Both the position numbers and the translations under genes were made by a program. This document shows positions 1-64,000 of a stretch of DNA of 64,000 nucleotides, in pieces. Where the stretch lies: NCBI GenBank assembly GCA_965644265.1, contig OZ286459.1, positions 27,342,001 to 27,406,000 on the forward strand, in the 5' to 3' direction. The notes below the pieces were generated by a model, which worked only from the letters and a program-made list of their open reading frames with translations, was not told the origin of the DNA and searched no databases. Origin of the DNA: Glycera tridactyla (taxonomy: Eukaryota). Position 1 is the stretch's first letter, and every line of letters starts with the position of its first letter.

Positions 1-37
1 CTTCGTCAATTCCTGTCTGATTTAACTTTTAATGGCA

Positions 38-1305
38 TGAATAGATTGTGCAGGTGTTCCGGCGATTATCGAACATTGTCTCGGGTGATATGTATGCTTC
101 AGAAGGGGATTACGCCATCATTGAATTGAATTTTTTCGCCGAATCCACCGCCATTATTGGCGCTTATTTGTATGGGTAACAGTGGATACACGGCCGCCGC
201 ACACGCCACGAAACCAGCGTGAAATTGACATATTTAGCGTTTTAAGTTGAAATAAACAAGTGAACCTCGCCGTGTTTACCAGTATACATTGCTAATCGTC
301 GGAGATGTCCACAATGTCAGTCTGCAAGTTTAATTTGAATCTGCTGCGAATTCGCGATGCTAGAGCGAAAAGGGCACCCGCCACGATTAAGCTTGACAGA
401 CTTTAGGTGTTATGTCGCACCTCCAAATAAACTGGCACAGCCCGCTGGTGGAGGCGGTAGAGTTATTCGAATTCTTGTACGAAGAGTGTGTTAGTTTTGA
501 GGCGAGGCCGCTGCACCCTGGGCACTGAATATATTTTCATCTGTGGAAATGCAGGTGTTTGAGATTGAGCAAATTCTCGCATATGCGCCTTGGCGCCCTT
601 GTTAAACTTCATTGACAGTTTTCCATCCGAAACGCTTCAAGCTTCATCTCGTGGTTACATGGCAAGCGACTGATTCCCGCGTTCGCCGCCAGATGTCAGA
701 TAACATGAACAATTCCGTTGGTACAGACTACTCTTGAGGGTTAGGAACCACCATTATCAGATTATTTTATCAGATTATTTTTCTTTAATGACTTGTAGGA
801 CTGAACAAGTCATGGTGTACATGATCTAGAACCGAGATACACGGTGATATCGGCCATTTGAAGAGTGAAAGTTGTCCAGGATAAGAATGAAGCAGGACCT
901 GTGAACAGTGGAGGGAAATCCAAATGTGGCTTGTCCGATTTTACTCTGAAACGGTACGCGTGCCTATATATGGTATGCAACAGCACGAATATGGAATGTA
1001 TAGATCTTCCGGCGATTATTGAACCTAGTCCGCATGCTTTAGACGAGGATTACACCATCATTTCGTTGCATTCTTATGTAGCGAATCTGTATGCGAAACG
1101 GTGTAGATACGGCCCAGCGTGAAATTGTCATAGATTTGGCGTTCTAAGGTGAAATATACAAGTGAACCTCGCCGAGATTACATTTCGAGTCGTCGTAGAT
1201 GTAAACAAAGTATGTCAGTCTGTCTCATTTCAATCCGATGCGAAATCATGATGCTGGGGCGAAAAACGTACCCGCCACGATCAAACTTGACAGGCTTTAG
1301 CTGGG
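38..1305. repeat. Diverged direct repeat pair (~38-410 and ~987-1305), CpG-rich, probably an unclassified TE
   Basis: Colinear shared blocks ttccggcgatta, ccagcgtgaaattg, acaagtgaacctcgccg, atgtcagtctg, acccgccacgat, cttgacag.ctttag. Confidence 0.7.
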
Positions 1306-1312
1306 TCTGGTT

Positions 1313-1800
1313 TTACCTTAGGATACCTTAGGACATTCTGGGAGCAAGCGACACAGGCTTCTATTCCCAGATCTTCTTCTTGTATTCGTTACGTAAAACT
1401 ATGTGTGTGCCGCATGCTCTAGATTATTGAGGGGTCGTAGTCCCACTTGTATCGGGCCGGATGGTCCCTCCAGTGCTGGTCCAGCCTGTTTTTGAAGCTG
1501 TTTGTCGTTTTTGCTGTTACGATCTCCTCTGGTAGGTTGTTCCAGGTGTTGATGACTCTTTGGCTGAAGCTATGTTGGCGTATATTCAGGCGACAGTGGG
1601 CTTTTGTGAGTTTGTACTGGTGACCTCTCGTTGAAGAATGGGTACTCCTGCACAGCACCAATGATGGGTCTGCCATGTAGTAATTTAGGATTTTGTGCAC
1701 TTCGATCATGTCACCTCTCAAGCGTCTGAACTGTAGTGATGGTGGGTCCAGGCTCTCCAGTCTCTTCTCATATGGTAACTGTGCCATATGTGCTATATCG
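1313..1800 (-). mobile_element. 5'-truncated CR1/L2-type non-LTR retrotransposon, 3' end of ORF2 plus 3' UTR
   Basis: ORF 1419..1814 (-) contains LPYEKRL..RRLRGDMIEVHKIL..TRGHQYKL..RQHSFSQRVINTWNNLPEEIV..FKNRLD, the typical post-RT C-terminus of CR1-group ORF2; short tandem tail cctaaggtat-cctaaggtaa. Confidence 0.88.
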
Positions 1801-2345
1801 TGACACCTATGCAATCGGCATGGGTGAGATCATTCGAGTCCTCCTCCCCTGTCCCCAATGGAAGGTAAAAATTTATGGAACTCAAGGTCAAAATTAAAGC
1901 CTTGGCAATCATATAGTCGGAAGTTTTTCAAAGATATAGGTGTGGTTGTTTAGATGGTTGCTTGCTCGCTTCTGCTCCAACATCACCTCGGTGCCATCTG
2001 TGCTATATTGTGACGTGCATGTGTTAGACATCTGTGGAATCATTCAAAGACTCCTCCTTCTGGGTCCCCAATTGAAGGTCAAAATTCATTATGCTCACAG
2101 ACCATCCAAGCGTCATCTCTGGTTTTAGAGAGGTTAACAACAGTGTTATCCTGTGAACATGAGATTGTTAAGGACCATGAATCAAATAATCCTCGGAGCA
2201 TGTGCATTCATGTGATAATCTGGAGAGATCATCCACATGTGAGAATTTCATTTATTTCATTTTCTATGGAAGCAGGCCAGGATCCCAATGGGATACAAAG
2301 ATCAAAATCACTGGAAAAATCCGACCTGTTGATGTGTCGGGACAT

Positions 2346-2535
2346 TTTGTTTGTTTGAGGTTTAATGGCATGTATCAACCCAGAAGATTATGTATGCCTT
2401 GTGTTCCTCGCAAATGGAAACCAGATGTTCTGTCCCCTACAGGCATCACTTACACAAACCCTGAACACTAGATAATGGGAGCCTGAAAGCTTGTCAAGTG
2501 GAAGTAGCTGACAGTTCAGACACACCTCTATCTAT
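2346..2535 (-). mobile_element. SINE-like repeat family S, copy 1
   Basis: Shared core (plus strand) tttgtttg-aggtttaatggcatgtatcaacccag...cccctgcagacatcac...aaaccctgaacac.agatgatggg.aacctgaaagg; (CAAA)n tail on minus strand; copies vary in 5' truncation. Confidence 0.75.
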
Positions 2536-2676
2536 GTATGGGTTGTCATGATTTTCATCAATTTTTAACTTGTCAATGATGGGACTATAACTTGGCATTA
2601 CCAAACGGTCCAAAATACAGATGAAACATGGACATTGCTAACCTCTGCTTTACAGATATGAATCGATTTTTGTAAG

Positions 2677-2828
2677 GTTTGTTTGATTTTGGTTTAATGG
2701 CTTGTATCAACCCAGAGGATTGTGTATGCCATGTCGTCTGGTCAATGAACGCTAGGTGTTCTCTCCCCTGCAGACATCACTCTCACACACCTTGGACACA
2801 AGATGATGAGGAACAATTTCTGAAAGGT
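2677..2828 (-). mobile_element. SINE-like repeat family S, copy 2
   Basis: Same core as copy 1, 5'-truncated. Confidence 0.72.
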
Positions 2829-2863
2829 GAGATGTGGAGACAGACACAGAAACATAGACGTGA

Positions 2864-2912
2864 AGAGAAAACAAAACACAAGGATTGGAGCTTACAGTTT
2901 TACACTTTTATT
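2864..2912 (-). terminator. Candidate polyadenylation signal (AATAAA plus GU-rich downstream element)
   Basis: Minus-strand AATAAA at 2912-2907, U-rich upstream, ttgtgttttgttttctc ~25-45 nt downstream. Confidence 0.45.
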
Positions 2913-5900
2913 AAAGTATAAAGAACAATAAATTCCAGATAAAAATATTTGCTATTTGTCTAGCTATATTCTTTAAAATTCGTTTCACCCTTGGGATATA
3001 GTTGACAGATAGACTGGCTCCATGATGTCATTGACTGGCGGAAAACTGACCAACTACACCCCTTCAAATGACACTCTGTATTAACGGCTCACCGATACAA
3101 GTCACAACAAATCAATAACACATCAATGGGACCACCAAGACAAGCTCATTCTGCCAGGAGATCTCAACACTTGCCTCGTGAACTCCCAATCAAGAGATTT
3201 CTTCTGGTGTCATTCATTCATATTGCTCCTTTAAGGAATGAATAACTTAACCAAAAAGACAGTCTCAAATGAATGAGTTTGGTTGTAGATATGCTTGTTC
3301 AAATGATGTAGTCTGGAGATCATATTGATCTATTGTCTGTCTAGCCATGTTTTTCTTAATACAGTCCCATCATCATTCAAAGAGGTTTGAAAAATGCACA
3401 ACTAAAAACAGCGTGGCGGACTAGATTTGGTCATCACTAAAATTACCCTAGCCCAGGAAGCGATTACTCTAACTCTGAGTAATTCAATCATGTACACAAA
3501 CTTAGAAAGAAAATCAGGGACCATCAGATATTCACATGCTTTTCAGTACACAACAAGTATGTAGCCAAGAAAAACAAATGGTTCATTTCTGTAGAAAAAA
3601 AGTCATTTGCTTTTGCAATCTGTAGCCAATAGGCCTATGAATGAATCCCCAGACTTCTCCAATTCAAGTGTCCCAATTGGTAGAATAATAGCATCATCCT
3701 CATGGAACCACCATAGGGCTACCATTGCAGATACTATAGAAAGTTCCAATACCTCTTAGCGAAGGACACCCATAATTTGAGGTCTAGGACCGTGGGCTCA
3801 GGCCACAAAATTCTCTAAATGACAACATTCAACATATTTAGACCCGACTATGCATATCACTAGTTATAAATGTATCCATCACGTAAGAAGAAATATTTCA
3901 TATTGAGACAAATTATGCTATAACTTCATAAGAAAAATCACAACATGTCATATATATTGTACAATGCATATAATAATAAGTACCCTTTCATGCTAGGATT
4001 TCTTTTGAAATTGCAAAAAGGCATAACCATCCAGTCTCAATTTTGCTACATTTTGATGCAACCACTTTGAAGTGGGCGGATCCCAATGAAGCCATATCCA
4101 GTGCAAATCATCATATGCATGAAAGGGTGTATAACAAATTCAACAATCAAAAGAAAGGAATGTATATTCCCAAATTTCCTGTAATATCCAAAGTCAGTTG
4201 GACATGCATAGAGTGGAGAGTCAAGGATATATTTTTCCAACCAAGAGTCTTGATAAATTTTTGTATGAGTCAAGATAGCTGGATTTGATTTATAGAGACT
4301 GTTGAAATGTGTCTGATCTCCAAATTATGTACATTAACTTTTTTTAGTGATCATATACAGAATTATAGCGATACTGGGAAATCCTGTCCATGCTCTGTGT
4401 CAATTCTGACTTTAGTAAAGTGTGCAACTCAAATCAATTCGAGTTAGTTGTTTTTTTTGGAAAGACTCTCATACCCATGCAAGTCACCACTGGTTGAATA
4501 TTACAGCGTTGTGGGTCCACATTCTCTAAACTGGTGGCCCTCCAGTTTCATGTTTTGGAAGGAAACTTCTGCAAGTACCCAGCAAGGGTACCCAAGCTTG
4601 AGTCTCATCCTTCAGAAGGTGCTCATTTGCAACATCAGCGGATTCTCCAAGACGGCCAGCTGAAATTTCCATCAATATAGAAATACTGTAGGCTGAAGGT
4701 CAGCCACCAATGTAACGGTGGTATGATGTGATTCCATCTAATGAATTTTGAGACTTTTCGAGATGATTTGCACTAAATTGGATCCATTAGGATTTTACAA
4801 GGAGCAGTAAATCCAAATGCCGGGGGTTCAAACCCCCGGCCTCTTGATCTTGAGTATACTTTTGGATCCAATCAAGATCAATGATCTTTGGCAATGGACA
4901 CATGATGAATTCTACAGAGTGTCCCCCCAAAAGCTTGCAGTGACAAACTGTGAAAGCCGAAAATCACAACAAATTCTAGATGATGGTTGACTTTCAAAAA
5001 TTGAGTTCCAGGGGCATTCACTATTGGCCCAGTCATAATCAGATAAATAACATCAAAGTGATATAAATACAAAACCCACCCAGTAGTCCATTCAATAGAC
5101 AAGATGCTTTTTCCTGTTGAATTTTGCAAAACTGCCATGTATGTATCATCATCCAAGAAGTGCATAATCATGAAAAGCAGAAAGAGTAACGTTTGTGAGG
5201 ACTCTCTCTTCGCCTTCTTTCTGTCAGCTCACATTGAGTGGTAGGCCAAAGTTTAGGTTCATGGGCCTCATACAGATTTCATTTCCCACTCTGTCACATT
5301 GATACTTCATGCTGTACAAATCATTGGCCAACCACAATGCATCAAGTTAACAACTTCTTTGCTGATTACCTTCCCAAATGATAACATCGATTGGCACTAA
5401 AATTTGTGAGGTAGGCAGAGCTAGTTCTCTTGATCTCCGGATACATCTGCCTTCTATGAGATAGATCAGAGGTGATTTAATAATTTGAAATGCTAGAGGT
5501 ACTGCTCGCAAGCATGATGACGCCAAGAATATATCCTCATTTGCTATCAACATACATATATCACATGCGGATATGAGAGATAACATCATCTTGTCTAGAA
5601 TAGAATACCAGGGTGAGTTCGGCTACAATGGTATTTTGTGAGATGTGGTCAACTACAGAGCTCCCGGATGACATCATGGAGTGCTCAGCCTATGAGCAAA
5701 TACCACCTTGAGCAACATACAATATCCAAATTGCACAAAAAAATTGATGTTTTGTCGCTATATTTAAAAGTGGCAAGAAATGTCCTATATTGCACCCGCA
5801 CAAATCTGCCATCACACTCGTGAATTGAAACCACATCTGCATTCCTTGTGCTCACACCTCGACCCCCTAAAAAGAGACCTACGATGAAGAAGTTGAGTGG

Positions 5901-8744
5901 GATGACTTCCAATGGTGAGCACCTGCAACAGAGAAGGCTTTCCTCTCCATCTCATGCAGATACCCAGGCATCGGATGCAACCCATGACCCCTGCATACAC
6001 AGCTAGTAGTACATTGGAAATAACCAGCATCTAAGTCATCTATCAACCATGTTAAAGATATGCTATTGTTGGTGGCTGGAGATTTGAGTCCCATAACCAT
6101 AGTCATCACTCAACGTGGTGCCAAATTTGCTCTTAAGAGTAGCCAACAGTGTGATCTGTATAAGTGCGCACCTGAGAAAAATCTCCATCAAAACACTGAT
6201 CATCGCAGATGGTGACAAAATGTATCATGCAGCAGCGCAATAAAGAGGCTGCCCGTAAGCATAGAAAATATCAATATATCACAAAGAGAGCACGATATAC
6301 AAGTTAAAACACTAAACTACGACCCCGACTATGGACACGTACAACAACACGGAGACAGAGGGACTAACCCCATCACAGCAGACAAAGGCATCTGATTCAC
6401 AACATGAGAAGATATGTCAATATTCCAGATATGTCTACTAGAAACTACAAGTTATTGCCACGCTGTTGTACGATGCTAAAAATCCATCCAGATATGAGTC
6501 ACTAAGAAGGCCACAATCACTAGAAGGGGGCACAGAGAAATCAATGATAGTCGACCACAAAGGAGGAAGATGCAATCATAGGAGGTATAGTCAGACCTGT
6601 GCAGAATAAACGCTCAGAGAGAACAGGTGTAGGAATTGCTCCTCGATGGTGAGCTTACCCTGGAATGAGCGCTCGAAATGCCTTTGCAATGGCTGCCAAC
6701 TTTTTGCAAAACCCTAAACACCGACATCCTCACCTGTCTAGCCCTACCATGATCACAGCCTAGCTCACAAAGGGCTAGTTCTCATATGAAATACCCTGAT
6801 GGGGACACCAGCCTCTCACTGATATTATGGGTTCTCTCCTAGTTACGGATCGAAAGAACCTTCAAAATCATCACTGGATGGTTCACCAAGGAAAAACCAA
6901 CTTGCACTCTCCTTCTCGTTTCATCTTGACTCAACTCCTAATGAAGATTTTTATTCACACAGAGGTGTGATCACTTAAAAAATCTGTCCTTGTCCATTCA
7001 AAGGTCTAAACGAGATGTTTTTGTGATGTGCTCCGGAGTCAAAAATCAGGAGAGGACATTTTAGAGCGAATCCTGTGAATACAAGTTTGCATCCCTGCTT
7101 CTGAAGCATGACCATGAAAAGATAAGTTCTGTATTATTTTTGTGATGATTCTGTAATTTTTTCAGAGAATAGATTAATAACAACAGCACACAAGTCACTG
7201 TCGTGATTGCTGAAGGAACCCCATATTAAATTGAATCATCACTATCAGGAAAGATGATGTTACAAAACCCTGTCATTGGTGGCAAAAAACAAAAGAAGCA
7301 GGATAAATCATTTCCAGTCAAGTCTAACCATTTCTTACCCTGCGAGAAAGGTCCAATTGAATATACCTCAGCCACACTCAAGACAAAAGAGTCATTAGAA
7401 AAAATGATCGCCATACTTTCGACCATGTCCCCAATAAGGAATTGAAGAATACGGAAATAAACTAATAACTATCTTGTCAAGACAAGAGGGGATAATTTCA
7501 AAATAAATCTAACTGAAAAGTTCCATTGTACAACCAATAATCACAGATTGAGAATCTGCATTTGAAGAAACCCCATAGTGTCATCCTTACATGATATCAA
7601 GAGAAGAAAGATAAGGTATCCCGCCAGTTCTTTGAGTAAAATTAGATCCCAAACAATAAAATGCATAGAATAATGTTCTAACATAAGCAAGTCACATTTC
7701 TCTGAGAATTCAAATAACAAGTGCCATCAAAGGTATTCGATTGGGTCAAGTACGACGCAAGCAACACAAATGCTCATCTAGGGAGACATCGTGTCACGGC
7801 GTGCTCAAAAAGCCAGAGAAATCCGTTCATTGCATGAACTCCTGCCACCTATCCATACCTCCTCGTCCTCCTCCTCTGTGAATTACTAGTGTGAGCACAA
7901 GGAATATGCTCATCATGATAATGAAAAGGTGTCAAATGAAGCATCATGGCAGACTATCGCAAGATATCATAGTAGCTGAATAAAATGACAATATTCTATG
8001 AGGTGAGACTTGCCTCTTTGGTTGAAGACCAAGTGAAATCTTGTGGCAGCATCACTGTACAGAACATAGTAATTCTATTCAACCACCATGAAGTCTTGCT
8101 TTTATACCACAGATAAATCACTCACACTCGAGTCCAAGATCTTCTGAGGTTGTACCCCGGAGATATTCGACAACCATGCAATATCTCTCGGAAGATCCCA
8201 TAGGGTGATATCTCATTCATTTGGTTGTATCTGTGGTATAAGGGAAAATATCACATGGGTGCTTTTGCGATTTGCATACCATTTGATTATAATTGTTCAT
8301 TAATCAGGATCATCTGGCTTAGCTTCTTAACAGGTGCACCAGCAAACAAGTGATCTTTTCAGACTGAAATTTAAATCAACTGAAGGAGTGCATTTTGGAC
8401 ATGATGCATACCTCTCAAATGTTCAGGGGGAAAATATGCCTCATACACTCTGAGACTTATCTTTTGAGAGGATATCATACTCCTGAACACAATTACATTA
8501 TAAAAATGTAAATAGAGATCAAAATAAAGCATAAGAGTAGGATGTGTCTTAAAACAAGATGATTTTGAAAACGCAAAACTGTCGCAGTCCAACGGATGTA
8601 CATTTGTTTCATGTTTCATCACGTTCTTGTTCAAAATATCTTCACAGAATGGCAGTGTCTTGTCTGAAGACACAGGTACTATTACCAGCAAAAGTTGCTT
8701 GAAAGGATAGCATCGCCATATTGGTGAACAAATCAGAAATTCAA

Positions 8745-8788
8745 ACAAACACACTAGTTTCAAAATAGATAAATATTGTCCATTTATT
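8745..8788 (-). terminator. Candidate polyadenylation signal (AATAAA plus GU-rich downstream element)
   Basis: Minus-strand AATAAA at 8788-8783 with gtgtgtttgtttg ~30 nt downstream. Confidence 0.35.
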
Positions 8789-9923
8789 GTTCCAGTCTCA
8801 CTGATAGGAAACTGATGGCTGACATACAGAAAGAAAACAAATGAGAGGTATACATCATGGGTGTTTGCTATACAGTTAGAATTTGCCTAGCCACTGTCTA
8901 ACTTAGTGTAGAGGGATCTTACAAAGATGTTGGACATTACCAATTGTTCTAAGATGCCAGTCATTCAACACAACAGCGCAACACCCGAGCTGCTCGGAGC
9001 GCACTGTCGTGCCGATAACGGTGTTTATGACATACACACATAATATGTAGTAGATCTGGAATGCAAAATGGAAAAAAACGTCGACACAGTCATCATAATA
9101 AGTGTACACAATAATAAAAAAAGAACAAACGAGATCCCAGGGTGATGCGTTATATATATCACATGAGTCCTTTGGAAAATCGGATCAGTCCCATGTCCTC
9201 AAACCCTTCAAGCTGGTATGCCGTGAGAAGTGGGCAGGTACTGGTACCACGCCATGCGACCTGCATACAGTCTGATTCAAATGAAGCAAAGGTAGGGTTA
9301 TTTCTTTCCCCCATGGCTGCTGAAGTTCACCCTGGTCAAGCCTAAGCACAGGCCAACACAAGCTCAAATCTGACCCTTTATCTGGGCAAAATCGACTGCT
9401 TAGTATGATGTATTTATAACCACCAAAATGCCACAATTGTCGTCTTGACAGCAGTGCTTCATACAAATCAAAGAGAGGGCAGTCAATCCCACCCAAAGGA
9501 CTCCATATCTTTGGTCACTTCCGACCGACCGATTCTTGAAAAAGTTACAATTCCCATGGCTCTCACCCTTCATTTCTGTTTTCCCTGCGTTCATACCTCC
9601 CACATATAGGTCATATGCAGCAACAGGTATACATTTGTTTTCTCTACCAAAAGCCAAGAATTAACTAAACAATGAGCATGACTATTTTTTTTTTCGATGT
9701 AGACCCTTTGCCATCTGGAAGATTCCATGTCGAAAGTGGAGCTCACTTTGGATCGCAGCAATGTTCTGAAAACGGGCACAATAACCCCGGATTGAGATCC
9801 GTACCGATGAAAGTCCGCTAGTACAGCTTTTTCGAAGGTGAAAATGCACCAACACTATGAGAGAATGTTCCAGTTTTAATCTGCATATAAGGCCAATCAA
9901 TTCACAAAAGCTAACCGGTCAGG

Positions 9924-9989
9924 TCCAAAACTTGCATAATCTGAATGTGAAATCAGATCCAAAATTTGCATAATCTAAATGAAAAATCA
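9924..9989. repeat. Tandem duplication, 2 x ~34 bp, second copy with octamer ATTTGCAT
   Basis: tccaaaacttgcataatctgaatgtgaaatca / tccaaaatttgcataatctaaatgaaaaatca. Confidence 0.8.
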
Positions 9990-12900
9990 TCTATCAACTA
10001 TGTGTGTTTGTCCGACTGATTTTTTGAGAATCCCGAAGAGGTAACCCTTGAATATTTGATGTACGGAGTGACTATCTTTAAAGTATATTCTGAAAGATGG
10101 CAATGTGGCATGCCACCTAATCATCTCTATCAGTCAGGCAATCGGACAACACTGGGACGCCTTTAGCTTTGTAGTGACCAATTCACCGCATTTACTACTC
10201 CAGATGGCAAAGGATAGACAGAACACTGTACAAACTGAAGAAGAGCCATCATTGTTCAGATGCACGAAGCAAAAATGCAAAATCATCATAAAAGTACCAA
10301 AAACACAAACCCCCCCATTCATGGACATATACAAATTCATTCAGTGACAAGTAATAATAAATAAAATCATCCAAGATTGTCTTAGTAAGGTTCTATGTCC
10401 CTGCATATACATACTACAACTAGCTCGGGAAAATTGTTTTTCCTGCATATATTTTACGTGATCCTCGTCACAATAATTAAATAATTTGAAAACATGATCA
10501 AATAAAACGTTTTGGGAGTCATTCCACTGACATTCAAATGTACCCACAGTATTTCACATGATAAGTGGAACAACTAACTTGGGGGGTACTCTTATTCACA
10601 GGTGAAATACTCCCGGACAACCAACATGTATCCACCATATTTCAATAGATACATTGGAGGTATGGTGCAAAAGAAAATCAACAAGGTGGCATGACCCCTT
10701 GTCCTTATAAGGAATCTGGGGCTGTTCAACATAATTTGAGAACACGAAGAAAATGGTTCCACTCATTGATGGGCCTGGAATCGATAATAAGTTATACTTT
10801 TAGTTCAATGATTCCAGATCTTGAATACCAGCATGAGACCAGTACACAGCAACCCAAAACTGATCAAACAATAATTAAACAAATGCTATTTTATGATAAT
10901 CACTCGAGGAATCACTTCTAATTTGCACTTGAAACATGGCATATGCATCAGTTTCGAAATTCTATTTCACTTCACATCTTTTACATTCCATGATAATTAT
11001 TCAAATGTCACAACAACATGTAAATATGTCGGCAACATTTACAAACAATCGAAAAGAATCATATCAGAATGACTACTGATCGTTTTTGAGGGAATACTCC
11101 TTGGAGCAGAGTGGAGAAATGAGCACTGCAACATTTGCTCGCCACAGAAATTGCATCACTTCAAAGTGAGACAAGGGTGGAACATTTATTTCGAACCAAA
11201 TATAGTGCATAGATAGATATCAGAATTCACTGAGAATATGATTCACCCTGTCTCAAGCTTTTTTTTCTCCATCAGTGGAGTACTCCCAATCATAATCATT
11301 ATATCCGTTCTATATTCACACGCTTTTGAGAATTTCATACAAACAAAAAAGTTTCAACTCTCACTAATCGATCACTAGATTCGAGAAGTATCAGCATGAT
11401 TTCCTACAACCTAAACGCAGTAATGAAATTCAAAATTAACATCTGAACAATAATTGTGAATATATTGTTCTTGGTTCCATGATGATCCATGATCAAAGTA
11501 TTTTCACTTACTTTGAAATGAATGTTGAGACGATTTCATGACATTTCAACCACTCATCCAGTGGCCTTGGTCATAAAATCGTCTCAATATTCATTCCAGA
11601 ATAAGTGAAGATCCACCGATCACTGAACAGTACTTTTTTTTACGTGGATTTTCATGGGAATAGATGGATGAGTAAGATCTTCCATATTAGGATGGCATTC
11701 CCAGTTCAGAATGTAGTAAGAAGAATTAGAAATGAGTTAAATATAATTGAGTGATATATTGTTCGAGGCAGCCAAAAAATGTTATGACATGACCTTTCAT
11801 CAGATGCTTTACAAGATAACTTTTGAGCATACAATCTTTGTCATCGTAGAGATGGAGCAAACAGGATGTTCGGTGGGTTTCAAGTATACAATCTTCACAA
11901 CGTTTTCTCATTCGTATACCACGCCTTAGATGACATCATTTCAGTTACCGATGGCAACTCTGGCTGTGCTTGCAGTGATGGGCAAATGGTCGACCGCTGC
12001 ACGCACAACAAGAAATGTCTTCAAAATGTGAACATGATGCTGATTCGAGATTGCATTCTCACACGCCAACATTACGCCTGTCACCTCATTCCGAATTAAA
12101 CAACAAACCCAGAGAAACGTCTCCAGAACAAACTGCCTGGGCAAGACCAGCACTCATTTCTATATATATATATGCGCTATAAAAACCTAAGAGCATCAGT
12201 CCCTGCACAAAAAAACACAGACAGACCCCCACTCATGCATCATACCCACCCACCCTTATTTGCATATATTTCACACATGAGCACACACCAGGGTAACATT
12301 ATTATTATTTAGCCCACTCATCATGAAAAATATAAACTAGCTAGGACTGGAATGTTGCAAAAAATCTTGGCCAGGGGCAATTCTCATCTCGCTAGTTCAT
12401 GTAACAGAGTGAGAATTATAGTCCCATTCAACAAGTAAATATCCCTGATTCATTTGCGTCCTCACTAACACATCGCATCTGATTTGAGAACAATGTAAAT
12501 TCAGCCGGTGACCTATCGCTCGCAGAATATAACCAGTGAGAAAACTATGTGTGGCCTGGATATTTACCAGTTAAATGTGACTAACAAAATTGAGGCTAGC
12601 CTGCCTGAGTGAGATGAGGTGAGGTGGAAGTGAGGCTTGCTGCCCCACCCCCTAGTACTGCACACATGAGACTGCGTGCCGAAGCAGCCCCCAGCCTCAC
12701 TCACTCAGCTGCCCTTCGTTGGTTCATCAATCATACCCTGCAAGTCTTGACAGAAAATAAAACACATAATAATCAAGAACAGTCACCAGTTGCAAGCGCT
12801 GGGGGACTTTTCACCAAGCAGTAGGGAGTACCCTGTGATCGTAAGCAGCCAATCGAAACATCTGCAGTCACAAGATGTTTATTACTCAGTGAAACACGCC

Positions 12901-13417
12901 CTCATGGGCGCCATCACTTGTGTCCAATAAATAATTTGTGGTGTAAAGAAACTAGGAATTTTGACTTGACAAAACATCACTGAAGATGCGGATTGCAAAT
13001 TCAAAAAAAGATTAACAGTTTCATTATGGCAATATTTGCCCAAATCTCGTCGTACCGTACATTTCATCACCTGAGACTGAATTATGATAATTCAAATGGC
13101 ATAAATAACTGGAAATCACCGTTTCTAAAGTGCAGCTAATGATACATTGCAATCTGTCGACTCCAGTCAGTAATGCCTGAAGCACCAAACAAACCGAAGC
13201 CCGGACACCTCTTTGATCAGATCCCACATCTCTCTGAAGAATTGCCAATGAATTGCTCGTCAGCTGATGGGACTGATACAAAGAAGACAAATCAGGTTGG
13301 TGCTGTCCGATAAAATGGCGGCAGAACAGGAAACAGGCTAGATGATGTACACTACTTATACAATATGACCCAGTAAATGAAGGCAATTCTGCAGAGAGAA
13401 TACCACTAAACACATAA

Positions 13418-13626
13418 GTTTGTTTTGTTTTGTTTGTTTGTTTGTTTGTGGTTTGACGGCATGTATCAACCCTAGGTTTATGTATGCCATGTGTTTCTGG
13501 TTATTGAGAGCTAGATGTTATGTCCCCTGCAGACATCACTCTCACAAACCCTAAACACAAGATGATGGGAACCTGAAAGGTTGTCGAATGGAAGTAGCTG
13601 ACAGGTCAGACATACCTCTACCTATT
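13418..13626 (-). mobile_element. SINE-like repeat family S, copy 3 (longest)
   Basis: Same core with long (TTTG)n and the extension ggaagtagctgacaggtcagac shared with copy 1. Confidence 0.78.
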
Positions 13627-16494
13627 GAAAACAAATAATAACATATTACATATGTTTTGTGGTACTCAAACTCCATAAATGACCGATTCATGAGCTGCAG
13701 AATGTAGCATATCCTACCCTTTTTCTGATGGCCTCCTTTATTGAGAAATTATTTTATGGAGCAGCATCAACCGACAAATCTGGACAACAATGTGTCGGCA
13801 TAAGCACCGAAAATATGCATACATCATGCTTGCCTGGCAAATGGTTCATGGACACGAAGCCAAAATACCCCCCAAAAAGCACTAGTTGTCAGTGAAACTT
13901 GATATGAAAAAACATAATGCAAAAAACATCTGCATTGCTTCTAGCACAAAACACTGACTGCAGCATGTAACCAACATGACGCCGCGCCGTCAGAGAAACC
14001 TGACGCTAACACTGTTACAGTCCAACATGTCCAGACTATGCTCTGACCAGAACCGTCGTAGAGAATTCATCGATCCCGTAAGAAATATTTCACGTATATG
14101 CAACAATTTCTACCATGCACTAAATGAATCGCGCATGGCGCCATTTCTCAATGGTGATTGGCATGGGGGTGATTTGATCACCTGTAATTGATTATCATGT
14201 GAAAGGCGTTCTGTGGAATGATATAATTGTAGCATAATCGTGATAGAACAAATTAATCGGCATAGCAAATCTATGCAGTTGATACAGCAAGAGCTACTGC
14301 ACAATTCCACGGCGAATTATCGCCGTGATGCAGCCGGAGTCTGGACATGTTGAATATCGTTGAACAGAACAACAAAAGCCCAAATGTGGCGATATCCCCA
14401 ACTGTCTGTTATGTATGTGGTCAATCTGCTTCTCTCGATCGATGATAGTTCAGCTACTGTAAACTCAAATTATGAGCTTGATGGAGAGACGTTGGGAGAA
14501 TTGTACCAGATCCAGCAATCAATGTGGCGGCCAAAAGCAACTCCAGTAACTCTATGGCGATCCGATGCGGCCTCCGTAAATGCTTGAAGCTAATGGCTAA
14601 ACATGCCATAAGATATGGGCCGAGTACCAGTGATTATCAATCATGATTCTCCCTCGATCAAACCATCACCTCCACCAGCATCATCAACATTTGTCTGATG
14701 CATTTCCGTATCGTCAACAGGTGGCCGATACCAGATTCAATTTCCCGCTTCTTTCCCAGCTGGAAATTGACCACAAACACTTGACTATCGAATCAAATCA
14801 TCCTAATTTTAGCTTTATCTAACCACTGGAATTTCCCATGATAAGATATGAGCCTTCGCAGACTTCCTGATATCACGTACTGACAGACAGTCGAGGGATA
14901 CCGCCATCTATTGGGTAAGACAAGAAACATCAACAGGAAACAGATGAAGAGTTACCCACCTCACTTATCTCATAAGAATCATCTACAGTCTCGATGCCTC
15001 GAGACATTAGCATTACATTTAATAATAATAATATTAATTACACATTTTTTGCACTAACAACAAATTGCTCACGAGTTCATATTAAAGAGATATGTTTCAT
15101 TTTGTATATGGACGGAGGTTCTTGTCCAGAGATTTGCACAAGAATAACAAGGTATTTTCTCAAAGATATCATAGATATGGAGTTATATATAATATAGAAA
15201 CACCGAGACACTCACATTTACCACAGTCATCTCTACGGGGACTCATTAGTATTTCTGGGACTACAAAAACTAGCACTGACTAAAACAAGGTCCCACGTTA
15301 CAAGCTCTCAAGATCCAATTTGCGTAAGTAAGCAGCCGACGGGTCCGTGATAGCCCGATAAAACTAAACATCATCGCGTAGGTATTCCATACAACAGTTG
15401 CTCCATGAAATTCCTGAGGCGATTTCCTTCAAGGAGAGCGTGGTCATTTTACCTGATATCACGGCCCGTGGCAGTCATCCGCGGTTTTACACGGTGTTCA
15501 CACCACTTACGATAATGCCCAAAAGATAACTCACAACCATGCAATGTTTCCAGAAACATCACAGAAGTTGATATCTCTTGAGTTTGGCAGCATCTGCAGT
15601 GAATTAATTCATTAACTATCCTAAATCGTGAAGTTCAGACACAATTTCGATCGTTGATAGCTTGTTACTGGGGCTTAGCGTCTCATACAATTTGAGAACA
15701 ATTGATCTATACATACATTCATATTCATGTATATATATATATATATTTTTATCATAGTATATTATACCTGCAGACTACACATAAGTGACAACACACCATG
15801 AACATTAGCCAAATAATGTACACAATAATTTAATTGTTTACAATTATATATCCCCTTACAATATTAACACAATTATAGGGTCAGAACTCAAACACCAAAC
15901 CGAACAGAACCTACCAAAATATCAAACATCATCAAATAAACTGAATATATCGTTATGATGACAAAATTACATAACTGCCAAAATATCAACCATATGGTCC
16001 ACTGAATCCAACTTCATTGTGTATTCAGATGATATTTTGCCGTTCATCTTGTTTGATAAATGTGGTTAATTTTTCGGCATTTTAGTACGGACCCAATTAT
16101 AGACAATTCACTAGCTTTATCATCTACAGTCACAGTTCCAGAGCAGATTATCCGGACCAATAAGCAAAAAAATCGGGTTGAATCTTGACATACTGAAAAT
16201 CGCCAAAAGCACCAAATCTTCCACCGAGAGCGTTTGACCGACAAGCCTCCAGATAAGTGAATAACCGAACAACGTGAGGGAAACGGGCTGAGAGGAGGAG
16301 CTGATGCCGTCTTGTGCCGGTCAAAAGTCCATCACAGGTAAATAAAAATCCTAATATCATTGTTGCGATGGGTCTTGAGTATTGTATTTGGCGATCTTCG
16401 GTGTGCTGCACATTTGCGTCGGGATAAGCGGCTCACCGCTGCGTTTTATTGCTGAGCTTTGAGTGGAGGCAATGTCCCTAGGCACCAGGATTGG

Positions 16495-16557
16495 TCATTG
16501 GTAGCACGTCTGGATTGCCATGGGCATGATGGGAGATAGACCCTCTTCTTTGAGACC
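16495..16557 (-). CDS. cpo: probable cpo terminal coding exon ([20 protein letters not shown])
   Basis: tatttgcttgcag|GGT...CAA TGA; phase 0; nearest good acceptor after the MGE exon; sequence not family-diagnostic. Confidence 0.65.
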   Translation of the reverse strand, partial: GLKEEGLSPIMPMAIQTCYQ

Positions 16558-19500
16558 CTGCAAGCAAATAACACCAATATATAATAACGAAAATGGCACA
16601 GGGAAAACCGCCATAGTATCCTAAACTGTAGCTTCGTATCCCAAAAGAAAATGGCCGATATATCGGGAGTTGTTCACCTTGTCACGTGATCGACCTTCGA
16701 TCTCTCAATCACGTGACAAAGCAACGGTACCAACACAGTAGCCATTTGCTGAGGAAAGGAGTCAGTCGATTCCTTAAAGCTCTGACTTTGCAACCCTATC
16801 TATGAGTAACGTGAACTTCTACATTACCATATATAGTGTTTGTCTGTTTGTTTGTTTGAGATGCAACGACATGTATCAACCCAGAGGCTTATGTATACCA
16901 TGTGTTCCGGGTAAATGAAAGTTGGATATTCTCTCCCCTACAGACATCACTCACACAAACCCTGAACCAAAGATGATGGGGAACCTGAAAGGTTGTCGTA
17001 TTCACTTGATGTATTGCAATGCATGAGAAAAAACTCATCTAATGTGGCTTGGTTGGTTTATCACATAGATGTGACATTTTCATTGAAGTATCGGGTGTTA
17101 AGCATTACTTGTGATACTTCACAGCTGGGTGAGAACTACTTTTTGACAATTCCACACCTAATCCATGTCATAAAAGCAAGAATATATGGCAGTGAGGTAA
17201 AATCATAACACGAAAATCATTGTGAATTTTGCTGGATGTCACTCAGCCTTCAGCATCATGATGCCCTGCAAAATTCACAGCTTGCTTGGTATAGCATTTT
17301 TACTTCACGGCCATATATTCCTGTTATAACCTCCAATCAGGGCAGCTAGAATAATTGTTTGTTTGAGGTTCAATGGCATGTATCAAGCCTATTGTCATGT
17401 ATGCTGTGTGTTCCTTGTTAATGAAAGCTAAATGTTCTCTCCCCTGCAGACATCACTCTCACAAACCCTGAACACAAGATGATGGGGAACCTGAAACTTA
17501 AGCTGCCAACATACTTTCATTCAAAAAAAAAACAATCAAAAGGAGGTAAACCTCTCATATCTTTCCCCCTTTGGCTGCAACATAAACAAGTGATTGCTTT
17601 CACGACCTACCTCTCCCATTTTGTTCTTCGCATATTCTATACGGATGCCTCCGCGCTCAGATGAGAGAAGAACAAAACCCTGCAATCTATTTAGTGCTTC
17701 TGTGGCAAAGCATAGGTCCTGCAACAGCAAAACAAACATTCATCAAAACGTTGTTCCTCACCGAAATACATGCATACAAATTCAAATTCAGAATCTAGCT
17801 AATTTTCAATAATCAATCAAACAAAAGCTAATCTCACCCTAGAAAACTAACATCCTGTCTCAAAATCATTGATCGACAGCTTCCGAGAATCTCGTGATTT
17901 TCAAATTTCGCAACATAAACAACGTGAAATGAGCAATAATTCACACACTGAATTAGATTCTAATCACATATAAGTATACTATTTGGTTACTTTCCCCATA
18001 TAAATCAATTCCCTAGAAATGTTCAGGGAATGAGAACTACTCATCTCATACCATGCCCAGAAATGTACATATATGCACATCAGCTGAACTTATACAGTCA
18101 ACCCCCTTGAGTTCACATGTTGGTATATTTGGTGCAGGTTATACTAAAAGATGTGACACACATGACATGATCAGCCCACGAGATACAAAATATCACCACA
18201 TCACTGACAGAACAACAGCGTAAGTCTGTCGAATGCTGCGACAACATCAGGTATCTCATGGGTGCGGGGAACTACTACGAAAAAGGGCGTAGGAACGTAC
18301 TGGCTTATAGACACCTAGAATTATGATGCCGGTGATCATGAGAACTAGAAACAGTGCAGAATATATCACCTTGATAATAAAACAAGCCTGAGAATATCAC
18401 TAGGGAGAAGTGCTCCAAACAAATCGTAAATGAAATGATGAGATAATACTATGAAATCAACACGCTAAAATGGTTACATTTCTACAGAATATATATCTGG
18501 AATTTGAGTTTTCTCACACCATTCCACAAATATCTACATTACATTATTCAAAAGCGCATTGCCTAATACAAATAAACAGAGAGCAATGTTTCTCTCTGAC
18601 GAGGTGTAGTTGGGATAGATCGAGCAATGGCCTCCATCCAAATTAACGCAGATTCTATCTTAATATTCCACATATGTTATAACTATGCTTTGCAGTTCCG
18701 CATTGGGGTCTGGTTTGAAGGACTACAGTCAAACCTACTCGAGAGTCCACCTCTCTATAAAGGCCACCTATCTATAAAGGCGGACATGAGCTGCGACCTT
18801 GATAGTATTTTCAACAGAAAATGACCTCTCTAACAGCCACCAGCCTATGAAGGCCAGTTCCCAATGCAACCGAAGGTGGCTTTTATAGTCAGGTTCGACT
18901 GTATATAATTGAGATGACAAGTATCAGGATATCTCGTTTGTTTTTGTTTTTCTTCTATGATATATTAGGTATTGGAATCCAATACGTAGGGATCATCCAC
19001 AGGAAACTCTTAACTTCTGCACAAACGAGTGGTCATTATATTCCTGCCATGTTAAGTGACTGTCTCAGGCTTGTCTTGTGAGATTAGTTATGACAACATA
19101 GACTTAATACATGTAGTGACAACAGCAACTTTACAATGAATGACTATCGGAAGATGTAGACGGATACAGAACTCGTACAAGACATATTCATGTTTTCCTT
19201 AGAGATCACATGGAAATGCTCCAATTCATTAGTAACTACGCCACAGTGACCGTTGTCATGCTGAAGACCGAGCAAGGGGGAATATTATCACTAGTCGTCA
19301 TTGTTGTCGTCATTGTCATTGTCACTGTTGTCGTCATCGTTGTCACAACACAATGACAACTGTGTGATACGGAAGACTCGCCTACTTTTATTGATTCATG
19401 CAGGCACTACCCATGATCCCCCTCAAAAGCTGCTTCCCCCAAATATCGTCTTAACAATGACTTAACAATGACTTAAAAGTTTGTCTGCAGATGAACCTAC

Positions 19501-22500
19501 AGGCATCGCTTCGTAATTACCACAAGCTTGCACAAGACCGATTCACAAGCTCTATGCAAAGGCCAACTATCCTCTAATGGTGAGGTGATTCGAAAGCCAC
19601 ATCTCAATGAATGATTTTAATGCTGTGCCAATCTTGTCATGACTAATCTCATCAGGTTTGGCGAGAGAATTATAGCTCGAACTCAAGCAGGTGGCAGCAG
19701 TTGAAAGGATATTCGCCAGTTACGACTGACCACCATTCCCGCATTTATGTCCACCTCAAGCACTTTCTACCAGCAGACAGCAAGAGCAAGTAGTATAGAG
19801 GATTCATTTGCTTTCAAGTGATTTCATCAGTTTTGCTTCAATCAGCCATAAGCAGAAAAGGTTGAATCCACTCGGGATATACCCTTAGGAGAAATTCGCC
19901 TATAGAGGGTCACTGTAGAATCCAATCTTGCTGGATCCTGCCAGTAATGTGACTGCGGCAATGAACTAGATGGAAGGGAACGTAGTGTCAGCCACTTCTA
20001 TTCATTGTGAATGATTCTACAATTCTAGAGCAATAATTACTTAATAATTCTGTACTCTACATGGGACAGCATTTCATTTACTAATTTGTACATCATGACC
20101 ATCCAAGTGGGTAGGGATGTATTCAAATAAATTTGTAAAAGTGAACTTGAAAGGGTTTTATTCAGCATAGAAAGATCTACAGTCAAACCTGCTCTAAAGA
20201 CCACCTCTCTATAGAGACCACCTCTCTATAAAGACCGTCTGAGCTGCGACCGTGGTAGTATTTTAAACAGTAAAAGACCTCTATAAAGACCACCTGCCCA
20301 TAAAGACCGCTTTTTGATGCGACCGAAGGCGGTCTTTATAGACAGGTTCGACTGTATGTGATGAGATCTCCTTGGAAGAAATTCGGGTGAACCCTGGGGT
20401 TCAATTCCATTCACACTTCATCGAACTACTGCCTATCTTCTACACTATGCAATTTCATTCCAACAGCGCTACCAAATTTAGTTGATCAGATCTAATTTTG
20501 CATGCAATCCGGTGATGATCGGCAGTGCCAATGGGAGCATTTGGATTATAATCAATTTATTCATACAGAATTACCCAAATCTGCAAACGGTCCAACTTAT
20601 CACAGTGTTTAGGGCCACTGGTGCTGTTCGAGAGGGCTGACGATATTTTCCAACATTTACATAGGGGACGAACCAAATTTGAATTGTTCTCATGGACCCA
20701 GGAGATTTTTCGTAACAAGAGTATGGGACTGCAGATGGGTGGGTGACTTGCCTACCTGAAATTCTACAAAGGCAACAGGTGAACCTCCCTTGTTATGCAT
20801 ACGGAGACGGCTAAAACCAGGAAAACTGAAATAAAATAAAATAGCAATGCAGCTGATGTATCGTAAGGCAGTGACCGATTATTATTATTTTTTTTTTGCA
20901 AAAGAATGACTTCGCTGTCATCAGCATACCAATCAGAGGGCATTCATGGTGTTTGGTCAGTGGGTAGGGGTCGGGTGGGGCGAGAGAAAGTGCGCTGTAG
21001 GTGGCTGTTCACCCAAAACACGGCTCAGATCAAGAACAATCGAGGCTCAACCAGTCTGACTAGCCAAAAATGCATCGCACCCCTGGTGGTATTTTTTTTC
21101 CAGGTTCAGATTCATTTCCACAAGTCCGAGAGAGAAGAATTGGCAATTTCTGTGAGAGATATTGTGTGATAAAGAGAGGTAAGTGAGAGACAGAACGTGC
21201 TAAAGTGACGGTACAAAACACAGCGGCTTCCTCACCAATATACGATGCTACGAAATCAAATATCGCCCCTGGCAAGTCAAAAGTCTTAACCACACACGAG
21301 AGAACCGACGATGGTCAAGTATCAGTTACTTGCTCATCCATCCTTTCAGCAGGGCAACAGTGCAATCTTTGGATTGCCCATGGATGAAATAAAGAGATGA
21401 TGAAATTGATTGAATATAAGTTATATCGAGTGTTCTCCGATTGCCAAGGGACACATTCTTTGTTTTTGGATTAAATGTGGATATCCTGTTCATGAAGTTT
21501 TTTATAAAAAAAATCAGGTTTAATGGCATGTATCAACCCAAGGGTTATGTATGCCGCTCTTTCCTGGTCAATGAAAGCTAGGTGTTTGTTCATAAAGAAA
21601 GAGTTCAACTGAACTCTCCTTAATTCAATTCTAAATCTTACCTCAAAATTCTGAGGACTATATTTTCACATTGTTTATCCTTTCAGGCCACCATCACGTG
21701 GACATGACATTATCCCGACCTCAATCATTGTCGACTGGGATTTTTGGATTACGAAATTGACCCATCCTTTCTAAAAGAGACTAAACTATATTGGAAATAC
21801 AGGATGGGAAATATGATTATATTATCAAGAAGAGCCCAAATGATTTCTCATGCTCTTATTTCAAGAATTAACTTAGCTGATTCAAGAAATAGTTAATTAA
21901 AGAAGCAAAAGCTATGCTCCCCAGGAATCTGCCTCTGAAGTATTTTCGAATAAGTTGTCCTTGGTTACCATGGTGAATATGGTGATAGTCACACAGCAAC
22001 AGATCATGACACCACTAATTCAAAAGTACTGAATGAATATCCTGAATCGAGTCCCATAATTTGGAAGCTGCTCTTTGATAAACAGGTCACTGCTGGATAG
22101 CAGTCTGCAATCCGTTATGAATTTGTGGGATACTAATGAAGAGTACCTTCTCCTATCTCTGCGTCTATAGATGTAAACACTTTCAAACAATGACTGGTAG
22201 GCTACACTACATAGAAGGCTGGGCGCTGTTTTTGTTCAGAGCCAATAGGACAAGCCGGCGAAGCTATGGATATATCATGGGAAGTGAACGAGGAAATGTT
22301 ATTAGTGGTGCGGTTGTGCCATGTCTATGAAAGGAAAATGACATAATCCAAAATATGCACGATTAGCAAGGGAGCAATCTGGTCATGTGATTTCCCAAAA
22401 TAGGCCGTGAATGCTCCCAACTTGCTGCACGATGCAAAGATGGTTAAATTAGGTCGGTAGTGAGACCGCCAAAAGCATACTTCTTTTGGACTATGTCATT

Positions 22501-25500
22501 GGTGCAGGTGAGGAGAAGCAATTGGTAATTCTACTAAAACCACAACAACAGTTAAGATGATAAGCAATTCAGAAATGCATCGTAAACCACAAAACTGTCC
22601 AAAAAAATTACAAATTTCCAGCAAGAATATTTGTTTGTAGAATACATGCTCATCAACAAATATTCTAAAGCGATTTGGATGAAATGGAAAATGGAATATA
22701 AAAAGTTCTACAACTAGTAAAAAGAGTGGAAATATGCATGTCTGCAATTGGGGACAAATGAAATGATCGCACTCGTACTTTTAGTTCAGGGTCAAATCAC
22801 ATATGAGAAAGAAACAACACATGACAGTCAATGTGATATGCATTTTTGAATGGCCTGTGACACAAACTGACAATTAACAGAACACACTTATGAAGACAAC
22901 AAATGAAGATATGAGAAGACGTGACTACAGTGCAATACAATACGGACAAAGAACAATCAGTCTCTAATACCACCAACACTGTGACCTCAAGGAGGTAACT
23001 TGTAACTCCGAAACCGGTCCACTTGTGTAGTTCGGGCCAGCCCCGAGGAGTCCAAGAATATTGATAGTTTTTTTCCCCTAACAAAACCTATATACATGGT
23101 CCCCGATGATGTAGCAACTAACAAAGCATATAATATACATTGCTGCATTGATAACTATACACCCGCTCACCCTTAATCAGCTTTTGGCAAGAGAAGCAAA
23201 TTTTATATGAGTCATGAAGCCATAACTATGTATGAGAATGTTATGAAGTATCTGAACAGAAAGCGTCAGTGGATATCGGCCAAAAAGTCCTGCGTGACTC
23301 TCCTGGTTAAATGACAAGTGAGTCTCTCCAATGCCACTGAAATTTGGAATTTGAGCCAAACTAAAGAATATGGATTGGGAAAATTTGCTTTCTCGTCCAT
23401 TCGCTTTATCTCGATTCTGACTGCATCAATGTTGGCTATCGATGGAATGAAGACTCGTACTGGATATTCACCCAGTTTTCGTCGATATCAATATTAGCGA
23501 AACGAATATGACTATCTGAAGAATCTACCTTCTGTATCAACACTTCAAATTCAAATGTAAAAATAACCATATTCACTGCTTATATAATTTGTCAAGTGCA
23601 CGACTAGACTTTCGAAAAAATGGGGTAATCTTCACGCCTGTGCCCTGCTGAATTTTACAATTTTTGAGATAACGAAAATGCTGTGAACTGAAAGAGTTGG
23701 CTAATCTCACTCAATAAGTCTTGTCGTCACGATGAGGAGCTGCAACGGTTGATGCTGGATCGGTCACGTCAAGCCTCTCAAAGGACTCCCAAGAATTCAT
23801 GAGTGATACGATTCAGGCAGCGGCACAGGACGTGGGTTCGAACTAAGGCCTTTGGCTTCCTACCTGCTGAATAGCTCCTTAAGTTCATGTTCAGAAGAGA
23901 AAGGGCCTAGATTAGCTACAAACAGGGTGGAGCACGGTCCATTCTGGCTGCCGTTGGGAGTCCCGTTGCTGACAGGACTGCCTAGCATGGGACTCGGGGC
24001 ACTGAGTGCCTGCGGATGGTGTGCCTGAGGATGGTGAGGCTGGGGCATCGCCGCGAATGGCGTCGTGGTGCCAGGGTGAGCCATGGCATAACCGTGAACC
24101 TGCCAAAGACAAACACATGGGTGCACCCTACCATTAGTTCATGGACCGCCACTGCGCTCTTTGGGGGGAAGGTTCCCGCTTCCGCCATCGAAAATACAGC
24201 ATACATCTCCTCGGGAATATGGGCTCAATTTGATGACCCTGGCTTCCTAAAGGTGAATGGGACTTAACTAACAGTTGGGAGTTACCTGGACCGGGATGTA
24301 TTCGATACTGAGAAAGAGCAGTTGATGTTCAAAAAGAAAGGATTTGAGTCAAGTTCCATCTTACGTGTACACCAATATTTCACTGGTAGTAAGACAACCA
24401 TAACTCGGTAAAATTAAAGATCACCAAAAATTATCTTCTCTTACTCTAGGAGTTGTTTCTGAAGTAGAATCAAAAGGACAAAATCTAACCAGGAGACACT
24501 GTCATATCTCCGTACAAGAAGTTTCAATTTTCCTCATACGTTCAGCGATTAGAAAAATTATTGGCAATCAGAAAAAAGTTCTTGGAAGGAACTGGTATTC
24601 ATCGAATGTTCTGAGAAGTGTCTTGCAAGGGATTTTGTGCACTCGTTAGAAATTTGCATTACACTCGTTTGAAGGAATGTACCAATGGCTACTATGGAAA
24701 TCCATTTGGCCACCCATATATGCTAAATCTGCGTGAAACCCCTTCCTCTTTCTTTAAGACCATGTCCGTTGTCCTTGTTTCAAAGTCGGAGATGGTGCTG
24801 ATAAGTCTTCTGAGATGGCAACATTTCCTCATGACCATCATCTAACTGCCACCTGTGGGCATCTATCGGAACCTGCAGTACTAGAAAGTTGCCACCAGAT
24901 GCCACTTCCATGCCTCCTAAAATAAGCGGTGGTGTGCATTTCCCCTAACAGGTGTCACTTGTGTGTCTCAGGTGGCATTCTGTTCAGTCTCAACCAATCT
25001 CAGCAGGTGGCACTGTGCCAGTGCAAGGAAAGCGTGCAAAGCGTATATACACATGATGATAATAATAATGGCCAAGTGCACATGCATAGAATGCCCCCAG
25101 CTGATGTCTCCCAGGCCGTTCTCGTTCTCGTCCATTGATTGATGATGACAGAGTGACGGACTACCATTAACATTTCTGCTACATTATGTTATGCTGTTAT
25201 TCAGAAAAGCACCAAACATCAGCTCTTCAAAGTGAGAAAGACTGCCACCTATAATGAATCATCAAAATTAAGAAACCACCTGCATAAACTCTAGACTACA
25301 CAGTTTTTTTGCAGATCACTTTAGATTCCAAACTTCAACATCTTCTATGGTCATTTGGTTCATGACAGTTACACTGGAGATATGTCAGCCGTTGCGACTA
25401 TTAATTTTTATCATAGGTTACAGTTGTGAAACATGAAATCAATGAAGCCACATGGATGGATTTCCCCATTTGAAGCAGCAATTTGAACCTGGCAATTTGA

Positions 25501-28500
25501 TCAGTTCACAATTCAGCTTGCGGTGTGCAAATATTCAGGCAGATGTCGAAATAACGACGCCATCGAATTTGCAGATTAAGCGATTGTTAGTACACCAATT
25601 ACACAAAAAAGAGACTGCATGTCATTCTCTCTGGAATTCAATACGTTCATTCTGGCACCCAAGACGGATGCGATAATGATGTATCGAACCTTCAGGGATC
25701 GTGACACTTAAGGTACGGTATATGCTACTCATGCAACAGAGATATAATGACAAAAAAAGATTGATTGATTAATATTTAGTCAACGTCCTTTCAACATCTG
25801 ATGAGCCATATTGGACCGACTGACACAAACAGTTTCCATCAAATTGTGACTGAACAAAGAGCCAGAAACAGAAACCAAAATGACCAGAATGTCAGGTTCA
25901 TTTGCATCTGCTATTAATATGTATGTTTCCGATGATGATATCTGTTACCGAAACAATAACTTAGGACCTGGTTTGAAGTAAATTGCTTAATATAATGGTC
26001 AAGAAAAAAGACTTGATCGCATATGTATTGGTAAATTGGACACAGGTTTTGAAATAAATTGGGAGCAAATGCCATGATGTCAAATTTCTTTCAGGAAATT
26101 TGAATTTTGCTTTAACACTGAAGCATTAATTTCCTCATACAGTACTGTGATTTCAAAATGACTCTCCAATGCCAAGAAGAGGGATCTCCCGAAGTCAAAC
26201 ATCGAGATATTCGGTGCCAACTACCATCTACTCCTTATCCGACTATGATAGTGGAATTAGCCGATTCTCAAATGATATGGATTCCATGTCCACATCATTA
26301 AGTTGTATTGGCTGATCTGGAGATGCTTTTCAAGTTTTACCTCGATTTATCATCTCTTCTATCCGCTAGAGTTCGATACAAGCATGCTGGTACATACAAA
26401 GAATGAGTGTTTTAGAAAAGCGGCCTTCTGACTAAACTTAGGTTATTAATACGACTCTCTCACAGGTGGCAGTTTTCACAGCACAGGACAAGACACACAT
26501 ATATAGATGTAGTCGTACTACGGCAGCTAAAAAGGGCGGTGCATTGGCCTCGGCGTCCTTCGCCTACCAGATATGGTCTGGTTAGTATCTACAGCTTAAA
26601 TCTACGTGAGCAGCCTCGTGTGTGAGTGCGTGGAATAATATAGTGCTACAACACTGAGCGATGGGCGAGTGAGGGGCAGAGACACGTACAACATCAAAAT
26701 AACAGAAAAGAGCTGTCGGGAAGGTGCGCAGACACGGAGGCATTCTACAGAAAATGTGGTGCACAGTGGGTGACAAAGGTGGCAGACTTAAACAAAGTGC
26801 ACTTAGAAATTGCCAATTTTTGTGATCTGATGTATAAATTTACAAAGTCAAGCCATTCTAAATATTATGCATTGGAAGATCCGAGGTGGGGTTTTGATAT
26901 TTTGTTTATGAGGAAGTGGCTATGTCTGAGAACCAGTGAAGCTTGGAAGATGAGGCATTGGAAGCGGGTATGGGGCAATGGAACCTCCAAAGTGACGGGG
27001 AAGTGGTGCATCAGAAAAGATGGGCAGACAATATCACGGGCATCCAGAAACATCCAAGTACGAATTTTGAGAGATAATAATGGTTAGAAGGAACAACATA
27101 TGGATATTCAATTGCAAACAGTTCCATTCAACTTCTGAGAACAAAAAAGTCGGAAGTCGATATTTTCTCAATCATTTCAATTTGTGAGGTCTTACCATGG
27201 AACCATTGACCCATTTAGCATCCCATTCACTCTGGTAGTTTCCCCTATGTCACACAGATGGACAAGCAAACTGCCTGATATAGGGAATACCTCCAGAACA
27301 GACGAAATTTATGCAGAATTTCAAAATGTAGGATCTGCATCTTTTAAATTCGTTGTGGTTTATGCCTGCAGTCTAACATTGCATGGGTATCTTGTACCAC
27401 ACATTAAGCAGGATATATTCAGATGAAACATGACTTTTCAACAACATGACTCCGAGTTCCATTGATATTTTCCAAAACGGACAGATCTATTTGGATTTTG
27501 TTTGGATGAGATCTAGAAAAGAGAAGTTGGGACTGGGGAGAAAGGATTGGTGACTGGTCAGGTGAATGACTGGAGAGTGGAGGAGACTAGGATGGGTGGG
27601 TGGCAGCCCGGGTGAGGTGTGTCAACTTGTCTCCGGAGAACGTAGCTGCAATACAAAACACACTGGGCAACCAGTCGCACATCACTGGAAGAAAAATAAC
27701 TGCAATCATACATGTCAACACAGAGACAACTTCAAGAATCAAACATCATCCTGTCATGTATACATCTATTCAAATGTACACGTATAATATTATTGGAAAA
27801 ATGCTGAGAGAAAACAAGTAAGATAAATTATACCTTAATATTACTGTATTTTATCATAAATGGAGCTTCACTGATATTTCTAGCCAATTACTGTCAAATA
27901 AAGTCTTCATGATGGAATTTTGAAGATATTAAATGCTAAAATCTTTAATGTAGTAAAATAAACAAGACAATATTGTATGTATTTGAGAATGTATACTCTC
28001 GAATATTATTCATAATTCATAAATCATTTACAATCACACAAAAACAAGAGTCTAGAAGGGCTGGAAATAAGAACAATACAAATAATCTACTGGGGGTCAT
28101 TTCACTAACACAACTGTAACAATCAGGACAGCTATGCACATCTAGGGACATGATAGCCTTCCTGTTCTACTGTGAAATTGCCCTCAGTAGTCCAGAATGT
28201 CCTTTGCAATTCGCATTGCATCCATTTCACAGCTCCACAAAATCAAGTACATCAAAACATGTTATTTGGCACCCACCAATAGGATGTTTCCATACGGAAA
28301 CCATATTTAGATTAATTCTTGAATCGGCACCATCTATATCAGAATTTCTGGATTTGTGACTGACATGACACCAGTGATCTGTTACTACTGATTTATGGCT
28401 GAAAAATTTTGATTCATTGCAATTAACAAGAACTGAACTATGACTGCTTCTAAAACCCTGATGAGCTTCCAACACCCAAACTACCACAGCAGGTATAGGC

Positions 28501-31500
28501 TAATGCTAAATTATAATCCTTTGTTGAATCTCCACGATAGATATTTCATCAACAATGTACCGATTCCCTATCCTATGCTGAGAAACCCTCTCCTTGTGTT
28601 TTTGTACCATATGAAATTTCCTGCTGGTTTTTGGCGAACCAATTCTTATACAGTTCTATTACAGTATCAGCCAGTACTGGCTGAGCAAAACAAATATTTT
28701 CTAGAATATTAACTTGAGTACAGATATCTTCCTACAGATGAAGTGGTTGAACATGGAAGTAAGAGAAATTCCTACGTGAAAAACATGAAAGTATCATGTG
28801 TTGCGTACAACATTGGGATGATATTTAGTTGGTGGATCGATGCCACGTCAGTGGTGTCAGCATACTGCGTGGATACAAGCCTTCTGCCAAAATGGTATGC
28901 AATCCTCTCAATATTGCTGTAACTCAGTACTCCCGTGCCCGCCTGTCCCTTGTACCTATGTCTCTGTGACTATCCTGTTGCTGGCTTTCTATCAATGTCT
29001 AAGACGTATGTATCACCAGCGGTGAATCACCATGAGCAATCAGCTATGGCCAAANNNNNNNNNNNNNNNNNNNNNNNNNNNNNNNNNNNNNNNNNNNNNN
29101 NNNNNNNNNNNNNNNNNNNNNNNNNNNNNNNNNNNNNNNNNNNNNNNNNNNNNNNNNNNNNNNNNNNNNNNNNNNNNNNNNNNNNNNNNNNNNNNNNNNN
29201 NNNNNNNNNNNNNNNNNNNNNNNNNNNNNNNNNNNNNNNNATGAATGCATGTGCATGTGTATACGCATGAACCTGCATGCAAATGCACACACATGCTTAT
29301 GTATTTGCATCAGGAGTGCACATGCATATGCCTGCATGCTTGGATGTATTGTGTACGCATTACCGCATATCCACTAAGTAAAAGCTCATATCCACATGTA
29401 CACCGAATGCGATATGAATACATTTGCCACCTCAGCTTCCGCCATACTGGAAATACTGGAAAGTCTCATCTCAAAAGTGGCTGGTGTGTTTCAATCAAAT
29501 TTGGGATTGGCACCTATGCATATGGGTACTTATCTACACCTTCTGCATTTTTCACCGAAGAGATTGAAAGTGAGACAAAATCGTGGTGTGAATTTCATCA
29601 GAGAAACACAAGACACAATAGGTATGCATCTTTCGAAGGAAAGCACTTTCTTTTCAACCGTCAAGCTAAAAATGTTAATGGGTGGAAAAAACCTCAGGTA
29701 AAGTGACATCAGGTGATCAATGTGAGAATCAACTGTCGTGCAATCAGTCATGTGTTTAAAGTTTTGTCCCATGCCCCACAGTACAGTCGAATCCGCATGT
29801 GAGACCACCTTTCTATAAAAGCCAACTGTGTATAAAGGCGATCCTGAGCTGCAACTGTGATAATATTTTCAACAGGATTGACTGTATCCTATGATGAAGA
29901 GCAGCAAAGCCTGCTGACATGTATTCTGAGCCGAGCTCATGATCTACAAGAACGATCGTAATTATTCGGAAACTAGGATGAGGAATGCAATATGGATAAC
30001 TCTGTACTTCATAGTTGATTTCATACTGGGACATAAGCCATGGGCATGCATGCATAGGTGATGATAGATTCTCCCTTTCACCAAACTTGAAAACTCTTAT
30101 ACGTGAGCAATAGCAGATGTGGATTGCGTCGCACTCATCGCCATGTGGAAGAACATGTTCAGCACAGATGGAAGCATTGAAAGCGTAAAAGCCATGCATT
30201 GAGTAGAGATCTCCTCAGCATCCTCTGGATGTGTAGCTGGAGCAGGATGGATTCCGGCAAAACGGGGCAATTAAGTCACATGAACCCTCACAAAAATAAT
30301 CTTGACATTTCCAGACAATCTGAAAATGCACATCATCAAGAAAACAGAAGGGGAGAACTGCAACCAATCAGATGCCATGTTTCATCTAGAGAACATGATT
30401 GGCCACAAATATAGCCAATCATGAATCACATCTTATATGGGAGACAGTTGTGTCCAATAGTATTCTGATCCAGATTTATTTTATCAGAAAGAGACCAATT
30501 GACCCGCAACAACCAAGCTATGAATAGGGATGAAGAACCATAAACTAGATAGTGTACTAAACAACAGAATTTCATGAATGTCGGTTCAAGTATGATTCTT
30601 GACCTGTCATTTACATCCAGCTCAAAGTTAATTGGTGTGGCATGGGACAAAACTTTGGAATTCCACTCCTCAAAGCACAGACCAGTGGCTTGAACCGAAA
30701 GTTAGAACCCAAAAAACAACACACCTATGTTGCAAAAATAGAATGACTATCAAACATGATGGCAACATTGTGAACGTCACCTCAAAACAAATGAGAGAAC
30801 AGTTTGTTGCGAGCCCTTTCAAAGTCAATGCCAGAGATGGCAAGGAAAAACATGTTTTCCATGCAAGACGCCAAAGCAGTGGACCTCAGGTAGACATCTT
30901 CAAGTCCTCACCCTCTGCCTTCATCTCCCGGCTTTCAAAAATGACGTGGAGACATGATAGGAGAAACCAAGAAGTATTGAGAATACTGCATGTTTCATAC
31001 CAATTACAGAATATCGGATGGACACTATTGCAGTTACGGAATCCCTTCTTACGAGGATGCAAGCCTGTGCCAATTTGTCATTGGGGTAGTCACACCTTTT
31101 CATGGGCATTATGTCCTCGTATATATGCGGGATGGGACGGGCCGCCGGGTCCAGATAACGGATTAGTGTGAGTGGAATAAGATGATCTATGAAACTGTGG
31201 TGAGATGAACAAGTGCATGGGCCAGTAAACATAACGGTGCAGGAGTGGACGAATGCCGCCGATATCACAGTTTGTCAGTAGAGGCATTGTACAATCGGGG
31301 ATCAATGACGTCATCGTCATCTTCGTGGACGTCATCGTCATGATGCATGCCAATCCACTTCTATCCAACAAAAGTGACTGCAGCATGGTCATACGTCATC
31401 AAGTCCTCCCAGTACAGGTCACAACACAATAAAAGTCCATCAGATTTAGGCGATAGACAACGGCATAATTTTTGACAAATACCAGCCGATTCAAGCAGTG

Positions 31501-34500
31501 CGGTTCCCTTACTCCATTCACCACAAACCACCAGCAGATATGAATAGGCTCGGTGACGTGTCAAATGTTTCGCCTGTGGTTAGGGCTCGGATCCCCTGAG
31601 GAACCCACGGCTTGGTGATCATACTATGATACTTTTTATAGTGATGTGACCTATAATGGCGGGACCAGATCGGTCCAAGTCTCTGTTAGCGGGGATGAAC
31701 TGCAGTGAGTGGGCCCAGGCAAGGGCGGGACAATCACGCTTATAAATATATATATAGGGAGGTGTAGGGGAAATTCATCTGTGTGTGTGTGAGATCAACA
31801 CCCGAACCACCATTATCTAATATTGATTCCAATCAATGAACAGACCAATCTAAATTCAATCCAACTCGGATTTTGTTAACTCTTTTATCATCAGATATGA
31901 TGAGTCTCTGGTGTATACACAAGTCTCGATAGGTGCAGTATAAATGAACAGGATGAACGTTTCTTATAACTAGAACCTAAGTAAAATTTGCATTCATACC
32001 AGTTTCAGTCCAATACCAGTCTGCATCTGTCAGAAACTTTAGACCATTTTGGATGTTTGTCGGTACAGTGCTACTATGGATACGGAACTTCAAAAAGCAG
32101 ACTCATACCAGAGACATCATATCGGATGATAAATACAGCACACAACTTTTGCCAAGTCTCATATAGTTATCATTAATTTTAATTTGCGAAAAATGAGTCC
32201 ATTTGATGGCTTGAGATACGAATCATATTGATCCCTTCAATTTCCAGGAGACACATTTCTGCTTGGTACTTTGAGGCTTCACATAATGTGTCCTGACCAA
32301 CAATGGCTCAAACGTTTTCTTATCTGTGCATTAGTATCATATATAATGCTATAAATGTAATTGAACCTTGCATGCTCTTGTATATAAATACAACAAGATG
32401 GCATATCTATCGGGAGTAAGAGCAGATCAGCTAATCAATCGACTTTACTTCATTGAGAAGGCAAGTCAGTCGGCCTCATGTGGCCTATTCATCACATTCG
32501 AAAATCACCGCAGTATAAACAAGCTCTTAATTTAGGAGGTGGAAAAAGCCAGGATGATGGCAAGTATCCATCAACACCGATGACTCAGCGTTGATCCGTA
32601 GCCAAGTTCGCATGTTCGGCGTGAGGGGCAGAAAGCAAGCACGGCCGTCAGCCACTGGCAACCACAATGACATGCCCAATCAGGAGATGGGGCACATACC
32701 CCCACCTGCCAAATGCATCGTTAATTATGCAAAACTTGCTGCTAATCAAAAATAAAAGGTAAAGTGAACTTGAAATCAATAGGAGTTGGTGGTGGCAATG
32801 GAAGTTTGAGTGTAGAAGTCAAGGTGGGCGTTGCACACCGTCGCCCACCAGGTGGCGTTACGGCAGCATAGCACGGGGCCCCATTCGATAGCTTGATTTG
32901 AGCAGCCTAGTGTGTGTATGTGTGTGCTCTCGGTGCTCTCTCTACATACCTTTGTACATCTCAATAGTGCCGAGTCATTGCCAGCGCAGGACTTGCCCTC
33001 TGTTATCATTTAACCAAACAACGCCATGTCATTAGGGCCTGTTATTCTTCCACCGAGCATTTCCCATCCAGACACAAAAAGACACACGAGGACACNNNNN
33101 NNNNNNNNNNNNNNNNNNNNNNNNNNNNNNNNNNNNNNNNNNNNNNNNNNNNNNNNNNNNNNNNNNNNNNNNNNNNNNNNNNNNNNNNNNNNNNNNNNNN
33201 NNNNNNNNNNNNNNNNNNNNNNNNNNNNNNNNNNNNNNNNNNNNNNNNNNNNNNNNNNNTAACAGCAACAGAAGACTACAACATATGTTTTAACATAAAC
33301 AATGTCCAATCTCACTGTCACATACTCAACGTGATGCATACACTATTATGATGCTGTCTTCAAGGGCTACAGCAAATTCAACTACAGACAGTATAAGTGG
33401 TTCCTCAAGCTAGTTCTGCCGCTGTGGCATGATTTCTTATTCAAATGTTGCCCAATTTTATAAGTACCCTACATTTCTTTCAGCAAAACAAGGAATAGAA
33501 ATCTGATTCCCTTACAACTTGATCATAGTGCCATAAGATAATGTGATAGGATCATCTTATCCTAATCTGGATTATTTGACTTTTCATATTAACATGCAAT
33601 CTGCAGCCTGATTGAATTTTCACAATTTCCCCACATGAAAAATATCACTAATATTTTTTCGTTGAGTTGAGCTACTTCTTTTTGATATCTCATGAGACTG
33701 AATTTAATCCACTACTACACTAGTCAAAAGGCACATGTGTGCCTGCCATCATACTAAGAATTTAGAACAAATTCACAATAAAAATTTCAAATTTATCACA
33801 GAGCAATCCATAAAACCTAGGAAAGTGCATGCACATTAGATTGACAGCATGCAGAAACAGATGAATGCTGTTCTCTCAAAAGTGGAGGGCACAGATAAGA
33901 GAAAAAACCTCGAGAAATAGAGATCTTGTCATGCTAAGTGAGGAGAAGTTTGGTTAACGATCAAGTTGACTCGGATGAATGTGCATGTGCAGTAAGTCTT
34001 CATCACTTTGACTCATATCCCCGCTTGAACTCTTGAGGCAATTACCCCGAGCTAACTACTGACTACTTCTCTTCCACCCCAGCTCATGACATTACCGCCA
34101 CAAGTATGTTTCTGAATTCCAATCTGTACTGGTGTCTCAGTAATACAGAAGTAAAACAAATACAGGAAGTGATATCCTTCGCTATCCAGGAAACACTGTT
34201 TTGACAATGTTCGTGACAAAATAGAACCGAATATTCATGTCTTCCAATTTCAAATCATATGGCTGATAAATAAAGTTATACCTGCGCAAATGATTCCCAT
34301 ACTACACCATATCTCAATTTTATGAACCTATTGTGTCTAAACTTGCAACCCATCCACATTGTGAAGAAATGCAGGGATTGATGTATTGAAGGTTTAATAT
34401 GAAAATGATACGAATCTGAATGCTCTGATGATAGCAAGGGCATATTAGAACATCACTGATCTCCCCAGCAAAAGTAATATCCCTTGAATAGGTTTCTATT

Positions 34501-37500
34501 AGATACCCTTATCTAAGTATGGTGCCAGTCAAAACACACTAGTGATTGATGATTAGTCTGGCCGCCACTAGATGGCCGGCCAAGAAACGGTGTGGTGGTG
34601 CCGATTGTAGATCAAAGACGGTGACCGCCATAGTCAACAGCCTTTGGTGGGTGCCGATACTGTGGGAGCGCACTCTCGTGGGCAAAATGAACAAATTAGA
34701 TCACATAGAAACACATCCATCTTGCATCGAATCAAAGGCTTCACTATGGTCTCAAAATGTTATTCATGCACGGAACCGTCTCCTTGAGTGCGTCCAAAAC
34801 TCGTTTTCACACTTCACTGGTCCAGAAACACAACTACGACAATACATCCATATTCCGCCAAAAGAGGTACCTCTGTGTGGAGTGTGAATACTAGTTACAT
34901 TTTGTAGATATTACTTTTGGAAGGAGACGGGAGTTTGTGCTTTCTGGTGATATTCAAAGGGGTAAGACGGGATAAAGGTTCAAATACGGTGATAGACCTA
35001 GAGAGAGCTCTCAAACCAGCAGTCGTGCAAGCTCGGTATATCCAATGTTGAGAATTTCAAAAGGGATATTCAAGCTTGCCCTAATGCTCGTCATGAACAA
35101 CGTTGTGAGTTTCAAGATGGCAGTGTTCATATCCGTAATGCGAATACAGTCTATCAACAGAGAGAATGAAAAGTAATGCGTACCGGAACCTGCGCCAGTG
35201 CTGGATGTTGGATGAGTGTCGGGTGATGTAGAGCTGGGTTCAATTCTGACGCGTATGCGGCTAGGGGATGGGCAGCCCACGACTCGGTCATACCTGGGAA
35301 AAAGGCAGCACCTAACTCTTCTGAAAGGTTGGGAAAGAGAAGCAAACACACACCCATCAACACAACTAGTAGGGTAAGTCACATCAAACAAAACAACAAA
35401 CAAATCCATACCCATAGTCATCCGACGACATCCAAAGAATACCATCAATGATCACGATTCATCGATCATGATCACCAGAATATATCACCACAGGCGGTGA
35501 AAATAAAATCTACAAATCTTCTCACGCCTGAATTCTATTCAATCATGACAGAATTTTGAATTGCATTCTCAAGGCCTTTTTTTCAAATGATATTCTTCCC
35601 ATACATATGTCATCATAACATGTTGGAAGTGGAATGTTGTGAAGAACAGGATAATAATGTTAACAAATTTAACAAAGCACTCCACCATGATGATTGTCTG
35701 CAAGCCGGGGCTTTTGCAGAATGGTGCTCATTCAATTGTAGCTCAAATTTCGTTTCAACTCGTACCAATAGATAACAGGCAAATATGAAGATGTGGAACC
35801 TCGTGGATGTCAACACTGAAGGAAGAACCATGGATATGGATAGGTAAGTAGTATGAAGTATTTATCAGCCCTTATGTACTTTGTAGGATTGACTTTCTGG
35901 TGCCAATTGCATCGGCACTGTCCAAAAACTTCCACTTTCCTATGCCAACCATAGTGATGTTGCAATATTCTGCATAAAACCTTTACAAAGCCAATGCAAA
36001 ATTATGCAACAGGCAAGCAGCAGAGGAATGATTGCTGCATGGAAAAAGTGGCCCAAAGTTCATGAGAAATTTTTAAAGCATATAGAAGTAAATAATTTCC
36101 AAATTCAAAATTCATGTGGGTGCAATTAGAAGGCATATTCCAATCTTGACAGATGTGAAGGAATAGTCTCAAGCATTGCAGACTCACCGCCAATAGGCAA
36201 AACTCACAAATCGCAAAGGGAAAAGTACATTTAGGCCGAATGTAAGGACTCAAAAGATGGCATCACACTAATAGAACTGGTGCTTGAGAGCACAACACTG
36301 CTAGAGAATACACCAGTATATATATGTGCTCATATACTTGGACAGAGACGTGTGTAGTATACCCCATAATCAGCAAAATACATGTGCGGATTAATGCAAA
36401 TATATCATAGCAGCGATGAGTGTGGCAGTGAGATATATTGTTAATATCCCATACATTGGGAAGGTGTGCACACTAAACATTCAGAGACATCATTGATACA
36501 TAAACAAGTGATACATTCCATGTAGAATATCATTTGAATTCCATGAGCTGAGAGAATTGGCTTCACTGATTCTTCACATTTTGCAGTGATATCGCTGAAA
36601 CCATACTTTATAATTAAATATTTCAAATCATATCTCCCTTAATTCACTTCATATTACCCAAACAAACACAAGCCATGAGTGTCAATTCTGAGGGAACAAT
36701 TGTCAAATGTCATCCAAATTTATTCAAAATATTCCAAAGTGTGCAATGGCTGGCTATTGTGCAAAATCATATCCAAGACCCCAGGAAATGCCATGTTCCC
36801 ATCACAAGAAAGAAATAATCGTTGCACAAAAAATTGACACAGACATTGTATCTTATGCACGGCTGTTTTTTCATTTCAGTCAGTTCCCTACAAAGGCAAA
36901 GGGTTGTATTTTTTTGTAGAAATATAGGACTATTGAACGATGTTTAATATCTCTACTACTTCTCACCATCTCCGTCAAACCATGCACCTGTCAGCAAGCA
37001 AAGCTCTACAGACAATATCCCATCACCAAATCGGTACCACAGTGTCAATAAAATGGTACTAGGACCACATGATCCATGTCTCAAAAAAGTGACCGAATCA
37101 GCCCTAGAGTACTTTTGGGTCAATTACATCATGGAAATTATGATCTGCGAATATCCATTTTCCTTCAGAGGGGATAATTTGTTAAAGAAACTTTGACCCC
37201 ATCGATTTCATGCAATATTCTTCAAATGAAACCATCAAACTGTATGCGGAGTGCAACCAGATCAAAGTCAATTGAATGATCGGTGTGAAGAGAACAACAA
37301 AATCAATGTACACCATTGACAATTTCAGTGCAAAGGCCACATCATTTTGGTAATTTTGAAGACAGGATGGACGTGTATGACACCAAGATTATGGCATGAA
37401 GCCAATCCGTATAGAACAGAGATTCATGAAACAAGCACGCCAATGACAAGTAAATCACCCGCAATCAGCAAGCATTTTTTTATAATTCATTCCAAATCAA

Positions 37501-40500
37501 TTCCATATAATTCCTCACCAGCAACCGGCAAGAAACTGTCGTGGGCGACCAAATTTTGAGTGAATTAATCTGCTTGCTTATCACAAGTTGCACTGTACAT
37601 TAACTAAAATATATGTTTTAGCAAGTATGCATATGCTGGTTTGAAAGCTCCTGCTGCATCGAGGGTTGTTTTCATGATAATTCAAATTATCCTCAAACTG
37701 TAGATGAAAGATCGCCACCAGCTACACCACAAAAGTCAATATCACCACTACTGCCCGCAATCTACTCATGAGTATAGATACACCATTTCTGAGGAGAAAG
37801 CTGAGTACCGAAAGGCGTCAAAGGATGCCCGTGGTGTCGACGATCCATCGGGCATCCTTCACACATGTGGGATGCGAAAAGCGTCATCCCACATGTGGAG
37901 TTTTAGTGAAGATATCTCGTTATGGTCAACAGATGCCTAGGACTCACATAATATTGAAAAATTCATATTCCGGACATACTGATCCGCCTATTGATTGATT
38001 GATTGAGTGGATACGATTGCCAAATATCAGACTGATAATGTGATTGAATTCCATTTCGATTGCCAAATATCAGACTGTTGAGTAATTCCGTACTAATGAT
38101 ATATCAATTTGTGAGCTAGGCAGAGCTGTGTCCCACAGAAAGAATCGGAGACGTGATTTCAAGATGAAATGACAGTGAGAAAGTGATGAAGCATGATGAA
38201 AGACTCGTGAAGCATGGCCCCGTCTCTTGAAATGTGATCATCAATTTGAAATATCGAAATAACGAGACATTGGGTCGACGACTGAGTGCAACATATGCAT
38301 GAATCTCCTCTCATGCATCACATAGCGTCCAAATTGACACAGATACGTCAATTTCTCTGACATTAATGAGCACCTCTTTCTGTAGCACCTCATGAAAAAA
38401 TTCAGTCGTTCACTGACTTGTAAAAATAGCGATCTATTCAAATAATGTATCCCAAAGATCAATTATCCAAAAGGTGCATAAATATATCATGAGCATGAGA
38501 CATTTCTCTCAAATTTCACATGTGAATACATTCTAAATTGAAGAGAAGTACATTTTTTTTTCCGAAAAAAAATTATCGGAGTCAACCAATGCTGTTTTTT
38601 CCATATGAAATCATTAGTTTGAAAAATACTTGATTCTTCCAAGGGTCATGTTGGAATTCGACTGGAATCCAAAAGAAAAGTCTATGCACCCGATCACCAA
38701 ACTGCCATGCATTCACAAGTCTGAAACCATCCCCATCCAACCCCCAATTCCACTAGAGAGTTTAGTGAGTGTGTGAGCAAGAAATGATGGCTTGCCTTGG
38801 TTGTGAGGGGGTAGAAGGATAGGCCCTACATATTGTATACAGACAAACACCATAGATCAGTCAGTATACAGGCATGCCATGGATAATAAACCACCTCAAA
38901 TTCGAGACTGTCATTTGGTGAAAGATATCACCAAGACTTGCTGATATTCATCGCAATACAATGAAAACACAAACAGTCATCATGACCAACAACAAAACTC
39001 CCGTTCAACGTTCATATCAGGGCTTATGATTGTTTCAAATAAATTCCTCCTGTAGCTACCAAAGAAGGAAGGTTGAGAGATATTTATTCTGATATCGAAG
39101 AATATTTCTCAATAATATTTTGTGTTGATTTGCTTTGACAAATGTATGTTCCACTTATGAAGGCTTTTCATTCCATGGATTTTGANNNNNNNNNNNNNNN
39201 NNNNNNNNNNNNNNNNNNNNNNNNNNNNNNNNNNNNNNNNNNNNNNNNNNNNNNNNNNNNNNNNNNNNNNNNNNNNNNNNNNNNNNNNNNNNNNNNNNNN
39301 NNNNNNNNNNNNNTAAAAATGGACATTGATGGCTAGGCTTGGTATATGTCTGGAACGAGGATTTGGCTTTTATTGTACTTTGACAGAGATCAGCAAACCC
39401 AGGCAACTCTTTATCAAATACAGTCTCGTTTGACTGACGTGGCCTCAGTCAAGTTTTCAACCTGAATAGCATGGCACGTGCCCATGCTGCATCGGATTCC
39501 CATTCAGAAATCCATCAAAAAGGCAGTGACATGCAGAACCACAGGTCCAATCTTAAACATTCAGACCTTTCTATATTCATTCTATTAATTTTTCATGATA
39601 CTCTCATGGCCTCTCCTCATACGAGATGGTATCATGTTATCCCAAAAGTCACTATTTCCAGAACAATGGAAATTTGTAAGGGGTAGGAGAATTACACAAA
39701 CGCAAATTAAATTATGCAAATCTGTCTTCAGAACAGACTGGAGATTTCGTATTAGGTCGTGGCTGAGGCAGCACTAGTGATTTTGGTACCTCACTTCTTT
39801 GAATTCGAAGACAGACCAAACATAGAAAATGCTTTATTGTTTTGGATATACACATAGAAATAGAAACATGTCTGCCAAAAATGATTCTTCATCAAAGAAG
39901 CATACACAAAATAGTGGTCTTAGTGTCAAGTAGAATCTACATGATGAACAACTATATCAACAAAAGTAAGTTCTACAACACAAATAGGCAATAGGTTGAA
40001 TCTCAAGGGAAAAAATATCCTAATTCTAATCAATTTTAACAACATCAAAACATGGCAACAGTTCCTGTAAAAAAACAATCGCAACAATAACAAAACAAAA
40101 AGAATGCTTTCAAATTAAGAATTAGGATTATTTAAATTCTCATTGATCAACAATTTGAATGAATTCTGAGAAGAATTCTGAAACGTTTGAACTAACAGGT
40201 ACTTATGAACTCACATGACTGTCAATGGGTTGATCTCATGAGATCGAAGCATCCCCAGACATCTTGGGAACATCTAATTTTCACATCAAAGAGATCTGAA
40301 TGAGACTCGGTGAAACAGCGAAAAAAAATACCAATAGCATTGCATTCGCCTGGTCACAAATTTAGCATATGGGACCTCCATACAAATGCAAGTACTGGAC
40401 AGAATCCCAATATTCCATACACAGTATTAGTAGTATCGCAGGATCTATTTCCCGACAGTGATGAAAAGTTCGCTTTTCATTCCGCCCAGCATTGGGCATC

Positions 40501-43500
40501 GGATAACGTCCAACTCGGACATCTCACGATACTATGCGCATGTGGACAGAAGGGGACATTGAGTAGAGTTGAAACTACATGATTATCAAGACATGCAACG
40601 TATGACGGAAAAATCAAAATAGTATAATTAATCATAAAGGGTATAAGTGATCCAAATGTGACTATAAAGGCAAAAGGGATGAACTCATTATTTTTACAAT
40701 TCTCATTAGAAGAAATTGTAAAAAATGATAAAAAAGGAAGGAAAAAAAAGGTAAAATTCTCTCTCATATTCTTCTCAAAAGTAAATGTTTAGCCTTTAAC
40801 TACCACATCTCCCTCACCCAAAGAAATTAGTGAGAATATATAGTTAGTCAACAGTGAATCTAATTATCGATAAATGTGCTTTAATTTTTTTTTAAATTTT
40901 TTTTATCTATGTCATTCGGCTAGTTGTGGAATCTGTAAGCGGTCACACAATGAGTGACGATGACTAGGTGAAGAAGGACAGGGGGTGTCATCAAGGGTGG
41001 CTACTTACGTCCAGTGATTGGATGCACCAGTGTTGGGTGTGTGGCAGCTGGCTGCGGCGATTGTTGCTTTGGTTTTGTGACTTTTGTGTTGCTCTTTGCG
41101 AATTCTAGACGTAGCGTCTGAGGCAAGTCAGGATCGAAACGAACACCCTGCAAAACGATCAAGATAGAACACTGAATGAAACTACCGTATGTTTCACAAT
41201 ACACCAACTGATTTCACATATATTTGTTGACTCCAATCATTTTGCAAGCCTATGGTTCTTTTGAAGAATTGATAATTCCATGTATCACAACATGAAAGAA
41301 TCCCTCTGTGTCACAAGATTTCGATCTGTAACTATATTTGTAAGTTGAAAGTTTGAAGTGTACAATGAATGCCCGTAAATCCACATAGTTCTTTTGTATT
41401 ATTCATGATAAAGCTATTAAAATTTTCATGTTTGATGCTGAATTCGAATCAAAATGGTAATCACATATATGGAATATGAATATTGAAAATTCCCATTTAT
41501 GAGTCTGGGCAGTCGGATGGCGACTGGAGTCCGAGACTGCTGGAACAGGCTGGAGATTATCCTCACAGTGCAGCTTATGTTGATCCAGATGGATCAGCCA
41601 TTGAAAGTAGATTAACCAACTCAATGCTACATAATCTACCCAGAACGACCAAATAATGATGATGAACAAAAGCGTCATCCATGCTAGTTTGATAGAGAAA
41701 TGTTACCATACAACCCACATTGCATCCAAAGGAGGATATTACAATGGAATCATTCAGTGTGTTATTCATATGAAATCAGTTGAGGATATATTACTGCGAT
41801 AATGATGAAAATTTGCATCCAAATACGACGGGTTAAAGTAGGATCATCTCTAATACGTCACTTCACCAATCAGTTCGAATTCGAGTGCGACTCTCACTGG
41901 CAGTTCAGAATCGAAATATTCATGTGTTTGCCTATGGCATGTTTAGGCCCGAGCTCTCCTACACTGACCATGCAGTCAAATTGATATCATTCATGAGTTT
42001 TCTCAGATTCCCCGGGAATGAAAATACAGGAGTAAATATAATGCTGGACTTTCATTCTGGATTCATCACTACCAGTACTATTGATATTTTTCATGATTCT
42101 AGTCCCATTCGATGACTGTCCAAGAATGTGAAGTGACTAGCATGTAGCAATGGTAAAGCTACCCATTGTCATTATCACTGCTGCAGTGTGTTTGGCTTCC
42201 CATGCGGGTGGCATGGGATCACTGATTTGACTCACAACTGTCGACTATCAAATAGGTGGATCATGAAATGTCCATGAAACGAGAAATCTTCTTTCTCCAT
42301 CTCACGCGTCTATTTCCACATATGATGATTATTTCAAGGGCTATTGAAAACAGGCCGCAATAAGCAGGAAAGCATCTTGGATTGATTGTATTCATGCCTA
42401 ATCTTGAGCAACTGTGAGATGTGGAAGAATTTGTACTCAAAATTTGTTGAAATCAACCCAATGTGTTCCTCTATGAATGACAAAGGCATAACCTCAGTCA
42501 GAATTATGGAGTTAATGGGAAAGAGCCCCCTCCCCTCCTGCATTATCCTCTCATCAGTGGTGAAAACCCCTAACCCCACCCTTCACAGCTCCTGATATCG
42601 ACTCTCACTGCACCACAGGACTGCGGGGATAATCCACAGCTCAACGCTGTGCCCTCACAAAATACACCAACCCCCTGCCCCCCCCCCCCCCCCCCCCCAT
42701 CCACCTGCTCAACCAGAGGCGGCCCGCCATACTGCAACCGAGGTAATCTATTCCCCACAAATACCAGATAATCTTCTTAATAGGAGCTCTTGATCTGCAT
42801 GGTCATGTGACCAATCACATGACCGCCCATGTGACCCAGTGTCAAATTGATTGGTGGTCATTCACGTTTGATTAGGACTAAATCCGCAGCGAGCATCGGA
42901 CCCTCCCCATTTTTCGTCGACTTATTGATTCAATTAACAGCAATGTCACCGAGCTAAGTCAGACTAAAGGTGAGATGTCTGCAGAGTTACGCGTGACGAG
43001 CGAACGCTGACTGATGAGGGGAGTTCGCTGTGCGCGTGTCCTTTGATCAGTCAACTGTTATCGTACATTCGAATAAAGCCACTTGCCCCACCCCCTAATC
43101 GCATTACGATCGCGGCCACACCTAAACTGCTAGCGTATTTCACCAATTACTATGACAACCATTATGTTGTTCTCCGCAGCCGGCCGTAATTCACATTATT
43201 ATACTGCGTCCATGTGACAAACACGTATTTATCACAACGCCCGCAGATGACAATATGGCTGCCGAGAGAAATATGAGATAATTAGTTTATCACATTTCAC
43301 CAACCAGTGATGCATCATAACACCAGTAATGGCGATTGTAACAGTGCCTGAACATGGGATATATTAGTGAAATGTCCCGCTGAAGGGGTCAGATCAGAGG
43401 TTGGGAATTACAGAGCAAACTCAAACTGAGTGCTCTCCAAGAATGCATGGAAGAATGTAGCACATTTTGGTGATGCTCCAAGTAAAAGGAACTAGAGACA

Positions 43501-46500
43501 AGACATTCTGAGAAAGTTTGGAGAAAGCAGGGGCATCAGACAAACATATCATTCTTAGCAACAACGAATTTCGCCAAAACCTCTACCAGGATACCAGAGT
43601 GCTCCCAGTTTCTAGGGACACAACTACTGAACCTTCTATTGCATCAAGGGAATGGGACTTGTGTCCCATATCCATTGAAAACAAGTCTGACTTCTTCAAA
43701 AGATTCCATCACGCCAGAAACTGTCCTGCACAAAAGCCAACTTGAAGTAACCTCCTGTACAAAGGATCTCATTTTTTCTGGGGTGTTTATTTGGGATAGG
43801 TTCAATCATTAGAAACAGAATGGCAGTATTGACTGGATATATCCCTTGCTTTCAATGACTAAACCACAAAGTGGAGACAGGAATGATTTAATGGTAAAAA
43901 TACATATACAGTTGAAGCTGTCTATAAAGATCGCCTTCTGTCGCATGAAAAGTGGTCTTTATAGGCAGGCGGTCTTTATAGAGAGGTCATTCACTGTTGA
44001 AAATACTACCACGGTCGGAGCTCAGGGTGGTCTATAGAGAGGTGGTCTTTAGAGCAGGTTGGACTGTACAGTTGAAACTGCTCTAAAGACCACCTGTCTA
44101 TAAAGACCACCCTGAGCTGCGACGGCTTTTTGGTGCGAACGCGGGCGGTCTTTATAGACAGGTTCGACTGTATAAAGCCACGTTGCACATGATTGCATGC
44201 AATGGCCTGGATCACATTGGCAAGGTACGAAGCCATCCCCAAAACTGACTCATCTAATATTGAGTGGAGCAAATTCGACCATTCTCCGATGTTACAAGGA
44301 GGCCATTAACACCAGATGACAAGTATGTGTGCATGTCACATTACCCCGCAAACTTCCGGTCAACCAAGTACACCTTTCATCATTTATGGCGGTATGGTGA
44401 ATTTTGTATCGGTTCATCCGGGTTAGATTGGGGAGAGCTTCAAGAATCTAAGAAGGAACGGAATGAATCCGACGAATAAGAGTCAAGTTACCCCTGTTGT
44501 CAATTCCAACAGATGACGCACGACCGACACACTTTATATTCATTCCCCGATATTACGGATATAACATTTCCGCTTTTTTGACACCACAGCTGAGAATTCA
44601 TCAACCTGTATTTTGAAAATACGACAAGCTGGGTACTGGAAGCTGTCTTTAACATCCAGACATGCATTTGAGATTACTTTTTCTTTGCTAACAAAAATCA
44701 TTTTGATGACAAAAATCATTTTGATGATGAAAAAAGCCGAATGTTTGACGCAAAATTCCTGGGAAACTTTCCAGTAACACTGGTTTTCCCAACATGATGC
44801 ACCTACAAAAGTCGATTTTGATCGATAATTGTCAGCATGACATGGTGGTGAAAGTTTAATCCGCATGGCAGGTGACGATGAAAGATGCAGTTTGCACCCA
44901 TTGTCACAGTTGTGTGGTCATGCGATGGAACTGATGGACACCAAATTGATTGATTGATTATTTGGGAATTAGCTTTGAGCCCCCGTTTTCACACAATCTC
45001 TCATGCGCTGACAGTTGCCTGAAACTCGAAAATTGCATGCCAGCAGAAGATGTCATCTGTAAATATTATCGCCCTATTCGACCCCGAGCCGATTCATCAT
45101 TCTAAATATGACGGAATACGACAGCCACCTCTCCATCCGGTCGCACTGTTACAACGAACTGATCGTCACGACTAACTGATCTGTATTTGAATTCCCAAAG
45201 TGACACTGACAGTGGACCTGATGCATGGCCCGATGGTCAAGTTGCATTCTCGGTACGACCGTTTGCACGCACTCATAGCGAAGTTGATTCAATATTCATT
45301 TCAGGTCAGTTCACCAGCATATGGAATGATTTGGATCAATTCAACTGGCCACAGCAAGTTCAACCGACTCAATGCCATGGCCATATTTGCTGCATTTGCT
45401 CAAGTACAGTCAAGCCTGCCTATAAAGGTCATCACGGTTGGGTCGGATGATTGACTTATTATATGAATTCAGACCAAAGTTCCCATTGTAGCTATGTCTC
45501 GGCAGGTAGCTTTCAAAGAGAGGTCATTTTCTGTTGAAATATGATCCAAACTAGAATTTTAGTGAGGCACCTCCTCACTCAATATGTCTCCCCCCCCCCC
45601 AGACTTTGTAATCATTCACTACCCGTATACATGCCTGGCATCCCACCTGCTTGCTTATTCATCTTCAAGTAAGCATGAAAAGATAGACATTAATGGTTGA
45701 CAACTATCCTTTGAGTGACCAATGATGTAGTATACCTAGTCATAAGTACGAAAATGTGTCCTGGGATATGAGGTGTGCTGGGGTACAGGGGGTCTCTTTG
45801 TGTAGGATTTGTCCTTGAGAATATGCCTAGGCATCAGAGAAGTTCAGTTGAATTTGGTTCAGCGGTTTGAGTGGAATTTTGCTGACAAGGGAAGCTCTTG
45901 ATCAGGTCTTGATCAGTGACCCAGGAAACTAGAACAATTCAGCAAATGAGATTTGTCCATATTCTCAAATTCTGAAAATAGCTCCTGTGACCTTGACCTT
46001 TGACCTTTTGGCACCATCTTCAAAATGCCAGTGTATCACCACTAGCCTGTAGATGCACTCAATGGGTGTGAATGCCCCGCCCCCCCCCCCCCCCCCCCCC
46101 CCCGTAAGTAATTGAAAAATCGATGGGTGTGTTGCCATAGATGTACAACCTCTCATAGAGGTTTGAGAAGGCTACCCCTGAAACTCAATTTATTGTCCGG
46201 AAACCATTTTGCACTCAGTGACCTTGAAATGCAAGATGTAAATCCATAGTCTAGGAAAGGAGGTATACAAACTTTGAGACGAAAACACACCAGTGGACCA
46301 ACACAGGGGGTATGACAGTCAAATTGCTAACAGCGATACAGGCGGACCTCTCTATAAGGACCGCCTTTGGTCACATCAAAAAGTGGCCTTTATAGGGAGG
46401 TGGTCTTTATAGAGAGGTCATTCACTGTTGAGAATACTACCACAGTCGCAGCTCAGGGTGGTCTTTATAGGGAGGTGGTCTCTATAGAGAAGTGGTCTTT

Positions 46501-49500
46501 AGAGGAGGTTTGACTGTATATACCAATATGCCAAGTATAATAGCCATTGGATAGCCACAGGCAGCAACAAGGAGCAGACACAAACAGGGAAGTTAATTAA
46601 GTTTTGGCTTTTGTTTGAGGAGAGAGGGAAAATGAAATCAACGTCTAGTCATTAGAGCAGGACAAAAGAGCATTGTCAGAGACCGAAGAATATTACATAA
46701 CATGAATGGAGAGGCATGAGAAATGCGTTCATTTCGGAGAGGTCACAATACAGACTGAGTTTAATTGGGTACATTTTTGGTGAAATTTCAGTGAAATTTT
46801 TGCCCCTGGTGATCTTGAAAATCATGTCACATAGACCAAAATCTAATCAGTTCATTAGACCCTCCCAAGGGGTATGCCTGCCAAATTTCATCAAATTCGG
46901 ATGAGTAGTTTTGCTGCAATCGTGCTCACGAGGTTTTGTGACAGACAGACGGACAGACGGACAGACGGACAGACGGACAGACGGACGGACGGACAGACGA
47001 ACAGACGGACAGACGGACAATACGAATTCTATATGTCTCCCCCATCAGGGGGGAGACATAATTCCAGCTCAGGGTGGCCATCGTGGGCAGGTGGCCTTTA
47101 TAGAGAGATTACATATGCAGTCTATGCACAGCAGACATTGTGAAAATCCTCTAATGTTATCACTATATGGACATATGTACCGTGAAATAAATAAAAGTTT
47201 TTGAATTTGAATCAGAATTGGATTTGAAATTGACTCTCACCTGTAGATCCTGTTTGGCAGCTTCTGCGGCACATCTTGAGTTGAACGTGACAAATCCCAC
47301 CGGCTAGAATAAGTTGAAGGACGGGGAAGGAAAAAAACAAAACTCACAGTATTAGAAATGAAAGAGAGAAAGAGATGATCGTAGGTGTCAGCATGTGCAC
47401 AGTCGCCACTTCTCAACCATCCACCACCATCCTCAACCACTCGGGGGAAAAGCACAAACCAATGCTTCGCATGTATACACACACACCCACGCACACACGC
47501 ATGCACACACGCACACACACACACACTATCATCACCTCATCACCAGTGTCATATAGAACCAAATTCCACATCTATATATTTCTGACCTTCTCAAAAGCCA
47601 AAACAACTCAATCTAAAACCTTTAGATTAATATGCATGTATTTTATTGTATCAACGAAAATAAAGAAATGTTGAATCAAATCAAATGACACGCAAATTTC
47701 AGGCTCTGATCACAATTCAATTCAGATATCAGGGGGTAATGTTCAAACTTTTGAAATTGAAATGACGATGGAATTTGGCTCTTCAATAGTGTTCATCTGC
47801 ACTTGCTTTATCATTCCAAACATTTCACAGCAAGGTCATCCTTTACTCTCAAGGTCATCAAATAGGCCACCAAATCACAGACTGATCTCAAGAGTGCTAC
47901 TGTAGAAAATTGTGACTTCATAAGACAATATTTTCAACAATTGTGCTGGTTTACTCCGGGAAAGTGAGTCACAATTTCAAAAGTCTGAAGTAGACATTGT
48001 CACAAACTTCAACTAGAGTGTGCGGAATTTTTCCACCATGAATGGGAGCAACACTGCTCGGATCAGTCTATTCTTCGGTGACCAGTACATGACCACACAA
48101 TCATGCAGTTTGGCGGGAAAATAGTAATGGTTGGACAATCGAGTAAACCTTTAAGTCGTCATGCAAATGAAGGCAGATACATCGTTAATGAGATGTACCC
48201 TACACATAGCATCACTTGCGACAAACTCTCTAGTCACGAAAAGATTCGGCAAGGGTGATGAGATTCTTTCAATAATTAGAAATGGCTAGCATAAAACTAC
48301 ATTTCACAACACACGAGAGGAATGTGCAAATATAACTCATCAGATTCTTTGTTGTGTATTTGAAATTGAATCTCTGAGTTTCTTTCCAAAGAAATTGGAT
48401 TTCATCAAACTGCAATTCAGTAAATTAACAAAGAGATCAGCATCGATTCACTACATCAGAATTTCCTCATCAATCAAAAAATTCCGTAATCGATAAATTA
48501 TCATATTCATGGGTGAAAGAATCTCATTCCTCTTGCACTCACCCTGGGAGACAAATGGACGGCAAAAGACATATCTTGACATTTAGTGGACCACGGCAAA
48601 AGACTTGAGACTGTAACTCTCAGTCAAATCAGTGGCTATTGGCTCATATCATCTCATGTCCAGTTTGTGAGAGCTGATCTGATTGGTCTGAGAGATACCA
48701 TCTCATGGCCAGTTTGTAAGAGCTGATTTGATTGGTTTGGTCTGAGAGATACCATCTCATGGCCAGTTTGTAAGAGCTGATTTTGTTGGTCAGAGAGACC
48801 AGCACAAGTCTTTGGCCTTCTGAAGTCACCAAATGACAGACACTGGACAGGACAGGACAGGACAGGACATAACGGAGACATACACACCAATAACTCACAC
48901 CACTTTCACTCACAAAATATGTAAATGGGTCAGTCATGTAGGTCATGTAAATAGGTCATGCATATTGTTACTGCTTGCAGGCCATAAGGACAAATCTTCA
49001 CTACATTTCTGCTACAGATATGCATCATTGGAACTTCTTAGAAGTACAGTGTGCTGTCAAGATGCAGGATCATAATTTGGGAAAAGCACTTGAATATGTA
49101 ATTTTGCCTGGGCAATTTGCTTTGGGCTAGTGATTTTGCATTAGATTAGAATCCATGAGTAAATCATCCATTTGTGTATCAACTGGCGTGACATAAATGT
49201 CTGATTCTACCATGGGCTTGACACATGCTTTTCTCGATTAGAGTCACGGAGTCAGGTTTGCAGTGATATGGGCAAGGATTATTTCCGCAAAACATTGGAG
49301 ACTAGTGATAAAAGTGATATTTCATGAAAAAAAATCTCATTGACATGGGAAGATAGAAATATTATTTTGGTGACGTTACAGTTGGCAGAGGTTAGCATGT
49401 CAAAATACTCATGAAAACGGGGCATAATAATGTAAAGTGTGTTTATGTGTGTATGTTTGCACAAGTGATCTCAAATAGCAGGCTTTATTCATTCGATGGA

Positions 49501-52500
49501 GTAATCTGAGAGGCACTGGCTGCCATACAATAATTTATAAAGTACATTAATATGAGGAAGAAGCCATACGGAAAGTGGGAAAATACCTGGGTGGTGAAGA
49601 TTTCAACCTAGGTCAGTGAAAAGAAATTTGAAGTAGACAAATTCAGATAGTGGACCATGCAATTTCATTGATCAAATGTGGATGATATACAAGAATGTCA
49701 AGAGTAATCTCGAAACATCTGATTAGCACATATTCTGGAGAGGTAACTCAGAAGAAAAATTATCGAAATTCCTTTCAGGAATTCAGGAAGCAACTGAAGA
49801 ATTCTGGTTACATGGAGAGCTTTTAGTTGGACCAAAGTCCATTCTATTTTGAAAATATCTTTGATAAATCACCATCCTGAAGTGACTGGATTATTTTGAG
49901 ATAAGATAAGATAAGCCGAATCATACATCTATACTCATATGAGCAGTAAATGAGTAGGGCCCAAGAGTAGCATGCAGGCACCAAGAATTCAAAATATTTG
50001 AAAACCAAATAAATCTCTTTGCAACAGTAACTGGAATCAGGATACTTGTGGCGAACAATAGACTGGAAATGAATTGATAACACATGTCTTAAGCTCATAT
50101 GAGGTGATTCTTCATACCAAAAATGTGATCTCTACCACTTCGGATGTGATTTGAATTCATCGTGAACTTCCTTGCGATTTACTCATCACTGGCAAAACCA
50201 AATAATCAAGTTTCATCCAGGATAATGCAAAAAGCAAGGGGGATGATATGTACATTCCATGTTGAGATTTGTTCCCATTCTGAGTTCTAAACCAAATGTC
50301 TTTTACGTTACAATTCAATTCAATAAAGTATCGAATCATAATTCCCTTGAAGTCATGAAAACTCAACCAAAAATACATTTTGTCATATATTACAAAATGT
50401 CAAAATTATCAAAAGAAAATTTTTCCATCAATACATCAGAATTGTCAAAAAGAATATTTTTCCTTCAATACACCAAGATTTTGAATTACGGCCAATAGGG
50501 AGGCTGCTACTAGGTTTCTGCATGCCAAGACACTAGTCCAGCAGCAAAGTGAAGTTAAACACACATACTACAGACCTGATGGTGTTTGATATCAATTAAT
50601 CAAATGATGTCCTGTGAGAAATACTTTCTGTGAAATGTGAATACAATTGATATTACATCTCAGAATGGGAACACATCATATTGGCGTGGGTGTGCTCCAT
50701 TTGGCCACACAAGGAGCCTGTCGATCTTGTCCTTGTTCGACGACCACAATCACAGCCTTTGTGAATGTTTTCACTCCATGATCCCACGCCAACTCATGAA
50801 CATGTCCATACCAGAAACTACCTGTAGTGAATATATACTACCGTATTCACTCTTTCAGATGTGTCAACCCGTTTACAATTCTAGCCATTCTGGTTTTTCC
50901 CCCAAGGATCATGACGTTAGATGGATTAAATTTACTAACATCAAAATTCAGCAAAGGAGGTTGAATTCTCAATTTTTTTATTTGACTAGGGACAGCTCTT
51001 GGTTGCATTCAATTGTACCCAAAAGATGTAAGTCAATAAACCCATTAGTAGACAAATACCTTCATTGCAAAACCACAATGATCACTCAATTTAGTTAATC
51101 ATTTCGGCTACTGGTATTTCCTTGAAAATAGCCAAAATTCTCTGAGTGAACCACCTTGCTTGACATTTTCTGGGCAGTAAGTTGAGAAGAGATGTTATCC
51201 AGTGTTCGATCTTTATGCAATGTGCAAAAGATCATGTATGTATACATGTGATTCCATATTTCGGAGGGCAAAGTTTTCATAATTGTGAGAGTAAAGTTTT
51301 CGAAATGTTTCTATACCAAATAACTTTTGGACGAATAGTGGAAAACCAAAGGCAACCTATCAGTCTATCGATCCCGCCTGGAGGATTCTGTCAATTGTGA
51401 AATACATCCGTCTGGAGGAATACGGTAGATGGAGTACAACAGGATTTGTATTTTTACCGGCAGATGGTGATGGAAGTCGTCCGCGCTTGGGGGTACATGT
51501 GGGTTGTACGAGTTTCCGTTGTAACCACCGGTCGCAGCTGCATTCATCTGTTGTTTGGCAAGTTCGATATAAAGTTTATTTATTTGATCATTTGTTGGAG
51601 CGTAAGTTTATGTTTCTCCGAGTGCAGCAGTTTGATAATAGCAAGTGTAACCACTAAGTAGCAAGGCCGTACCACCCCGGCAAAAAGTGGCGGCCAGTAA
51701 CCCATTATGTGTAAACCGTCTATGTGTGTTTTTCGTTTAATCGTGATGTGAGTCAAAAATGCAGCGGGCAGCAAGTCCGGGCGGCAAGTCCGGCAGATGC
51801 AAAAGCAATCAAGATGCACTGTTGTCAATCATGTGAGCGGTGAGTGGCGGACCGACTTCCGTGAAGTTTGGGCACAAACGGAATCGTGCGCAGGCGCATA
51901 TGCTTGCGTGCGTCCCGCTTGATTCTGTGTGAGCCCGAACTTGAGCAGAATTGGTCCCCCGGGGAGGTCATTCAAGTCAGGCATTCTCAAGATGCGTATT
52001 CCCACCAACCATGCACAATCAGGCATGCACAAATGCACAAACACATAGTGACATTCAATAACATTGCACCATCCCTGGCGGACATATTGATTTTATATTT
52101 ACCAGACAAAAAAATTAAAAATAACCTTCGCTAGTTACAGAATAGATGATTTGGCTTCATGGAGAAATTCCGAACAAAATAAATGTGGAAATAAATCGTT
52201 TTCAGTCAATCAAAGTGATCAAGAATATGATATCACTCAAGATATGAAATAATACAAATGAAGCATCTTCGTGGAGCACAAACGATCCCATCCAAAAAGA
52301 TTCATTTGATCCAGATTTGTCAAAATAATTCAAATGGGCTTGCAAAGAGAAACATTTGTATGTCTGAACCAGGGATAGTGGATAAAATTGGACAGATGGT
52401 ACATTCATATCCATGCCTTTCAGGTCACCGATTCCTGCAATCCGCAACTTCTATGGTAATTTGAACACATTTTGTGTTTCTTCAATGAAGCTCTCAATAT

Positions 52501-53312
52501 TATCTTCATCAACCAAGGAACACAACTCAATTGTGAAATTTCATCCTCAAGAGATGATTTTGTATTCACAACCAAATATGATTGCCTACATTGGTGGCTA
52601 CAGTGGTCAGATCTTGAAAGGCATAAGATACGAACATTCCAGACAAATTCTCATCATACATATTTCAACAAGAGACAAGAAACAAGGTCAATTAACAGTA
52701 CGAGAAAACAGCTTAACTTTATATAGACTGGATGAGAAAAATCACTATACATTGACATTTATCTTTGACTGGCAAGCATACTGCTTTAGATTCTATATAA
52801 GACGATACATAGGGACATGAGCAACATAATTTACTTAGCTCGACACAAAGTTTGTATGCAGCTTAAACATCGATTTTACCCAAATCTCTACAGCCCCGCC
52901 CTCCCCAACATGGGACCACTTGCTTCCCAAGCACGAGATCGAAAAATTATACATGTTAGTAAATGTGACAGAAGGCATTAACGAGAATATATATATGCAC
53001 TAAGCCGGTTAGGACTAGAATCAACGGAAGCCCATGCATATTAGTCATTCACAAACTAGGATGCACAAACGGATGCACAAACGGTTAGCTACATATGCAT
53101 GCTACATGGCAAGATTGTCTCATCATGTGACCAACAGCCTTCTGTAAGGGCATGCCTGATTGGTCCAATTTACATATGCATATACAGAGTAGTGGCTCAC
53201 TCCCGCCGCGATTTATGACAAACTCTTATCGTTGATTACAGAGATAGCACTTCTATGGAGTACGCAGCATTGGAAATTTTGATTTCTGATGCATGCTTTG
53301 TAATATCATTTC

Positions 53313-53398
<86 letters not shown>

Positions 53399-56300
53399 GC
53401 GAGTTTGTGTGCAGATGCATGTGTGGGTGTGTACATGGGTGTGTGTGTGTGCAGGCTGTGTGGGTGGGTATATATATACATATATATATATGTGGGTGAA
53501 AATCTACATCAATAGGTTAGCATGATGTAATTCTCTCACAGCACTCTGCCATGCAAGAACAACGCAGAATAATGCAAGAAAAAACATCATCCCATCTATT
53601 CAATCGGAGGATCTTTCAAACATTAAGCCTCAAGGCAATCGAAAGGATCCGTTCCGTTCCGCAATTATTACATCAGAAAGTCAGCCATGCAGTACGGAGC
53701 CGATGAATAAGATATGACGATATGCAGAGTTTGTCACAAATTTGTCGGGAGTGCATTCAGGGTGATTCAAAACATGAGTGTCACGATGCAGTGTGTGACA
53801 TTGGGGCGATCACTCTGCGATATATTTGCATGCATCGGGACCCATCTCACTGAAGAAAACTGCAGAATGAGGCGTCACGGCTCGATTAAGATTCTGAGGA
53901 TGACGACAGTAGCTGATCGGACCGGCGTCAATTCTGAGCACAGTTCATCTTCAGTGAGATATCTCCCTGGATAGGCGGGGCATGTTCAGATCAATCTGAA
54001 CATTTAGATCTTATTATGAGAGAGAATTCACAAGAAGGGACTTCTTACTTATCAAGCTAACATAATTCATATAATTAGCACCGATTGATTCTCTGGTTTT
54101 TAATCCGATACAAACTATTCAAAATCCTTGCATAGCAGGTGGAGCCAAAAATATTGACCGGAAATGCAAACTTCCAAGATTGAATATCACACAGATCCAA
54201 AATTTTATTCATTTCAGGAGGTAAGAACAGTCACTAATATTTGATTAATTGACCAAAAATCAGACAAGATCACTTTTTCAGATGATATAAGCATAGTAAT
54301 ACTTCTAAGCTATCAGAGCAAATTTCAAAGTCATTGTTTTGAATTAGGAATACTAAAAATCTCAGATAATGTTTCAAACATGAAGTTTTCTTCTGGAATT
54401 TCAAATTTCAAATTTGCAGCAGTGCCAATTATAAGAACTATGGAAAGCAGATTACATTCCTCCAAGAATTTTGCGCAACAGGACAAACTGGATGAATGAA
54501 ATACAGGATTTGCCTGAGACCGGCAAAATTTCTGCCAGTTTTTGAAACTTTCTTGTAATCAGGTCATGCCAAGACAGAAGGTTATTTGAAACAGAGGGAT
54601 CTGACAGCACTTGGAAGGACAGTACAAACTGTACCTCGTGCAATTCTCTAGTTTGTACACAATATGAAATTCACGTGAAACATCTTCACAATTCTCTTAC
54701 ATAATCTATCTGAACAATTTTCCTGACAAATTCATCACTTCAGGAGCAGAAATTTGCGTAATTGATAACAGATTGAGAGGAGAATGTTTCTCGGTTCGAG
54801 ATATATGTCTCACTTAGTCGCCTTCCCATACTACCTGCATGAATAGAACTGAAATCTTTCCAAAATCAAATTTTCGAATGCCATATTTTATGTTAGTGCA
54901 TTGGGCAGGGATGGGACCTAGAGGGGAGATAGCTGTTTTGAAAAATTAGTTAGCTAGCAAATTCACCAGAGGGCAGAGTGATCTAGGGGGGTGTGGGTGC
55001 GGTGATGGCATACTTACTGAGGTGCTTTTGCCGTTTTTGCCAGTGACTTTCAAGAGTGATCCTTCATAGCCCTGTAAAATAGTGATGAAAGACAGGCGAT
55101 AGTGCAGTCAGTGGTGCAGACCTAAGAAGGTCGCGATCGCTACTTACACTTGGGTTTTTGCCCGCCTTCCCCATGATTTTTAACAGTGAGCTTTCGTAGC
55201 CCTGTAAATGGGATGAGGAAAATCGTCATTGTACAACAGGGGTGAGAAGAAGACTGCTTCGTAACAAGTAAAAGATGGATCATGAAACCACACCAGTCAT
55301 TAGCCAACCAGATTTTTATAATCGTTTTTTTTTTCTTTTTTTTTCACTTGCATGCCACTCACGGTTGGCCTTCAACATTTCTATCTCTTCATGTTGGTTG
55401 CCTCAAAGCCGTCAAGGTCATCGAGCAATGCCTAATAGGCACATCTCACATTACGACCATGACCAACAGATTATCTACTCCTCATCAATGAAACAAAAAT
55501 TTCAATCGAAAAAAATTAAATTATTCTCATTTCCGGAATCGTCAAACATATCTAGAAATAGAGCTGTCTCAGAGACAGTGTCTCTGCGAAAGACTCCATA
55601 AGCTATAAGAGAATTTGCATGCTGTGTTCTCTCTGGAAGAATATTCAACTATCACTGAAGATAGGGATTTAACATTAAAATTTTTTTTTTAAAGAAATAT
55701 TTTGATTAGATTTGAGCCACAATGATTTATCTGGACTCAGATACTTGTGCGAAACAAACAAATACAGTCTGTGCCAGTACAGAATAGATACTGTTTTGTG
55801 CAGAGGATATTTGAGTACATTAAACACAAATCAACAGAACTCAAATGAGATCATGATGCATAAGAGCCGCAGCCCGTAAGCAACCTCCCGATTTAAAACA
55901 AAACTAATAGGGCACTTGCAGTTATCTGTGCAGACCATGACAGGCAGTACAACCGCCATCTTATCACAGGCACTTCAAAAGAGTATCTTTCATCAATGCC
56001 TCATGCCTTATAGGGAGTGCAACTATGGTTAGAGGGGTGCCCCGCTCAGATTTAGTGAATTAACCTTGAACCCTGCGAACGACTTTTGCTGAGATTCAGG
56101 ATCTCGAGGGAATCTTTTAAAGTCCACCAAAGTGGGTATCAATGTAATCATCTTGGTATTAAAAGAGCTCTTGAAATCAAGACTTCTTATTGATGATGTA
56201 ACCTTATGTGAACAGCTGAACTTTCGAGATTAGCATCAGCATGATTTCTGGTGAGAATACGTTGACCCTCTTGAAATTGCATGCTATTCGATCCACTATT

Positions 56301-57741
56301 GCCAATGCTCACGATTCATCAATGATCGACAACAACCATGTTTTGTCTCTATCGTCGAATTAGAAAAATAATGGATAAAATATTTTTTATATCACATTGG
56401 CAGAGAAAACCAGATGTCATACACCTAAGTACATCATTAAGACATGGATGCATGAGCAAAGATGCGTTTGAAACGCTGATGACATACACAGATGCGTTTA
56501 AAACGCTTTCGATTTCGCGATCATATCACTGGATTGTGTTGATTGATTGATCTGGGTGGCTAATGACTAATACTGGCAGGTGTGAGTCCAACTCAGTGAA
56601 TCCAACTCAACGGTGACCATAAATACGTGCAAAATACTGGGGGGTGATCCATGATAATAATGATTGGCAGAGTTAGCGCAACGATTAGAGTCGATCATCG
56701 CTTCGAATCGTCATTTGAGACTTTGCAGCATGCAGTATCAAATGACGGCTCAAAAGTGGCCGATTCCAAATCACTGTGAACCACTACGGTGTGCAAGGGC
56801 CTGTACCTCGCGGTCTCTTCCCTTCCGTCTTGCAGCTGGCGCCGCCGATGCCAAGGCCGCTGCCAAGACCACTGCCTCAAAGACTGGGCACCTATCTGCG
56901 CACTTCCTCGCAGTATCAACTGCTCTATCCCGACCAGAGCCTTCTTTCCATCTCACCTCTCTGCCTGTCCGGGTATAGATACAAAGTGTATCTAAGTCAC
57001 GACTGAACCTTAGTCGGATCTATCCTCATCCATTACAACCCACCTCCATTTGATTAACAGCATCCATCCCTAAATCAAAATGCTACAAATTTCAATAGAG
57101 AGACTGAAATATTACTGATAGATACTTGATTTTCATTTCCCCATTGTAATTTTCATTGTCAATCAGTACTCCAGGAAATACCATCATTTAGCAAAAGATG
57201 GGAGAGGAATAATTCTGTACATATTCATGTGCAACAGATGTCTCAGATATAAGGCTCATTATTAATGTTTTTGAAAATTCTATAGGAGCCAGAGTTTCAA
57301 GATTCCAAAAGGCTGAAACTCATGAGAATGAGGTCCAAACTGGAGTATGATGTGAGATGAATATATTTTTACCAAAAAATTTGAATCGTTGAAATAAAGT
57401 GGACTGAAAATGTAGATGAGATATGATTCCGGAGTTAAATATCTGGCATGAGAATGCTGATTGCTCTAGATTTGGATCCCGGTATCTCCGGGCGAGTTCA
57501 TCTCCACTTCAAACTATGATTCAGCATCGTTATCTGGCCAGCATGCCTGACAATGGTGATCCCAGGCAGGACAGCCACCTAGTGTAGCTGTCCGGAACTA
57601 TCAGTGACATGGCACATGCAGAGATGGTGCTGCTAGTGTGAGCTGGGAAAACAAACAACATACCTTGTAGGCTCGGAATAGTAGGTAGAGTTCTCTAGGC
57701 TTTGCATCCATTGGCAAACCACTCACGAATAGTGTGCGCAC
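16495..57741 (-). CDS. cpo: Couch potato / MEC-8 / RBPMS-family RNA-binding protein with two RRMs (spliced; 9 coding exons per isoform located, first exon missing)
   Basis: Hand-spliced exons of 78+54+63+139+137+236+70+108+63 = 948 nt, all AG/GT-bounded with matching phases. They read [35 protein letters not shown]...PVGFVTF...[22 protein letters not shown]...[10 protein letters not shown]...[24 protein letters not shown]...[25 protein letters not shown], the recognisable Cpo/MEC-8/RBPMS RRM signature. Confidence 0.96.
16837..16999 (-). mobile_element. SINE-like repeat family S, copy 4
   Basis: Same core. Confidence 0.75.
17355..17496 (-). mobile_element. SINE-like repeat family S, copy 5
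   Basis: Same core. Confidence 0.75.
17611..17718 (-). CDS. cpo: cpo exon: RRM2 end ([36 protein letters not shown])
   Basis: ttgctgttgcag|GAC...GAG|gtaggt; 108 nt. Confidence 0.95.
18724..18903. mobile_element. MITE family M (Tc1/mariner-pogo-like TIRs, TA-flanked), copy 1
   Basis: TA-cagtcaaacct...aggttcgactg-TA terminal inverted repeats; internal ctctataaagaccacc-type subrepeats. Confidence 0.8.
20178..20356. mobile_element. MITE family M, copy 2
   Basis: tacagtcaaacct...gacaggttcgactgta. Confidence 0.82.
20756..20825 (-). CDS. cpo: cpo exon: RRM2 ([23 protein letters not shown])
   Basis: ttattttatttcag|T TTT...CAG|gtaggc; 70 nt, phase 2/0; absent from the ORF track because it is short. 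Confidence 0.95.
21517..21587 (-). mobile_element. SINE-like repeat family S, copy 6 (short)
   Basis: ggtttaatggcatgtatcaaccca...ctggtcaatgaaagctaggtgtt. Confidence 0.7.
23864..24099 (-). CDS. cpo: cpo exon: linker and RRM2 start (VHGYAM...[24 protein letters not shown])
   Basis: gtctttggcag|GTT...AGC AG|gtagga; 236 nt, phase 0/2. Confidence 0.94.
29055..29240. other. Assembly gap (N run)
   Basis: 186 N. Confidence 1.
29241..29360. repeat. Low-complexity (TGCA/ATGC/AC) repeat adjoining an assembly gap
   Basis: Direct inspection. Confidence 0.7.
29782..29886. mobile_element. MITE family M, internally deleted copy 3
   Basis: tacagtcgaatcc...gagaccacc...ctgagctgcaactgtg...ggattgactgta. Confidence 0.65.
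32845..32857 (+). promoter_or_regulatory. CTCF-like motif
   Basis: CCACCAGGTGGCG matches the CCASYAGRKGGC core; motif match only. Confidence 0.35.
33096..33259. other. Assembly gap (N run)
   Basis: 164 N. Confidence 1.
34565..34576 (+). promoter_or_regulatory. CTCF-like motif
   Basis: CCACTAGATGGC matches the CCASYAGRKGGC core; motif match only. Confidence 0.35.
35184..35320 (-). CDS. cpo: cpo exon: His/Pro/Ala-rich linker (ELGAAFFPG...HPALAQVP)
   Basis: tctctttcccaacctttcag|AA GAG...CCG|gtacgc; 137 nt, phase 1/0. Confidence 0.9.
39186..39313. other. Assembly gap (N run)
   Basis: 128 N. Confidence 1.
41009..41147 (-). CDS. cpo: cpo exon: RRM1 end and linker ([22 protein letters not shown]...HPITG)
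   Basis: ttttgcag|GGT...GGA C|gtaagt; 139 nt, phase 0/1; visible in ORF 41001..41207. Confidence 0.96.
42790..43260. promoter_or_regulatory. CpG-rich intronic element with clustered TCATGTGA-type E-boxes and CCAAT boxes
   Basis: ggtcatgtga-ccaa-tcacatgacc, catgtgac, gattgg; locally high CpG. Confidence 0.4.
43907..44068. mobile_element. MITE family M, copy 4 (reverse orientation)
   Basis: tacagttgaagctg...gcaggttggactgta; internal sequence is the reverse complement of copy 2. Confidence 0.8.
44067..44172. mobile_element. MITE family M, copy 5 (forward, shares its TA with copy 4)
   Basis: tacagttgaaactg...gacaggttcgactgta. Confidence 0.8.
45405..45540. mobile_element. MITE family M, degenerate partial copy 6
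   Basis: tacagtcaagcctgcctataaagg...gagaggtcattttctgttgaaa. Confidence 0.5.
45570..46290. mobile_element. Degenerate HINE-like repeat fragments
   Basis: atgtctcccccccc, ttgaatttggttcagcggtttg and tgaccttgacctttgacc motifs typical of these interspersed repeats; boundaries approximate. Confidence 0.4.
46337..46518. mobile_element. MITE family M, copy 7 (reverse orientation)
   Basis: tacaggcggacctc...ggaggtttgactgta; reverse complement aligns along the length of copy 2. Confidence 0.82.
46660..47062 (+). mobile_element. HINE/DINE-1-like non-autonomous Helentron-type element
   Basis: ccaaatttcatcaaattcggatgagtagttttg..., (GACA/GACG)n microsatellite at ~46940-47018, and 3' hairpin tatgtctccccc-atcag-gggggagacata (47032-47060); left boundary uncertain. 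Confidence 0.65.
47067..47110. mobile_element. MITE family M, fragment (copy 8)
   Basis: gctcagggtggcc...ggtggcctttatagagag. Confidence 0.4.
47241..47303 (-). CDS. cpo: cpo exon: RRM1 RNP1 region ([21 protein letters not shown])
   Basis: long pyrimidine tract ...ccttcaacttattctag|CCG...CAG|gtgaga; 63 nt. Confidence 0.95.
47476..47526. repeat. Degenerate (CA)n microsatellite
   Basis: Direct inspection. Confidence 0.85.
48645..48800. repeat. Tandem repeat, 3 units of ~49-54 bp
   Basis: catctcatggccagtttgtaagagctgatt...ggtctgagagatac units start at 48650, 48699 and 48753. Confidence 0.92.
53318..53393. repeat. (GT)n microsatellite with degenerate extension to ~53495
   Basis: Direct inspection. 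Confidence 0.98.
55018..55071 (-). CDS. cpo: cpo alternative exon B ([18 protein letters not shown]), canonical-type copy
   Basis: catcactattttacag|GGC...TCA|gtaagt; 54 nt, phase 0/0; resembles the GYEGSLLKV motif of Cpo orthologues. Confidence 0.95.
55148..55201 (-). CDS. cpo: cpo alternative exon A ([18 protein letters not shown]), putative mutually exclusive exon
   Basis: ttcctcatcccatttacag|GGC...AGT|gtaagt; 54 nt, phase 0/0; 12/18 aa identical to exon B. Confidence 0.85.
57664..57741 (-). CDS. cpo: cpo exon: RRM1 start ([26 protein letters not shown])
   Basis: ttgttgttttgcttgacag|GTG...AAG|gtatgt; 78 nt, phase 0/0; RNP2-like LFVSGL. Confidence 0.96.
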
Positions 57742-58133
57742 CTGTCAAGCAAAACAACAACATGGCAAATGAGCAAGGAGAAAGAAATAGGGTAAACAGT
57801 CTCAGCCTCTCGCCTGGAATAACTCTGTGTCAAATATCAGGGTAGCCACGTCGATATTTATAACCATACTTTTCCTTCACTGTGAGGAAGATGTGATGGC
57901 TAAAAAAGTTTGTTAAGCACCCTGCAGAAGACTAAGAAAAGACCTATTCTAATGGAATCAATGCACAATTTTATGGGTACCTCCCCTCCTATTTGGAGTG
58001 ATTCTCCACGGCAAGCAACACGAGAATCACGATACACCCATCAAGATGGCAAACCATTTTTTTTCTCATTTCTGGGTGAGCCAAACTCATTTTACAACTG
58101 GTAAGGAGAGGATACCACTACTGGTCATGATGG

Positions 58134-58191
58134 CGGTTTGTGGGCATACGATCGGTTAGTGGGCATATGATCGGTTTGTGGGCATACGATC
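58134..58191. repeat. Tandem repeat, 3 x 19 bp (cggtttgtgggcatacgat)
   Basis: Direct inspection. Confidence 0.92.
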
Positions 58192-58999
58192 ATGATACTC
58201 CCTGGATAGATTGACACACATAAACGCCACCCACAGACAGATAATCAGAGCATTGTCCTTGGTCGGATGCCCTTCAGCTAAGCTTAACCGGTCACCCTTC
58301 CATCCCCATATCGACTCTGCTTCCTTAAAACTGCGTTTTTCTTAAGCACCGCAAGACTTGCAACAACCTTGCCGTAGCATCCAACAAGATTCACGACGTA
58401 CTGTAAGATGGTGACAAGTCGAATGCAAGACACAACTTTAGAGAAGATAGAAAGTGTGGCTGTCTGAGATGTGAGCTTGGGAAGGGGGGGGGGGGTTAAC
58501 CAATGATACTGATCCACATCATCCGGTGTTTAACGATTCCTAATCTGACTCGGTTCCCGAGAATGGCGAACCTGTATGAATGTGTGGATGAGAATGCTTC
58601 TCGTAGCGGAGCTTTGTTGACAGGTGGAAGTTTCTGCAAGTGGGAGTGAATGAATGTGTCGGTGGCGTTCCTCCACGAGTCGCTTGCAGGTCCGTTGCTA
58701 GCGACATCACAAGATACAACAGTTACCGCGCGACAGCAATGCCAATGACACAAACAATACAAATCTCTGGCATTCCTGGCTGTTTATCTAACACAATTCT
58801 GCCGGCAAGTATGCCGGAGTGTGCAATAAAGGCCAACTATGGCACCTGCAAATGCTCAATGGGTTGCTAAGTTGCGAGTAATCCATCCAAATGGAAATTC
58901 ATCAGCTGATATTATGGCAGCTGGATGGGCTGATGACAACCATCACCGCTGACATCACCAACAAATGGCAGCTCCCGGCATGATCAGCATCCATGTGAG

Positions 59000-59002
<3 letters not shown>

Positions 59003-59076
<74 letters not shown>
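59003..59076. repeat. (GT)n microsatellite
   Basis: Direct inspection. Confidence 0.98.
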
Positions 59077-59079
<3 letters not shown>

Positions 59080-59200
59080 GTTTGGTTGAGGTTCAATGTC
59101 ATGTATCAACCCAGAGGATTATGCATGTGTTCTGTCCCCTGAAGACATCACATAGATAAACCCTGAACACATGTTGATGGGGAAACTGAAAGGTTGTCAG
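59074..59200 (-). mobile_element. SINE-like repeat family S, copy 7
   Basis: Same core; tail runs directly into the (GT)n microsatellite. Confidence 0.72.
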
Positions 59201-60791
59201 GGTTTGTGTGTGTGTGTGGGGGGGGGGCAACATTTTTGACAGCGTTCACCATTCAATTCGAAGGCAACCCCAGAACAGTAAAACATTCCTCAAGAATCTT
59301 ATGCTTCCATTCATGTTTGGAGCATGAACAAATTCATGCATTCCAAGCCAATACATCTCACATCAATCTATCTGCACGCATCAAATCATTAATGATGCAT
59401 TAATCCTGGGCTTGTTTTTCCTCATTGTGCTGATAGTGAAAATGTATCACATGAATCATGTGAATCAGAGCCATCACAATGAACCAGGATGTAATATTTC
59501 ATGCGATTTTAATGGTTGTGGGAATGAAACGAAGGAAGATGTGGATGTAAGTGTTGCCGATGGCTGCGTAGGAAAGAACACAGTATGTCACCATTCGGCG
59601 TTGATCGTATCTCAAAGGCCAACAAATCCATTTGCTGACGGCTAGCGATGAAAAGCAGTCGCTGGACACATGAAAGAAACGCTAGGACTTCAGTCGAACC
59701 CCAGCTCCCGGCTCTTTCTGCTACAGTCAATCTCCATCGATGACATCAGCCATGGAGAGTACGAGCTATGTCGGGATCAGCGTGATTGTCGCCGTGGAAA
59801 AACAGGTAGAGTTTACAGGCACCAGAGGCAGGAGTCCGTTTCTATCTGCATCATACATTGACTTAATAGTCACCCACTTTGATGTTGGATCAGTAGAGAA
59901 GTCCTGACATCTTGATCCCAGAGAAATTTCTCAGGTCGTCTTTGCTGAACTTCGTATCGGCTTTTTGGAAATTTTGCCTGGTGAGACAGAGTGTATTGAA
60001 GGTTTGCCCCATGGTTAGGGGTCAAGTCCCCTGAGGAACCTCCCAAGACAGAGCCTCCAGAGAAACAAAACCAACTCACTTTGGAAAACAGACACAGGGT
60101 TGCATCCAAGATTCCCAAACTTAGGGTCTATTGCCCCCTTAAATTTGGAAAACAGGGGCATTTCTTGACAAAATTTTCCTAATTGTGTTCACTCAATATG
60201 TGGAATAATAAATTTCTTGTTGATTTAGGTGGCATCATGGCCACTGGTTGCCTTGGAAATGAGCCACCACTCAATGAAATGCATGGAATTGCCCCCCCCC
60301 CCCCCCCCCCCCATTTAGATGCAAGCCTACAAATGGATGAGCAGGAGGGATGGAAGGATTGTGGTAACAAATGGATCAATGGTTGGAAGGTTATATGGAA
60401 AGACCATGCTGCAGAGACTGAAAACCCCGAGCAAAGTGCAAAGAAGTGCTCACGAATGGAAGCATCTAGACAATGACCGATCGCCAGATGCACAGAGGAA
60501 AGATTAACCATGAATAGCTTCGGGAAAATGATGGAGACCTGACTGCATTGATGCTGACATCTGATTCTGTTTGGCTGGAAGATGAACGACAAGTCAGAAA
60601 TGATGGCTTCACTGGCTCAATAAGCATGCCTTGCAGGGGCATACCCCCCCCCCCCCCCCCAATACATCCCCTGCTAATCTTACTCAAAATAGCTGGCAAT
60701 GTAGAGTGACGAAGTTACTTTTGAATTCACCAGTATACCTCAACTAACACAGATCTTTGATTGCGGAGATTCATAACTAGTTCATGTTGTG

Positions 60792-60893
60792 TAGGTAGAG
60801 GTGGATCTGAACTGTCAGCTACTCCCTCTTGAAAAATTTTCAGGATAGCCATCATCTTGTGTTCAGGGTCTGTGTTAGTGATGCCTGCTGGGG
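60792..60893 (+). mobile_element. SINE-like repeat family S, copy 8 (opposite orientation, tail half missing)
   Basis: taggtagaggt..ctga.ctgtcagctact...ccatcatcttgtgttcaggg...gtgatgcctgctgggg is the reverse complement of the 5' half of copy 3. Confidence 0.65.
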
Positions 60894-63744
60894 CCAGACA
60901 AGCAAAAGTGCTTCAAGCATGAAGAGTTCTGTCATAGAGAGGTGAACTTGCTCTGAAGGTCAGATCTGCACCTAGGTCATCCATCAATATAAGCCATTCT
61001 CAAGCAAGAGAAATGAGGGCATTTTCTATTATAAACCATTCTGCAGCTGCCATCTATTTACAAATGGTCTCTCCGAAAAGCCTTGCCTGTTTCAGCAGTT
61101 TTGAATACAAAATACTTGATTTGTCCATTGTAGTTTATTGTTCAATGAGTATTTACAAAATATTGTTGATTATTGTTTTCAATAACGGTCAGAAATGATC
61201 ACAGTATGATGTACCAAAAAAATAAATGTAGAGCACCAAATTATTTCATCTGTTCATATACAAATTGATAAAGTATGGAGCACAAATGATTTCATTTGTA
61301 CACATTTATGAGCACAATTTCATGGTGGTAGAGAGGATGTCAATTTATGGCGAACAAAGACGAGTAAATGTGGCTGTCAAAAGCACTGAGAGTGGGTGCG
61401 GAGTTATAGGTGAGCCTTATGCAGTATTCAGCGATCACATGGTGCGAGCGGGGCATATATCTCATAGTAAAATATTAAATGTCACCCGTTCACACATTGT
61501 GCCTGCATTACCACGCTCGCTTATTAGATTAGCATAAACTCCGAAGTGTGAGCTGCCAGTTGACTCGACCTGGCAGCACATTGCTCATGTCACCGGCCAG
61601 ATGCCCGCCCTGCCATGTTCGCACTGCCAAGATAGATATGCTCGCGAGCACGAGCAAACACTATCGCCACCACTCTGTGCTCACAAGTAGCCAAATTTGC
61701 ACCGAGCTGGTCAACAGAAATAAATCGTGCAGGTCACGGAGAATAATTGCCCCGTCATGACTGATCATAAAGCAGTCAGCGGCCATTTTGTCCCCGTGAT
61801 CTTGCGCTCGTAATATTTATTCACAATCAGCGATGAATCCTCGCCGGAGTAATATACAACTATCAGTGGTAACTCAATTGTTACGGTGACAGGCGAATAA
61901 TGCTAGCGCTGGGTCACAGGTAGCGACTGGACAATAACCCACACCATCCGCTTTAGATGAATGCGCCAATTACCTCCATCAAGATTGGCTTATGTTCTCT
62001 TAGATGAATAACCTAATTATCTGCAATCTTATTGGCCAATTTTTCTTCCAGGATGAATGATGCAATTATGACCTAATTCTACTGCACTCATTTGGTTAGA
62101 CCCAATTATCAACCTTGTGATTGGTTTATGCTCTAGCCAACCCATTCACAGAGCCAGCTGGACCAGAACAACACCATCTGTTCAGGCGCAGCCGAATCCA
62201 TAGACCAGCTTGGCCATATCCATCCCTTCTTGACCAAACACAATGACTTATTCCTAGCTACTATTCCTCCCTGCAACTGCTGGAGCAGAACAATACTGCA
62301 GTAGCCAGTAGCCCGACGAAGGACTGCAGATGCATTTTGAAAGCTTCAAGAAAGATCAAAATCCAATTCGGACTCTTGTTTTCATTTTTCTTCCTCCTGA
62401 ACAAGAGTAAAAAAGGTGGGCAACCAGGGAATTGAAATATAAATAACAAATACACAGATTCCAGTTTCTCATCATATTTTTGGGCTTTTGTGATTTGGCA
62501 AAAGCAGAAATTGACACATCAAATAGAAAGGCATCTAACAGATGCACAAGATGAATTTTATTCGGGTAAATTGGTTTCTTGTTCTACCTTACTAATAACA
62601 GTGAATGCATACTACATCACTGGAACGAATAAAATGGGACGCAAACATGAACTTCAAAGACGGGCATTTTAGTCGCAAATTCTCAAATGTTCCATCATCA
62701 AACGAGATTGAACAACTGGAGTTCGTCATTAAGAAAATTTCATCAGACTCGTGGCAACAGGTGAAACATTTCAGTTGTATCACAAAATACCGAAAATGGC
62801 CAATCATCGGGGTAAATTCCGCGATAAATCAGAATAAAATATCAAAACGTTGGAAGATAATCTCAGGTCGTGTCATTCTAGCCGTTGTTCCGACTGCATC
62901 AACTCGATTTGAAACGGTCATATTTCCCACTGTAATGAAATTATGACGCTGCAATATTTATTGTCAATCGGTGAGTAACATGGCGCATCTCCGATGTTGA
63001 GTCAAGAGTTCAAATGTTTCGACATCGTTCATACGTATCAGATCCGGTAACAAATTGGCTCGGATGGCAACAAGAGAAATGCAAAGTGAATTAAACGACC
63101 GTCATCACGGCCACTTTTCTCGCTCAAATCATCGAGCAAGTGTCCGCTCTCTTGTCGTGATTCTCTTTCGGAGAGAAATAGGAATCGAGTCGCGATACTT
63201 CGCTGAAATAGGTCCCCAACTGCTGGGGGCGAGTAGAATGCTAGAAAACTTGATTAGGCCACCTAATACCCAACTTCATCAGATTTGATGAAGTGAAGCC
63301 ACGATGTTGAGTCGAATAAAGGCCGGCTCAAATTGACACTGACAATTGGACATAAACAGAACAATTAGGCCTAAACTTTTCGACCCGATTCTCCCAGAGC
63401 TGCACCCTTAGTGACCATTCAATAAATTCCTTGATTAGATTAGCATCAATTGTATCATGTTATTCACCTAGATTGAACACAATGAAGCATTAATACTCTA
63501 TACCATGAATTTCAATAAAGCCCAAAACATGGATCAGGCGACAATGATGTGCTGGGGGTTATGTGAAATATTGTGATGTGAAGGAAAATTTCATTACAAA
63601 CGCCATAATAATCATGATTCACTGATCTCCCATTCATATGAATGGCATATTTTTGCAACCATTATGGGCATTACATTTCGAGATTGGGAAATGATATCAT
63701 CATGCAAAGATATGCTGGGGATAATAATGAACAGTTGTAGGTAC

Positions 63745-63926
63745 TACAGTGAAACCTGTCTTGGGATACTCCTCTTTTGAGAGACCACCCTCTAATGGAA
63801 GACCGCTCTTTATTGGCTCTTCTCTATTCAACATAGTTAAATATACCTCCAATGAGAGACCACCTGTCTTGAGAGACCGCTTTTTGTTGGCGTTCGGGGC
63901 AGTTTCCCAAGACAGGTTTTACTGTA
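63745..63926. mobile_element. MITE related to family M (distinct subfamily, copy 9)
   Basis: tacagtgaaacctgtcttggga...tcccaagacaggttttactgta TIRs; gagaccacc subrepeats. Confidence 0.78.
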
Positions 63927-64000
63927 TAGTCATATCAATATGTAGCTTCACAAAGCAACCATGATACATCCAGACCTAAATGTCTCAAAAATGTGGTCTC

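What the first reader, a model, noticed from the sequence alone, without database searches (positions are those of the whole stretch)
55018..55201. Tandemly duplicated 54-nt exon pair: putative mutually exclusive exons inside RRM1 of couch potato
Seen: two exons of identical length (54 nt) and phase (0/0), each with ttacag|GGC acceptor and gtaagt donor, separated by a 76-nt intron. They encode [18 protein letters not shown] and [18 protein letters not shown] (12/18 aa identical). Six of the 12 identical residues use different synonymous codons, which points to an old duplication with both copies kept under protein-level selection. Knowledge: this segment is strand beta2 plus the beta2-beta3 loop, next to the RNA-binding sheet of the RRM. 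Including both exons would duplicate beta2, and skipping both would delete it. Inference: the gene makes two RRM1 variants with potentially different RNA affinity or specificity. I am not aware of this being described for Cpo/MEC-8/RBPMS, but I cannot search. Exon A is absent from the ORF track and would easily be missed by annotation.
Basis: partly seen in the sequence, partly recalled or inferred. Interest (0 to 1): 0.85.

Follow-up and report, generated by a model that had tools for sequence, protein, structure and literature searches.

The report
Ancient either/or exons in Couch-potato RRM
This worm-like animal's Couch potato/RBPMS-type RNA-binding gene has two alternative versions of one 54-base exon, shared with molluscs, annelids and ribbon worms, and the less common version replaces an amino acid that reads the first letter of the protein's RNA target.

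Summary
On the minus strand, exon A (55201-55148) and exon B (55071-55018) are both 54 nt and phase 0, have matching splice sites, and lie 76 nt apart between RRM1 exons of a two-RRM Couch potato/MEC-8-type gene.

The pair is old and maintained. The same A-then-B arrangement is present in Capitella, Owenia, Tubulanus and Mytilus DNA. Database isoforms with A only or B only exist for Lineus, oysters, mussels, abalone, octopus and others. Cross-phylum pN/pS for exon A is 0.03-0.27, with synonymous sites saturated. I found no A-type exon in arthropods, nematodes, rotifers or vertebrates.

The exon encodes MEC-8 residues 56-73. Every A version has Met where B has the Thr that hydrogen-bonds the guanine of GCAC.

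Two new observations:
- A CAC cluster, the family's own binding motif, lies just downstream of exon A in all five genomes (33 observed, 7.3 expected).
- Exon B is nearly frozen at synonymous sites against a relative's transcript.

Together these suggest self-regulated exon choice, which is an inference.

Strict mutual exclusion is unproven: mollusc models also include A+B and neither exon. I found no paper describing the pair, but automatic annotations contain it. The scan had already noted this 76-nt intron in this genome (s1-302997).

The parts
57664..57741 (-). Constitutive RRM1 exon (beta1/RNP2 and dimerisation helix alpha1; [26 protein letters not shown]), donor gtatgt
   Evidence: aligns to MEC-8 residues 30-55
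55148..55201 (-). Exon A (54 nt, phase 0/0; [18 protein letters not shown]): the 'Met-type' version of the alpha1-beta2 linker, beta2 and the beta2-beta3 loop
   Evidence: Orthologous A exons are in Capitella, Owenia, Tubulanus and Mytilus DNA and in Lineus and mollusc isoforms
55072..55147 (-). 76-nt intron between A and B. It holds 4 CAC motifs (two of them UGCAC). The best branch-point match is CUGAC, with the A at intron position 40 (window 55108), followed by a pyrimidine tract
   Evidence: The branch point is predicted from consensus only
55018..55071 (-). Exon B (54 nt, phase 0/0; [18 protein letters not shown]): the canonical 'Thr-type' version found in all animals. It contains 3 CAC motifs and is almost invariant at synonymous sites against a related species' mRNA
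54977..55017 (-). Start of the intron downstream of exon B, with five overlapping-counted CAC motifs (four non-overlapping) in 41 nt
   Evidence: (sequence printed)
47241..47303 (-). Constitutive RRM1 exon (beta3/RNP1 PVGFVTF and alpha2)
41009..41147 (-). Constitutive RRM1 exon (alpha2-beta4 loop, beta4, and the C-terminal RNA-contact segment [11 protein letters not shown])

Best explanation
The two 54-nt exons are an ancient, conserved pair of alternative exons. They arose by tandem exon duplication in the Couch potato/MEC-8/RBPMS orthologue of a lophotrochozoan, probably an annelid. An mRNA normally takes A or B, which gives two versions of RRM1 that differ only in MEC-8 residues 56-73 (the alpha1-beta2 linker, beta2 and the beta2-beta3 loop). 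Shown: exon B is the canonical version found in all animals. It carries the Thr at exon position 10 (MEC-8 Thr65) whose hydroxyl hydrogen-bonds the guanine of the GCAC target. Shown: every exon A in every phylum examined has Met at that position, and its loop differs from B. Leu6 and Lys8, which contact the CAC core, are kept. Inferred: the A isoform still binds CAC but reads the preceding base differently, most likely with weaker preference for G. Inferred: the choice between A and B is regulated through a conserved cluster of CAC motifs just downstream of exon A, which in this genome also lies just upstream of and inside exon B. These motifs are most plausibly bound by the Cpo protein itself or a paralogue. 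By the RBPMS splicing map, such binding would favour A and repress B. Inferred, and specific to this genome: the 76-nt intron, with its predicted branch point only 40 nt from the exon A donor, may also hinder A-to-B splicing sterically.
For: Anatomy and two-copy status.

Same order and phase in other genomes: the A-B intron is 163 nt in Capitella, 532 nt in Owenia, 666 nt in Tubulanus and 1189 nt in Mytilus, with canonical splice sites.

Isoform evidence: A-only and B-only isoforms that are otherwise identical exist for Lineus (X2/X6 against X1/X3-X5), Saccostrea, Magallana, Ostrea, Mytilus, Haliotis, Mya, Ruditapes, Octopus, a unionid, Pecten and Owenia. Two short transcript contigs, P0353 and P0414, carry A only.

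Selection: A-A pN/pS is 0.03-0.27 with pS 0.64-1.17. Met10 is invariant in A and Thr10 is invariant in B.

Structure mapping: the alignment to 5bjr/5tkz gives exon = G56-S73. The contacts of Thr65, Ser73 and Lys63, and the 6-14-fold affinity loss when G is replaced, come from PMC5311487. RBPMS Leu54, Lys56 and Gln61 come from PMC4783296. The A-type RRM models as an RRM whose closest solved structures are MEC-8 and RBPMS.

Regulation: CAC is the most enriched of the 64 trinucleotides in the 150 nt or less downstream of exon A across the five genomes (33 observed, 7.3 expected, P=2.8e-12; 3 to 8 per species). Flanks of the constitutive exons of the same gene are not enriched. Exon B has excess CAC compared with synonymous shuffles (10 observed, about 3.7 expected, P=4e-4). 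Against a related species' mRNA, exon B third positions are 16/18 identical, compared with 29/93 in the flanking exons (Fisher P=6e-6). The RBPMS position-dependent map is from PMC6613909. The steric threshold of about 50 nt is from PMC7969005.
Against: - No RNA-seq or transcript for this species shows exon A in use. The only close-relative transcript (L002) is a B isoform.
- Twelve database models in molluscs and Owenia include A+B and three skip both. Because both exons are 54 nt, neither outcome shifts the frame, so nonsense-mediated decay cannot enforce exclusivity.
- The A-B intron is long in the other genomes, so steric exclusion cannot be the conserved mechanism. A 40-nt donor-to-branch-point distance may be enough for splicing in invertebrates with short introns.
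- No significant RNA structure spans the pair (z=+0.40).
- No binding data exist for any A-type RRM. One lost hydrogen bond out of four to guanine may have a small effect.
- CAC clusters could be bound by factors other than Cpo.
Confidence: 0.72

Rival explanations
1. The two exons are independent cassette exons rather than an either/or pair. All four combinations (A, B, A+B, neither) would then be produced at meaningful levels, and the A+B form would be a functional RRM with an extended beta2-beta3 loop.
For: A+B models exist in Magallana, Ostrea, two Mytilus species, Argonauta, Babylonia and Owenia. Skip-both models exist in Crassostrea angulata and Mya. Both outcomes keep the reading frame. 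An AlphaFold model of an A+B RRM keeps the RRM core, with one copy as beta2 and the other as a low-confidence loop.
Against: Lineus has only A-only and B-only isoforms. The transcript-derived contigs found carry a single copy. In this genome the A-B intron is only 76 nt and its predicted branch point is 40 nt from the donor. Gnomon-type models need only a few junction reads, so A+B may be splicing noise. Skipping both exons deletes beta2 and three RNA-contact residues.
Confidence: 0.2
2. In this species exon A is a relic or rarely used pseudo-exon, and the gene effectively makes only the B form.
For: The only transcript from a relative is B-type. Exon A evolves faster than exon B: 11-13 of 18 residues are identical between phyla for A, against 16.5-16.8 of 18 for B. 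The Tubulanus and Capitella gene models omit A.
Against: Exon A has an intact frame, a good pyrimidine tract, an AG acceptor and a gtaagt donor. Its first 11 residues are identical to the Capitella A exon although synonymous divergence is saturated. It is used in annotated isoforms of many relatives. The CAC cluster next to it is conserved.
Confidence: 0.06
3. The similarity is a chance match or an assembly duplication, and there are not two real exons.
For: None beyond the short length of the segments.
Against: The cross score of 61 compares with a ceiling below 28 for the rest of the window. The copies share only 35/54 bases, so they are not an assembly duplicate. The same pair is present in four other genomes.
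Confidence: 0.01

Closest known systems
[quoted passage not shown] 2016, PMC4783296)
   Same: The RNP2, RNP1, alpha1 dimer-interface and C-terminal contact sequences are the same. The B exon is 15/18 identical to MEC-8 residues 56-73 and keeps Lys63, Thr65 and Ser73. The gene has two RRMs, like MEC-8.
   Different: The literature treats this RRM as identical in all splice isoforms of the family. Here, part of its RNA-binding surface is itself alternatively spliced, and the A form lacks the guanine-reading Thr.
Tpm1 exon 2/3 and Actn1 NM/SM mutually exclusive pairs switched by RBPMS through CAC clusters (Nakagaki-Silva et al. 2019, PMC6613909)
   Same: In both cases an exon pair has dense CAC clusters upstream of or within one exon, the location from which RBPMS represses, or downstream, from which it activates. 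From my own knowledge, Tpm1 exons 2/3 are also kept exclusive by a branch point too close to the upstream donor.
   Different: Here the regulated gene encodes the CAC-binding protein itself, so the loop would be autoregulatory. No binding or splicing experiment exists. The organisms are lophotrochozoans.
OGDH exons 4a/4b, with exclusivity enforced by branch points 25-46 nt from the upstream donor (PMC7969005)
   Same: There is a short intervening intron, and the (predicted) branch point lies below the roughly 50-nt steric threshold: 40 nt here.
   Different: The branch point here is only a consensus match (CUGAC). The short intron is specific to this lineage (163-1189 nt in the other genomes). 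The threshold was established in vertebrates.
Rbfox autoregulated skipping of an RRM exon (Damianov and Black 2010; cited from my own knowledge, not checked here)
   Same: A splicing regulator whose own binding motif flanks an alternative exon that encodes part of its RRM.
   Different: Rbfox skips the exon and makes an RRM-defective, dominant-negative form. Here the exon would be swapped for a paralogous copy, giving an intact RRM with altered contact residues.

Membership tests
RBPMS / Couch potato / MEC-8 family (RRM1) | Conserved RRM with RNP2 (LFVSGL), RNP1 (VGFVTF) and the C-terminal CAC-contact segment ([11 protein letters not shown]) | tested here: met
   The window exons encode all three motifs. 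The near-identical Lineus orthologue matches 5bjr (MEC-8) at E=2.6e-39 and 5det (RBPMS) at E=1.3e-38. The model of the A-type RRM has 5bjr, 5det and 5tkz as its best fold matches.
RBPMS / Couch potato / MEC-8 family (RRM1) | Dimerisation residues on helix alpha1 (MEC-8 D41, K43, R45, E46, Y48, L49, L50, R52) | tested here: met
   The upstream exon encodes [13 protein letters not shown], identical to MEC-8 across these positions (residue list from PMC5311487). These residues lie outside the alternative exon, so both isoforms keep them.
RBPMS / Couch potato / MEC-8 family (RRM1) | Guanine-reading Thr (MEC-8 Thr65) on beta2 | tested here: met
   Met for exon B (Thr at exon position 10). NOT met for exon A, where Met occupies position 10 in all seven species compared. 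This row is the point of the finding.
Mutually exclusive exon pair from tandem exon duplication | Adjacent homologous exons of the same length and phase, each with its own splice sites | tested here: met
   Both exons are 54 nt and phase 0/0, with ttacag|G acceptors and |gtaagt donors, and share 12/18 residues.
Mutually exclusive exon pair from tandem exon duplication | Mature mRNAs contain exactly one of the two exons | tested here: inconclusive
   Among the database proteins retrieved, 25 carry A only and many carry B only, but 12 carry A+B and 3 carry neither. Lineus shows only single-copy isoforms. No transcript data for this species were available.
Mutually exclusive exon pair from tandem exon duplication | A mechanism that enforces exclusivity (steric hindrance, competing RNA pairing, frame shift with NMD, or incompatible spliceosomes) | tested here: inconclusive
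   Steric hindrance is possible in this genome only: the intron is 76 nt and the predicted branch point is 40 nt from the donor, against a threshold of about 50 nt. NMD is excluded because 54 is a multiple of 3. Competing RNA pairing is not supported (z=+0.40). All four splice sites are GT-AG.
Exons under RBPMS-type position-dependent control | Clusters of CAC motifs within about 150 nt of the regulated exon | tested here: met
   There are 33 CAC against 7.3 expected downstream of exon A over five genomes. CAC is the top-ranked trinucleotide, and control flanks are not enriched. In the window, 200-nt windows around the pair reach 12 CAC, against a mean of 3.2.
Exons under RBPMS-type position-dependent control | Direct binding by the protein and a dose-dependent change in exon use | not testable with these tools
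   This needs CLIP or gel shift, plus knockdown or over-expression with minigenes.

The most novel reading that the evidence does not exclude
The pair is a self-regulated specificity switch that has been kept for more than half a billion years in annelids, molluscs and ribbon worms. Cpo protein would bind the conserved CAC cluster between the two exons of its own pre-mRNA. That binding would shift splicing from the Thr-type exon B to the Met-type exon A, producing a protein that no longer reads the guanine of GCAC in the same way. Rising Cpo levels would then change which RNAs Cpo binds, not only how much Cpo there is.
Probability: 0.3. Interest if true: 0.75.

Novelty: new member of a known kind. 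Interest (0 to 1): 0.55.

Why it matters
RBPMS-family proteins are studied as regulators of splicing and RNA localisation: smooth muscle, heart, retina and oocytes in vertebrates, the nervous system and diapause in flies, and touch neurons in worms. The field treats their N-terminal RRM as constant across isoforms (PMC5311487). This locus shows that a large branch of animals instead keeps two versions of the RNA-contact strand. The second version consistently lacks a residue shown crystallographically to read the guanine of GCAC. That gives a natural, testable 'mutant' for the role of that contact. It also gives a candidate case in which an RNA-binding protein changes its own target specificity by alternative splicing, possibly under its own control. 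On the practical side, exon A is missed by several gene models (Tubulanus, Capitella), and the oyster orthologues are misnamed 'U1 snRNP A-like'.

Tried and rejected
- Competing RNA structure across the pair: a 281-nt fold is no better than shuffles (z=+0.40). The 76-nt intron alone folds somewhat better than shuffles (z=-2.29, 5 of 200 shuffles). I did not build on that.
- Known RNA families in 54500-55700: none in Rfam at E<=1.
- A third exon copy in the window: none.
I used diagnostic residues, gene order and pN instead. Overall A-A identity is only slightly above A-B identity, so orthology of the A exons rests mainly on the invariant Met10, the non-Gly at position 4, the non-Asn at position 13 and the conserved A-before-B order.
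- Genomic DNA for more species: the Lineus gene is too long (134 kb). The Patella, Mya, Dimorphilus, Lingula and short Mytilus isoform look-ups were not on record.
- An A-type exon outside Lophotrochozoa: none among several hundred arthropod, nematode, rotifer and vertebrate proteins. In Daphnia pulex DNA the B-type segment is fused to the upstream exon and there is no second copy.
- Literature: six full-text searches found no paper describing an alternative exon inside the RRM of Cpo, MEC-8 or RBPMS.
- GCAC rather than CAC as the enriched motif downstream of A: not supported. TCAC and CACC are the top 4-mers.
Full report
**1. The observation**

On the minus strand, the window carries an acceptor ttacag followed by a 54-nt open segment (55201-55148, [18 protein letters not shown]) and a gtaagt donor. 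A 76-nt intron (55147-55072) follows. Then comes a second ttacag acceptor, a second 54-nt segment (55071-55018, [18 protein letters not shown]) and a second gtaagt donor.

The two segments share 12/18 residues and 35/54 bases. Six of the twelve shared residues use different codons.

- 57741-57664 encodes [26 protein letters not shown].
- 47303-47241 encodes [21 protein letters not shown].
- 41147-41009 carries GVRFDP...[11 protein letters not shown].

A six-frame BLOSUM62 scan of the whole window finds only these two segments (cross score 61). Nothing else scores 28 or more. The same scan finds exons of a second RRM at about 23925, 20776 and 17643 on the minus strand. The gene therefore has the two-RRM layout of MEC-8, and 'RRM1' is the right label.

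**2. What organism and gene**

The best protein matches are lophotrochozoan Couch potato/RBPMS-like proteins, not arthropod ones. Exon B is identical to that of the ribbon worms Lineus and Tubulanus. The first 11 residues of exon A are identical to the A exon of the annelid Capitella. Earlier notes of the scan call this genome probably annelid, and I did not establish the species. A 6.5-kb transcript contig from a public RNA run (L002) comes from a related but clearly different species and is a B isoform.

**3. The pair is old and both copies are kept**

*Genomic DNA.* Four other animals have the same arrangement: an A-type exon first and a B-type exon second, in the same phase, with canonical splice sites.

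| Species | A exon | A-B intron |
|---|---|---|
| Capitella teleta | [21 protein letters not shown] (63 nt) | 163 nt |
| Owenia fusiformis | [18 protein letters not shown] | 532 nt |
| Tubulanus polymorphus | GYENALLKVMGKTGKNNA | 666 nt |
| Mytilus galloprovincialis | GYENALLKVMGKPGKNNS | 1189 nt |

*Database isoforms.* Isoforms that differ only in this exon exist for Lineus longissimus (X2 and X6 carry [18 protein letters not shown]; X1 and X3-X5 carry B). They also exist for Saccostrea, Magallana, Ostrea, Mytilus, Haliotis, Mya, Ruditapes, Mercenaria, Dreissena, Pecten, a unionid, Octopus and Owenia.

*Transcripts.* Two short contigs that must be transcripts carry A only: P0353 (317 aa on 1.4 kb) and P0414 (270 aa on 1.5 kb).

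*Selection.* Nei-Gojobori counts over the first 15 codons give A-A pN/pS of 0.03-0.27 with pS of 0.64-1.17, which is saturated. B-B pN/pS is 0-0.17. Exon A evolves faster than exon B: 11-13 of 18 residues are identical between phyla for A, against 16.5-16.8 of 18 for B. It is nevertheless clearly constrained.

*Diagnostic residues.* The diagnostic positions separate A from B cleanly: position 10 is Met in every A and Thr in every B. Position 4 is never Gly in A and always Gly in B. Position 13 is never Asn in A and always Asn in B.

*Distribution.* Among several hundred arthropod, nematode, rotifer and vertebrate family members retrieved, none has an A-type segment. In Daphnia pulex DNA the B-type segment is fused to the upstream exon and there is no second copy. 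The simplest reading is a single duplication before molluscs, annelids and nemerteans diverged.

**4. What the exon encodes**

Aligning to the MEC-8 RRM1 crystal construct fixes the numbering: the alternative exon is exactly MEC-8 Gly56-Ser73.

In the MEC-8-GCAC complex (PMC5311487):
- The Thr65 hydroxyl and the Ser73 carbonyl or hydroxyl hydrogen-bond N2 and N1 of the guanine.
- Lys63 can contact the adenine.
- Replacing the guanines costs 6-10-fold in affinity for MEC-8, 7-14-fold for Drosophila Cpo and 3-15-fold for RBPMS.

In RBPMS, the equivalents Leu54 (stacks on C4), Lys56 and Gln61 also touch the RNA (PMC4783296).

These residues are exon positions 6, 8, 10 and 18. All A exons keep Leu6 and Lys8, change Thr10 to Met and remodel the loop.

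An AlphaFold model of the Lineus A-type RRM gives a normal RRM (mean pLDDT 76.8). The exon forms the alpha1-beta2 linker, beta2 (exon positions 7-11) and the beta2-beta3 loop. The closest solved structures are MEC-8 and RBPMS RRMs.

The dimer interface (alpha1 and the alpha2-beta4 loop) lies outside the exon. The expected difference between the isoforms is therefore in RNA reading, most plausibly at the base 5' of CAC. This is an inference, because no A-type domain has been assayed. [quoted passage not shown] That statement does not hold for this branch of animals.

**5. How the choice may be made**

(a) *Frame.* Both exons are multiples of three, so A+B and skip-both stay in frame. Nonsense-mediated decay cannot police the choice.

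(b) *Steric hindrance.* In this genome the intron is only 76 nt. Its one good branch-point match (CUGAC) puts the adenosine 40 nt from the exon A donor and 36 nt from the acceptor, ahead of a pyrimidine tract. That is below the roughly 50-nt threshold cited for simultaneous U1 and U2 assembly (PMC7969005). The threshold comes from vertebrates, the branch point is only predicted, and the intron is 163-1189 nt in the other genomes. Steric exclusion is therefore at most a local reinforcement.

(c) *RNA structure.* None stands out across the pair, and there is no Rfam match.

(d) *A conserved CAC cluster.* In the first 150 nt or less downstream of exon A, CAC is the most enriched of all 64 trinucleotides over the five genomes. 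There are 33 against 7.3 expected, with 3, 7, 8, 8 and 7 per species (Poisson P=2.8e-12). Four control flanks of constitutive exons in the same genes are not enriched: 12 observed against 8.9 expected, 5 against 8.0, 6 against 8.9 and 8 against 8.0. In the window the cluster continues through exon B, which has 3 CAC against 0.7 expected from synonymous shuffles (P=0.009). Over five species the exon B count is 10 against about 3.7 (P=4e-4). It also continues into the first 41 nt after exon B.

(e) *Synonymous conservation of exon B.* Against the related species' mRNA, exon B differs at only 2 of 54 bases, and third positions are 16/18 identical. The flanking RRM exons encode all but identical protein (one residue differs, RAYK against RGYK) but are saturated at third positions (29/93 identical). 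The Fisher test gives P=6e-6. This is the usual signature of an exon that carries dense splicing information.

CAC, and especially tandem CAC, is the recognition element of this protein family. RBPMS represses exons when its sites lie within or just upstream and activates them when its sites lie downstream, including at the Tpm1 and Actn1 mutually exclusive pairs (PMC6613909). The cluster here lies downstream of A, and in this genome also upstream of and inside B. The most economical hypothesis is that Cpo, or a paralogue, promotes A and represses B on its own pre-mRNA. That step is inferred and not shown.

**6. Limits**

- No transcript of this species was available.
- Twelve database models carry A+B and three carry neither exon. 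These are mostly pipeline models, which need only a few junction reads. They mean that strict exclusivity cannot be claimed for the clade.
- An AlphaFold model of an A+B domain keeps the RRM core, with one copy as beta2 and the other as a low-confidence loop. Co-inclusion therefore need not be lethal to the fold.

**7. Novelty**

Tandem-duplicated alternative exons are a well-known kind of feature. This pair is already present in RefSeq and other automatic annotations, often under misleading names such as 'U1 small nuclear ribonucleoprotein A-like'. Six full-text searches found no paper that describes it. New here:
- its phylogenetic span;
- its mapping onto the guanine-reading residues;
- the conserved CAC cluster;
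- the synonymous freeze of exon B.

The scan had already noted the 76-nt intron of this same locus (s1-302997).

**8. Verdict**

Interest is moderate to good, because it yields a sharp and testable hypothesis about how an RNA-binding protein family tunes, and perhaps self-tunes, its specificity.

Noticed in passing
window 55018-55071 (minus) compared with L002:617-670: Exon B differs at only 2 of 54 bases from a related species' mRNA. The neighbouring RRM exons, which encode near-identical protein (one residue differs), are only 70-77% identical and are saturated at third codon positions.
   Followed up: yes
window 53310-53400 (minus strand): A long (CA)n microsatellite, preceded by CA/CCCA-rich sequence, lies in the intron about 1.6 kb downstream of exon B. 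It gives the highest CAC count in the window (56 per 200 nt). It is probably a simple repeat, and whether it matters for splicing is unknown.
   Followed up: partly
window about 23925, 20776 and 17643 (minus); also 35190-35320, 20755-20825 and 17606-17721: These are further exons of the same gene. They include a second RRM ([10 protein letters not shown]..., ...SPVAFVEF..., ...[14 protein letters not shown]), so the protein has the MEC-8-like two-RRM layout. The related transcript L002 instead ends in a short isoform without RRM2.
   Followed up: partly
L003:11280-11333 (Tubulanus polymorphus) and L005:11108-11170 (Capitella teleta): Intact A-type exons with good splice sites are absent from the deposited gene models of these species. 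The Tubulanus model also starts inside the upstream exon (MDAKPRELY...). The Capitella A exon is 63 nt, three codons longer than the others.
   Followed up: partly
L006:12405-12530 (Daphnia pulex): The segment homologous to exon B is fused to the upstream exon, with no intron after ...RAYD. A roughly 75-nt intron follows it, and no second copy is present.
   Followed up: partly
database names: RefSeq names the oyster and mussel orthologues 'U1 small nuclear ribonucleoprotein A-like', 'protein WHI4-like' or 'DAZ-associated protein 1-like'. By sequence they are Couch potato/RBPMS-family proteins.
   Followed up: no
heterodont bivalves (P0322, P0328, P0340, P0345, P0414), Octopus/Argonauta (P0350, P0296) and Pecten (P0354): The A exon varies in length between clades: 19 aa with an extra Ile in heterodonts, 17 aa in cephalopods and 21 aa in Pecten. 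The B exon is 18 aa everywhere. The beta2-beta3 loop of the A form is therefore free to change length.
   Followed up: no
window 29245-29706, 30632-31171 and 50637-51098 (plus strand): Three ORFs of 153-179 aa lie on the opposite strand within introns of the gene. None has a Pfam match above threshold.
   Followed up: partly
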